Positions 1 to 64,000 of a stretch of DNA of 64,000 nt are shown here, piece by piece. The translations under genes were made by a program, and so were the position numbers. Where the stretch lies: the NCBI GenBank assembly GCA_965116495.1, contig OZ220696.1, positions 3,744,001-3,808,000 of the forward strand. Reading direction: 5' to 3'. How positions within the stretch are numbered: position 1 is the first letter of the stretch; every line of letters starts with the position of its first letter. Origin of the DNA: Gammaproteobacteria bacterium. Its GTDB lineage: Bacteria > Pseudomonadota > Gammaproteobacteria > Eutrophobiales > Eutrophobiaceae. The notes beneath the pieces were generated by a model that was given only the letters and a program-made list of their open reading frames with translations, was not told where the DNA came from and did not search any database.

Positions 1-31
1 TCCGCAGGGACAAGCTTCACAGGAATGCCTG

Positions 32-60
32 CCCCGGCATGTCGTTAGCCGGGGACGAAC
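32..60. repeat. GC-rich palindromic repeat, copy of the 5781-5815 hairpin
   Basis: ccccggcatgtcgttagccggggacgaac is identical in both places. Confidence 0.8.
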
Positions 61-154
61 GAGAGACATCAATTTTGGTTCTGGCTTGGCCAGGTCAGGA
101 TAGATGTACTGATTTTGACCACACTTTGAATCACCCCCGGTTCTTGTATTGCTA

Positions 155-1078
155 TTATATAACTGTGTCGATGACATCTGCCAAATGAATGTTCGGCCGC
201 CATCCCAGTGCGTTCGTTAAAGGTGTGTTATCGCATACCCAGTCCTTGTGGGTAATCTCATTCACCTTACCGGGAGTGAGCATTGCAGGATAACGGAATA
301 CCCGCGCCAGCAGCAGGTTGATATGGGCCATACCTTTCAGTAACATCACGGGGACCCGGATATGGATCAGCGGGCGCTTCCAGGTGTCGCGCCCGATAGC
401 CATGATGTCCGCCCACCGGTAACCCGCGCGGGTGCCGTCATCCAGTTCGAACAGGCCGTGCACTTCCCTTGCCTGCAGCCATTTCAGAATGGCGCTGACC
501 AGGTCATCAATGTGGATAAGGCTTATCCTGGCACCGGGTATCCCCGGCCCCAGCAAAATACCCCGTCGCATCAGCCGGAACATGGGACGCATTTCCTTAT
601 CGCCGGGACCGTATACTGCGGTCGGGCGGTAAATGGTCCGAGATAATCCGCGGTAGCTGTCCGACATCAGCAGTGCCTCGGCCATCGATTTGCTGCGCGC
701 ATACCAGGAGTAGTCCGGGCACCTGGCGGCGATTGATGAAATGAGCAGAAACCTGGCTGTTGGTGAATTTTTCCGGACTGCAGCCAGCAGGTTTTCAGTT
801 CCCCTGAGGTTGACTTCCAGGAAGCCCTCCAGTGAATTGCCCCTGACCGCGCCGGCGCAGTGTATGACGGAAGTACACCCCTCGACCAGTTCAGCCAGTG
901 CGGTTTGATTGTTCAGGTCGCCGTTGATCCAGGTTACCAACCCGGAATCGGGCCTGTCGCGGCGGGTCAATGCCCGGACCGGATATCCTGATTTGTCAAG
1001 TGCGGCGAGAAGGTTTGACCCGAGAAAGCCTGTGGCTCCTGTCAGCGCCACCTGCTCCGTCATGGTCACAGCCCGCAT
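155..1078 (-). CDS. NAD-dependent epimerase/dehydratase (extended SDR); probable ceramide reductase (CerR-like)
   Basis: TGATGFLG Rossmann motif and YxxSK catalytic motif; directly downstream of the acyl-ACP synthetase, as in bacterial ceramide clusters. Start may be 1078, GTG 1069 or ATG 1063. Confidence 0.8.
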   Translation of the reverse strand: MRAVTMTEQVALTGATGFLGSNLLAALDKSGYPVRALTRRDRPDSGLVTWINGDLNNQTALAELVEGCTSVIHCAGAVRGNSLEGFLEVNLRGTENLLAAVRKNSPTARFLLISSIAARCPDYSWYARSKSMAEALLMSDSYRGLSRTIYRPTAVYGPGDKEMRPMFRLMRRGILLGPGIPGARISLIHIDDLVSAILKWLQAREVHGLFELDDGTRAGYRWADIMAIGRDTWKRPLIHIRVPVMLLKGMAHINLLLARVFRYPAMLTPGKVNEITHKDWVCDNTPLTNALGWRPNIHLADVIDTVI

Positions 1079-1231
1079 TTCTTACCAGATAATGCACCCT
1101 CACTTGTCTTTTTGCCGTCAGCGGGCACGTGCTTCCTCAACCGTAGCTACTGCTATGCTTTCGGTCGCAGGCACCCGCTGACAGCAAAAATCCTATGTGA
1201 TCTTTGCATCATCTGGTAAGAAATGCGGGCT
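1070..1231. mobile_element. MITE, family A copy 1
   Basis: Terminal inverted repeats agcccgcatttcttaccagat / atctggtaagaaatgcgggct; internal sequence shared with 10132-10460. Confidence 0.8.
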
Positions 1232-1238
1232 AAACAGA

Positions 1239-2990
1239 TTACGCGGTTTCAGCTTGTGATGTGATGGCCTGAGCCAGGTCTACCCTGTCTGTAAAGCCCT
1301 TGCGTGCGGCAACGCGGGACAACTTGCCTGATGAAGTACGCGGCAAGGTATGCGGCGCGACCAGGTCAACGTAGCAGTAAATTCCAAAACCCTCGTACAC
1401 TTTCCTCTGCAGGTGCTTGATTAACGATTGCCTGGCCGTGGCTTCCGTAAGGCGGCATTCAACCACCAGCACTACGATCTGCCGGCCGTCGTCGGCTTCG
1501 ATATCAAATGCCGAGGATTCGCCCATCCTGATTTCGTCCAGGTCCTCCGCTATCTCTTCCAGGTCCTGGGCGCGGATGTTCCTGCCGTTAACGATGATGA
1601 TGTCTTTGCGCCGTCCCGTCAGGTAGAGGTTTTGCTCGAACAGGTACCCCAGGTCACCGGTATCCAGCCAGCCGTTTTCCAGTATCACCCGGTCGGTTGA
1701 TTCCTGGTCGTTCAGGTAACCGTTCATCAGGCTGGGGCCTTTTACCAGCACCCTGCCGACGCGCAGGTCGGACAATATATCCCCGTCGTTGTCAACAATC
1801 CTGATCTCGTGATCAGGCAGGGCGCGACCGCAATTAACGATTTCATTCACCTTGCGGCTATCGGACTGTACGCGCACGGCAATGCCGCGCTCGGCCATGG
1901 TCAGCGCGTCCACGGACATGACGTCCAGGCCGCGGTCCAGTTCCGAGAACGTCGCGGCAAGCGATGCCTCGGCCAGACCGTAACAGGGCAGGAAAGCATT
2001 GGAGTTAAACCCGGTTTCAGCCATGGTTGCCGCAAACGCCTCGAATGTGCTGGAACGCAGCATCTCTGCGCCGATGCCGGCAATGCGCCAGCAACCCAGG
2101 TCAAGCTGCTGCAGGTCTGCGCTGCGAATTCTACGGGTGCAAAGTTCGTAACCGAACGGCGGCGAGAAGGCGATGGTGCAACGGTTCCTGCTGATCAGGC
2201 GCAGCCATTGCAAGGGCCGAATGGCAAAATCCCGTGTGCGCAGGTAATCCACCGACAACTGGGAGGCGATGGGACCCAGGACGAAACCGACCAGCCCCAT
2301 GTCATGGTAGAACGGCAACCAGGATGCGCAACGATCGCCGTTATGTACTTTCAGCCCGCTTCTTGTTATCCCCTGCAGGTTACTCATTACCGCCTTGCCG
2401 GTAATGATTACCCCCTGCGGGGCGCGGGTGCTGCCGGAAGTAAATTGCAGGTAGGCCGGTTCCTCAGGCCTGCTTGGCTCGAGAGAACGACCTGACGGGG
2501 TAATGTCAGACAGTTGTTCCGGTGTGCCAATCCATTCGAGTTCATCGTTATCCACGGCTGCTTCTTCAAGGAAGCTGATGAACTCTTTGTGGGCGATGGC
2601 CACCTTTGCCTTGCCGCCGGTCAGCAAGCCTTTGAGTTGTTGCACGTAAACTGCATGGCTGCCGAGGTTCAGGGGGATCGGCATGGCGAACGGGACAAGC
2701 CCGATATACTGGCAGGCAAAGAACAGTACGATGAAATCGGGGTGAGTATCGGCGACGAGCGCGATATGATCGCCGCGTTTAAGATTCAGGCTGAGAAGAC
2801 GGCGAGCCGCGAGCCTGGCTTGCTGCTGCAGATCGGGGTAAGGCAGGACGACGCTGAGCCTGCCCCGTGCATCATAAAAATTACACCCGGTAATACCTGC
2901 GGCTGCGTAGTCAAGCGCTTCAGACAGACAGGAGAAGCCGGCTAGATTTTGCGCTAGAGTATTATCAGTGGTCGTCGCTTCTCGATTCAC
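1239..2990 (-). CDS. Fatty acyl-AMP ligase / acyl-ACP synthetase
   Basis: YLQFTSGST, WLPFYHDMGL, YGLAEA, DTGDLG and PRTSSGK adenylation motifs. Confidence 0.9.
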   Translation of the reverse strand: MNREATTTDNTLAQNLAGFSCLSEALDYAAAGITGCNFYDARGRLSVVLPYPDLQQQARLAARRLLSLNLKRGDHIALVADTHPDFIVLFFACQYIGLVPFAMPIPLNLGSHAVYVQQLKGLLTGGKAKVAIAHKEFISFLEEAAVDNDELEWIGTPEQLSDITPSGRSLEPSRPEEPAYLQFTSGSTRAPQGVIITGKAVMSNLQGITRSGLKVHNGDRCASWLPFYHDMGLVGFVLGPIASQLSVDYLRTRDFAIRPLQWLRLISRNRCTIAFSPPFGYELCTRRIRSADLQQLDLGCWRIAGIGAEMLRSSTFEAFAATMAETGFNSNAFLPCYGLAEASLAATFSELDRGLDVMSVDALTMAERGIAVRVQSDSRKVNEIVNCGRALPDHEIRIVDNDGDILSDLRVGRVLVKGPSLMNGYLNDQESTDRVILENGWLDTGDLGYLFEQNLYLTGRRKDIIIVNGRNIRAQDLEEIAEDLDEIRMGESSAFDIEADDGRQIVVLVVECRLTEATARQSLIKHLQRKVYEGFGIYCYVDLVAPHTLPRTSSGKLSRVAARKGFTDRVDLAQAITSQAETA

Positions 2991-3215
2991 GATGAATAAT
3001 CCCCCGTATCGTTCTTTTTAATGCCTGTTGACAACGACAGATTTTTTTTTGGCCTATCACAAGGTCCTTCCGCAAGCATAGGATACCTAACCTGTTATTT
3101 CCAAATGTGAATTATAATCATAAAATACGCCCATTGTATATCTTTACATAGGCCAGGGTGACAAATATTACACAACCTGTAGAAAACTTCCATCTTTTTT
3201 TAACGCATGTGTTAC

Positions 3216-3662
3216 TCAGGCCGGCCACGACGACCTGAGTTCATCCCGCAGTTGATTGAAGACCGTGCTGTCAACCTCGTTATTATGCCCCAGGTCCGGC
3301 GGTCCGGGCCAGCCGGAATCGGTGAATTCCACCTGCGCATAATGACGTATTGCCGCATAACGCGGAATTACGTGAAAATGGACGTGGGGATCAACCATCA
3401 TCAACATCAGGTAGTTCAGTTTATCATACTGAAAAAGGTGCGATAATACCGTGTCGATATCATGTGTAACCCGGGCCAGTTCAGTGAACGCAGCCTGGCT
3501 GAGTTGCGAAAATGCCATTACCGGTTCGCGGGCAACCAGAACCAGGGCGCCCAGTGTTACTTGAGCGGGTCGCAGCAATACCAACCAGGTGGAATACGTA
3601 TGGATAGTCGTTTCAGGCGCCCCGAATTTCAACATGGTATCGTTCAGGGTGTTGAAAGACAT
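3216..3662 (-). CDS. HIT family nucleotide hydrolase
   Basis: HVHFHVIP histidine-triad motif. Confidence 0.88.
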   Translation of the reverse strand: MSFNTLNDTMLKFGAPETTIHTYSTWLVLLRPAQVTLGALVLVAREPVMAFSQLSQAAFTELARVTHDIDTVLSHLFQYDKLNYLMLMMVDPHVHFHVIPRYAAIRHYAQVEFTDSGWPGPPDLGHNNEVDSTVFNQLRDELRSSWPA

Positions 3663-3788
3663 ATCTGGATTCCCCGATTATTATGATAAGGCCTTGTATA
3701 GTAAACGATGATTCACAAGAGATCAAAGTTCTTTTCGGGGATGAAGCAAACCCTCCACAGGTGGAATTAACAGGAGCCGCTGTCGAGA

Positions 3789-4931
3789 ATGAAACGTAAG
3801 CCGATTGACGAAATACGGGTGGTGCCGGTGAGTAACAGGCGTCAGTTGAATGCGTTTATTCGCTTGCCCTGGCGCCTGTATGCGCAGGACTCCCTGTGGG
3901 TGCCGCCATTGAAACTCGAACGCCGGTTGCATTTGTCCTCCCTGAACCCTTATTTTGCCCATGGCCGCTGGCAGGGCTGGGTCGCCTGGCAGGGGGACCG
4001 GCCGGCAGGCCGTATCAGTGCCCAGGTTGATGAATTGCACCGCCGCCGTTACGGCGAGCAATCCGGCCATTTCGGCTTCCTGGAGTGTGAAAACAACCCG
4101 GATGTGATGCGCGCGCTGGTAGCGGAAAGCGAGCGGTGGCTGGCGCAGAACCAGACCGAGGTGGTTACGGGCCCGTTCAATTTTTCCATCAACCAGGAAT
4201 GCGGCCTGCTGGTGGACGGTTTCGATACCCCGCCGGTAATAATGATGCCCCATAACCATCGCTGGTACGCAGACCTGCTTGAACAACAGGGCTATGCCGC
4301 CGCTAAAGACCTGTACGCCTATTGGATCAGGCCCGACTTCACCATACCGCGGGTGATGCAGACCTTGGTGGACAGGTTTGGCAAGTCCGTCAGGCTGAGG
4401 GGGTTGAACCGGAAGAATTTCAAACAGGAACTGGAGACCCTGCGGGATATTTTTAATGATGCCTGGTCCGGTAACTGGGGCTTCGTCCCGTTCACCAGGG
4501 AGGAGTTTGCCGAACTAGGCACCAGTTTACGCCTGTTCGTGCCGGATGACTTTATCCGTATTGCGGAATACCGGGGGAAGGCGGTTGCATTTATCGCCAT
4601 CCTGCCCAACCTGAATGAAGTCCTGCAGGACCTGGACGGCAATTTATTCCCGTCGGGGCTGTTTAAAATTATCCGGGCATTGCGCAAACGCCGCATCAGG
4701 ACGGGCAGGATACCGTTAATGGGGGTGAGGAAAGAATTGCAGAATACCCCGTTGGGAGTTGCCCTGGCGTTACTTGTCATACATGACCTCAGGCAGCCGG
4801 TTATCGACAGGGGAATAGAAGGCGTGGAAATGTCATGGATACTGGAGGACAACCAGGGGATGCGCAGCATCCTGGACAAGATTGGCAGCAGGCTGTACAA
4901 GACTTACCGGATCTACCGGAAGCAGTTATAG
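3789..4931 (+). CDS. bcerS: Bacterial ceramide synthase-like GNAT N-acyltransferase (YghO family)
   Basis: GRISA, GHFGFLE, GPFNFSINQECGLLVDGF, FNDAWSGNWGF and EMSWILEDN motifs; cluster context. Confidence 0.78.
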   Translation: MKRKPIDEIRVVPVSNRRQLNAFIRLPWRLYAQDSLWVPPLKLERRLHLSSLNPYFAHGRWQGWVAWQGDRPAGRISAQVDELHRRRYGEQSGHFGFLECENNPDVMRALVAESERWLAQNQTEVVTGPFNFSINQECGLLVDGFDTPPVIMMPHNHRWYADLLEQQGYAAAKDLYAYWIRPDFTIPRVMQTLVDRFGKSVRLRGLNRKNFKQELETLRDIFNDAWSGNWGFVPFTREEFAELGTSLRLFVPDDFIRIAEYRGKAVAFIAILPNLNEVLQDLDGNLFPSGLFKIIRALRKRRIRTGRIPLMGVRKELQNTPLGVALALLVIHDLRQPVIDRGIEGVEMSWILEDNQGMRSILDKIGSRLYKTYRIYRKQL

Positions 4932-4956
4932 ATAATGATGAACCGTTTGTCCGGAC

Positions 4957-5757
4957 ATGCCCACTGAGCGGAAAATCGTCACCTTGCTGTTGGCCGGGGA
5001 CCGCAGCGGCGTCGATGAGGTTGCCCGCGCTGCCGGCGTCTCCTGCAAGGCACTGGCGCCGCTGGCGGGAATACCGATGATCGTGCGGGTGATCGACGCC
5101 TTGCAGGCGAGCAGGCGGATTAACTCCTTCGTACTGTGCGGTCCGGGTCCGGACGCCGTGAACGCCTGCCCGCCGTTACGGGAATTCATTGATCTCGACA
5201 ATGTCACCCGGGTCCCCGCCGGGAACAGTCTCAGCAACAGTGTGCAGGCCGGTCTGGCAAGGATCGATCCCGCCGCGCTTGTGCTGATCACGACTGCGGA
5301 CCACCCGTTGCTGGACGCCGGCATCCTTGATTATTTCCTGGACAGGGTCATTGACAGCCGCGCCGACGTTAACGTCGGGCTGGTGGAATACGGGTTGATC
5401 GAGACGGCCTGGCCCGGCACGCGGCGCACCGTGCTGAAATTTTCCGACGGCGGCTACTGCGGCTGTAACCTGTATGCACTCTCCGGTGACCGGGCAAGAG
5501 ACATAATTTCACTGTGGCAACGCATACAGACGCAGCGCAAGCAGCCCTGGCGGATGGCCCTCAACCTGTTCGGTATCGGCGCACTGGCAAAGTATGCCTG
5601 CGGCCGCCTGAGCATCCGCCAGACCCAACAGGCCATCCTCAAAACCACCGACATCGCGGTGGACTTCATCAACCTGCCCTTCCCCCAGGCCGGCATCGAC
5701 GTAGATACCCCCGCAGACAAGGAACTGGTGGAACGGATACTTGCCCCCAATCCCTAA
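4957..5757 (+). CDS. MobA-like NTP transferase / nucleotidyltransferase
   Basis: LLAG...KAL, TTADHPLL, DVDT motifs. Confidence 0.8.
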   Translation: MPTERKIVTLLLAGDRSGVDEVARAAGVSCKALAPLAGIPMIVRVIDALQASRRINSFVLCGPGPDAVNACPPLREFIDLDNVTRVPAGNSLSNSVQAGLARIDPAALVLITTADHPLLDAGILDYFLDRVIDSRADVNVGLVEYGLIETAWPGTRRTVLKFSDGGYCGCNLYALSGDRARDIISLWQRIQTQRKQPWRMALNLFGIGALAKYACGRLSIRQTQQAILKTTDIAVDFINLPFPQAGIDVDTPADKELVERILAPNP

Positions 5758-5780
5758 CCTGGCCAAGCCAGAATACCTCC

Positions 5781-5815
5781 GTTCGTCCCCGGCATGTCGT
5801 TAGCCGGGGACGAAC
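5781..5815. repeat. 13-bp-stem hairpin between convergent genes
   Basis: gttcgtccccggc-N9-gccggggacgaac; second copy at 32-60. Confidence 0.75.
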
Positions 5816-5847
5816 AAGGTTCTTGATCATTTTGCGCAACATTTTAC

Positions 5848-6578
5848 TTATAAGGGACTAACAACACTCTCGGCATTCTCCAGGTCTCTTTTAAAATCTA
5901 TCTCACACCAGCGCAGACCTCTGATACCGCAGGCGCGCACCAGTGATTGTTTAGCCAGCTCATCCACAACACTCAGGAACCATAAACGCAGACCGGTTCC
6001 CTGCTTCATCTGCCGGTCGAGGTGATCGCGGAATAGTGCCGGTCCCATTCCCCGGAAATACAGCAGGCCGATGGATTCCGCCATGGTGTGTTCATCCGGT
6101 AACGTTTTACCGATGGCCTTCACCATGGAGTCTTCCAGTTCGACCCGCATATCATCATTATCGTACCTGTCTTTGTAGTCGATGGTTAATGTGACCGGCG
6201 CCGCCGGTGAATTGAGCACAGTGTCCAGTAAAGCCGGTTCAAACAGCGTGTCTCCATTCAATAAAAGAAAATCCCCGTCCATTGCGTGACGGGCCATCCA
6301 GCAACTCGCCAGGTTGTCGGAAACACTGTAGAAGGGATTGAAAACGATGTTAATCCTGTCAGGTCAGCGCCGAAACGGTCGTTGATATGTTCCTCTATGA
6401 GCCCCGAGTTAAACCCGGTGATGATGGAAATCCTGTCGATCTTGGCCGCCAGCAGTGCCGCCACCTGCCACTCCAGTATGGGTTTGCCGGCAACGGCAAG
6501 CATGCACTTGGGGCGCGTCTCGGTCAGGGGCAGCAGTCTTTTCCCCTGGCCTGCGCTCAATATTATCGCGTTAGTCAT
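5848..6578 (-). pseudogene. Phosphocholine cytidylyltransferase (LicC)-like nucleotidyltransferase, frameshifted near 6360
   Basis: ORF 6258-6578 has AIILSAGQGKRL...PKC; ORF 5848-6297 has LLNGD and WCEID; adding one base near 6362 restores RINIVFNPFYSVSDNLASCW. Confidence 0.8.
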
Positions 6579-6662
6579 GACGTTACATTTTTACTGGCCG
6601 GTTAATTCCACACGTGAGGTGAGCAGTTTAATGAAATTTATAATACAATCAAACCGGTAAAC

Positions 6663-6761
6663 CCCGTCATTCCGGCGCAAGCTGGAATCCGGTCAATCAA
6701 TCTTGATTATTTTACAAGGAAGATTCCCTCACTGGATTCCGGCTCGCGCCGGAATGACGGG
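6663..6761. repeat. REP/RPE-like palindromic element (GTCATTCC...GGAATGAC family)
   Basis: cccgtcattccggcgc ... gcgccggaatgacggg with two internal hairpins. Confidence 0.8.
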
Positions 6762-6827
6762 AAGCTTGGACTTGACGGGGGCCTTGGACTTGACAGGGGC
6801 CTTGGATGTAAAAAGTATGCGATTGTT

Positions 6828-7916
6828 TTGAACCGTATGTCACATATTGAACGCTATATCATTCTGGAAGTTCTCAGGCCCTTCAGCTTCGTATTAATCA
6901 TCCTGGTTGCCATGTTCGCCTGTTTCAGCAGCGCAAGATACCTGGCGGAAGCGGTGACGGAGACCCTGGGTGTCTATTTCATGCTCAAGCTGGTTGTACT
7001 GAAGACGCTCATCGCCCTGGAAGTCCTGGTTCCCATTGCCCTCTACACCTCCGTCGTGATTGGCCTTGGCAGGCTGCACCAGGACCGTGAGATAGTGGCC
7101 CTCAGCGCCGCGGGTGTCGGTAACAGTCGCATTATCGGTCCGATCATCGTCATATCCATACCCATTGCCCTGGTGGTGGGCGCGCTGTCCCTTTACGGCC
7201 GTCCCTGGGCCTACCAGAACAGTTATATCCTGGATGCCACGGCCAAGGCCGACCTGAATACGGACCGGTTCCAGGCAGGACGGTTCTACGGCAACGAAGA
7301 TACCGGTACGGTTATCTACATTGCCGAAAAGGATGAGGCGAGCGGCGCGATGTCCAGGATATTTTACTATACCCGCAAGGAGGAGGTCAGTGAGATCACC
7401 GCGGCGGTGAGCGCCGGTCAGGACAGGGGCGCGGAGGACGAGAGGCTGCGGGTGTCACTCCATGACGGCTTGCAGTACAGGTTGCAGCAGGGTTCAAGGG
7501 AGGATGAAGTCATCCGCTTTGAAAAGCTGGTCAGGTATCACGAGGATCCCGAGTTGAGTATCGGTTATAAACGCAAGGCCGAGGCGACGCTCACGCTGCT
7601 CAAGTCCGACAGGCCGGAAGATATCGCCGAACTCCAGTGGCGCTTGTCCCGTCCCGTTGCCACGTTGCTGCTCGCGCTGATCGCCATACCCCTGAGTCGC
7701 TCGTCGCCCAGGCAGGGGAAAAATGAGAGGGTATTCACGGCTGCATTGATATTTGCGGTGTATTACAACCTGAACGGCGTCGCCCAGTCCTGGGTGGAGC
7801 AGGGCGTGATGGACGAGATACCTGGTGTCTGGTGGTTGCACACGCTCATGGCGCTGGTCGTGTTCATGTTCCTGTATGAAAGATTTAACCGGCGTTATTT
7901 GCAAGGATTCCGTTAG
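6828..7916 (+). CDS. lptF: LptF-family permease (paralogue inside the sphingolipid cluster)
   Basis: ERYI N-terminus, RLHQDREIVAL, AELQWRLS motif; 3+3 TM layout. Confidence 0.88.
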   Translation: MNRMSHIERYIILEVLRPFSFVLIILVAMFACFSSARYLAEAVTETLGVYFMLKLVVLKTLIALEVLVPIALYTSVVIGLGRLHQDREIVALSAAGVGNSRIIGPIIVISIPIALVVGALSLYGRPWAYQNSYILDATAKADLNTDRFQAGRFYGNEDTGTVIYIAEKDEASGAMSRIFYYTRKEEVSEITAAVSAGQDRGAEDERLRVSLHDGLQYRLQQGSREDEVIRFEKLVRYHEDPELSIGYKRKAEATLTLLKSDRPEDIAELQWRLSRPVATLLLALIAIPLSRSSPRQGKNERVFTAALIFAVYYNLNGVAQSWVEQGVMDEIPGVWWLHTLMALVVFMFLYERFNRRYLQGFR

Positions 7917-7924
7917 CGCGGACA

Positions 7925-8995
7925 GTGCCAGTGAGTATTTCTGAAAAATACCTGATGCAGCAGATCAGCGTGGGGTTGTTGATCGCGGCCGCGGTCCTGC
8001 TGCCGCTGTTCTGCTTCTTTGACCTGATTGAACAGATGGAGGATATCGGTGAAGGTTTTTACCGCGCGCAGGATGCGTTTTACATCGTCCTGTTGCTGTC
8101 GCCCAGGAGGTTGATTCAACTGCTCCCGTTTATTGCGCTGATCGGCAACGTGATTGCGCTCGGGAGGCTGGCGCTGAATTCGGAAATTATCGCCATGCGC
8201 GCGGCCGGGCTGTCACCGACGAGAATCAGCCTGGCATCCTTCAAGGTGGGCCTGTGCCTGTTGCTGTTGCTGGGGGTACTGGAGCAGTATGCCGCGCCGT
8301 ATATGCAGAACAAAGCCATCGCCCATCGTCTGGACGCCTTGAACCAGAGTGCGGAACTGGGTGCCGACCTGGGCATCTGGACACGGGATGAAAACCGGAT
8401 TTTGCGGCTTGGTGAGGCTATCCGCGCGGCCTACGTGGAGGACGTGGAGATTTTCACCCTGGATGAACAGGGTTTGCTCAGCAGCTACATCCATGCGCAG
8501 GACGCCGAGATAATCAGTAACGAAAAGTGGAGGTTGTACGACGTCACCATGAAAGAATTTACCGACACCCGGGTAAATACGACGTCTTCAGCGCGCATGA
8601 ACTGGCGCCCTTTTCTGAGTTCCGAGCAGGTTGACAAACTGACCAGACAGGCTGGAAGCCTGTCGCCGACGGATCTATACCGCCATATCCTTTACCTGAA
8701 GAAGACGGGCCAGCAACATGATGAGCTCTCACTGGCCTTCTGGCGGAAATTCGGCACCGGTCTGATCATGCTGGCCATGCTGCTGTTGTCGGTACCGTTT
8801 GTATTCGGATCGATTCGGACGGGCATCGGCTCGCGCCTGGTACTTGCCGGTATCACGGGGATCTGCGTGTACTTGCTGGACCAGATTTTATCCAACGCCG
8901 GATTATTGCTGAACATGAACCACGCACTGGTGGCGTTGTCACCCGGAATTGCGCTGATGCTGATAGGCCGCCTGTGGCTGGAGCGGGTGGCGTGA
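7925..8995 (+). CDS. lptG: LptG-family permease
   Basis: LALNSEIIAMRAAGLS and LAFWRK motifs; follows lptF. Confidence 0.88.
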   Translation: MPVSISEKYLMQQISVGLLIAAAVLLPLFCFFDLIEQMEDIGEGFYRAQDAFYIVLLLSPRRLIQLLPFIALIGNVIALGRLALNSEIIAMRAAGLSPTRISLASFKVGLCLLLLLGVLEQYAAPYMQNKAIAHRLDALNQSAELGADLGIWTRDENRILRLGEAIRAAYVEDVEIFTLDEQGLLSSYIHAQDAEIISNEKWRLYDVTMKEFTDTRVNTTSSARMNWRPFLSSEQVDKLTRQAGSLSPTDLYRHILYLKKTGQQHDELSLAFWRKFGTGLIMLAMLLLSVPFVFGSIRTGIGSRLVLAGITGICVYLLDQILSNAGLLLNMNHALVALSPGIALMLIGRLWLERVA

Positions 8996-9000
8996 AAGGC

Positions 9001-9174
9001 AATTAGGAATTACGAATTAGGAACAGGTGGACTACGTCTCTACGTGCCTCGGTTCGGCGTGCGAAAAACCTGAGGAGCATTGAAAAACCGTCGCCACAGG
9101 TGGCACATTCATTCCTAATTCCTAATTCGTAATTCGTAATTCCTAATTCCTAATTCGTAATTCCTAATTCGTAA
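9001..9174. repeat. Inverted heptamer arrays (AATTAGG/AATTACG and complement)
   Basis: 3 units at 9001-9023 and about 9 complementary units at 9112-9174. Confidence 0.85.
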
Positions 9175-10066
9175 CTATCCTCTCCCGATCCGGCTCGAAA
9201 TTCTGCGTTTCCCCGTTAAGGATAAATGACCTGATTGAGGTCAGCCAACCGTTCGAGGTCCTGGTTACCTGGTAAATATTGTAGCCTGCCCTTTTATCCG
9301 GGTTTTTGTAACTGGCGGAAGCGGACGGCACGCCGAACACCGGGATTGAGTGGGCGCCGGCCTCGAGTACTGCATGCAACTGGCGGTGCCCGTGACCGTG
9401 AACAATCAGTTCCGCGCCCGGTCCTGACAGGTTCGCCAGCAGCGCGTCCGCATCGGTTAGTCCGCGTCTGAAGCTTGATGATTGTGGACCGTGATGCAGT
9501 ACAACGATGCGGTATAAACCCCGTTGCGCGGTCGTTTCCAGCAGGTGGCTGAGGCGTCGCAACTGTTCATTGCCCAGTTTGCCGCTGGCGAGAAAGGGCG
9601 CCGTGGGTATTGCCGTTGACAGGCCGATGAGCGCCACCGGACCGCGCACCCGCAGGTAGGGAAAGGCGGCGGTGTTGTCGCGTTCACCCGGATCACCCTG
9701 CATATAGGCCCGCCAGCGTCCGGTCGTTTGGGCAAAATCGGTGGCCACGTACTGATCATGATTCCCCGGTATGATTGATACATCACGGGGCTGGCCGGCG
9801 CTGTTTAACCAGGCTTCGGTTTCCCGGCATTCATTTTCCGTGCCCAGGTGGGTAAAGTCGCCGCTGATGACCAGGTGGTCGGCCTGGTGCCGCGCCAGGT
9901 CTGCAAGAGTAAGGGACAGGACTTCCCTGCTGTGCGAGTCACGGCGCTTCAGTTTCCATGAAAGATACCCGAGAATTCGCTTGTTCAGCAAGTCCCACCA
10001 TTTGATGTGGTCCAGCGACGTCAGGTGGGGATCGGAAATGTGGGCAATCTTCAGGCTTGGATTCAC
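9164..10066 (-). CDS. Calcineurin-like metallophosphoesterase
   Basis: HISDPH, SGDFT, PGNHD, LHH and HGHGH motifs. Confidence 0.9.
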   Translation of the reverse strand: MNPSLKIAHISDPHLTSLDHIKWWDLLNKRILGYLSWKLKRRDSHSREVLSLTLADLARHQADHLVISGDFTHLGTENECRETEAWLNSAGQPRDVSIIPGNHDQYVATDFAQTTGRWRAYMQGDPGERDNTAAFPYLRVRGPVALIGLSTAIPTAPFLASGKLGNEQLRRLSHLLETTAQRGLYRIVVLHHGPQSSSFRRGLTDADALLANLSGPGAELIVHGHGHRQLHAVLEAGAHSIPVFGVPSASASYKNPDKRAGYNIYQVTRTSNGWLTSIRSFILNGETQNFEPDRERIVTN

Positions 10067-10131
10067 GTTGACGGGTTAAGAGTGTATTATCCGGGTAAAT
10101 ATTAGCACAGCACCCGGATTACAAGTTATAA

Positions 10132-10460
10132 AGCCCGCATTTCTCACCAGTCCGCTTGTTGTCACCGGATAGTTGTTTGCTGTCAATACGTTATGATAAC
10201 CTGCTCACAATGTCATCATTACAGACTGCGCTTGATGCGCCTTCGCTTGTCTTTTTGCCGCCAGCGGGCACGTGTTCATTGCGCCCATCCTTGGGCGCAT
10301 CAACTACGGCTATGCTTTCGGTCGCAGGCACCCGCTGGCGGCACAAATCTGCCAGGAGCAGATTTGGACGTCCGCAGGATGCCCGAAGGGTGTGCGCCAA
10401 GGAAGGCGCACATCTAAAATCCTGCGCGATCATCACATCAACTGGTGAGAAATGCGGGCT
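10132..10460. mobile_element. MITE, family A copy 2 (longer, with nested palindromic inserts)
   Basis: TIRs agcccgcatttctcaccagt / actggtgagaaatgcgggct; shares cttgtctttttgccg...ctatgctttcggtcgcaggcacccgctg with copy 1. Confidence 0.8.
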
Positions 10461-11627
10461 ATGAATGCGCATGTTCAAATCATCGGCGACAGCCGGACAA
10501 AGATATGGGGGATGACCGGCCGTGAAAGGCTGGTCCGTATGCTGGACAGGAGCGCCGGCGTGGAAATCACTGCTCCGGGGGAGAGATTGCCGTCCGGCGC
10601 GCCGGTCATTTTTCTCAGAGGAGATTACCTGTTCGATGCCCGGGTATTGCAGGCTGTTACGGGTCTGGACGGCGAGTTTGTCCTGTACAGGCAGGATGGC
10701 CGGACTGCCGTTGCCATCCGCACAAACGACCCTGACGAAAACATATTCAATCGTGACCATTACCCGGAAGCATTAGAAAGAATTAGGCTGGATGACCTGG
10801 TCAATCCGTACAACGAGCGGTTGAAAAAATATGAACAGGCCAAGGTCTGGCAGATTAAGCCTGACAACCGGGATTTTCTTGAGCAGGAGCTGTTCAGTGG
10901 TTCCTACAAAGGCGTAACCGACCTGGTGACCAAATGGGTCTGGCCCCTGCCCGCAAGGTGGGCGACAAAAATGTGTGCCAGGCTTGGTTTGAAACCGAAC
11001 CACGTGACCATATTCAGCCTGGTGCTGGCAATCCTGGCCGGCATTGCCTTCTGGTATGGGGAATACGCCGGCGGCCTGTTGCTGGGCTGGTTAATGACCT
11101 TCCTGGATACCGTGGACGGCAAGCTGGCCAGGGTGACGCTGACCTCGAGCCGTTTCGGTGACCTGCTGGACCATGGCCTGGACCTGGTACATCCGCCGCT
11201 CTGGTATGTTGCCTGGGGGGTGGGATTGGCCGCGCAGACGCCGTTGCCGGGGTCGTTGGCAATGCTGTTGTGGCTGATGTTCGGCGCGTATGTCTGTGGC
11301 CGTCTGTGTGAAGGAGTGTTTCAGCATTACATTGCCGATTTCTCTATCTTCATGTGGCGGCCTGTTGATTCACTGAGCCGCCTGATTACTGCCCGGCGTA
11401 ATCCGAATATGCTGATATTGACGGCCGCGGTGATGGCCGGGCGGCCCGACACCGGGCTGGTGCTCATCATCGCCTGGCACCTGCTGTCCACCCTGTTCCT
11501 GATCATCAGGCTCGCTGTTGCCTGGCAGGCGAGCCGGAACCAGGGGCCGCTGGAGAGTTGGCTGGAACGGGTCGGACCGGAAACCCGGCACAACAGGGTG
11601 GCTGTGAAGATGTTCAGGAAGCTCTGA
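10461..11627 (+). CDS. CDP-alcohol phosphatidyltransferase (CpgA-like)
   Basis: DTVDGKLAR...GDLLDHGLD signature, YKGVTDLVTKWVWP and ITARRNPN motifs; alternative start 10452 lies inside the MITE. Confidence 0.85.
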   Translation: MNAHVQIIGDSRTKIWGMTGRERLVRMLDRSAGVEITAPGERLPSGAPVIFLRGDYLFDARVLQAVTGLDGEFVLYRQDGRTAVAIRTNDPDENIFNRDHYPEALERIRLDDLVNPYNERLKKYEQAKVWQIKPDNRDFLEQELFSGSYKGVTDLVTKWVWPLPARWATKMCARLGLKPNHVTIFSLVLAILAGIAFWYGEYAGGLLLGWLMTFLDTVDGKLARVTLTSSRFGDLLDHGLDLVHPPLWYVAWGVGLAAQTPLPGSLAMLLWLMFGAYVCGRLCEGVFQHYIADFSIFMWRPVDSLSRLITARRNPNMLILTAAVMAGRPDTGLVLIIAWHLLSTLFLIIRLAVAWQASRNQGPLESWLERVGPETRHNRVAVKMFRKL

Positions 11628-11639
11628 TTAAGTCCGTCC

Positions 11640-11837
11640 GGGACTTGTCAGAACACGCACAAATCGGCGGGATAGCCGATTTGCACAACTTGTTGCCGCC
11701 TTGCGGCGAGCTACCAGGATGTAGCGAGTGAAAACAAAAATGCGATTTTTGTTTTGCTCCCAAAATCAATGACCTACAGTCATTGATTTTGACGGCACAT
11801 CCCTGTACTGTAGGAACCTCTGACTTAAGAGGTTCCT
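11640..11837. repeat. Multi-hairpin MITE-like element plus a collapsed inverted repeat
   Basis: Hairpins aaatcggc/gccgattt, aaaacaaaaat/atttttgtttt, caaaatcaatgac/gtcattgattttg, then aggaacctc/gaggttcct. Confidence 0.65.
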
Positions 11838-11841
11838 GTAC

Positions 11842-12804
11842 ATGAGACGGTTTTCAGGCCCCGACGTCCCGCCGGCATTAACGGACGCCGTCGCACGCCA
11901 ATGTGCCGGGACCGTGCCGGATTCCTGTGCTGCCATCACCGACGCAATCAGGGAATCCTACGGTGCGGCGCTTGTGGGTGTCCTGTTGTATGGATCCTGC
12001 TCACGGGATGAGGCCGTGGAGGATGGCATCGTTGATATCTATGCCATTGTCGATGACTATCAATCTGTTTATGAAAAACGTTACCTGGCAACCCTGAATG
12101 ACTGGTTGCCGCCTAACGTGTTTTACCGGGAAATATCCAGCAACCACGGTTTGATCAGGATAAAACTGGCGCTGATCAGCCTGGCGGATTTCCGCGGCGG
12201 TATCCTGGACTGGTTCCATTCCTACCTGTGGGGGCGTTTTGCCCAGCCGGCGCGCATACTGTACGTGCGGGATGAAACGCTGCGCAACGAACTTCATGGA
12301 CTCATGGCGCAGGCCGTGCTGACCCTGCTCAGGGCATCGATTCCAGCCCTGGGGGAAAAGTCCGGGGATGCAGAGGCAATCTGGACCCGGGCCCTGGCGT
12401 TATCCTATTCCGCGGAATACCGGCCGGAACCCGGCACCAAGGCCGGCCAGCTGGTCAGGTCCGATCCGGCCGCTTACAGCGGGTTGCTGGAGGCCGCCTT
12501 GCCCGCGCTCGGCGCCAAGCTGCGCCGGCAGGGTGAAGATGATTACCTGTGCCTGGGCGATCGCGGTGACAGCAAGGCGGCATTGCGCCGCTGGCGCCTG
12601 CGCCGCTGGCAGGGGCGCGTGCTGTCCGTACTGAGGTTGATGAAGGCGACCCTGACCTTTCAAAACGGTGTGGATTATGCCGCCTGGAAGATAAACCGGC
12701 ATACCGGGGTCAGTATAGAAGTCACCCCGCAACTGCGCCGCCATCCCCTGTTGTTCGGCTGGCAGGTCTTCCGGCAACTGGTCAAACGGGGCATTATACA
12801 TTAA
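11842..12804 (+). CDS. Pol-beta-fold nucleotidyltransferase-like protein (CpgC/Tam41-like)
   Basis: LLYGSC...DGIVDIYAIVDDY, LPPNVFY, WGRFAQP and DYAAWKINRH motifs; cluster context. Confidence 0.7.
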   Translation: MRRFSGPDVPPALTDAVARQCAGTVPDSCAAITDAIRESYGAALVGVLLYGSCSRDEAVEDGIVDIYAIVDDYQSVYEKRYLATLNDWLPPNVFYREISSNHGLIRIKLALISLADFRGGILDWFHSYLWGRFAQPARILYVRDETLRNELHGLMAQAVLTLLRASIPALGEKSGDAEAIWTRALALSYSAEYRPEPGTKAGQLVRSDPAAYSGLLEAALPALGAKLRRQGEDDYLCLGDRGDSKAALRRWRLRRWQGRVLSVLRLMKATLTFQNGVDYAAWKINRHTGVSIEVTPQLRRHPLLFGWQVFRQLVKRGIIH

Positions 12805-12806
12805 CC

Positions 12807-13538
12807 ATGGAGACGGTGAAGAAAAAGCACCGGCCCAGCGTGGCGCTGGGATTGTGGATCATCAAGCGGGTGGAGCAGTTTCTGATCAGGCATTCCCTGG
12901 TCGGCGACACGCCTTTCCTGCCGTCCGCGGCCTTTGCCTGGGTGGAGACGCTGGAAGCCAACTGGCAGGTGATTCGCGCGGAGCTGGACCAGGTGTTGAA
13001 GACCCCGGAACGCATCCCGAATTTTCAGGATATATCGCCCGACCAGGCCAACATTACCCGGGATGACAAGTGGAAGTCGTATTTTCTTTACGGATACGGC
13101 TACAAAATGACCGACAACTGTGATCAGTGTCCCGAAACGACGCGTATTATCGAATCAATACCCGGTATGTTCACGGCTTTTTTTTCCGTCCTGGCGCCGG
13201 GCAAGCACATACCCAGGCATCGCGGACCTTACCGCGGCCTGCTGCGCTGTCACCTGGCGCTGGTCGTACCCCGGCCGCGGGAAGCGTGCTGGATAGAAGT
13301 GGGTGAGGAGACAACCACCTGGGAAGAGGGGCGCTGTATTGTTTTTGATGATACCTATAAACACCGGGTGGAGAACAACACCGACGGGGTCCGGGTGGTG
13401 CTGTTTCTCGACGTATTGCGCCCGTTAAGATTTCCCTGTTCACTCATCAACCGGATCATGCTGCAACTGATCCGGCTCTCGCCGTTCATCCAGGATGCCC
13501 GCCGCAACCAGGTGGCCTGGGAGAAGCGCCTGGGTTAA
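12807..13538 (+). CDS. Aspartyl/asparaginyl beta-hydroxylase (AspH/LpxO family) dioxygenase
   Basis: LEANWQVIRAEL, CPET, HRGPY, FDDTYKH and RVVLFLD motifs. Confidence 0.88.
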   Translation: METVKKKHRPSVALGLWIIKRVEQFLIRHSLVGDTPFLPSAAFAWVETLEANWQVIRAELDQVLKTPERIPNFQDISPDQANITRDDKWKSYFLYGYGYKMTDNCDQCPETTRIIESIPGMFTAFFSVLAPGKHIPRHRGPYRGLLRCHLALVVPRPREACWIEVGEETTTWEEGRCIVFDDTYKHRVENNTDGVRVVLFLDVLRPLRFPCSLINRIMLQLIRLSPFIQDARRNQVAWEKRLG

Positions 13539-13545
13539 AGGAGAC

Positions 13546-13606
13546 GTAAATTTGGGACACCCATAAATTAACGAAAATTGTAAATTTATGGGTGTCCCAA
13601 ATTTAC
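13546..13606. terminator. Perfect 24-bp-stem hairpin between convergent genes (bidirectional terminator or REP)
   Basis: gtaaatttgggacacccataaatt / aatttatgggtgtcccaaatttac; overlaps the cofD stop. Confidence 0.65.
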
Positions 13607-14550
13607 TGTTGGCTCAGCGCGAATTCAAGACAGGTTCCGGCCAGGGAAATCCGGTCTTGTATGGAGCGCATGATGGTGTTGGTGACCTTGACCCTGATTC
13701 CGAGTTTCTCTATGGCCCGGGTTTCCTGCTCATCAGCAGTGTCGATGACCAATCCGTCCAGGAAGTCAGCATAATAGTCTGCGATTGACAGGTTGCTTGC
13801 CGGCATACCAAGCTCTTTCATGATCTTGGCCGCGGGGCCTTTCAACGCCTTTCCGCCGATGATGGGTGAGACGGCGACGACGGGTGCTTTGACGGATTGC
13901 AGGCCGGTACGGATGCCCTCCAGGGACAGGATCGGGCCGATGCTGAGGAAGGGATTCGACGGGCACAGGATGATTGCGTCCGGTTCACGGCCGCTGAGCA
14001 GGGCGGCAAAGTCCGGGTGTGGACGGGCTTGGCCGGCGCCGCTGAACTCGACGGCCCTGACCCCGGGCCGGCAGCCCAGGCGCACGAAATAATCTTGGAA
14101 CGACAGGGTTCCCCGGTCGGTGACGATGAGCGTCTGCAACGGGTCGTCGGTCATAGGGATGATCCGGTGTGCCATGCCGAAACTCCGGCACAGTGCGCGG
14201 GTGACCCCGGCCAGCCCCAGGCCCTGTTTCAGTGCCCGGGTCCGGTACAGGTGGGTGGCAAGGTCTTTGTCGCCCAGTTTGAACCAGGCCGCTTCCTCAA
14301 AACCGGCAAGTGCCTCCATGAATGACCAGGTTTCGCCGGCGAGGCCCCAGCCCCGGTCCGGGTCCGCCACCCCGGCCAGCGTGTACATGACCGTGTCCAG
14401 GTCGGGTGAGATATGCAGCCCCAGGTGTTCAAAGTCGTCACCGGTATTGACCACGATGAGAAGGTCGTCCGGGCTGACGACCTTGCTGAGTCCATGGGCC
14501 AGTTTCGCACCGCCCACGCCGCCGCACAGGGACAGGATGGTTTTATTCAT
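13603..14550 (-). CDS. cofD: 2-phospho-L-lactate transferase (F420 synthesis)
   Basis: GGVGGAKL, VNTGDD, SPDLDTVMY, WFKLGDKD, PSNPFLSI and VSPIIGG..KGPA motifs. Confidence 0.95.
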   Translation of the reverse strand: MNKTILSLCGGVGGAKLAHGLSKVVSPDDLLIVVNTGDDFEHLGLHISPDLDTVMYTLAGVADPDRGWGLAGETWSFMEALAGFEEAAWFKLGDKDLATHLYRTRALKQGLGLAGVTRALCRSFGMAHRIIPMTDDPLQTLIVTDRGTLSFQDYFVRLGCRPGVRAVEFSGAGQARPHPDFAALLSGREPDAIILCPSNPFLSIGPILSLEGIRTGLQSVKAPVVAVSPIIGGKALKGPAAKIMKELGMPASNLSIADYYADFLDGLVIDTADEQETRAIEKLGIRVKVTNTIMRSIQDRISLAGTCLEFALSQQ

Positions 14551-14587
14551 TGGAGAATTATTACATATAGGTGCCGGTATGACGCAC

Positions 14588-14635
14588 TGGGTTCCGGCTT
14601 TCGCCGGGACGACGGGGCCTTCGCCGGGACGATGG
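14588..14635. repeat. Half REP-like element with tandem duplication
   Basis: ctgggttccggctttcgccgggacgacg...; near-identical copy at 23170-23215. Confidence 0.65.
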
Positions 14636-14639
14636 TAAT

Positions 14640-15416
14640 TTATCTGAACAGGTCCTTGTCGGGGTCTCTTATCAGGGCGGATGCGTCACTGGCCGGGCCG
14701 CGCAGGTCCAGGCCGTGCACCAGTACCGCAGGTATCCCCTCGGCGCCCTGTCCCATAACCAGTGAGGCGGCGGCGGCAATCTCGTCCGCGATACCCACCT
14801 CGGTCACGCGCAACGGGGTTCCGTACAGGTCAGCCTCACCGCGCAGGTCCAGCAGGCAGGGCAGGCCGGCGCCGCCGATGGCGATGCCGGTCACGCCGTT
14901 GCGCCAGGCGCGCCCGGCGCTGTCGTTGATGATGATGCCGATGTTTACCTCCCGGGTCCGCCTGAATTCAGCGTGTATCTGCGCGGCGCTGGCATCGGGG
15001 TCCTCCGGCAGCAACAGGACTGTTTCCGAACCCGCGTGCTGCGGGATATTGGAATGGTCGATGCCAGCGTTGGCGTGGACGTAGCCCAGCTTGTGCTCAA
15101 CGATCAGGACATCCTGCCGGTACCTGACCACCCGTTTCGACTGGGCCAGTATCAGCTCGACCAGGCGCGGGTCCTTGTCCGTTTTCCCGGCCAGTTCCAC
15201 GGCCCGTTTCGAGGCTGTTATCCCGGCCAGGTCCACGTAGCGGTTCTCGGCCTTGGACACAACCTTCTGGGCGATGACCAGGATATCGCCTTCGGCAAGA
15301 GGCTGGGACTGCAGTTGCTCCAGCAGCAATTGCGCGAGGTCGGCGCCAGGCATGACTTCCGGCATGCCGTGGACGGGCAGCAGTCGTACTCCCTTGTTGG
15401 ATTTGTCGGTGTTCAT
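14640..15416 (-). CDS. cofE: Coenzyme F420-0:L-glutamate ligase (single-domain)
   Basis: AQKVVSKAE, ANAGIDHSN, LLPEDPDASA, DSAGRAWR and ADEIAAAA motifs. Confidence 0.95.
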   Translation of the reverse strand: MNTDKSNKGVRLLPVHGMPEVMPGADLAQLLLEQLQSQPLAEGDILVIAQKVVSKAENRYVDLAGITASKRAVELAGKTDKDPRLVELILAQSKRVVRYRQDVLIVEHKLGYVHANAGIDHSNIPQHAGSETVLLLPEDPDASAAQIHAEFRRTREVNIGIIINDSAGRAWRNGVTGIAIGGAGLPCLLDLRGEADLYGTPLRVTEVGIADEIAAAASLVMGQGAEGIPAVLVHGLDLRGPASDASALIRDPDKDLFR

Positions 15417-15454
15417 AGTAGTGTTCCAAGAAGCGTTCCGGCGTATATTTTCGT

Positions 15455-15547
15455 CGTCATTCCGGCGTACACCGGAATCCAGTGAACAATGAGTCGCCTA
15501 AGGCGACACAATATCATACTGGATACCGGGTCAAGCCCGGTATGACG
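15455..15547. repeat. REP/RPE-like palindromic element
   Basis: cgtcattccggcgtacaccggaatccag...ctggataccgggtcaagcccggtatgacg. Confidence 0.8.
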
Positions 15548-15654
15548 GTAAAGGCCCCGTTAAAGGCCCCGTATGACAGCAAAACTTCGTCACGCTATAA
15601 TGGACGTCTCTGACGCCTTACGGGCGACTTTCAGAACTGTCCCATATGTGAATC

Positions 15655-17199
15655 ATGTCAAACGATAAAAACGGCCACACCTCTGAGCGCAACAGGTGCA
15701 TTGGCGTTGTCGGAGCCGGCGTCATGGGGCGCGGGATTGCCCAGTTGTTCCTGCAGGCCGGGTACCCGGTCCGGTTGTATGACTCACAGGCCAGGGCGCT
15801 CGACAGCGCTGCCGAATTCATCGGCAGGATGGTAAAGCGACAGGTTGACAAGGGCAGGGTTACGCAGGCCGAAGCGGAGCAGGTACTTTCCGGGCTCAGC
15901 GTTTGCCGCGATATGAAGGAACTGGCCGGCTGCGACATCCTGGTCGAGGCCGTTGTCGAACTGCTGGATGTCAAGAAGCAGTTGTTTGCGGAACTGGAAA
16001 AAACCGTCTCCGCTACGGCCATCCTGGCAAGCAATACCTCGTCGTTGCTGGTCTCTGATATCGCCTCAGTCTGCGCCTGGCCCGACCGGGTCGCGGGGCT
16101 GCATTTTTTTAACCCGGTCCCACTCATGCGGTTGGTTGAAGTGATACCAGCCACGCTGACCGAGCCGGCCGTAGTCCGGGAACTGACGGCGCTGGTCGCC
16201 AGCACCGGCCATCGCGCCGTGGTCGCCGCGGACCAGCCCGGGTTCCTGGTGAACCATGCCGGGCGCGGTTTTACCACCGAGGCGTTACGCATCCTGGAAG
16301 AGGGGGTGGCAGAACCCGCCGACGTCGACCGGGTCATGCGCGAGGCGCTGGGGTTCCGCATGGGGCCGTTCGAACTGCTGGACCTGACCGGGCTGGACGT
16401 GTCCGGGAAAGTGATGCAGTCCATTTATGACCAGTTTTTGCAGGAACCCATGTACCGCCCCTCGTCGCTGGTCCCGCCGAGGATGGCGTCGGGCCTGTAC
16501 GGCCGGAAGTCCGGGCGCGGGTTTTACCGGTATGAGGACAACAGGAAAATTGAGCCCGGTGAGGCGCCGGCGCCGCAAATCAGCCTCACTAGGGTGTGGC
16601 TGGACGGCGCTGAAGGTGGCGCGGCGCGGCAACTGGCGGAACAATTGCAGGCCAACGGCGCGCAGTTAACGGACTCCCCGGGGGGCGGGGATACGATTGC
16701 CGTGCTACAGCCATGGGGCGGCGACGTGAGTCACACCTGTTCCGATATGAAACTTGATCCTGTCTGCACGGTGGCTGTGGACCCGTTGCCCGGCCAGGGT
16801 TCGAGGCGCACCCTGATGTTATCGCCTGTAACTTCCCCGGAGGTGCGCGACAGCATGCACGGCCTGCTGGCGGCGGGCGGGGTCCCCGTCACCGTGATTA
16901 ACGACAGTCCGGGGTTCATCAGCCAGCGCATCCTGGCCGTGATCGTGAACATCGCCGCGAACATCGCCCAGCGCCGCATCGCTTCCGTGCCGGACATAGA
17001 GGCCGCCGTGACCCTGGGCCTCGGGTACCCGCACGGCCCGTTGTCCTGGGGAGACAAGGTTGGGGGGGAAAGGATCGCCGGGATCTTGGATAACCTGTTC
17101 AAACTGACCGGCGACCCGCGCTACCGGCTGAGCCCCTGGCTGAGACGGCGGGTGGAATGCGGGGTATCGCTGTTGACCGGGGAGGCGCAGCGATGCTGA
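15655..17199 (+). CDS. 3-hydroxyacyl-CoA dehydrogenase (PaaH-like, duplicated C-terminal domain)
   Basis: GVVGAGVMG, EAVVE, SNTSS, HFFNP, PGFLVN and GPFEL motifs. Confidence 0.92.
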   Translation: MSNDKNGHTSERNRCIGVVGAGVMGRGIAQLFLQAGYPVRLYDSQARALDSAAEFIGRMVKRQVDKGRVTQAEAEQVLSGLSVCRDMKELAGCDILVEAVVELLDVKKQLFAELEKTVSATAILASNTSSLLVSDIASVCAWPDRVAGLHFFNPVPLMRLVEVIPATLTEPAVVRELTALVASTGHRAVVAADQPGFLVNHAGRGFTTEALRILEEGVAEPADVDRVMREALGFRMGPFELLDLTGLDVSGKVMQSIYDQFLQEPMYRPSSLVPPRMASGLYGRKSGRGFYRYEDNRKIEPGEAPAPQISLTRVWLDGAEGGAARQLAEQLQANGAQLTDSPGGGDTIAVLQPWGGDVSHTCSDMKLDPVCTVAVDPLPGQGSRRTLMLSPVTSPEVRDSMHGLLAAGGVPVTVINDSPGFISQRILAVIVNIAANIAQRRIASVPDIEAAVTLGLGYPHGPLSWGDKVGGERIAGILDNLFKLTGDPRYRLSPWLRRRVECGVSLLTGEAQRC

Positions 17200-17221
17200 T
17201 CCCGCACGTCCGGCGTCGGCT

Positions 17222-17283
17222 GGGGACGGACTTAAATCCGTCCCCGAAGTCCCCCAAAGGGTACAGGTTTGAAACCTGTCCCT
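17222..17283. repeat. GGGGAC-type REP-like hairpin doublet
   Basis: ggggacgga-cttaaa-tccgtcccc followed by acaggtttgaaacctgt; relatives at 53431 and 56082. Confidence 0.65.
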
Positions 17284-17308
17284 CGTCGCATTGCAGCAAC
17301 ATTTGTCA

Positions 17309-18733
17309 ATGACTGCTGAAGTAATCACGCGCTTCGCGCCCAGTCCCACCGGTTTCCTGCACATAGGGGGAATCCGCACGGCCCTGTTTTCCTGGTTATA
17401 CGCCAGGCACAATAACGGGGAATTCCTACTGAGAATTGAGGATACCGATCGCGAGAGATCCACGGAAGAGGCTCTCGGCGTTATCCTGGAAGGCATGAAA
17501 TGGCTGGGGCTCGACCATGACCGGGACATCGTTTACCAGTCGCAGCGCACGGAAAAATATAAAGCAGCAATACAACAATTGCTCGACAGGGACCGGGCGT
17601 ACCATTGTTTCTGCAGCAGGGAAGAACTCGAAACCATGCGCCGTGAGGCCATGAGCGGAGGGGAGAAGCCCAGGTATAACGGCAAATGCCGGGACCGCGG
17701 CCGGCGGCCGGCGGCAGGTGAAACGCCGGTAGTACGCTTCAGGAACCCGCTGGACGGCGACGTGCTCATCGACGATCTTATCCAAGGCAGGGTGGTAATC
17801 AGCAATACGGAACTGGACGACCTGGTCATCGCCCGTTCCGACGGGTCGCCGACCTATAACCTGACCGTGGTAGTGGACGACGCCGATATGGGTATCACCC
17901 ACGTGATACGCGGGGACGACCATCTCAACAACACACCGCGGCAGATCAACATCTTCAATGCCCTGAACATCGCCGCGCCGACGTATGCCCATATCCCCCT
18001 GATCCTGGACCCTGAGGGCAAAAAACTGTCCAAGCGCCACGGCGCCGCGAGCGTGCTCGAATACCGGGACCAGGGTTACCTGCCGGAAGCCCTGCTGAAT
18101 TACCTGGTGCGGCTGGGCTGGTCCCACGGCGACCAGGAGATATTCAGCGTCGACGAAATGGTTGAACTGTTTGATATAGGGCGGGTGAACAGGGCCGCGG
18201 CCGCGCTGAACCCGGACAAGCTGGCCTGGCTGAACCAGCATTACCTGAGGGAGAGCAACGCGGAACGGGTTGCCTGTCTGCTTAAAGTGAAACTGGTCAA
18301 GCTTGGTGTTGACGTAACCAGGCCGCCCGATCTCAAGCAGGTGGCCGGGCTACAGAAGGAGCGGGTAAAGACCATCGCGGAAATGGCCGAACAGAGCCGC
18401 TTCTTCCACGAGGAGTTTACGGAGTATGATGCGGTTGCCGCAAAGAAACACTTGCGCCCCGTAGTGCTTGAGGCGCTACGACAGGTCGGGGATGTATTCT
18501 CCGAGCTGGACACTTGGGACACGGCCGCGCTGCATGCCGCCATCGAATCTGTCGCGGAACAACGGGCGATGAAATTCGGTAAAATCGCCCAGCCCCTGCG
18601 CGTGGCGGTAACGGGGAGTAGCGTCTCCCCCTCCATCGACGTTACCCTGGAGTTACTGGGCCGGGAGAGGACTCTTGCGCGCCTGGCGCGTGCACTGGAG
18701 CTGATTGAACGCAGGACTGATTCCCGGGATTGA
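17309..18733 (+). CDS. gltX: Glutamate--tRNA ligase
   Basis: TRFAPSPTG, HIGG and KLSKR motifs; ATG 17309 preferred over TTG 17291. Confidence 0.97.
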   Translation: MTAEVITRFAPSPTGFLHIGGIRTALFSWLYARHNNGEFLLRIEDTDRERSTEEALGVILEGMKWLGLDHDRDIVYQSQRTEKYKAAIQQLLDRDRAYHCFCSREELETMRREAMSGGEKPRYNGKCRDRGRRPAAGETPVVRFRNPLDGDVLIDDLIQGRVVISNTELDDLVIARSDGSPTYNLTVVVDDADMGITHVIRGDDHLNNTPRQINIFNALNIAAPTYAHIPLILDPEGKKLSKRHGAASVLEYRDQGYLPEALLNYLVRLGWSHGDQEIFSVDEMVELFDIGRVNRAAAALNPDKLAWLNQHYLRESNAERVACLLKVKLVKLGVDVTRPPDLKQVAGLQKERVKTIAEMAEQSRFFHEEFTEYDAVAAKKHLRPVVLEALRQVGDVFSELDTWDTAALHAAIESVAEQRAMKFGKIAQPLRVAVTGSSVSPSIDVTLELLGRERTLARLARALELIERRTDSRD

Positions 18734-18768
18734 TTCGGACTTTCACGAACAGGTGTTTGGATAACAGC

Positions 18769-18817
18769 TTGACAGGACAATGCCGCAGGGTAGAATGATG
18801 ATGATTTTTCTACCCTG
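18769..18817 (+). promoter_or_regulatory. Sigma70 promoter of vapBC with overlapping inverted-repeat operator
   Basis: TTGACA 18769, 16-bp spacer, TAGAAT 18791; IR cagggtagaa / ttctaccctg. Confidence 0.75.
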
Positions 18818-18830
18818 TAAGGAAAGTGCG

Positions 18831-19088
18831 ATGAGTCTGAACATCAAGAACGATGAAACTTGCCGGTTAGCCGGCGAACTTGCCCGGTTGACAGGAGAAT
18901 CCATGACAGGAGCAATCACGATTGCTTTGCGCGATCGACTGGCGCGCGAGAATTGTCATCGTAACGCCGAGGCGCTGGCCCGGGAACTACATGTTATCGG
19001 ACAGCGTTGCGCCGGACTGACAGGTCCCGGACCTGCAGCAGTTGAGCATGGCGAATTGCTCTACGACGAACAGGGACTGCCTGGGTGA
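18831..19088 (+). CDS. vapB: VapB antitoxin (Rv0623-like)
   Basis: MSLNIKN...LARLTGES.T.AI...LYDEQGLP; overlaps vapC by 4 bp. Confidence 0.9.
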   Translation: MSLNIKNDETCRLAGELARLTGESMTGAITIALRDRLARENCHRNAEALARELHVIGQRCAGLTGPGPAAVEHGELLYDEQGLPG

Positions 19089-19489
19089 TCATTGATACAT
19101 CGGCTGTTCTGGCAATACTTCTGGGAGAGTCCGACGCGGGACATTATGAAAAGGCAATAGCAGAGGCATGGCCGCGCCGTATTTCCACTGTCGCGCTGCT
19201 GGAAGCGGCGATTGTGCTTGAGAGCAGGGGGGGGATGGCAGCCGGTAACGAGCTTGATATATTCCTGCAAACTGCGGAGATAGAACTGGTAGCGGTCACG
19301 GCCGCACAGGCCCAGGCTGCCCGACGCGCCTGGCGGCGTTTCGGCAAGGGAAACCACCCGGCGGGACTTAATTTCGGTGACTGTTTCGCATATGCGCTCG
19401 CCGAAACGAGTAATGAAGCGCTTCTGTTCAAGGGAGAGGACTTTTCGCGCACCGATATTGAAGCGGCAGCAGCGACTGGCGGCTCCTGA
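19085..19489 (+). CDS. vapC: VapC PIN-domain toxin
   Basis: IIDTSA, LNFGDCFAYALA and LLFKGEDF motifs. Confidence 0.95.
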   Translation: MIIDTSAVLAILLGESDAGHYEKAIAEAWPRRISTVALLEAAIVLESRGGMAAGNELDIFLQTAEIELVAVTAAQAQAARRAWRRFGKGNHPAGLNFGDCFAYALAETSNEALLFKGEDFSRTDIEAAAATGGS

Positions 19490-19497
19490 CAGCCAAC

Positions 19498-19525
19498 TTG
19501 ACAATGTGACTCCACAGCGTAGAAT
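19498..19525 (+). promoter_or_regulatory. Sigma70 promoter of the tRNA pair
   Basis: TTGACA-16-TAGAAT just upstream of tRNA-Ala. Confidence 0.75.
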
Positions 19526-19542
19526 GACGTTCGTTTCGATTT

Positions 19543-19618
<76 letters not shown>

Positions 19619-19639
19619 GGATTTTTTACGATCTCACCT

Positions 19640-19715
19640 GTCCCCTTCGTCTAGAGGCCTAGGACACCGCCCTTTCACGGCGGCAACAGGGGTTCGACTC
19701 CCCTAGGGGACGCCA
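19640..19715 (+). tRNA. tRNA-Glu(TTC)
   Basis: Cloverleaf; anticodon arm ccgcc-ctttcac-ggcgg; CCA end. Confidence 0.97.
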
Positions 19716-20139
19716 TAAATTCCGGCTTGCTCACTTTCAACAGACTGCGGACGAAATGTGAGTAAGCCCCCCGGCCGAGCGGCGCGTCCATGCCGAAAAT
19801 CTCGACGTCCGGGCCGGTGGTGCGTCTGGCGTCACCTTTGCGGCGGGTCTTTGCCCATACCAGGCGCGCTTCCCAGTGGTAGTCTTCGGTGCGGGTGACT
19901 TCAAGGACCACATCCCAGGCCCGCTTCGGGAGAGGGTCCGGCGCCGCGCTGCGCCGGAGCACACGGCCCGGTTTACGTTTGTCCAGTTCGGTTGCCAATG
20001 CATCGCACAGAGTGGTGACAATGGCCGCATCGGTCTTGGGTATGCCGTGACAGGACAACAAGAGCGGCGTCTTGTCCGCCCGGGCCACGGATACGGTTGC
20101 CCCGAAGATCAACAGCGCTACCAGTCGTCTGTAATCCAT
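19675..20139 (-). CDS. Hypothetical exported protein running antisense into tRNA-Glu
   Basis: Signal-peptide-like N-terminus (RRLVALLIFGATVSVARA); the last 13 codons are tRNA antisense. Confidence 0.55.
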   Translation of the reverse strand: MDYRRLVALLIFGATVSVARADKTPLLLSCHGIPKTDAAIVTTLCDALATELDKRKPGRVLRRSAAPDPLPKRAWDVVLEVTRTEDYHWEARLVWAKTRRKGDARRTTGPDVEIFGMDAPLGRGAYSHFVRSLLKVSKPEFMASPRGVEPLLPP

Positions 20140-20184
20140 GGAGATAAGATGATCAGAAGGTGAAATCCGATGCGTCGAGGTTGG

Positions 20185-20544
20185 CTATGTCGAAGCCTTC
20201 TCAAGCGAAATTTCGTAGTCAGCCGTGTGGTCGGTATTGCTGCTGCCCATGCTGATGTAATAAGTGCCGCTGACATCCGGGCTGAAAATCTTGAGCTTTG
20301 TGTAGGAGAAGAAATTGCTGCCTTCTGCGACCATGTTTCCGTGTGAATCGAGGACTTTGAGTTGGGCTGAATAGACTCCACGCGGAATTATGTCGTAAAT
20401 CGTCCCGGCAGTCAGTTCGATCCGGAGCCAGTCCGTATCACTGATGGGATTCAACTTGCCCTGGAATGAATCGCCGACTGACAACACATATTGTGTTCTG
20501 GAGCTTGCTCTGGCATCCCCGCTATCTTCTCTGATAATCGCCAT
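20185..20544 (-). pseudogene. Isolated pre-peptidase C-terminal (PPC)-like domain; probable truncated RTX/metalloprotease gene
   Basis: D.DWLRIEL.AG..Y, SGTYYI and YEISL pattern; good GGAGG RBS; ends after one domain. Confidence 0.6.
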
Positions 20545-20748
20545 TATTGTCCTCCAGGTGAGTATGTTCTGTTCGAAAATGCTCAGGCAACTTATCGGCC
20601 TGTGATTCCACCTTGAGATTTTTTGCCTGTTTCAACCATCTTAGCATTGTTTGATCGGCACGGGATATGCCGGATTTCTACAGAGTTTCCGTTTTCCTGT
20701 AATATGTCCTTCCACCTGTCGATTATTTCTATTTGTTTACTAGTCAGT

Positions 20749-21759
20749 ATGAATATCCTTGTTACAGGTTGCGTCGGGTTTATCGGCGCGGCATTGTCCA
20801 AGCGACTGCTGGAGCGGGGTGATGAAGTCATAGGGATCGATAACCTGAATGACTATTACGACCCCGGGTTGAAGCGGGACAGGCTGGCGTTACTTGAGGA
20901 TTTCGACAACTTCAGTTTCAGGAAGGTGGATATCTCGGACAGGGAACAGATGGAAAACCTGTTCAGGGAGATTAATCCCCGGCGGGTGGTGCACCTGGCG
21001 GCACAGGCCGGCGTGCGCTACTCGATCAGCCATCCGCACAGCTATATCGATGCAAATATTGTGGGGTTTCTGAATATCCTGGAAGGTTGCCGCGCCGCGG
21101 GGGTGGAGCACCTGGTATATGCCTCGTCAAGCTCGGTCTACGGCGCCAATGAGAAAATACCTTATTCGGAATCGGATCCCGCGGCACACCCGGTCTCCCT
21201 GTACGGCGCCACCAAGCGCGCCAACGAATTGATGGCGCACAGCTACAGTCACCTGTATGACATCCCCGTGAGCGGCCTGCGCTATTTCACCGTCTACGGC
21301 CCCTGGGGCAGGCCGGACATGTCGCCCATCCTGTTCGCCGGGAAAATTTACGCAGGTGAACCGATACAGGTGTTCAACCGCGGACAGCACCGGAGAGATT
21401 TTACCTATATCGATGACGTGGTGGAGGCGACGGTAAGAATAACGGGCCGGGTCCCCGTCAGGGATATGAACCGGGATGCGAATCGGCCCGATCCATCAAG
21501 CGGCACGGCCAGGTACCGGATTTATAACATCGGGAATCAAAACGCGGTCAACCTCATGGATTATATTAAAATGCTTGAGACGGAGATCGGCAGAAACGCC
21601 GTTATCGAGTTTGCGGAGGCGCAACCGGGTGATGTGCTCAACACCGAGGCGGACTCGTCCAGGCTGGCCGGGGAATTTGAATTTGTTCCCGGCGTATCGC
21701 TCGAACAGGGCATAAAACGATTTATTGACTGGTATAAGAGGTATTATAAGGTTGTTTGA
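20749..21759 (+). CDS. UDP-glucuronate 4-epimerase-like NAD-dependent epimerase
   Basis: LAAQAGVRYS, YASSSSVYG, YGATK and VYGPWGRPDM motifs; start MNILVTG. Confidence 0.92.
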   Translation: MNILVTGCVGFIGAALSKRLLERGDEVIGIDNLNDYYDPGLKRDRLALLEDFDNFSFRKVDISDREQMENLFREINPRRVVHLAAQAGVRYSISHPHSYIDANIVGFLNILEGCRAAGVEHLVYASSSSVYGANEKIPYSESDPAAHPVSLYGATKRANELMAHSYSHLYDIPVSGLRYFTVYGPWGRPDMSPILFAGKIYAGEPIQVFNRGQHRRDFTYIDDVVEATVRITGRVPVRDMNRDANRPDPSSGTARYRIYNIGNQNAVNLMDYIKMLETEIGRNAVIEFAEAQPGDVLNTEADSSRLAGEFEFVPGVSLEQGIKRFIDWYKRYYKVV

Positions 21760-21852
21760 CTGGGTTTGTGTCGTATGCTCCGTTAACGGCACATCCATGT
21801 GCCACTGCTCGGCGTTTGCCGGAACGATAGGGTAGTATTTTGAAGACGAAAC

Positions 21853-23139
21853 ATGAATAAAAACAGGAAAATTTCTGTCATCGGTATGGGCTACGTCGGC
21901 TTGCCCGTCGCTGTCGCGTTCGGTCGCCTGGGTGGGGTGATCGGGTTTGATATCGATGAGCGGCGCATCGCGGAACTGGAAGCGGGACATGACAACACTG
22001 GGGAGGTTGCCCCTGACGAACTGGCGGCCACGCAGATTATTTTCACCACGGACAGCGGGCTTCTCAAGCAGGCTGATTTTCACATCGTGGCCGTGCCGAC
22101 CCCGATAAACGATGCGAAAAACCCGGATATGGAGCCCTTGACCGCCGCCTCGAAGATGCTGGGACGCGTCATCAGCAGGGGCGACATCGTCGTCTATGAA
22201 TCCACCGTCTATCCCGGCGCCACCGAAGAGATCTGCGTCCCCATACTGGAACGGGAATCGGGCCTGGTGTGCGGTCGCGACTTCCACCTGGGGTATTCCC
22301 CCGAACGTATCAATCCGGGCGACAAGGAGCATAGTTTCACCAGTATCGTGAAGATCGTATCGGCGCAGAAGCGCGCCGCGCTTGAAGTCATCACGCAGGT
22401 TTATGAAAGTGTGGTCACGGCAGGTGTGTACGAGGCGTCCTCCATCAAGGTTGCGGAAGCGACGAAGGTTGTTGAGAACATCCAGCGGGATGTCAATATC
22501 GCCCTGATGAACCAGTTGGCGCTGATTTTCGACAAGCTGGATATCGATACCAACGACGTGCTGGATGCAGCCGCCACCAAGTGGAATTTCCTGCGTTTCT
22601 CACCCGGCTTGGTAGGCGGTCACTGTATCGGTATTGACCCGTATTACATGGCGTACCGGGCAGCCAGGAGCGGCTATATCCCGGACCTGATCCTGACCGC
22701 GCGCAACATCAATGACGGCCTGGGCAACTATATCGCCGGGCAGGTCGTGAAGGCAATCTTGCAGGCCGGTCATTCACCCGAAAACAGCCTGGTAACCGTG
22801 CTGGGACTCACGTTCAAGGAAAATGTGGGTGACACCCGCAATACCCGAGTCATCGATATCATCAATGAATTGAACCAGTTTAACATTGCGGTGCAGGTTA
22901 ATGACGTTCAGGCGGATGCTGATAAGGTCAGGGCGGAATATGAAATCGACTTGGTCGCATTGCATTCATTGCAGCCTGCCGATGCCGTGATACTTGCCGT
23001 CCCCCATTCCGTATATCTGGATAAAGGCTGGGACTGGATTAGCGAACTGCTTAAGAATCGAGGCGGGATAGTCTACGACGTCAAGGGCAGGCTGGACCGG
23101 GAGGCGGCGCCGGCCGGCGTAAAGGTGATGAGACTTTGA
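21853..23139 (+). CDS. UDP-GlcNAc/GalNAc 6-dehydrogenase (WbpO/TviB-like)
   Basis: GMGYVG, YESTVYPG, YSPERINPG and GGHCIGIDP motifs. Confidence 0.9.
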   Translation: MNKNRKISVIGMGYVGLPVAVAFGRLGGVIGFDIDERRIAELEAGHDNTGEVAPDELAATQIIFTTDSGLLKQADFHIVAVPTPINDAKNPDMEPLTAASKMLGRVISRGDIVVYESTVYPGATEEICVPILERESGLVCGRDFHLGYSPERINPGDKEHSFTSIVKIVSAQKRAALEVITQVYESVVTAGVYEASSIKVAEATKVVENIQRDVNIALMNQLALIFDKLDIDTNDVLDAAATKWNFLRFSPGLVGGHCIGIDPYYMAYRAARSGYIPDLILTARNINDGLGNYIAGQVVKAILQAGHSPENSLVTVLGLTFKENVGDTRNTRVIDIINELNQFNIAVQVNDVQADADKVRAEYEIDLVALHSLQPADAVILAVPHSVYLDKGWDWISELLKNRGGIVYDVKGRLDREAAPAGVKVMRL

Positions 23140-23169
23140 TGGCCGGTGTCGAGAGATGAAGGTTACGAT

Positions 23170-23215
23170 CTGGGTTCCGGCTTTCGCCGGAACGACATGT
23201 CTCGCCGGAACGACG
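23170..23215. repeat. Half REP-like element with tandem duplication
   Basis: ctgggttccggctttcgccggaacgac...cgccggaacgacg. Confidence 0.65.
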
Positions 23216-23229
23216 AGAAGTAGTCAGCT

Positions 23230-24534
23230 ATGAATGTTGCAATGGTGGGCGCGGGTTACGTAGGGCTGGTTTCAGGGGCCTGTTTTGCCGAATTCGGCGC
23301 CAACGTTACCTGCATCGATGTTGATTCCGGGAGGATCGGCAAACTCAGGGAAGGCGTGATTCCCATCTACGAGCCAGGTTTGGCGGAACTGATCGACAAG
23401 AACCGGGAGCAGGGCAGGTTATCGTTCCGGGATGCTTACGATGAAACCATTGCGGAGTGCGACCTGGTGTTTATCGCGGTCGGTACGCCGGCCCGGCGCG
23501 GCGACGGGCACGCGGATTTAAAGTACGTCTATGAGGCAGTCAGGGAGATTGCGCCTTACCTTGATGGCCATACGGTGATCGTGGATAAATCCACCGTGCC
23601 CGTGGGGACTGCCCGTAACGTGAAGCGCATCATCCGTGAGAAAAACCCGGATGTGGACTTTGACGTTGCCGCCAATCCTGAATTTTTACGGGAAGGCGCG
23701 GCGCTGTCCGACTTCATGCGCCCGGACCGGGTAGTCATCGGCGTCGAGAACGAACGGGCAGAGCAGGTGCTGCGCGAGTTGTACCGGCCGCTCAACCTTA
23801 TCGAGACGCCCATGCTGGTGACCGACCTGGAAAGCGCCGAGTTGATCAAGTACGCGGCCAACGCCTTTCTGGCCACGAAGATCAGTTTCATCAACGAGAT
23901 GTCGGCCCTGTGTGAAGCGGTGAACGCCGACGTCCACGCGGTGGCCAGGGGGATGGGACTGGACGGGCGCATCGGCAGGAAGTTCCTGCACCCGGGACCC
24001 GGGTACGGCGGTTCCTGCTTCCCCAAGGATACCCGGGCGCTGGTGCGCATCGCGCAGGAAAACAACGTCACCAGCCGCATCGTGGAAGCGGTGATGGAGG
24101 TGAACGAAGCACAGAAAGCGCGCATGATCAGCAAGATCCGCGGCACCCTGGGCGGCAGCGAGAGCGGTAAGACCCTGGCCGTGCTGGGCCTGGCGTTCAA
24201 GCCGGAAACAGACGATATGCGCGACGCTCCGGCATTATCCATATTGCCTAAACTGGTCGAAAACGGGGTCAGGGTGCATGCGCATGATCCCCAGGCCATG
24301 TCGGAGGCCAGGAATATCCTGCCCGAATCCGTGGTGTATTTCGATGATATCTACGCGGCCCTGACCGGCGCGGACGCGCTGGTGTTGTTGACGGAATGGA
24401 ATGCCTACCGCGGCATGGACCTGGCAAAAATCAGGGAACTCATGAGCGGGAACGTATTTATTGACCTGCGCAATGTCTATGAGCCGGATGCAATGCTGGC
24501 GTCCGGATTTGATTATCACTGTGTGGGGCGTTAG
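23230..24534 (+). CDS. ugd: UDP-glucose 6-dehydrogenase
   Basis: GAGYVG, KSTVPVGT, NPEFLREG and GYGGSCFPKD motifs. Confidence 0.93.
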   Translation: MNVAMVGAGYVGLVSGACFAEFGANVTCIDVDSGRIGKLREGVIPIYEPGLAELIDKNREQGRLSFRDAYDETIAECDLVFIAVGTPARRGDGHADLKYVYEAVREIAPYLDGHTVIVDKSTVPVGTARNVKRIIREKNPDVDFDVAANPEFLREGAALSDFMRPDRVVIGVENERAEQVLRELYRPLNLIETPMLVTDLESAELIKYAANAFLATKISFINEMSALCEAVNADVHAVARGMGLDGRIGRKFLHPGPGYGGSCFPKDTRALVRIAQENNVTSRIVEAVMEVNEAQKARMISKIRGTLGGSESGKTLAVLGLAFKPETDDMRDAPALSILPKLVENGVRVHAHDPQAMSEARNILPESVVYFDDIYAALTGADALVLLTEWNAYRGMDLAKIRELMSGNVFIDLRNVYEPDAMLASGFDYHCVGR

Positions 24535-24584
24535 CGCGATGTTACCCATGGTCGGGATATATTTCTGCAGATGACGGGTTATTA

Positions 24585-26174
24585 ATGAATATGACTGAGC
24601 AAGCACCGGCGCGCGTTGCCGTCATCGGCTGCGGTTACTGGGGCAGGAATCTGGTGCGCAATTTTGCCGACCTTGGGGCGCTGGTCGCGGTGTGCGACAC
24701 GGACCCGGAACTGGCGCGGCAGTTCGGTGACAAATACCAGGTCGGCACGCCTGTGTTTGAAGAAGCGCTCCGGGATGCGGATATCGACGCGGTCGCCATC
24801 GCCACACCGGCCGTGACCCATTCGGCTTTCGCCAGGCAGGCGCTGGCGGTTGGAAAACACGTATTTGTCGAAAAACCCGTCGCCCTGGACGTTGACGCCG
24901 CCGAAGAATTGAATACGCTGGCAAAACAGCAGGAACGGGTGTTGATGGTAGGCCACCTGCTGCAGTATCACCCTGCGTTCATACGGCTGAAGGAACTGGT
25001 TGCGCAGGGCGGGCTGGGGCGCCTGCGCCATATCTATTCCCACCGTCTTAACCTGGGGAAAGTCAGGCGCGAGGAGAACATACTCTGGAGCTTCGCACCC
25101 CATGATATTTCCATGATCCTGTCACTGGTTGGTGAGGAACCGGACCGGGTCTCTGCCGTGGGCAGTTTTTTCCTTCAATCGCAGGTTGCCGACGTGACCA
25201 CGACCCACATGTCTTTCCCCGGCGGGGAAAACGCCCATGTTTTCGTGTCCTGGCTGCATCCTTACAAGGAACAGAGACTGGTCGTCGTGGGTGACGACGG
25301 CATGGCGGTGTTCGATGATACCCTGGAGTGGGAGCAGAAATTGCAGATTTACAGGCACAGGATACTCTGGGAAAACAGTCTGCCCACGCCGGACAAGGCC
25401 GAGGCCGAGGCGGTTGCCGTAATCCCGGCAGAGCCGTTACGGGAGGAACTGTCCCATTTCCTGAACTGCATTACCGGAAAGGCAAGCTGCCGCACCGATG
25501 GCAACGAAGGAATACGCGTGTTGAGAGTGTTACAGGCTTCGGAACAAGACATACTGAAACAACATACGCGCCAGGAGGCGGGAACCATGAATCCGGGAGG
25601 TCAAAAAATGGCTGACTGTTTTGTCCATGAAACCGCGGTTGTAGATGGTCATTGCCATATCGGCAAGGGCACCCGGATCTGGCATTTCAGCCATGTCCTG
25701 ACAAACTCCAGCATAGGGGAGAACTGCATCCTGGGGCAGAACGTCATGGTGGGTCCCGACGTGAGCATGGGCAATAACTGCAAGATCCAGAATAACGTCA
25801 GCATCTACAAGGGTATTACGCTGGAGGACGGCGTATTCTGCGGACCGTCCTGTGTGTTTACCAACGTGAACAACCCGCGTGCCGAACTGGAGAAGAAAGA
25901 CCAGTTCGCAGACACCCGGGTCAGGCAGGGTGTGACCATCGGCGCCAATGCCACCATCCTGTGCGGCATCGAACTCGGAGAATACTGTTTCATTGCGGCC
26001 GGAGCCGTCGTAACCGGGGATGTACAACCGTTTGTGCTGATGGCGGGAACGCCTGCGAAACAGGTCGGCTGGGTGGGGCATTACGGCGAGCGGCTGGGAG
26101 ACGACCTAGTGTGCCCGAAGACGGGGAAACAGTATCGCCTGAACAGCGACGGCCGGCTCGAACCAGTGGATTGA
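24585..26174 (+). CDS. Fusion of Gfo/Idh/MocA 3-dehydrogenase (WbpB/WlbA-like) and hexapeptide N-acetyltransferase (WbpD/WlbB-like)
   Basis: GCGYWG and VEKP in the N-terminal part; IWHFSH, CKIQNNVS and FTNVNNPR in the C-terminal part. Confidence 0.88.
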   Translation: MNMTEQAPARVAVIGCGYWGRNLVRNFADLGALVAVCDTDPELARQFGDKYQVGTPVFEEALRDADIDAVAIATPAVTHSAFARQALAVGKHVFVEKPVALDVDAAEELNTLAKQQERVLMVGHLLQYHPAFIRLKELVAQGGLGRLRHIYSHRLNLGKVRREENILWSFAPHDISMILSLVGEEPDRVSAVGSFFLQSQVADVTTTHMSFPGGENAHVFVSWLHPYKEQRLVVVGDDGMAVFDDTLEWEQKLQIYRHRILWENSLPTPDKAEAEAVAVIPAEPLREELSHFLNCITGKASCRTDGNEGIRVLRVLQASEQDILKQHTRQEAGTMNPGGQKMADCFVHETAVVDGHCHIGKGTRIWHFSHVLTNSSIGENCILGQNVMVGPDVSMGNNCKIQNNVSIYKGITLEDGVFCGPSCVFTNVNNPRAELEKKDQFADTRVRQGVTIGANATILCGIELGEYCFIAAGAVVTGDVQPFVLMAGTPAKQVGWVGHYGERLGDDLVCPKTGKQYRLNSDGRLEPVD

Positions 26175-26183
26175 CGTATTATC

Positions 26184-26306
26184 CGTCATTCCCGCGCAAG
26201 CGGGAATCCAGTAAAATAGTGTGTCGCCCAAGAGGCGACCCTTTATATTACTGGATTCCGGAGCCTGCCCCAGCATACTTTAAGCCAGGGTCAAGCCCAA
26301 ATGACG
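26184..26306. repeat. REP/RPE-like palindromic element
   Basis: cgtcattcccgcgcaagcgggaatccag...ctggattccgg...atgacg; shares the internal gtcgcc/ggcgac hairpin with the 15455 copy. Confidence 0.8.
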
Positions 26307-26349
26307 AACGAGGGAATCAGTATAAAAAGTTGGGAGATCACTAACAGAG

Positions 26350-27471
26350 ATGGAACAAAGGTCTGTAGAATTCATCGACCTCAAAGCGCAACAGCGGCGT
26401 CTGGGTGACAGGATTCCGAAGGCAATTCAACGGGTGCTGGACCACGGCCGATACATCCTGGGGCCGGAAGTGTGGGAGCTGGAGCAACAGCTTGCCCGTT
26501 TCAGCGGCGCCAGGCATGTCATCAGTTGCGCCAGCGGCACGGATGCCCTGGTGATGGCCCTGCTGGCAAAGGGAGCGGGTCCCGGTGATGCTGTTTTTAT
26601 TCCAGCGTTCACTTTTGTCGCCACTGCGGAGGCGGTCGCACTGCTGGGCGCCACACCGGTCTTCGTCGATGTCGAACCGGGCAGCTTCCTGCTGGACATT
26701 GCAAGTCTGGACGCCGCCTTGGAGACGGCAAACCGGGCCGGGCTGGCGCCGAAAGGCATTATTCCCGTGGACCTGTTCGGACAGCCGTGTGCTTACGCGG
26801 AAATAAACGCATATGCCCGGGAGAGCGGGCTGTTTGTCATCGCCGACGCCGCCCAGAGTTTTGGCGCGCGCCTGGACGGCAACCGGGTCGGGACCCTGGC
26901 AGAACTGACCGCCACCAGTTTTTTTCCGGCCAAGCCCCTGGGTTGCTATGGTGATGGAGGCGCCCTGTTCACGGATGATGATGAACTTGCAGACAGGTTG
27001 AGAAGCCTGCGGGTGCACGGCAAGGGCGCGCACAAGTACGACAATGTGCACATCGGTATCAACGGCAGACTGGACACCATCCAGGCAGCGGTACTGCTGG
27101 AAAAACTCCCGATATTCGAGGAAGAGATCGCCCTGCGCGACCGGGTTGCACAAAGATACGGCAAACTGCTGGAGGACCTGGTCGTTACCCCGGCGCCACG
27201 TGCCGGGTCCATCTCCGTCTGGGCGCAATATACGATACAGTCAGGCGAACGTGATGCGATAGCGCAGGAACTGAAACGGCAGGACATCCCGAGTGCGGTC
27301 TATTACCCCGCGTCCCTGCACCGGCAGACCGCATACAAAGGCTATCCCCGCGCGCGGGACCTGGCCGTGTCCGAAAGCCTGAGCGCGCAGGTATTGAGCC
27401 TGCCCATGCATCCGTATCTTGAGGAGGAAGCGCAAAGCGGGATTTGCGATGTCATCCGGCAGGCATTATGA
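26350..27471 (+). CDS. DegT/DnrJ aminotransferase (WbpE/WlbC-like)
   Basis: SGTDAL, DAAQSFGA, SFFPAKPLGCYGDGG and RLDTIQAA motifs. Confidence 0.92.
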   Translation: MEQRSVEFIDLKAQQRRLGDRIPKAIQRVLDHGRYILGPEVWELEQQLARFSGARHVISCASGTDALVMALLAKGAGPGDAVFIPAFTFVATAEAVALLGATPVFVDVEPGSFLLDIASLDAALETANRAGLAPKGIIPVDLFGQPCAYAEINAYARESGLFVIADAAQSFGARLDGNRVGTLAELTATSFFPAKPLGCYGDGGALFTDDDELADRLRSLRVHGKGAHKYDNVHIGINGRLDTIQAAVLLEKLPIFEEEIALRDRVAQRYGKLLEDLVVTPAPRAGSISVWAQYTIQSGERDAIAQELKRQDIPSAVYYPASLHRQTAYKGYPRARDLAVSESLSAQVLSLPMHPYLEEEAQSGICDVIRQAL

Positions 27472-27489
27472 TAGCCGCCGCCATCCCTC

Positions 27490-27607
27490 TGACCGGCAGC
27501 GTTTTATTGAAGTTGTCGAAACCGAGTTGCTGGGCTTGCACGAGGGGAATATTGCCCGTTACCGTTTGCGTCCGGTGGAATTTCAGGAATGGCAGCGGGA
27601 GTGGTGA
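27490..27607 (+). pseudogene. C-terminal remnant of a Fic-family protein
   Basis: DRQRFIEVVETELLGLHEGNIARYRLRPVEFQEW resembles the C-terminus of proteobacterial Fic proteins (recalled, not searched). Confidence 0.55.
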
Positions 27608-27665
27608 CAGGAACCCGGTGACACCATCGTCTTTACTGATTTTCGGAAGCGTATAGCTCGGCAAC

Positions 27666-28361
27666 TCAGCCAAACGATCTGGGACGGAACGAATCCTTGT
27701 TGATAATGCTGGCGCTGTCCCCCGTCGCCCGTATCACGAATAAGCCCTGACGCTCGGCAAATACAGCCGCCGACTCGTCTGCGCGCAGGTAAGCCATCGC
27801 GCCATACACCCGGTCGCGCTGGTATCGCCACTCCCGTTGCTTGAAAAACTCTATGCCTGCCAGAAATGCGCGCACATCAGCCACTTTCATGGTAGTCTTC
27901 ACCTCTACCACTACCACCACCTCGCCATTATGTGCAACAACGTCGTATTCCCATTGTGCTGCGCCGCGCTGACCCCTGACTCTCGTGGATGTGTGATAAA
28001 CATCAATGTTCCGGGCCTGTAACAGTTCAACGAGTTTGCCTTCAACCAGGCTCTCCACCAGCTTGCCCCACTGACTGGTAAATAACTCTTCGGCCTTTTT
28101 CAGACGTATGTCGGCTTCCTTTGCCCGCTTGTCAGCTTCCTGCGATCGTTTGCGATCTTCCTCCGCTCGCTTGCGGTTTTCCTCCGCGGTTTCGGCCATG
28201 AGCCGTCTGACTTCCCGGATTTCCTGCTCTGTCTTTTGACGGTCTTGCTCTCGCTTTTCTTCAGCCTGTTCGGCAGCCTCTTTCTGCTTCCGGGTGATTT
28301 CGCGCAGGACAGCCCAGATTTCCTCCGGGGTGGCAGGGGGTTGTTCAGTATAAGCACTCAT
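27666..28361 (-). CDS. Coiled-coil protein with C-terminal PD-(D/E)XK nuclease-like domain
   Basis: E/K/R-rich coil, then WGKLVE...EYDVVA...VEVK motif. Confidence 0.75.
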   Translation of the reverse strand: MSAYTEQPPATPEEIWAVLREITRKQKEAAEQAEEKREQDRQKTEQEIREVRRLMAETAEENRKRAEEDRKRSQEADKRAKEADIRLKKAEELFTSQWGKLVESLVEGKLVELLQARNIDVYHTSTRVRGQRGAAQWEYDVVAHNGEVVVVVEVKTTMKVADVRAFLAGIEFFKQREWRYQRDRVYGAMAYLRADESAAVFAERQGLFVIRATGDSASIINKDSFRPRSFG

Positions 28362-28871
28362 AGGTAAATTCTCCTTATGCTATGATTTGATAGCTCTGCA
28401 GTATAACACGTTCAGTTGGGTTGATACCGACCTGGTCCTTCCGGCAACCGCGGGCGGGGCGCCCTCCCCCAGAGCGGTTGCAACATGCCCTTGCCAAAGG
28501 GGGTGGCTTGGGAGGTCAGTAACAGATGCAAAACCACCCCCTTGGCACCCTCGGGCTGTCCTTGATCCGTGGCCCTGGCGAATACAAACGGGGCCGCCCT
28601 CGGGTATGCAGGCATTCAACGGCTCGAATTCCTTTCGACCGGCCAGCCGGCGTTGTTTATTCTTGTCCATGCCGGACCGACCGCTGCCTGATTTCCCTAT
28701 GGCAACGATGATTTTATCCGGCCCGTATGGATTGAAAAGCAAAAAATCAATAAAAATGTGAGAAAAGTCACATTTTGGTGAAAAAAGTACGAATATTTGT
28801 TATTGGAAGCTGGATATATGCCGCGTTCCGGTCAGCGTGCCTGACAAGGCTGCTTTTATTGAGACTTGTAT

Positions 28872-30023
28872 TCAGGTGCGCAGCAGTTTCTTATAGAGCG
28901 CGACCAGTTTCTCTGCTTCGGTTTCCCAGTTGTAGTGTTTTTCCACCGCCGCGCGGCCGCGCTTGCCCATGGCTTCAGCTTTATCGGGGTGGTCCAATAT
29001 CCATTGCATGGCTTCGGATATGGCCTGCGGGTCCAGCGGGTCGACAAGCAGGCCGCATTCCGCATCTTCAACAATGCTCCGCCACAAGGGGAAATCGGAT
29101 ACGATGACCGGCAGGCCCACCGACATGTATTCAAACATTTTTGTGGGCCAGGCATCCAGGTATTTCGGCGTCGGATGTAATACGACCAGCCCGGCCAGAA
29201 CACTTCCGAGAATCCCGGCAACCTGTTTACGGTCAGCCCAGCCTGGGAAGTCTACCTGCCGCCAGCCCGGTGATGTCTGGACTTCCGCCTGCAGGCCAGC
29301 GGGCTGGAATGCGCCGGCGAGACAGAGTTGGATATCCTGTCTCCCTCTCCCTTTCGTGTAGCTTATCGCGGTTATCATTTCGTTGATGCCGCGTATCCTG
29401 GTTATCCCACCGATATAAGCAAAGTGAGGCGGACGTTTCTGGTAGGGAATACTTTCCGTCGTGACCAGTTCATCCAGGATGGGGAAGTTCTGCACCAGCG
29501 TCGTCTTGTGAGGAGGGAAACGCCCGGCAATTTTCGGCTCAGCCGGTACGATGGCGTCAAATACACAGGCCGCCAGCCATTCACAGGCTGACGCTGCCCA
29601 GGATACTGGCCGCCTCGTGATTGTCGGCAACCAGTACTTGGTCAATACCTGGCGCGGCAAGTCCTCGTGCACGTCATAAACCACACGGTAACTGAAGCAC
29701 TTCAGTATGACTCCCAGTGGAATCAGTTCAGGGTCATGGAAATGAACGACCCGTGGTTGCGCCTTTCGCACTGCGCGCCACATACGCCGGACGCCCAGCA
29801 TCATCCTTGTCAGATGTCCTGACGGCGCCTGTCCCGTGTCAATAATCCGTATCGTTCCGCCTGCTTCGATACTATCACCTTTGCCGTCCTGGACGAACAA
29901 CAACACAGTCCGACCCAGCTTTTTTGCCAACGTGCCTGCTTCTCTTACCCGGATCCGGGTGTCTCCACGCGGGTGAACACTGGTTAAAATGGCAATTTCT
30001 GTTTGTTCCATCATACTGATCAA
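28872..30023 (-). CDS. Glycosyltransferase family 4
   Basis: HFHDPEL, YDVHED and PTKMFEYM..GLPVI motifs. Confidence 0.92.
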   Translation of the reverse strand: MISMMEQTEIAILTSVHPRGDTRIRVREAGTLAKKLGRTVLLFVQDGKGDSIEAGGTIRIIDTGQAPSGHLTRMMLGVRRMWRAVRKAQPRVVHFHDPELIPLGVILKCFSYRVVYDVHEDLPRQVLTKYWLPTITRRPVSWAASACEWLAACVFDAIVPAEPKIAGRFPPHKTTLVQNFPILDELVTTESIPYQKRPPHFAYIGGITRIRGINEMITAISYTKGRGRQDIQLCLAGAFQPAGLQAEVQTSPGWRQVDFPGWADRKQVAGILGSVLAGLVVLHPTPKYLDAWPTKMFEYMSVGLPVIVSDFPLWRSIVEDAECGLLVDPLDPQAISEAMQWILDHPDKAEAMGKRGRAAVEKHYNWETEAEKLVALYKKLLRT

Positions 30024-31291
30024 GTTGCTCGTGCGGTTTCAATCGTACTCAACCTGAATGAACTCAGCGCCTGCAAGATGTAGAACAGGCACCCCGATAC
30101 GGACAGGAAGCTCACCAGTATGACCGGGTCCTGCCGCATCCAGCCCAATACCAGGGACAACGCCACCATGACGAAAAAGAACGATTGAAGCAACAGGACA
30201 AGCTTGAGTTTTTCCCGGATGAACAGCACGCCGCCCAGTGGTGCGCAGGCCAGTCTCAACAAGGCCATTGGGGCCAGAATCGTTGCGTAGAGTCCCGCTT
30301 CGCGCCAGTCCTCGCCGAAGACAAAAGCAAAAATTTCCTGGCCGAACAGGATTAACAGCAGTGCCGGCGGCAGGCCGATAATGGACAGCGATAACAGGGT
30401 TTTTATGAACAGGGGCCTGCAGGTGCCGTGTTCCTTCAGGTCTTCCATGGCCCTGCTCCTGAACACCTCCATCATTGCTTCACCGATCAGCGCGATGGGC
30501 AGCATCAGGACCCGGAACACCAGGAAGTACATGCCGGCAACGGCGCTGGTGAATATTGCCGGGATGATCACGTAGGGCATCTGCAGTGACAGCACGTTCA
30601 GCAGGCTTGCCGGCGAGCCTAGAAACGGGAATTTCCTGTATCGCCTGATCAAGGCATACTGCCTGACGCGGTTGAATTCCGGCAGTTTGACGGTGGCTGT
30701 TATCCTCCTGAGGATTAACAGCAACGCAGCGGCCCTCCCCAGACAGTCTGCTATGGCGAGTCCGGTCGTGATTTTTGGGGCAAGCCCGACAGCCACCTGC
30801 AGGGCAGATATGGACCCGCTCTGTATAACCCGGTTTCGGCTCATCAGTCCATACTGTTTTTTCCTGTTCAGCCAGTGCAGCAGGACCTTGTAGACGGAGA
30901 AAAGAAAAATGCTGAACGGCACGATATACAGCCAGTTCTCGAATCCGGGCTGTCCCGACAGGGCTGCGATCTGCTGCCCCCAGACGGCGACCGCGACCAG
31001 GACCAGCAGGCTTACGATGCCGGAAATGACAAAACTGATGATTGCAAGCTGCAGGGCCTCGCTGTCTTTCCTGGCGATCAGCACGGCCATCTCCAGCCGT
31101 CCGGTCGCGATCATGGCGCCGATGGAGATCAAGGCCATGTAAACGGCGAACAGACCGAATTCGGCCGGTGAGTAGATGCGCGTCAGGATCGGCGTGACCG
31201 CAACCGGGATAGCCTGGGCGATGGTCGTGCCTGACACCAGGGTCAGTACGTTTCGGACGTATTCCGATTTAACCCATTTGCCGGAGGACAC
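30020..31291 (-). CDS. wzx: Oligosaccharide flippase (Wzx family)
   Basis: GTTIAQAI..TPILTRIYSP.EFG; about 12 TM segments. Confidence 0.85.
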   Translation of the reverse strand: MSSGKWVKSEYVRNVLTLVSGTTIAQAIPVAVTPILTRIYSPAEFGLFAVYMALISIGAMIATGRLEMAVLIARKDSEALQLAIISFVISGIVSLLVLVAVAVWGQQIAALSGQPGFENWLYIVPFSIFLFSVYKVLLHWLNRKKQYGLMSRNRVIQSGSISALQVAVGLAPKITTGLAIADCLGRAAALLLILRRITATVKLPEFNRVRQYALIRRYRKFPFLGSPASLLNVLSLQMPYVIIPAIFTSAVAGMYFLVFRVLMLPIALIGEAMMEVFRSRAMEDLKEHGTCRPLFIKTLLSLSIIGLPPALLLILFGQEIFAFVFGEDWREAGLYATILAPMALLRLACAPLGGVLFIREKLKLVLLLQSFFFVMVALSLVLGWMRQDPVILVSFLSVSGCLFYILQALSSFRLSTIETARAT

Positions 31292-31318
31292 GGAAGCGAT
31301 ACCTGTGCTGAAGTGAAT

Positions 31319-32884
31319 TCAACCCTGGTCGTTTGTCTGGCTGACCAGTGCCTGGGCCAGGACCCCCCAGCCCAGCGCCGGCAACGGCCAGAAGACCGGT
31401 TTGGAGACGATGATCAGCATCAGGCAGACAAAGTTCAGCGTAAACGCAAACATCCAGAGCAGCTCATCCACCTGCTTGAGTATGACATGACGGGCGGACA
31501 CCAGGCAACCGTACAGGGCCAGGGCCAGGTACAGGAGAAAACCTGCGAGACCGTAGCTGACCCATGCGGACAGGGCGTTGTGCGCATACCTGCCTGCGTG
31601 ACCTTTTGCAAACTTACCGGTATTTTCCGTCAATACGTGCCCGCCGAATTTACCCAGCAGCGGGTTCTCCGCGATTTGTTCGAGGGCTTTGTCCTGCAGG
31701 GCAAGCCGGCCTTTCCAGGATTTTGAGGAAAAGATGTCAAGCACTTCAAACTGGCGGCTGAGGCGCGGGGGTGGGGCGGCTGCACCCGGTGCGGGCGTTG
31801 TCTGGAGTGCAGGGGAGGAATTATCCCCGGCCGGGCCGGCTTGTTCCGTAGCGGGAGGCTTGTCGATGCCCGCCGCCGTAGCTGCCTGGGCGGGTTTCCC
31901 GGACGCCTGAGTCGTGTCATCAGCGCCGGGCAGCCTGTCCGCGGCCGGTGCCGGTTCCGCTTGTTCCGTGGTGCGGGTTTCCAGAAAAACCTCGATGCGA
32001 GGCTTTATATCGGGAGCTGCCAGCAGCAACACTTCCAGGCAAACAACCAGCAGGAGCAGAAAATATCCAGGCTGTTTGATGCCGTAAATGATGCATAACA
32101 CGGTCGATAATGCCAGGAACGCGTAGAAATCCGAGCGGCTGATCAGCATGAACAGGACAAAGACACCGCTGAGCATCAACACAGCCCTGGCGCGCAATGA
32201 ACTAAAAACCGCCAGCAGCACCAGCAGTGTAAACAGGACGCTACGGGCGAATCCCTGGTAGGTGGATACATCCGTAGTATTCCCGTAAAGTCGCCGCGCA
32301 TTGTACATGTTGGCATCAGTGTTGACGTAGAAATAAAGGAGGCAAACCAGGATGAAGGCGAAACTGATGCAAAGCGACCAGCGTAGGAGTCCGGATTCAA
32401 TGGGCAGCAACAGTCCTATCAGAAACAGGGAGGACCAGAAGATAACCGTCTCCAGAGATTGTACTGCGGCTATTGAAACATGATCACCATCGAGAATCAG
32501 GTAGTGTGCCAGAGTCCATGCCGTGGTATAGAACAGAAATGCCAGCACCCACAGAACGTAACGGTTCCCGGTAATTTTTTTCAGCCAGCCGGTGTTCCAG
32601 GGCAGCAGGGCCAGGAGGGCCAGCAGCGCACCCAGGGAAACATAGCCGAACAGCCCCGCGGCAAATGGCGGGATGAGTCCCATGGCTACGGACTGGTGAT
32701 AGAACAGGTACCCCGGAAACAGCAGGAAGAAACTGACGCCCGCGACAGTACGGGAGAGTTTCAATCCCCGGTCGGAACTATTCGGGCAGTCTGCTAACAT
32801 GTTCTGATAGGATTCCGGTTCAAATGTTGACTCACGAACATTACGCTGCATCGGCAAATTACGGCAACGGCGTATTGATGCCAT
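31319..32884 (-). CDS. Wzy/O-antigen ligase-like polytopic membrane protein with a Pro/Ala-rich insertion
   Basis: Many TM segments, ISR, R...Q..NPLLG..G and AHN motifs; true start probably downstream of 32884. Confidence 0.72.
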   Translation of the reverse strand: MASIRRCRNLPMQRNVRESTFEPESYQNMLADCPNSSDRGLKLSRTVAGVSFFLLFPGYLFYHQSVAMGLIPPFAAGLFGYVSLGALLALLALLPWNTGWLKKITGNRYVLWVLAFLFYTTAWTLAHYLILDGDHVSIAAVQSLETVIFWSSLFLIGLLLPIESGLLRWSLCISFAFILVCLLYFYVNTDANMYNARRLYGNTTDVSTYQGFARSVLFTLLVLLAVFSSLRARAVLMLSGVFVLFMLISRSDFYAFLALSTVLCIIYGIKQPGYFLLLLVVCLEVLLLAAPDIKPRIEVFLETRTTEQAEPAPAADRLPGADDTTQASGKPAQAATAAGIDKPPATEQAGPAGDNSSPALQTTPAPGAAAPPPRLSRQFEVLDIFSSKSWKGRLALQDKALEQIAENPLLGKFGGHVLTENTGKFAKGHAGRYAHNALSAWVSYGLAGFLLYLALALYGCLVSARHVILKQVDELLWMFAFTLNFVCLMLIIVSKPVFWPLPALGWGVLAQALVSQTNDQG

Positions 32885-32892
32885 TATAAATT

Positions 32893-34131
32893 ATGTCTGG
32901 CCGGACTGTCTGGATAATCAACCATTATGCCCAGTCGCCCGCGGGATCCGGCAGCACGCGCCATTATGACCTGGCGAAACACCTGCGCGACCTGGGTTGG
33001 AAAACCTGGATATTCGCGGCCAGCGTTGAGTTGAATACGCAGAAACAAAGGCTGGAAAAACATGAACATAGCAGGTCGGAAACCGTCGGGGGAGTCAATT
33101 TTCGCTGGTTGAAAACGCCCGGGCACCAGGGCAACGGCGTTGGACGCATGGTCAATATGCTTGCATTTTCCTGGCAGGTCTTGGTTGGAAAGTCGACCGC
33201 AGACCTGGATCGGCCGGACCTGGTGGTCGGTTCTACGGTCCACCCGTTGGCAGCCGCCTCCGGGGCGCTGCTGGCGCGGCGTTACCGGGTCCCTTTTATT
33301 TTCGAGGTGCGCGACATCTGGCCGGAAACTCTCATCGCGCTGGGTCGCACCCGCAGGCACAGCCCGTTCGCCGTATTGCTCGCAATGCTGGAGAGGTGGT
33401 TGTGTCGCCGGTCCTGCCGGGTCGTGTCGGTCCTGCCGGGGTATGGGAACTATGTCAGCGACCGTAACATCCCGACGCAAGAGGTGATCCACATACCCAA
33501 CGGCGTCAACCTGGATAATATCGGCGAACCTCGTGGTTACCGGAAACAGGGTACGTTCCGGATTACTTATCTCGGCGCTCACGGCACCGCCAATGACCTG
33601 CAGACCCTGGTCCGGGCCATGGAGATCATAGAATTGACGCACGGTCTTGCGACAATCGAATGCCACCTGATCGGCTCAGGCCCGATGAAGCAGGCGCTGG
33701 CGGATTACTGTGCCGAGAGAGGGATGAAACAGGTTGTTTTTCATCCTCCCGTCAACAAGAACGCCATCGCGGCGCTAGCATCGGGCACCCAGGCTTTTGT
33801 ATTATGCGGCAGAAAACTGCCGTCGCTGTACAAGTATGGAATCAGCATGAACAAGATTCCTGACTACATGGCGATGGGTCGTCCTGTTATTATTGCAATT
33901 GAATCCGTCAATAATCCGGTTATCGAGGCGGATGCCGGTATCTGTGTACCGCCGGAAGACCCTGAGGAACTGGCAGGTTCCATCATGAAGATGGCACAAA
34001 TGAGTGAGGCGGAACTGCGCGCCATGGGCTTGAGAGGGCGTCGATATGTTGAACAGGAACACGATATGAAGTTGCTGGCGAAACGGTTGGCCGACGGGAT
34101 GGAGCAGTGTCTGGTGAGAGATGCGGGTTGA
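32893..34131 (+). CDS. Glycosyltransferase family 4 (WbuB-like)
   Basis: WIINHY, FEVRDIWPE and NKIPDYMA.GRP motifs. Confidence 0.9.
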   Translation: MSGRTVWIINHYAQSPAGSGSTRHYDLAKHLRDLGWKTWIFAASVELNTQKQRLEKHEHSRSETVGGVNFRWLKTPGHQGNGVGRMVNMLAFSWQVLVGKSTADLDRPDLVVGSTVHPLAAASGALLARRYRVPFIFEVRDIWPETLIALGRTRRHSPFAVLLAMLERWLCRRSCRVVSVLPGYGNYVSDRNIPTQEVIHIPNGVNLDNIGEPRGYRKQGTFRITYLGAHGTANDLQTLVRAMEIIELTHGLATIECHLIGSGPMKQALADYCAERGMKQVVFHPPVNKNAIAALASGTQAFVLCGRKLPSLYKYGISMNKIPDYMAMGRPVIIAIESVNNPVIEADAGICVPPEDPEELAGSIMKMAQMSEAELRAMGLRGRRYVEQEHDMKLLAKRLADGMEQCLVRDAG

Positions 34132-34738
34132 CCTGTCCGATTGTGCAAAACGCCTGTTTGACCTGGTTTTCAGCCTGGTCCTGGTGATCCTGTTGTTGCC
34201 GTTGTTTGCCCTGCTGGCTGTCCTGGTTTATATCGACCTGGGCAGTCCCGTACTGTTTCGCCAGCGGCGGCCGGGATTGCAGGGGAAACCTTTCACCTTT
34301 TACAAGCTTCGCACCATGAACAACGGGACGAACGAGAACGGACGGTTAATGCCCGATGAAGACAGGCTTACCGGTTTCGGCAGGTTCCTGCGCGGGACCA
34401 GCGTGGATGAGTTGCCCCAACTGTTCAACGTGATCAGGGGTGATATGAGCCTTGTCGGGCCCCGCCCCCTGTTGATGGAATACCTCGATCTCTATACCGA
34501 TGAGCAAATGCGCCGCCACGAGGTCAGACCGGGGATCACCGGCTGGGCACAGGTCAATGGCCGTAACGCCATCACCTGGGAGGAAAAATTCAGTCTGGAT
34601 CTCTGGTACGTCGATAACCGCAGCCTGTTCCTGGATCTCAGGATCGTCCTGTTGACTGTAGTGAGAATTATAAGGAAAGAGGGCATCAGCCAGGCGGGGA
34701 TGGCGACTGCGGAGAAGTTCAAGGGCTCGATATCATGA
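34121..34738 (+). CDS. Undecaprenyl-phosphate sugar phosphotransferase (PglC-like)
   Basis: KRLFD, DELPQL, SLVGPRP and PGITGWAQVNGRN motifs. Confidence 0.92.
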   Translation: MRVDLSDCAKRLFDLVFSLVLVILLLPLFALLAVLVYIDLGSPVLFRQRRPGLQGKPFTFYKLRTMNNGTNENGRLMPDEDRLTGFGRFLRGTSVDELPQLFNVIRGDMSLVGPRPLLMEYLDLYTDEQMRRHEVRPGITGWAQVNGRNAITWEEKFSLDLWYVDNRSLFLDLRIVLLTVVRIIRKEGISQAGMATAEKFKGSIS

Positions 34739-35376
34739 GTACGTTACTGATTTTCGGCGCCGGCGGCCATGGCAAGGTGGTTGCGGACACTGCGAGAGCC
34801 ATTGGGAACTGGAATGAGATCATGTTTGCGGATGATGCTTATCCGCAAGCAACAACCGTTGACGGTTATCCGGTGGTTGCCGACTTCTCCGGCGCAAGAT
34901 CCATGGGGAGCTGCCGCGGGGACGTTATCGTTGCTATCGGCAATAACCGTAAACGCTCGGACCTGACCACACAGCTCAGGCAATCCGGGTTTAAACCGGT
35001 AACGTTGATACATCCTGCAGCGGTCGTAGCGCAATCGGCACACATTGAGACAGGCACAGTGATTTTTGCCCAGGCGGTCGTGCAGGCGGCTGCCCGGGTC
35101 GGCAGCGCCGTTATCGTCAACACAGCCGCTACCGTGGATCATGACTGCAGTATCGGCGACGGGGTGCACCTGTCCCCCGGCGTACACCTGGGGGGTGAAG
35201 TGGAGATAGGTGATTACAGTTGGCTGGGGGTCGGCGCGTTAGTCATCAACCGGACGGCTGTCGGCAGCGGTGTGACGGTGGGGGCCGGTTCCTGCGTGAT
35301 CGGCGATCTCTCCGACGGGGTCACTGTGGTGGGCGTACCCGCCCGTCCCATTCGACAGGATCAACCGGGCGACTGA
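34735..35376 (+). CDS. Acetyltransferase (PglD/NeuD family)
   Basis: GAGGHGKVV, AIGNN..R, DHDC and hexapeptide repeats. Confidence 0.9.
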   Translation: MSTLLIFGAGGHGKVVADTARAIGNWNEIMFADDAYPQATTVDGYPVVADFSGARSMGSCRGDVIVAIGNNRKRSDLTTQLRQSGFKPVTLIHPAAVVAQSAHIETGTVIFAQAVVQAAARVGSAVIVNTAATVDHDCSIGDGVHLSPGVHLGGEVEIGDYSWLGVGALVINRTAVGSGVTVGAGSCVIGDLSDGVTVVGVPARPIRQDQPGD

Positions 35377-35388
35377 TACCCGGCCCCT

Positions 35389-36558
35389 GTGACCATGTTG
35401 CCTGATCTCCCTTCCTGGCCGGTATACAGCAAAGCTGAAAGAGCAGCCGTTGACCGGGTGCTGGAGCGGGGACTGGGAAATTACTGGTATGGCTCGGAAG
35501 GCAAGGCGTTTGAACGGGAATTTGCCTCGTATTGCGGTTTGGCCCATGGCCTGGTCGTTGCCAACGGTACTGTTGCACTGGAATTATGCCTGCGTGCGCT
35601 GGGTATCGGACCCGGCGATGAAGTGGTGACTACCCCCCGATCATTCATCGCCACGGCCAACAGTATCGTGTTGTGCGGCGCCAGACCGGTGTTTGCCGAC
35701 GTTGACCCGGACAGCCAGAATATCACATCGGAATCTGTCCGCGCCGTCATTACCGGCAACACGCGCGCGATATTGGCGGTACACCTGGCCGGCTGGCCGT
35801 GCGACATGGCCGGGTTGCGGCAACTGGCCAGGGACAATGGCCTGCACCTCATAGAGGATTGCGCCCAGGCCCACGGCGCTGCCATTGACGGGGTAAAAGT
35901 AGGCGCACTGGGACACGTTGCCGCATTTTCCTTCTGTCACGACAAGATTGTATCCACCGGTGGAGAAGGTGGTATGCTTGTTACCAATGATGAAGAACTC
36001 TGGGCAAAGGCAGCCGCCTTCAGAAATCATGGCCGTGACCCGAGAAGCATGCCGGAAGGCAATCATGAATACCCCTACCTGCATGGGACGGTCGGCAGTA
36101 ATTACCGGATGACGGAAATGCAGTCGGTAATCGGCAGGCATCATCTGGCCCGGCTGGACCTGTGGCTTGAAGAGAGAAGGCGCAACGCCATGCTGTTGAG
36201 GAATGCCCTGGCCGGTATGGATATCCTGCGCTTACCGGCGCCGGCCGGGAATATCAGACACGCGTATTACCGGTTTTATGCATTTTTAAACAGGGAAAAA
36301 CTGCGCCCGGACTGGGACAGGGCCAAGCTTGTCGAGGCCCTGCGCAATGCCGGTATCCCTTGCGATACCGGCATCTGCCCCGAGATTTACCGGGAACCGG
36401 CATACCAGGGCGCATTTCCCCAGGGATATCCGCGTTTGCCTCACGCCAGGGCGCTGGGAGAGACGGCCATTGCATTTCCGGTACATCCGGGCATTGGTGA
36501 TGAGTTGATGGCTGTCATGGCCGGGTCGATACGCGCAGTTCTGTCCGGGGTTTGTTAA
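35389..36558 (+). CDS. DegT-family aminotransferase (PglE-like role)
   Basis: NGTVALE, EDCAQAHG and SFCHDKI.STGGEGG motifs. Confidence 0.9.
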   Translation: MTMLPDLPSWPVYSKAERAAVDRVLERGLGNYWYGSEGKAFEREFASYCGLAHGLVVANGTVALELCLRALGIGPGDEVVTTPRSFIATANSIVLCGARPVFADVDPDSQNITSESVRAVITGNTRAILAVHLAGWPCDMAGLRQLARDNGLHLIEDCAQAHGAAIDGVKVGALGHVAAFSFCHDKIVSTGGEGGMLVTNDEELWAKAAAFRNHGRDPRSMPEGNHEYPYLHGTVGSNYRMTEMQSVIGRHHLARLDLWLEERRRNAMLLRNALAGMDILRLPAPAGNIRHAYYRFYAFLNREKLRPDWDRAKLVEALRNAGIPCDTGICPEIYREPAYQGAFPQGYPRLPHARALGETAIAFPVHPGIGDELMAVMAGSIRAVLSGVC

Positions 36559-36564
36559 GCCGTT

Positions 36565-38457
36565 ATGTTCAAAAATCTTGTTAACGGCCTGAAGAATACC
36601 CAACCTCTGCTGCGCCTGTACATCCGCGCGGGCGTATTTCTACACGATGTCCTGATGATCCCGGCAGCCTGGTACCTGGCCTACTGGTTGAGGTTCAACC
36701 TGGGGACCATTCCCGAGAACTCCCTGCAGGTTGCCACCCTCATGCTGCCGGTGGTCATCGTCTGCCAGTCATTCAGCTACGTTGTTTTCGGTTTGTATCG
36801 CGGTATCTGGCGCTTTGCCTCCCTGTATGACTTCATCCGTATAGGTAAATCGGTCTACGTTGGGGCGTTAATCGCAACCCTGGTGATATTCGCCGTTACC
36901 GGGATGGAGCAGGTGCCCAGGTCGGTAATACCCCTGTACATGTTACTGCTGTTTATTTTGCTGGGCGGCAACAGGGCGTTATACCGTTCCCTGAAAGACC
37001 AGCGCATGCGGGCGGGAGGCGGTAAACGGGTCCTGGTAATCGGCGCCGGCGAGTCGGCCCAGATGCTGGCGCGTGATATTTTGCAGCATGCCCGGGGTGA
37101 GTACCTGCCGGTCGGGATGATCGATGATAATCCCGACAAGCTGAACCGGGAAATACATGGGATAAAGGTGTTTGGCGGTTTTGAGGATATTCCGGACGTG
37201 GTGGGGAAACAGTCGGTAGACCTGATAATCATCGCGATTCCCTCTTTGTCCACTGCCAGGATGCAGAGACTGGTCGGCATCTGTGAAAGCACTGGCACGG
37301 AGTTTAAAACCCTGCCCAGACTTGAGGACCTGATCTCGGGACAGGTAAGCGTCAGTTCCATCCAGGAAGTCTCTATTGAGGACCTGCTGGGGAGGGAAAA
37401 GATCGAACTGGACCGCGACATGATGCAGGTCGGCCTGTCCGGCAAGGTTATTATGGTGACCGGCGCCGGCGGTTCCATCGGGACGGAGCTTTGCCGGCAG
37501 GTTGCCGGGTTTGCACCGGCTACCCTGGTGATTTTTGAGAGGAGTGAGTTCAACCTGTATTGCATACAGCAGGAACTGGAAAACAACTACCCGGAACTCA
37601 ACCAGGTCGCGGTACTGGGTGACGTGTGTGACCGGCAGGTTGTTGAGGCTATCCTGGGGCAATACCGACCGGAGCTGTTATTCCACGCGGCTGCGTACAA
37701 GCATGTGCCGCTGTTGCAGGCGCACCCTGCCCAGGCCGTCAAAAATAATATTACCGGCACCCGCATCGCTGCCGAGGCGGCAAGTAAATTCCACTGTGAC
37801 AAATTCGTGTTTATTTCCACCGACAAAGCGGTCAACCCGACCAGTATTCTCGGGGCGACCAAGCGTGCAGGTGAGATCTACTGCGAGGGCATGAATGCGG
37901 TTTCCGCGACGAGGTTTATCACGGTCAGGTTCGGCAACGTGCTGGGTTCGGACGGCAGCGTAGTCCCGTTGTTCAGGGAGCAGATCAGGAGCGGAGGCCC
38001 GTTGACGGTAACCCATCCTGATATGACCCGCTACTTCATGACCATAAGGGAAGCGTGCCAGTTGATCCTGCAAGCCAGTGTCGTGGAACAGGAAGGGGGG
38101 ATTTACGTACTGGACATGGGCGCACCCGTCAGTATCGACTACCTGGCTGAACAGATGATCCGGTTGTCCGGCAAAGTGCCGGGGGAGGATATCGAAGTTG
38201 AATACGTGGGCCTGCGGCCGGGGGAGAAACTGTATGAAGAACTGTTTTATGATGGTGAAGAAAAAGAAACAACCAGGAACAGCAAGGTATTCAGGGCAAA
38301 ACATGCCGCGGCCGACTGGCGCCTGGTCAAGCAGGTGGTTGACCGCCTGGAGCAGGCCCGGACAAACATGGACGATCACGAGATAAAACGAATCCTGGCC
38401 GAACTGGTTCCCCACTATAAGGATGAAGATGCGATTGGTATTGTCAAGGTTGCGTAG
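36565..38457 (+). CDS. UDP-GlcNAc 4,6-dehydratase (PglF/WbpM/CapD)
   Basis: N-terminal TM segments, GAGGSIG, HAAAYKHVP, ISTDKAV and RFGNVLGS motifs. Confidence 0.93.
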   Translation: MFKNLVNGLKNTQPLLRLYIRAGVFLHDVLMIPAAWYLAYWLRFNLGTIPENSLQVATLMLPVVIVCQSFSYVVFGLYRGIWRFASLYDFIRIGKSVYVGALIATLVIFAVTGMEQVPRSVIPLYMLLLFILLGGNRALYRSLKDQRMRAGGGKRVLVIGAGESAQMLARDILQHARGEYLPVGMIDDNPDKLNREIHGIKVFGGFEDIPDVVGKQSVDLIIIAIPSLSTARMQRLVGICESTGTEFKTLPRLEDLISGQVSVSSIQEVSIEDLLGREKIELDRDMMQVGLSGKVIMVTGAGGSIGTELCRQVAGFAPATLVIFERSEFNLYCIQQELENNYPELNQVAVLGDVCDRQVVEAILGQYRPELLFHAAAYKHVPLLQAHPAQAVKNNITGTRIAAEAASKFHCDKFVFISTDKAVNPTSILGATKRAGEIYCEGMNAVSATRFITVRFGNVLGSDGSVVPLFREQIRSGGPLTVTHPDMTRYFMTIREACQLILQASVVEQEGGIYVLDMGAPVSIDYLAEQMIRLSGKVPGEDIEVEYVGLRPGEKLYEELFYDGEEKETTRNSKVFRAKHAAADWRLVKQVVDRLEQARTNMDDHEIKRILAELVPHYKDEDAIGIVKVA

Positions 38458-38477
38458 TCACCAGGATATTCCGGGTA

Positions 38478-39365
38478 ATGGCAGCTAAGATCACCAAGGC
38501 GGTTTTCCCGGTGGCGGGCCTGGGGACGCGTACTTTGCCGGCCACGAAAGTGCTGGCCAAGGAGATGTTGACCGTGGTGGACCGTCCCGTCATCCAGTAT
38601 GCCGTAGAGGAGGCGCTCAGCGCGGGAATCAGGGAACTGATATTTGTCACCGCAGAGGGAAAAGAGATCATCCGGGATCATTTCCAGTCCAACGTCAAAC
38701 TGGAGAGTGAACTGGAGCGGAGGGGCAAACTGGAATTACTCGAGGTAGTGAGGGATATTCCGCCCCATGGGACCGATTGTCACTACGTCATCCAGCCTGA
38801 GCCCCTGGGGCTGGGCCATGCCGTCCTGTGCGCCAGGCCCCTGGTGGGGGATGAACCGTTTGCCGTTATCCTGCCGGATGATTTGATCCATAGTCCCGGG
38901 CGCGGTTGTCTGCAACAGATGATGGATATGTACCTGGAGAAAAACGCCGGCGTAGTGGCAGTTGAAAACGTGGCGCGCGCACAGGTTTCCCGTTACGGGA
39001 TAGTCGAGACAGGCGTTGATGCCGGCGGTGACAAGATAATGAATTCGGTTGTGGAAAAACCCGCTCCGGAGGACGCGCCGTCCACACTGGCGGTGGTAGG
39101 TCGCTACATCTTTACGCCGGGCATCATGCCCGTGCTGGAAACCACGCCCAGGGGCGCGGGAAACGAGATACAGTTAACCGATGCGATTGCGGCGCTGCTG
39201 GGGAAAGAAGATGTATACCTGTGTGAATTTGAGGGAACCCGCTACGACTGCGGCTCAATCCCGGGACTGGCGCAAGCCAACGTCGAGTATGCGCTCAGGC
39301 ACGGGGTAATCGGCGCCGAGTTCGAAGCATACCTGGCGGACCTGGTAAAGAATAACGGGGTTTGA
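38478..39365 (+). CDS. galU: UTP--glucose-1-phosphate uridylyltransferase
   Basis: PVAGLGTR.LPATK, LGLGHAV, VEKP and EIQLTDAI motifs. Confidence 0.95.
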   Translation: MAAKITKAVFPVAGLGTRTLPATKVLAKEMLTVVDRPVIQYAVEEALSAGIRELIFVTAEGKEIIRDHFQSNVKLESELERRGKLELLEVVRDIPPHGTDCHYVIQPEPLGLGHAVLCARPLVGDEPFAVILPDDLIHSPGRGCLQQMMDMYLEKNAGVVAVENVARAQVSRYGIVETGVDAGGDKIMNSVVEKPAPEDAPSTLAVVGRYIFTPGIMPVLETTPRGAGNEIQLTDAIAALLGKEDVYLCEFEGTRYDCGSIPGLAQANVEYALRHGVIGAEFEAYLADLVKNNGV

Positions 39366-39389
39366 AACTATCCGGTTTTCGGAGTTGCC

Positions 39390-42300
39390 ATGAACATTAA
39401 TTACCAGAAACAATTCTTTATTGCGGCGATTCTGCTGGTTGGCATCAACCTGTCAATTCCCGGTACCGTTTACGCTGCTGACGATCAAATTGATTCGGAC
39501 GAATTGAGCGGTCTCAGCTACCGGTTGGTGGGCCCCATGCGCGGCGGGCGCGCTACCAGGGTCGCCGGGATCAGTGGTGATCCGGCAACCTATTATTTTG
39601 GTACTGCTGCCGGTGGTGTCTGGAAAACCACCGACGGCGGCGTTACCTGGTTTCCAATTTTTGACGACCAGCCGGTGAGCGCTATCGGTGACATTGCCCT
39701 TGCGCCGTCCAACCCTGACATTATTTATGTGGGCACCGGCGACGCCAAGTCACGGGGCAATGATTCTCACGGTAACGGTGTCTATAAATCCATTGATGCC
39801 GGTGCAACCTGGCAGCATATGGGACTGGCCGGGGTCAGACAGACAAGCCGCGTCATAGTCCACCCGGAAAATCCCGACGTCGTCCTGGTCGCCGCGCAAG
39901 GCGGGTATTACGGGCCCGGTAAGGAGCGCGGCGTGTTTCGCAGCCGGGACGGCGGCAAGACCTGGAAGAAAGTCCTTTACGTCGATGAACACACCGGTGC
40001 TTATGATGTCGATTTCGTGCCGGGAAGTCCTGACAAACTCTATGCAACAACGTGGCAAATGCTGCGTAACCCCTACAGCCTCGTCAGTGGTGGTCCGGGA
40101 AGCGGCCTGTTTTATTCTTCCGACAGCGGTGACACGTGGCAACGATTGACGGGAAACGGCTTGCCGGACGGCGTGCTGGGCAAAATCGGCGTGGCAATCT
40201 CACCGGCAGACCCCAGCCGTATATACGCGGTCATGGAAGCCGAACAAGGCGGGCTTTATCGCTCTGACGATAACGGCATTAACTGGAAATACATTAACCC
40301 AAGCCGCGCACTCTGGAGACGCGCCTGGTTTTTTATGGACATCGTTCCACATCCACTGGACCCGGACACAATTTTTGTCCTGAATATTCAACTCGAAAAA
40401 TCAGTCGATGCCGGCGCGTCGTTTACAACCATGAAAACCAATCATGTCGATCATCACGACTTATGGATGGACCCTGAAAACCCGCAACGCATGCTCAGTG
40501 GTAACGACGGCGGCGCCAATGTATCCGTCAATGGCGGACTCAGCTGGGCCCGTTCCGATGACAACCAGCCTACCGGACAATTTTACCGGGTAATTACCGA
40601 TGACCGTTTTCCCTATTTTATTTACGGCGGGCAACAGGACTGGGAGACAATCGCGATTGCCAGTCGCGGCAACTGGAATGGTATCGGTTACCGGGACTGG
40701 TATCCCGTAGGTGGTTGTGAAATGGGCTGGACCGCGCCTGACAGGAGAACAAGTAATTATGTGTATGCCGGCTGTACGGATGGTGGTATCAGCCGTTACG
40801 ACCGCAAAACCCAACGCAACCAGTCAGTAGGCCCATGGCCGCTGACCAATATCGGGCACGGCGCCAAGGATGCCAGGTTCCGTTTTCAATGGACCTCTCC
40901 GATACTTATCTCCCATCACGATCCAAGCGTAATGTACAGCGGCGCCAACGTGCTGTTGCAATCCGAAAACGATGGCATGAACTGGGAGGTAATCAGTGGT
41001 GACCTGACCCGTGATGACAAAACTAAACAACAGCCATCGGGCGGCCCGATCAGTAAGGATAATGTCGGCACGGAAGTATACGGAACCATCTATGCGCTGG
41101 CTGAATCGAGTCTGAAGAAAGGCCTGCTCTGGGTTGGTACGGACGATGGATTGGTCCACGTGACCGAAAATGGCGGCAGGCAATGGAACAATGTAACGCC
41201 TCCCGAAACACTCGTGCCCGAATGGAGCCGTATCAATTCAATCGAGGCATCCCGGCACGACCCTGCCGCAGCGTATCTTTCAATTCACCGCAGGGAGTGG
41301 AATGAATACCGTCCCTACGTATTGAAAACAACCAATTACGGCGCCGGTTGGGAATTGATCACAAATGGTTTGCCCGACGACACGATTGTGCGTGTGTTGC
41401 GCGAGGATTTGCAACGGGAAGGCTTGTTATTCCTCGGTACCGAGATGGGTATGTACTTCTCGCTGGATGGTGGTAACCAATGGCAAACCCTGCAGCTTAA
41501 CCTGCCGGTCGCTCCTGTTTATGATTTGACGATCAAGGATAATGACCTCGTTGTTGCAACCCACGGCAGAGCCTTCTGGGTGCTGGATGATATCTCGCCG
41601 CTGCGCACACTGACAGCGAAACTGGCTGCAAAACCGTCCCATATTTTTTCACCCGGCGCCACTGTCAGGATCCGGGATGATTTTTCAATTCCAGCTACAC
41701 CGGCAGGCCGGAATCCGCCGCCGGGCGCGGTGATTTACTACAATCTCGGAAAAATCCCAGAGGGTCCCGTGGAGATATCGATCATCGATAGCGCAGGTAA
41801 CACGGTGCAGTCCTTTTCGTCTTCACCCGCGGCCGGTGAATCGCTGGAAACTCACGCTGCGGTGGATATGGGCGCCTATTACGGCAGGTCGTCTCCTGTT
41901 TCTACAGAACCGGGACTGAACCGCTTTGTCTGGGATCTTCGTCACCGCGGCCCCACCGGGATAGCAGGCAGTGTGATCTTCTGGCATCCGCCGAAAACAC
42001 CTCCGGTTGGACCGTTGGCCTTGCCGGGTGAGTATGAAATCCGCATGGAAGTCGATGGCACTGTATCGGCTGCAGCGCTGACGATAACTGCTGATCCGCG
42101 TATCGCATTTCCGCTGGAGGAATTACGTGAACAATTTGATCTGCACGTCAAGGTGCGCGACACACTCTCTGAAATCAGTGAATCGGTACTGGGCATTCGA
42201 CGCGTTTACGATCAAATTGATCGCATTCATGCGAAATCCGAAAACAACAAGGAGGCCGCTAGCGCAAACATGGCGTTGAAAAAACTGCGGGACAATCTGA

Positions 42301-42581
42301 TGGCCGTGGAATACGCATTGACGGAACCTCGAATGCAAGGCGCATCGGATGCATTTCATTTTCCTGTCAGGCTGGACAACCAGTTAATCCTCCTCATCGG
42401 GACTATTGCCAATTCAGACAGGGCGCCGACCCGCCAGGCCTACGAAGTCTACGAAGTGCTTAAAGGCAGGGTAGGCGAACACCTGAAGATGTTGCAGAAA
42501 TATCTTGACAACGATGTTCCCGAGCTTAATAAAAAGTTGAGGCAGGCCGGTCTGGGGCCGATTAGCGTCGGTACACTTTAA
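39390..42581 (+). CDS. Secreted VPS10/sortilin-like BNR-repeat glycosyl hydrolase
   Basis: Signal peptide; repeated S/TxDxGxTW Asp-boxes; helical C-terminal tail. Confidence 0.85.
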   Translation: MNINYQKQFFIAAILLVGINLSIPGTVYAADDQIDSDELSGLSYRLVGPMRGGRATRVAGISGDPATYYFGTAAGGVWKTTDGGVTWFPIFDDQPVSAIGDIALAPSNPDIIYVGTGDAKSRGNDSHGNGVYKSIDAGATWQHMGLAGVRQTSRVIVHPENPDVVLVAAQGGYYGPGKERGVFRSRDGGKTWKKVLYVDEHTGAYDVDFVPGSPDKLYATTWQMLRNPYSLVSGGPGSGLFYSSDSGDTWQRLTGNGLPDGVLGKIGVAISPADPSRIYAVMEAEQGGLYRSDDNGINWKYINPSRALWRRAWFFMDIVPHPLDPDTIFVLNIQLEKSVDAGASFTTMKTNHVDHHDLWMDPENPQRMLSGNDGGANVSVNGGLSWARSDDNQPTGQFYRVITDDRFPYFIYGGQQDWETIAIASRGNWNGIGYRDWYPVGGCEMGWTAPDRRTSNYVYAGCTDGGISRYDRKTQRNQSVGPWPLTNIGHGAKDARFRFQWTSPILISHHDPSVMYSGANVLLQSENDGMNWEVISGDLTRDDKTKQQPSGGPISKDNVGTEVYGTIYALAESSLKKGLLWVGTDDGLVHVTENGGRQWNNVTPPETLVPEWSRINSIEASRHDPAAAYLSIHRREWNEYRPYVLKTTNYGAGWELITNGLPDDTIVRVLREDLQREGLLFLGTEMGMYFSLDGGNQWQTLQLNLPVAPVYDLTIKDNDLVVATHGRAFWVLDDISPLRTLTAKLAAKPSHIFSPGATVRIRDDFSIPATPAGRNPPPGAVIYYNLGKIPEGPVEISIIDSAGNTVQSFSSSPAAGESLETHAAVDMGAYYGRSSPVSTEPGLNRFVWDLRHRGPTGIAGSVIFWHPPKTPPVGPLALPGEYEIRMEVDGTVSAAALTITADPRIAFPLEELREQFDLHVKVRDTLSEISESVLGIRRVYDQIDRIHAKSENNKEAASANMALKKLRDNLMAVEYALTEPRMQGASDAFHFPVRLDNQLILLIGTIANSDRAPTRQAYEVYEVLKGRVGEHLKMLQKYLDNDVPELNKKLRQAGLGPISVGTL

Positions 42582-42613
42582 ATGGCTCCGAGGGACGGAG
42601 CCATCGATGACGC

Positions 42614-42850
42614 ATGACCGAGAGCGTCGCAAAAAAGCTGACAAAACCCGGTAGATACGCGGCCGATACGACCCTGTATCTGAAGGTGAGTCCAAGCGGG
42701 GCGAAGTCCTGGGTACAACGTATCATGATTGTCGGTAAACGGCGCGATATTGGTCTTGGCGGGTTTCCGGTAGTGCGCGTGAACGATGCAAAGATGCAGG
42801 CACTTAAAAACCGGCGACTGGTGAACAACGGTGGCGATCCACTGGCCAAA
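42614..42850 (+). pseudogene. Tyrosine integrase N-terminal arm-binding (DUF4102-like) fragment
   Basis: KPGRYAADTTLYLKV...GAKSWVQR...KRRDIGLG.FP...GGDP. Confidence 0.8.
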
Positions 42851-43168
42851 TTCACCGCTGAGCAGCTCTGCAACCTGCTGGAAATCCTGTCGGACCGGCA
42901 CGGCCTTCGCTCAATACTCGTCAGCAGACAATTACCCGCCCAACAATGGCACAAGTATCAGCGACCCCATCCTTGTCGATGCCATCCTCGACCGCCTGGT
43001 GCATACCGCCTACAAAATTGACCTCAAGGGATTATCCATACGCAAACGCAAAGACGGTTTGGCGCACATTACCCCAATAGAGTCATAATTACCCAAACCC
43101 GCGTCACGACGCGTACAGGGGTGGCAGTATTCACGTGAAATGGGTGGCAGCATTTAGTGAAATACGCA
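42851..43168 (+). mobile_element. istB: IS21-family right-end remnant (frameshifted istB 3' part plus terminal repeats)
   Basis: LLEILSDRH...SRQLP...W / DAILDRLVH.AYKIDLKG.S.RK; two ggtggcag...gtgaaat repeats ending in ...aatacgCA. Confidence 0.8.
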
Positions 43169-43315
43169 GTGAGTTTTTCAGAATAACAATACCATCGTGT
43201 TAGAATTGGAAAATCCAAGCGCATAACTGAACCACTTTTTTACAAGTTGAGTAAATGCAATGACTATCACCGAAATATCAAAAATGAGTAAACTGGAGCG
43301 CCCATCCTGAAACCG

Positions 43316-43570
43316 GTGCTTGATACCTATTTGCGTGACGTGGTAAAGAAAAAGGCCCGGGTGATCAGGAATTGGATCAAACGCGGGGAGATGGCCGATA
43401 TCGACCCCTATCACCTGATCATGATGATCTGGGCGGTAACCCAGCACTACGCGGACTTCGCCGTCCAGGTTAACGCCGTGCTGGGGAAAAACCTGGACGA
43501 GCAACGCTTTTGTAACCAGACCCGGAAAAACATTAAGCGGATTATTATGAAGGGGATACTCAGGAATTGA
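43316..43570 (+). pseudogene. RutR/TetR C-terminal fragment
   Basis: IDPYHLIMMIWAVTQHYADF motif; HTH absent. Confidence 0.75.
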
Positions 43571-43606
43571 GAATTACGAATTGGGAATTATACGTAACGC
43601 CACAAA

Positions 43607-43655
43607 TCGCTCCCCGTTCGTCATTCCAGCACAGGCGGGAATGACGAGCGGGGTT
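43607..43655. repeat. Collapsed REP/RPE-like hairpin
   Basis: ccccgttcgtcattcc-agcacaggcg-ggaatgacgagcgggg. Confidence 0.7.
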
Positions 43656-43671
43656 CTGGTCTGGTCGGCTG

Positions 43672-43980
43672 ATGAATAAATTCAGAATTACCGTCGCCAG
43701 CTTCCTGGCTTATTTCGTTATGTCCGCGGTGATCTCGCCGTTGGGCATCGTCAGCGGACCGATCGCCGGGATGATCAGTTTCCTGATATTCAATTCGGCC
43801 CTGGGCACTGCGGTAGCGCCGGCCCTCAGCGCCGTTATCGTGGAAAAATACGACATGATTGCCGCGTTACGGTTCACGAGCATATGTTACTGCGTGATGA
43901 TTGTACTGCTGTTCGCCGCGCACCTGTTGCGAAGACGGACGGCCGCATCGGGAGACATGGTGAATGAACCTGCATTTTGA
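43672..43980 (+). pseudogene. Internally deleted TsgA-like MFS transporter
   Basis: First helix (ITVASFLAY...GIVSGPIA) joined in frame to the last two helices (GTAVAP..S..IVE....AAL). Confidence 0.55.
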
Positions 43981-45187
43981 ACCCTATTCAGCAGAATTCG
44001 CCCGGGACCCTTACCCGGTCTATACGCGCCTGCGTCAGGAATGCCCCGTGTATTATCATGAAAGCTGGGATGCTTGGCTGTTCTCCAGGTACGAGGATAT
44101 AAAAACGCTTGTGCTGGACGAACGCCTTGGCAGGACCATGGATCACGTTATGTCTCCTGAGGAGGTCGCGGCAGACCGCGCAAGCAGGGACTGGGATGCG
44201 GCGCCCAACCACAGCCGCTACGTAAAGGTGTCGATTATCGACAGTGAGGGGGAACTGCATGACCGTTTAAGGAAGGCGGTGTTCAGGCTGTTCACGCCGG
44301 CGCGTGTCAGCGACTTGCGGGGCTTTATCCAGAGGTTGATAGACCGTCAAATCGACGCCCTGGGATTGGTCGGCGATTTTGATTTCATCGAAGACCTGGT
44401 GGCGCCGGTGCCGGGGTTCGTGATCGGGGAAATGCTGGGAGTGCCTGCGCGCGAGCGGCCGCGGTTACGCACCTGGTCGGAGAACATCGTGCAGTTCTTC
44501 GAGCCGGAACGCACCGTTGCGCACCGGGAACTGGCCGAGCAGGCCACGACGGAGTTTGCCGCCTACCTGGAGGCCCTGGTCGCGCAGCGCCGGGAGCGGC
44601 CGGGTTGCGACCTGCTCTCGGAGATGATCGCCTGGCGCGATGGTGGCGTCCGCCTCAGTCACGATGAACTGTTGTCAACCGCCATGACCATTCTCATGGC
44701 GGGACATGGTTCCACCATCGACGCCGCTAGCAACGGTATGCTGGCTCTGCTTCGGCACCCGGAACAGGTGGCCGCGCTGCAAGCCGACCCGGGGTTGATG
44801 CCTACCGCGGTGCAGGAAATGTTCCGTTATGATGCCCCGTTGCCATATTTTCACCGTTATGCTTTGGACGATATGGAATACCGGGGCCGTTCCTTTGCAA
44901 AAGGCGCGAAGTTCGGTTTCCTGTATGCCTCAGCCAATCGTGATGAGGCCTGGTTCGCTGCGCCGGATACTTTTGACATACACCGGGAACCGAACCGGCA
45001 CCTGGCCTTCGGCGGCGGCGTGCACCACTGCCTGGGCAGCCACCTGGCGCGGTTGAACATGGAGATTATGTTCAATACCGTACTGCGGCGCCTGCCGGGT
45101 TTGAGCCTGGCTGTTGCCGAGGATGATTTGCAATGGAAGCCCGGTATCCAGAGTCGCGGATTGGCGCGTTTGCCGGTGGTGGTTTAA
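43964..45187 (+). CDS. Cytochrome P450
   Basis: DPYPVY, EMFR (ExxR), SANRD and FGGGVHHCLG motifs. Confidence 0.95.
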   Translation: MNLHFEPYSAEFARDPYPVYTRLRQECPVYYHESWDAWLFSRYEDIKTLVLDERLGRTMDHVMSPEEVAADRASRDWDAAPNHSRYVKVSIIDSEGELHDRLRKAVFRLFTPARVSDLRGFIQRLIDRQIDALGLVGDFDFIEDLVAPVPGFVIGEMLGVPARERPRLRTWSENIVQFFEPERTVAHRELAEQATTEFAAYLEALVAQRRERPGCDLLSEMIAWRDGGVRLSHDELLSTAMTILMAGHGSTIDAASNGMLALLRHPEQVAALQADPGLMPTAVQEMFRYDAPLPYFHRYALDDMEYRGRSFAKGAKFGFLYASANRDEAWFAAPDTFDIHREPNRHLAFGGGVHHCLGSHLARLNMEIMFNTVLRRLPGLSLAVAEDDLQWKPGIQSRGLARLPVVV

Positions 45188-45427
45188 ACAGAGCCTTGGA
45201 TATGTGGGGGATATGAGCAATAATCACTCATTAACTCGTTGTTTTATATGATAGTTTACAAAATACGATCTGTAATTTTCACACAATCCGTCCCACAGAT
45301 ATTGCAGGAAGTTTAAGCACTATTTCCGCTGTTATAAATCGGTTATACGTGCGGTGTCATTTTCCCGATTTTGCTCAAAACACTCCAGCTCAGGGGCAGT
45401 TATCGGCCCAAATGATACGCACAGGGT

Positions 45428-45628
45428 ATGGGTACAGCACTTTGCAAGGCCTTGCGGGAGGCAGGGGTATCGGATGAAATTGCCACCGCCGCGGCCGATG
45501 ACGCCGGGCAGACTGAGCGCCTGCAACGCGTGGAAGAGAGATTGACTCGTGTCGAGGTCACCTTGCGGGTATTGGTTGGTTTGGCGGTAGCTATCCTGGT
45601 CTTGCAATTACAACCGTTCCTTTCCTGA
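45428..45628 (+). CDS. Small coiled-coil membrane protein (CCDC90/DUF1640-like)
   Basis: ALREAGVSDE.A..AA head, heptad coil, C-terminal TM; paralogue of 63682-63900. Confidence 0.65.
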   Translation: MGTALCKALREAGVSDEIATAAADDAGQTERLQRVEERLTRVEVTLRVLVGLAVAILVLQLQPFLS

Positions 45629-45871
45629 TCACCGGCGGATGCAGGGCTTCACCCAGGCAGAGAGTACTATAGCAATCAGGAGCCGGTACTTTCTCTTACA
45701 TTGTGCTCAGAATCCTGAACCCGCATACTGATCCCGATATTTAGCAAATGGCACGCGGCGGTATGGTTGACATATTCTATATCATGCCAGATTTTTACTG
45801 TGGTTGTTATTGTGGGAACACCGCATAAAGACTATAAAAAATCATTAATAATCAGTAAGTTATAAAAAAAA

Positions 45872-45947
45872 TGGCTCCCCGGGACGGGCTCGAACCGCCG
45901 ACCTAGTGATTAACAGTCACCCGCTCTACCGACTGAGCTACCGGGGA
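45872..45947 (-). tRNA. tRNA-Asn(GTT)
   Basis: Reverse complement gives a cloverleaf with gtga-ctgttaa-tcac and a CCA end. Confidence 0.97.
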
Positions 45948-45968
45948 ATTGTGGTTGGAATAATCCTG

Positions 45969-46184
45969 TTACGCCATGGCATGCCATATCAGGCCCAGAG
46001 TCATCGCCATGTTTACGCCCACCATCCATTTGAGCACATGGATGTCTGCTTTAATTTCAGTTATATCAGCTTTAGTGGCGACCTGACCCTGACCCAATAT
46101 CGACATTGCTGCTTTCCGGGCTTTAGTTTCCGGGACATTTACACTTATAAGCGCATCGTATAGTTCCATGTTCATCATGCTCAT
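45969..46184 (-). CDS. Small coiled-coil membrane protein (CCDC90/DUF1640-like)
   Basis: ELYDAL...VPE.KA..AA, VATKADI neck motif, LKWMVG TM; GAGGAG RBS. Confidence 0.75.
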   Translation of the reverse strand: MSMMNMELYDALISVNVPETKARKAAMSILGQGQVATKADITEIKADIHVLKWMVGVNMAMTLGLIWHAMA

Positions 46185-46264
46185 GATGTCTCTCCTCAAT
46201 TTCCATGTGTTACGTATTCCTGATTGCTTCCTGGTTAACTCGCAAGCGGATTATACACATAATA

Positions 46265-47449
46265 TCAGCCCAGCGCATCCGTCAACCGTTGCATCGCCGC
46301 CTCCAGGTTTTCCATGCTGGTGGCGTAGGACAGGCGCATATAGCCTTTTGCCCCGAAGGCCGATCCAGGCACCAGGGCGACCTCGGCCCGTTCCAGCAGG
46401 TATTCGCCCAGTTCAATGTCGTTTTTGATGCCATCCAGTTTGTGGATGACACCCTGCATATTGGGGAAGCTGTAAAAAGTGCCGTCGGATGCAGTACAGT
46501 CAACTCCGTCAATGCCGTTCAGACCCGCAAGGACGAAATCATGGCGTTGTTTGAAGATCGCGGTGCTCTCGCGGATATAGGTCTGGTCGCCGTTCAACGC
46601 GGCCATGGCCGCGTACTGGGAGACGGAGGAAGGGTTGGAGGTGCTTTGTGACTGGATCTTTTGCGCCGCCTTGACCAGGGATAACGGACCGCCCAGGTAG
46701 CCGATGCGCCAGCCGGTCATGGAGTAAGCCTTGGATACTCCGTTGACCACCACCGTCCTGCCGGCAAGTTCCGGGCAGACATTGACGATATTCCTGAAGC
46801 CCTCCTGCCCCCAGAGGATGTGTTCATAAATATCGTCCGTCAGAACGGTAATTTCCGGATGTTCCAGCAGTAACGCTGCGATATCCGACAATTCCGTGTC
46901 GGAATAACTGACCCCGGTCGGGTTGGACGGGCTGTTGATCACGAGCAGGCGTGTTTTGTCGGTGATGAACCTGCCCAGTTGTTTTTGGGTAATTTTGAAA
47001 CGATGTTCAATTCCTGTCGGTATTACCACCGGCTCCGCTCCGGCCAGCTTCGCTATGTCCGGATAGGAGACCCAGTAGGGCGCCGGGATAATCACTTCAT
47101 CACCGGGGTTGAGCAAGGCCTGCATGATGTTGTAGATGCTGTGTTTTGCGCCGCAGGAGACGAGGATCTGTACCGGATCGTATTCAAGGTCATTTTCACG
47201 CCGGAACTTGTCGGCAACGGCCTGTTTTAGTTCGGGCATACCGCCTGCCGCGGTGTATTTTGTCTTGCCGTCGCGGATAGCCCTGGTTGCGGCCTCCTTG
47301 ATATGCTCAGGTGTGTCGAAATCGGGTTCGCCCGCGCTCAAGGCAATGATATCGCGGCCTGCTGTTCTTAATTCCGCAGCTTTGGCAGTGACGGCGAGGG
47401 TAGGGGAGGGTCTGACGCTCGCGGCGCGGTTTGCCACTCTGATATCCAA
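46265..47449 (-). CDS. Aspartate aminotransferase-like class I/II PLP enzyme
   Basis: GEPDFDTP, NSPSNPTG, DDIY and SKAYSMTGWRIG motifs. Confidence 0.93.
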   Translation of the reverse strand: MDIRVANRAASVRPSPTLAVTAKAAELRTAGRDIIALSAGEPDFDTPEHIKEAATRAIRDGKTKYTAAGGMPELKQAVADKFRRENDLEYDPVQILVSCGAKHSIYNIMQALLNPGDEVIIPAPYWVSYPDIAKLAGAEPVVIPTGIEHRFKITQKQLGRFITDKTRLLVINSPSNPTGVSYSDTELSDIAALLLEHPEITVLTDDIYEHILWGQEGFRNIVNVCPELAGRTVVVNGVSKAYSMTGWRIGYLGGPLSLVKAAQKIQSQSTSNPSSVSQYAAMAALNGDQTYIRESTAIFKQRHDFVLAGLNGIDGVDCTASDGTFYSFPNMQGVIHKLDGIKNDIELGEYLLERAEVALVPGSAFGAKGYMRLSYATSMENLEAAMQRLTDALG

Positions 47450-47505
47450 GCTAGGCTCCTCTTAGAGACGACTATTCGTGTATTATAATGCGGTTCATTC
47501 CGGCA

Positions 47506-49530
47506 ATGGCAAAAAAATTCAAATTACAGGCTGATTTTTCTCCTGCGGGCGATCAACCCGAGGCCATCGCACAATTATACCATTCGATCCAGAGCGGGAT
47601 CGCGCAACAGACGCTGCTGGGTGTGACAGGTTCCGGCAAGACCTTTACCATCGCCAACCTGGTCGAGAAATTGCAGCGCCCCACACTGGTCCTGGCGCCT
47701 AACAAGACCCTGGCCGCGCAGTTGTACGGAGAGATGCGGGAGTTCTTCCCGGACAATGCCGTGGAATACTTTGTTTCTTATTACGATTATTACCAGCCGG
47801 AAGCCTATGTCCCTTCCACCGATACCTATATCGAAAAAGACGCATCCATCAACGAGCATATAGAACAGATGCGCCTGTCCGCCACCAAGGCCCTGCTGGA
47901 GCGACCGGATACCATTATCGTTGCCACCGTTTCAGCCATTTACGGTCTGGGCGACCCCCAGGCCTACCTGAAAATGGTGTTGCACCTTGACCGGGGTGAG
48001 CGAATGGAGCAACGTTTTTTGCTGCGCCGTCTGGCCGAGATGCAATATACCCGCAACGAGGTGGAACTGCATCGCGCCACTTACCGGGTCCGGGGCGATA
48101 TTATCGATGTCTATCCGGCTGAATCCGAGCGCGAGGGAATACGGGTCGAGTTGTTTGATGACGAGATCGAATCCATATCAATCTTTGATCCGCTGACCGG
48201 GGAGATATACAGGCAGGTCCCGCGCATCACCATACACCCCAAGACCCATTACGTCACCGAACGCCAGATTATTCTGGACGCCATTGAAGTCATCAGGGAG
48301 GAACTGGCCGAACGTCTGGAGCAGTTTCGCCGGGAGAATAAGCTGGTCGAATTACAGCGCCTTGAGCAACGCACCCGGTTTGACCTGGAAATGATGATGG
48401 AAATCGGTTATTGCACCGGGATTGAAAACTACTCCCGCCACCTGTCTGGCAGGCGGCCCGGAGAACCGCCGCCGACCCTGTTTGATTACCTGCCCCATAA
48501 TGCCTTGCTGGTGGTGGATGAAAGTCACGTGACCATACCCCAGTTGGGCGCAATGTACCGCGGCGATCGCTCACGCAAGGAAAATCTGGTGGAATACGGT
48601 TTTCGCCTGCCCTGTGCCCTGGACAACCGGCCGTTGCGCTTCGATGAGTTTGAACACCTCTCGCCGCAAATGGTGTTTGTGTCGGCGACGCCGGGTCCGT
48701 ATGAGCATGACCGGTCGGATGAGATTATTGAACAGCTCGTGCGGCCCACGGGCCTGGTTGACCCGGATGTGGACGTACGTCCGGTTGCAACCCAGGTGGA
48801 CGACCTGTTATCGGAAATCCGATTGCGCGAGCAGCGCAATGAGCGGGTGCTGGTTACCACCCTGACCAAGCGTATGGCGGAGGACCTGACCGACTACCTG
48901 GCCGAACATGGCGTCAAGGTGCGCTACCTGCACTCCGACATAGATACGGTGGAGCGGGTCGAGATCATCCGGGACCTGCGCCTGGGAGTTTTTGACGTGC
49001 TGGTCGGGATTAACCTGTTGCGGGAGGGGCTGGACATGCCGGAGGTGTCGCTGGTAGCCATACTGGATGCCGATAAGGAAGGTTTTTTGCGTTCGGAGAC
49101 GACCTTGATCCAGACCGTAGGTCGCGCCGCCCGCAATATCAACGGCAGGGCAATTATGTACGCCGACACGGTGACAGGTTCCATCGAGCGGGCTATCCGG
49201 GAGACCGATCGGCGCCGTGACAGACAACGGCGATTTAACCAGGCCCACGGTATTACCCCGCAGGGTATACGCAAGGCGGTCACCGACATACTGGAAGGGG
49301 CCTATAGCGATCAACGCGGCAGGACGAAGCGCTATGCAAAAGTGGCAGAGCAGAAATCCGCTTACATGGAGCTTCCTCCCAACCTGTTGATAAAAAAAAT
49401 CCGCCAGCTGGAAGAGCAGATGTATCAACATGCCCGCGACCTGGAATTCGAGCGGGCAGCCGAGATACGCGACGAGATCGCGCGCATCAAGGAATTCAGC
49501 CTGGAAATCCACGAGCAGAGCGCCGGTTGA
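47506..49530 (+). CDS. uvrB: Excinuclease ABC subunit B
   Basis: [22 protein letters not shown] and C-terminal UVR domain. Confidence 0.98.
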
Positions 49531-49591
49531 GCACTATAAGCCGTCGTTCCCCTTGATCGCTGCCCATAACTGATAGTTCTCAGCATAACCG

Positions 49592-64000: not shown

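Follow-up and report, generated by a model that had tools for sequence, protein, structure and literature searches.

A Caulobacter-Type Sphingolipid Locus in a Gammaproteobacterium

The window analyzed in this study, a stretch of 64,000 nucleotides from the gammaproteobacterial genome G000 (one contig, 99.5% complete), opens within a 16-gene, vertically conserved sphingolipid locus of the Caulobacter type, whose genus has lost the ceramide kinase gene cpgB, and in which cpgC is under purifying selection despite this loss. Judging from its gene content, the organism likely makes and exports anionic sphingolipids. The following features were identified (percentages refer to the Caulobacter counterparts; the first three features lie to the left of the window and are numbered along contig C1 of G000):

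3740703-3742025 (C1), minus strand: Wzx-type flippase, CC_1166 counterpart (PF01943; 31%, best match in the genome)
3742196-3743377 (C1), minus strand: spt (PF00155; 54%; best PDB match the SPT 2x8u, E 2.8e-130)
3743544-3743795 (C1), minus strand: acp/AcpR (PF00550; 39%, best match in the genome)
1..154, minus strand: spacer after cerR; the same-strand cluster continues left of the window (acp/AcpR, spt, flippase)
155..1078, minus strand: SDR/epimerase, counterpart of the ceramide reductase CerR (CC_1164; 36%, E 6e-34)
1239..2990, minus strand: fatty acyl-AMP ligase, counterpart of the acyl-ACP synthetase AasR (CC_1165; 43%; PRK09192, 796 bits, above cut-off)
3216..3662, minus strand: HIT protein, CC_1157 counterpart (46%)
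3789..4931, plus strand: 380-aa counterpart of the ceramide synthase bCerS (CC_1154; 41% over 377 aa)
4957..5757, plus strand: MobA-like NTP transferase, counterpart of CC_1153, which CPG2 requires in Caulobacter (33%)
5848..6578, minus strand: counterpart of CpgD, the CTP:phosphoglycerate cytidylyltransferase (CC_1152; 46-51% for two halves)
6828..7916, plus strand: LptF2, second LptF, gammaproteobacterial-type (above NCBIfam cut-off)
7925..8995, plus strand: LptG2, second LptG, gammaproteobacterial-type (above NCBIfam cut-off)
9164..10066, minus strand: metallophosphoesterase, CC_1158 counterpart (42%)
10452..11627, plus strand: CDP-alcohol phosphotransferase, CpgA counterpart (CC_1159; 39-40%)
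11628..11841, no strand: cpgA-cpgC gap, the position of cpgB in sister genera, filled by a 210-bp dispersed repeat (24 genome matches)
11842..12804, plus strand: CpgC counterpart (CC_1161; 30%), with the Tam41 CDP-lipid-synthase fold (top PDB fold 7ecd)
12807..13538, plus strand: OlsC/LpxO-like lipid hydroxylase of the Asp/Arg beta-hydroxylase family (PF05118)

Every gene named in the preliminary description was recovered, and the resemblance to the Caulobacter ceramide/phosphosphingolipid gene set proposed there is borne out. Locus proteins of Caulobacter vibrioides DSM 9893 were searched against the whole genome, and 12 of the 17 genes of the Caulobacter crescentus locus CC_1152-CC_1168 (CCNA_01210-01226) had their best genome-wide match in this cluster, at 30-54% identity; this orthology search was one-way, from Caulobacter to G000, the converse search being limited to the 20-kb Caulobacter locus for all proteins but Spt. 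The Caulobacter locus comprises Spt, AcpR, AasR, CerR, bCerS, CpgA-D, and LptF2/G2/C2 (PMC9393093, PMC11324152, PMC12275187, PMC10331486, 10.64898/2026.04.12.717747). Orthologues of all five ceramide genes (Spt, AcpR, AasR, CerR, and bCerS) are present, and the CPG2 module is complete, with counterparts of CpgA, CpgD, CC_1153, and CC_1158 all lying in the cluster. Counterparts of CpgB (CC_1160), LptC2, and CC_1167 were not found in the genome. The CerR assignment is well separated from the next paralogue in the genome (E 6e-34 vs. 1.5e-6), and the 380-aa bCerS counterpart, previously labelled GNAT, is without a Pfam or NCBIfam match and is 48% identical to E. coli YghO.

It had also been predicted that acp, spt, and a ceramide kinase would be found on the minus strand immediately left of base 1. 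The first two are indeed located there, whereas the kinase is not: the flank consists of acp, spt, and the flippase, followed by an xdhC-like gene and unrelated genes, which rules out a kinase at this position, and none was found anywhere else in the genome.

Seventeen regions of the same genus were fetched, one of which stops at a contig edge, and the backbone gene order is identical in all 16 full-length ones, indicating that the clustering is not due to chance; some head-group genes are absent from five of the regions. The gene cpgD is split into two frames near position 6359 in the assembly, which the preliminary description does not mention. Contigs of three of the four public runs carry an extra base near this position at full depth (the fourth run has no contig spanning the site), and thus the split represents an assembly error; together with the single long frame in all 14 same-genus regions holding cpgD, this rules out a true pseudogene. 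CpgD retains the residues corresponding to Caulobacter R16 and K26 and the NGD aspartate, and its best match among solved structures is LicC (E 5e-12), no close one being found.

The hydroxylase, likewise overlooked before, is the last gene of the cpgC operon. It scores below both NCBIfam equivalog cut-offs (OlsC, 263 vs. 450 bits; LpxO, 141 vs. 500), has no match in the 20-kb Caulobacter locus region, and is 66% identical to the hydroxylase of a Pseudomonas plasmid cluster.

Genus-Wide Loss of the Ceramide Kinase Gene cpgB

Neither PF00781 (DAGK_cat) nor CpgB profiles built from 4, 5, and 23 sequences (searched with --max) detected a ceramide kinase in G000, the former giving nothing and the latter nothing under E 0.3. 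Within the genus, a 14-row CpgB profile found full-length CpgB in none of 23 genomes and returned four weak, YegS-like matches (E about 1e-5) outside the locus. Elsewhere, cpgB accompanies cpgC in 49 of 50 cpgC genomes, namely in 27 of 28 other cpgC-bearing genomes of the family and in all 22 of a 400-genome sample of the phylum, where it lies beside cpgC in 21 cases and elsewhere in one. No cpgB remnant was detected by tblastn (E 0.05) in 24 genus loci, either in the cpgA-cpgC gap or in the one ahead of cpgA, and both gaps were found to be dispersed repeats. The genus-wide loss is a single event, so that its genomes are not independent observations; genome G515 probably represents a second loss.

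Several genus genomes are fragmented, and a kinase missing only from the assemblies was therefore considered. This explanation is largely refuted and appears highly improbable, since G000 and eight further genus genomes are single contigs, about 3 bases separate cpgA from cpgC in many relatives, and a contig of another public run joins cpgA directly to cpgC.

Ceramide-1-phosphate might also come from a kinase with a different fold that went unrecognised and whose gene lies elsewhere in the genomes of the genus. The searches were confined to CpgB profiles and two families, DAGK_cat and DAGK_prokar, and relocation does occur, as three genus genomes carry a distant cpgA away from the locus. Compared with CpgB-bearing loci, however, those of the genus show no extra conserved gene, and with DgkA a competent candidate is already present, which makes a further kinase rather unlikely.

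Selection on cpgC and the Head-Group Genes

In spite of the missing kinase, cpgC was found in all 23 genus genomes, with dN/dS values of 0.19-0.43 in nine within-genus pairs, similar to those of cpgA (0.19-0.33). The predicted structure of CpgC has Tam41 as its top PDB fold (7ecd, E 7.9e-9). The fold of this CDP-diacylglycerol synthase (7ecd, 6ig4) is common to the CpgC model with TM values of 0.52-0.59, at 17% identity. A Caulobacter cpgC mutant keeps ceramide phosphate and loses CPG (PMC9393093). Taken together, the fold and this phenotype suggest that CpgC likely needs a phosphorylated lipid.

In the reactions of CDP-alcohol phosphotransferases, a phospho-alcohol is passed to a lipid that offers a free hydroxyl. 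Chemistry of this kind would permit a kinase-free route that does not pass through ceramide-1-phosphate: either CpgA would hand the phosphoglycerate of CDP-glycerate directly to the hydroxyl group of ceramide, or a different phosphate donor would serve CpgC and the phosphoesterase. In line with such a route, most of the genus retains cpgA and cpgD, and the phosphoesterase gene occurs in each of the 17 genus regions as well as in G515, while the CpgB-bearing loci of G473, G217, and G234 lack it; it is likewise missing from several published CpgB-bearing clusters (CC_1158; PMC11324152 S2 Table). However, this route leaves the selection on cpgC unexplained, and in Caulobacter, CPG forms without CpgA, which is unable to take over from CpgB (PMC11324152). 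Furthermore, genomes G006 and G011 keep cpgC, while cpgD is not in the locus and cpgA was not found in the genome, which argues against a CpgA-only bypass in those genomes. We consider the kinase-free route unlikely.

Alternatively, only neutral (hydroxy)ceramide might be made and exported, with the head-group genes serving glycerolipids (CpgC as a CDP-DAG synthase acting on phosphatidic acid) or slowly decaying. The fold of CpgC, being that of CDP-DAG synthases, agrees with this, as do the losses in G006 and G011 and the faster evolution of the head-group genes (dN/dS about 0.1-0.4 vs. 0.02-0.11 for spt and aasR); the E. coli DSM 30083 locus, moreover, has lptFG and a flippase and not a single cpg gene. 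Against it, the reading frames are intact with dN/dS well below 1 across the genus, and the joint loss of cpgA, cpgD, the MobA-like gene, and the HIT gene tracks the Caulobacter CPG2 module. The one measurable CpgB-bearing pair also gave values of about 0.2 for cpgA and the phosphoesterase; since dN/dS was mostly saturated in CpgB-bearing pairs (3 pairs), cpgC rates with and without the kinase cannot be compared fairly. On this evidence, an exclusively neutral product seems quite improbable.

DgkA as a Candidate Stand-In Kinase

The housekeeping enzyme DgkA may well substitute for CpgB. Its gene, located far from the cluster at C1:3011467, is intact, the product matches PF01219 above cut-off, and it aligns gap-free to E. 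coli DgkA. E. coli DgkA serves in vitro to convert ceramide to ceramide-1-phosphate (PMC2196395); apart from this assay, our literature search on ceramide as a substrate of DgkA in bacteria returned almost entirely eukaryotic papers. DgkA was detected in 22 of the 24 cpgC genomes without the kinase (the remaining two are 77% and 83% complete) and in 97 of 126 genomes of the family. A clean anticorrelation between CpgB and DgkA, strong in small samples, weakened across the full family and was discarded: among the 27 CpgB-bearing relatives, DgkA is intact in 18, broken in two, and absent from seven, and its presence is therefore permissive rather than diagnostic. It occurs in one of 22 distant cpgC genomes, a low rate that may mostly reflect alphaproteobacterial background. 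In Caulobacter, no DgkA was found, which would explain the absence of ceramide phosphate in the Caulobacter cpgB mutant.

Origin of the LptF2/G2 Pair

The lptF/lptG pair of the locus is additional to a housekeeping pair in pepA-valS context, the existence of which had been anticipated, and the genome encodes a single LptB as well as lpxC. The gene content thus agrees with the earlier proposal of a dedicated Lpt paralogue, LptF2/G2 being a likely dedicated sphingolipid exporter, but the trees indicate that the pair is apparently not orthologous to that of Caulobacter. Gammaproteobacterial locus LptF2/G2 grouped with gammaproteobacterial housekeeping LptF and LptG (support 99/99) in trees in which F and G root each other. 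A joint alpha- and gammaproteobacterial sphingolipid clade was rejected by AU tests for LptG (p 0.0013) and LptF (p 0.004 with 15 rows; 0.036, thus marginal, with 27 rows), although the Lpt trees contain long branches that meet, and the hypothesis was set after the first tree. Consistent with this, Caulobacter LptG2 has the housekeeping LptG as its best match in G000, and Caulobacter LptF2 has no match at E 0.01. The pair is therefore likely a duplicated gammaproteobacterial lptFG, separate from the Caulobacter pair, and we regard it as quite probable that Gammaproteobacteria recruited an exporter convergently and independently of Caulobacter. Gamma-type LptF2/G2 also occur in E. coli, a Pseudomonas plasmid, and Nitrosomonas-like genomes. 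For Caulobacter only, LptF2/G2 were shown to bind LptB and to be dispensable unless anionic sphingolipid is produced (10.64898/2026.04.12.717747).

Comparison with Published Clusters

Contiguous gammaproteobacterial clusters with lptF2/G2 are already in print (PMC11324152 Fig 7 legend, text, and S2 Table; 10.64898/2026.04.12.717747). Those of the gamma- and betaproteobacteria Azotobacter vinelandii, Pseudomonas luteola, and Nitrosomonas eutropha (PMC11324152 Fig 7, S2 Table) have the ceramide genes, cpgA, cpgC, cpgD, CC_1153, and lptF2/G2 in common with G000, and their LptF2/G2 match Caulobacter weakly (24-33%, E 1e-6 to 6e-15; PMC11324152). In these three species, cpgB is present and CC_1158 and CC_1166 are reported absent, whereas the reverse holds for G000. 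The E. coli DSM 30083 locus contains yghO, FAAL (annotated as a pseudogene), an epimerase, acp, spt, lptFG, and a flippase; it is devoid of cpgA, B, C, and D, its ceramide genes are 40-53% identical to those of G000, and its LptF/G fall in the same gamma-type clade. The sphingolipid locus of E. coli UTI89 is covered in 10.64898/2026.04.12.717747. Shared between G000 and Caulobacter are the in-locus lptF/lptG and, elsewhere in the genome, a second lptFG, lpxC, and one lptB; compared with Caulobacter, G000 has the added hydroxylase, gamma-type LptF2/G2, and DgkA, and lacks CpgB. Our literature search, which did not extend to the preprint's supplementary figures, found no published LptF2/G2 tree or cpgB-less cpgC lineage.

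Proposed Pathway and Its Implications

On balance, we favor a pathway in which the locus would make ceramide, add one or two phosphoglycerates, and export the product via LptF2/G2, with DgkA most likely replacing CpgB. The ceramide steps and the roles of CpgD, CpgA, and the MobA-like protein are known in Caulobacter and were assigned here by orthology: AasR would load AcpR, Spt would condense the loaded product with serine, and bCerS and CerR would lead to dihydroceramide, while CpgD would supply CDP-glycerate, and CpgA and the MobA-like protein would add the second phosphoglycerate, the phosphoesterase contributing. Proposed here only are the phosphorylation of ceramide to ceramide-1-phosphate by DgkA, its activation with CTP by CpgC on the way to CPG, hydroxylation of an acyl chain by the OlsC/LpxO-like enzyme, flipping of the sphingolipid by the Wzx-type protein, and the use of the genome's single LptB by LptF2/G2. 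Because lpxC and the housekeeping lptFG are kept, the cells would, like those of Caulobacter, carry the sphingolipid alongside LPS.

It is doubtful that the genus makes phosphoglycerate sphingolipids with neither a dedicated nor a borrowed ceramide kinase, by a hitherto undescribed route (direct CpgA transfer to ceramide, or a novel function of CpgC and the phosphoesterase), their export being handled by an independently recruited LptFG; if the kinase-free route were true, the genus would be a natural experiment exposing CpgC chemistry. The cluster itself adds little beyond the published kind, the kinase loss and the exporter origin being useful to specialists. A cpgC under selection without cpgB offers a direct handle on the conversion of ceramide to CPG. 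Such lineages would be overlooked if cpgB served as the genomic marker of anionic sphingolipids. If the gammaproteobacterial pair arose separately, this would qualify the suggestion that gammaproteobacterial clusters were transferred whole from an alphaproteobacterium (PMC11324152), LPS permeases would have turned to sphingolipid export twice, and comparing the alpha- and gammaproteobacterial exporter pairs would point to residues setting lipid specificity.

Gene Content and Relationship to the Caulobacter Locus

The genome studied (G000) consists of a single contig of 4.34 Mb and is 99.5% complete; the window corresponds to C1:3744001-3808000. All genes named in the preliminary description of the sphingolipid cluster were recovered at their positions, and a PF05118 hydroxylase gene absent from that description begins three bases past the cpgC stop. 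Left of window base 1, where acp, spt and a ceramide kinase gene had been predicted on the minus strand, the following genes were found:

C1:3743544-3743795, minus strand, acp, directly left of base 1
C1:3742196-3743377, minus strand, spt
C1:3740703-3742025, minus strand, Wzx-type flippase gene

Hence, acp and spt are located as predicted, and the kinase gene is not. The best solved relative of Spt, on whose presence in the genome the proposed pathway depended, is the serine palmitoyltransferase 2x8u (E 2.8e-130).

For Caulobacter, a sphingolipid locus of 17 genes has been described (PMC11324152, accessible part). The locus of C. vibrioides DSM 9893 served as reference, with CC numbers assigned by gene order and the S1 Text descriptions of PMC11324152. 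For 12 of its proteins, the best match in the whole G000 genome falls inside the cluster, namely Spt (54% identity), AcpR (39%), AasR (43%), CerR (36%), bCerS (41%), CpgA (40%), CpgC (30%), CpgD (46-51%), and the counterparts of CC_1153 (33%), CC_1157 (46%), CC_1158 (42%), and CC_1166 (31%), which bears out the supposed likeness to the ceramide-phosphoglycerate locus. The search from Caulobacter to G000 was genome-wide, whereas that from G000 covered the 20-kb Caulobacter locus, and the whole genome for Spt, so that the matches do not amount to full reciprocal best hits. No match at E 0.01 was obtained in the whole G000 genome with Caulobacter CpgB, LptC2, and CC_1167 as queries. Compared to the Caulobacter system for ceramide lipids with one or two phosphoglycerates (CPG and CPG2), the cluster appears to work alike, but CpgB and orthologous LptF2/G2 are missing. 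The contiguous clusters with lptF2/G2 reported for Azotobacter and P. luteola all possess cpgB (PMC11324152, accessible part), in contrast to the G000 cluster.

The nucleotidyltransferase gene cpgD (window 5848-6578) is broken into two frames in the assembly, which the preliminary description had not noted. The break is an artefact of the assembly. At 6359, contigs of three out of four public runs show an additional base at full depth, these three belonging to one study that may include the source sample and no contig of the fourth spanning the site. The extra base also occurs in a relative of approximately 94-96% identity (run X18, labelled sponge metagenome), and cpgD is a single long frame in all 14 same-genus regions holding it. 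The X18 relative covers the cluster in the same gene order (compared over window 3000-12000), and a second sponge-labelled run contains scattered short pieces, which hints at a sponge-associated group to which G000 itself might belong.

The five intergenic gaps tested represent dispersed repeats with 12-47 genome matches each, several of the intergenic repeats being missing from the contigs of a related strain:

Window 1070-1231, 6663-6761, 9001-9169, 10132-10461, 11628-11841, and 13546-13606, intergenic, MITE-like palindromic dispersed repeats of several families

The cluster is followed by cofD and cofE (F420 synthesis; window 13603-15416, minus strand), and cofD-like frames adjoin it in many relatives. 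A strong GC and GC-skew anomaly at window 50001-54000 (GC 0.66, skew 0.43) is probably a repetitive gene.

Absence of the Ceramide Kinase Gene

Profile PF00781, which does find Caulobacter CpgB, had no match in the G000 genome, and CpgB profiles of 4, 5, and 23 sequences, applied unfiltered to 42,799 six-frame segments, yielded nothing below E 0.3. That an unrecognised kinase makes ceramide-1-phosphate is considered very doubtful.

Within the family, cpgC was present in 51 of 126 genomes, comprising all 23 of the G000 genus and 28 others. Full-length matches to a 14-row CpgB profile (E < 1e-76) were detected in 27 of these 28 and in none of the 23; G042 (62% complete; cpgC and a weak kinase match only) was excluded from the cpgB counts. 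Weak partial matches in four genus genomes correspond to YegS-like kinases at places unrelated to the locus, and one cpgC-less family genome also gave a partial match. Outside the genus, cpgC without the kinase gene was encountered only in G515, a 97%-complete genome in which the locus is rearranged and the kinase gene has apparently been lost a second time; in its cluster (L209, G515:C8:190000-210000), an ABC transporter replaces the Wzx flippase after spt. Among 400 genomes sampled across the phylum, 22 encode cpgC, with cpgB directly adjoining in 21 and located elsewhere in one. Since the genes of the sister genome G028 follow one another exactly as here, except that cpgB stands between cpgA and cpgC, the loss represents a clean deletion. 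No published account of a cpgB-less cpgC lineage was found in literature covering few subscription journals.

Head-Group Genes

Judged by their substitution patterns, the genes downstream of the missing kinase are still under functional selection. In simple Nei-Gojobori counts for non-independent within-genus pairs, dN/dS ranged between 0.19 and 0.43 for cpgC (nine pairs), 0.19 and 0.33 for cpgA (eight pairs), 0.10 and 0.30 for the phosphoesterase gene, and 0.02 and 0.11 for spt and aasR; values for three CpgB-bearing pairs were mostly saturated. Production of neutral ceramide only is, in our estimation, quite improbable.

The best structural match of the CpgC AlphaFold2 model (pLDDT 87) was to Tam41 CDP-DAG synthases (E 7.9e-9), enzymes acting on a lipid phosphate. 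A head-group route dispensing with a kinase appears unlikely. The Caulobacter cpgC mutant keeps ceramide phosphate and loses CPG (PMC9393093, accessible part); CpgD has been defined, and the mechanism of CpgC was stated as unidentified (PMC12275187, accessible part).

In G006 and G011 of the genus, cpgA, cpgD, the MobA-like gene, and HIT are gone from the locus, cpgA was not found anywhere in either genome, and cpgC, the phosphoesterase gene, lptFG, and the flippase gene are retained. The same four genes are lost from the locus of G473, which retains cpgB, and three other genus genomes carry a distant cpgA outside the locus. This co-loss fits the CPG2 module defined genetically (PMC11324152, accessible part) and points to HIT as a further member of it. 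Insertions were observed in two further genomes: a 949-aa protein between cpgD and the MobA-like gene of G010 (L059 6792-9638), presumably serralysin-like with RTX-like repeats as read by eye, and a gene between lptF and cpgD of G013 (L066 6025-7242), which we likewise take to be a TnpB-like transposon gene.

Origin of the Exporter Genes

LptF2/G2 of Caulobacter bind LptB and are deletable only without spt or cpgB; they were noted in alpha- and gammaproteobacteria, with no phylogeny in the main text (10.64898/2026.04.12.717747, accessible part). The LptF and LptG proteins of the locus are only 25% identical to this pair, and the best G000 match of Caulobacter LptG2 is the housekeeping LptG. 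A second, housekeeping lptFG, as sought, lies away from the cluster, in what we take to be the typical pepA-valS context. This context, the trees below, and a close homologue (61%) named 'Gammaproteobacteria bacterium' form the basis for assigning the organism to the Gammaproteobacteria. Because this pair, lpxC, and one LptB over the cut-off are located elsewhere in the genome, the organism likely makes LPS as well.

The gammaproteobacterial LptF2/G2 were probably recruited independently of the Caulobacter pair, as deduced from tree topology. In a 35-row tree with LptF and LptG rooting each other, gammaproteobacterial locus and housekeeping copies join in both halves (99/99). The alpha-gamma split was recovered in trees of 27 and then 30 rows for LptG (100/99, 100/100) and LptF (99/95, 99/97), which omit four long G053 rows and the lone extra Caulobacter LptF. 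One clade on the gamma side (99/100, 100/100) unites locus copies of the family, two Nitrosomonas-like genomes, E. coli, and a Pseudomonas plasmid. Forcing all sphingolipid-type copies together was rejected for LptG (p-AU 0.0013, 27 rows) and LptF (0.004, 15 rows; 0.036, 27 rows), in trees with long branches, two alpha housekeeping rows, and a hypothesis set after the first tree; the sole lptFG pair of G093, outside its cpgC locus, was scored as sphingolipid-type because of its grouping. No published account of the origin of the gammaproteobacterial LptF2/G2 was found in literature covering few subscription journals. A fifth, lone LptF-type gene of C. vibrioides DSM 9893 (G061:C22:42997-44049) groups with LptF2.

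In four 100%-complete genomes, G217 (G217:C1:2176934-2179047), G234 (G234:C28:24697-26804), G073, and G411, the sphingolipid locus holds the sole lptFG pair, and LpxC gave no match. In G217 and G234, CpgC is 65-70% identical to proteins named as those of Nitrosomonas; these two Nitrosomonas-like genomes may, on gene content, be LPS-less, like Sphingomonas; a limited literature search revealed no account of such organisms.

A largely complete cluster was also observed on plasmid pPNP1 of Pseudomonas sp. JS425 (L233, NZ_CP073662.1, about 65700-84300), comprising spt, acp, cerR, aasR, lptFG, a kinase gene, cpgC, cpgA, a cpgD-like gene, and a hydroxylase gene, with IS5 at the usual bCerS position and an adjoining class 1 integron. 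Roseomonas plasmids carry an alpha-type cluster. The G000 spt was matched at the DNA level by 364 of 5426 complete E. coli genomes; the E. coli type-strain locus (L232) resembles that of G000 in lptFG and flippase but has no cpg genes, and its FAAL is an annotated pseudogene.

A Candidate Replacement for CpgB

E. coli DgkA is a reagent for the conversion of ceramide to ceramide-1-phosphate (PMC2196395, accessible part). The dgkA gene is intact in G000. Of the 24 genomes with cpgC and no kinase gene, DgkA was detected in 22, the other two being 77% and 83% complete; Caulobacter has none. Against a role of DgkA, its gene is a housekeeping one without linkage to the cluster. It occurs in 97 of 126 genomes of the family, and among the 27 with CpgB it is intact in 18, broken in two, and missing from seven. 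Among the 22 distant cpgC genomes of the phylum sample, one has DgkA, a figure that does not take the background rate of those groups into account. The simplest candidate for the replacement of CpgB is nevertheless the housekeeping DgkA, a substitution to which we lean slightly; the enzyme would then phosphorylate ceramide in place of CpgB.
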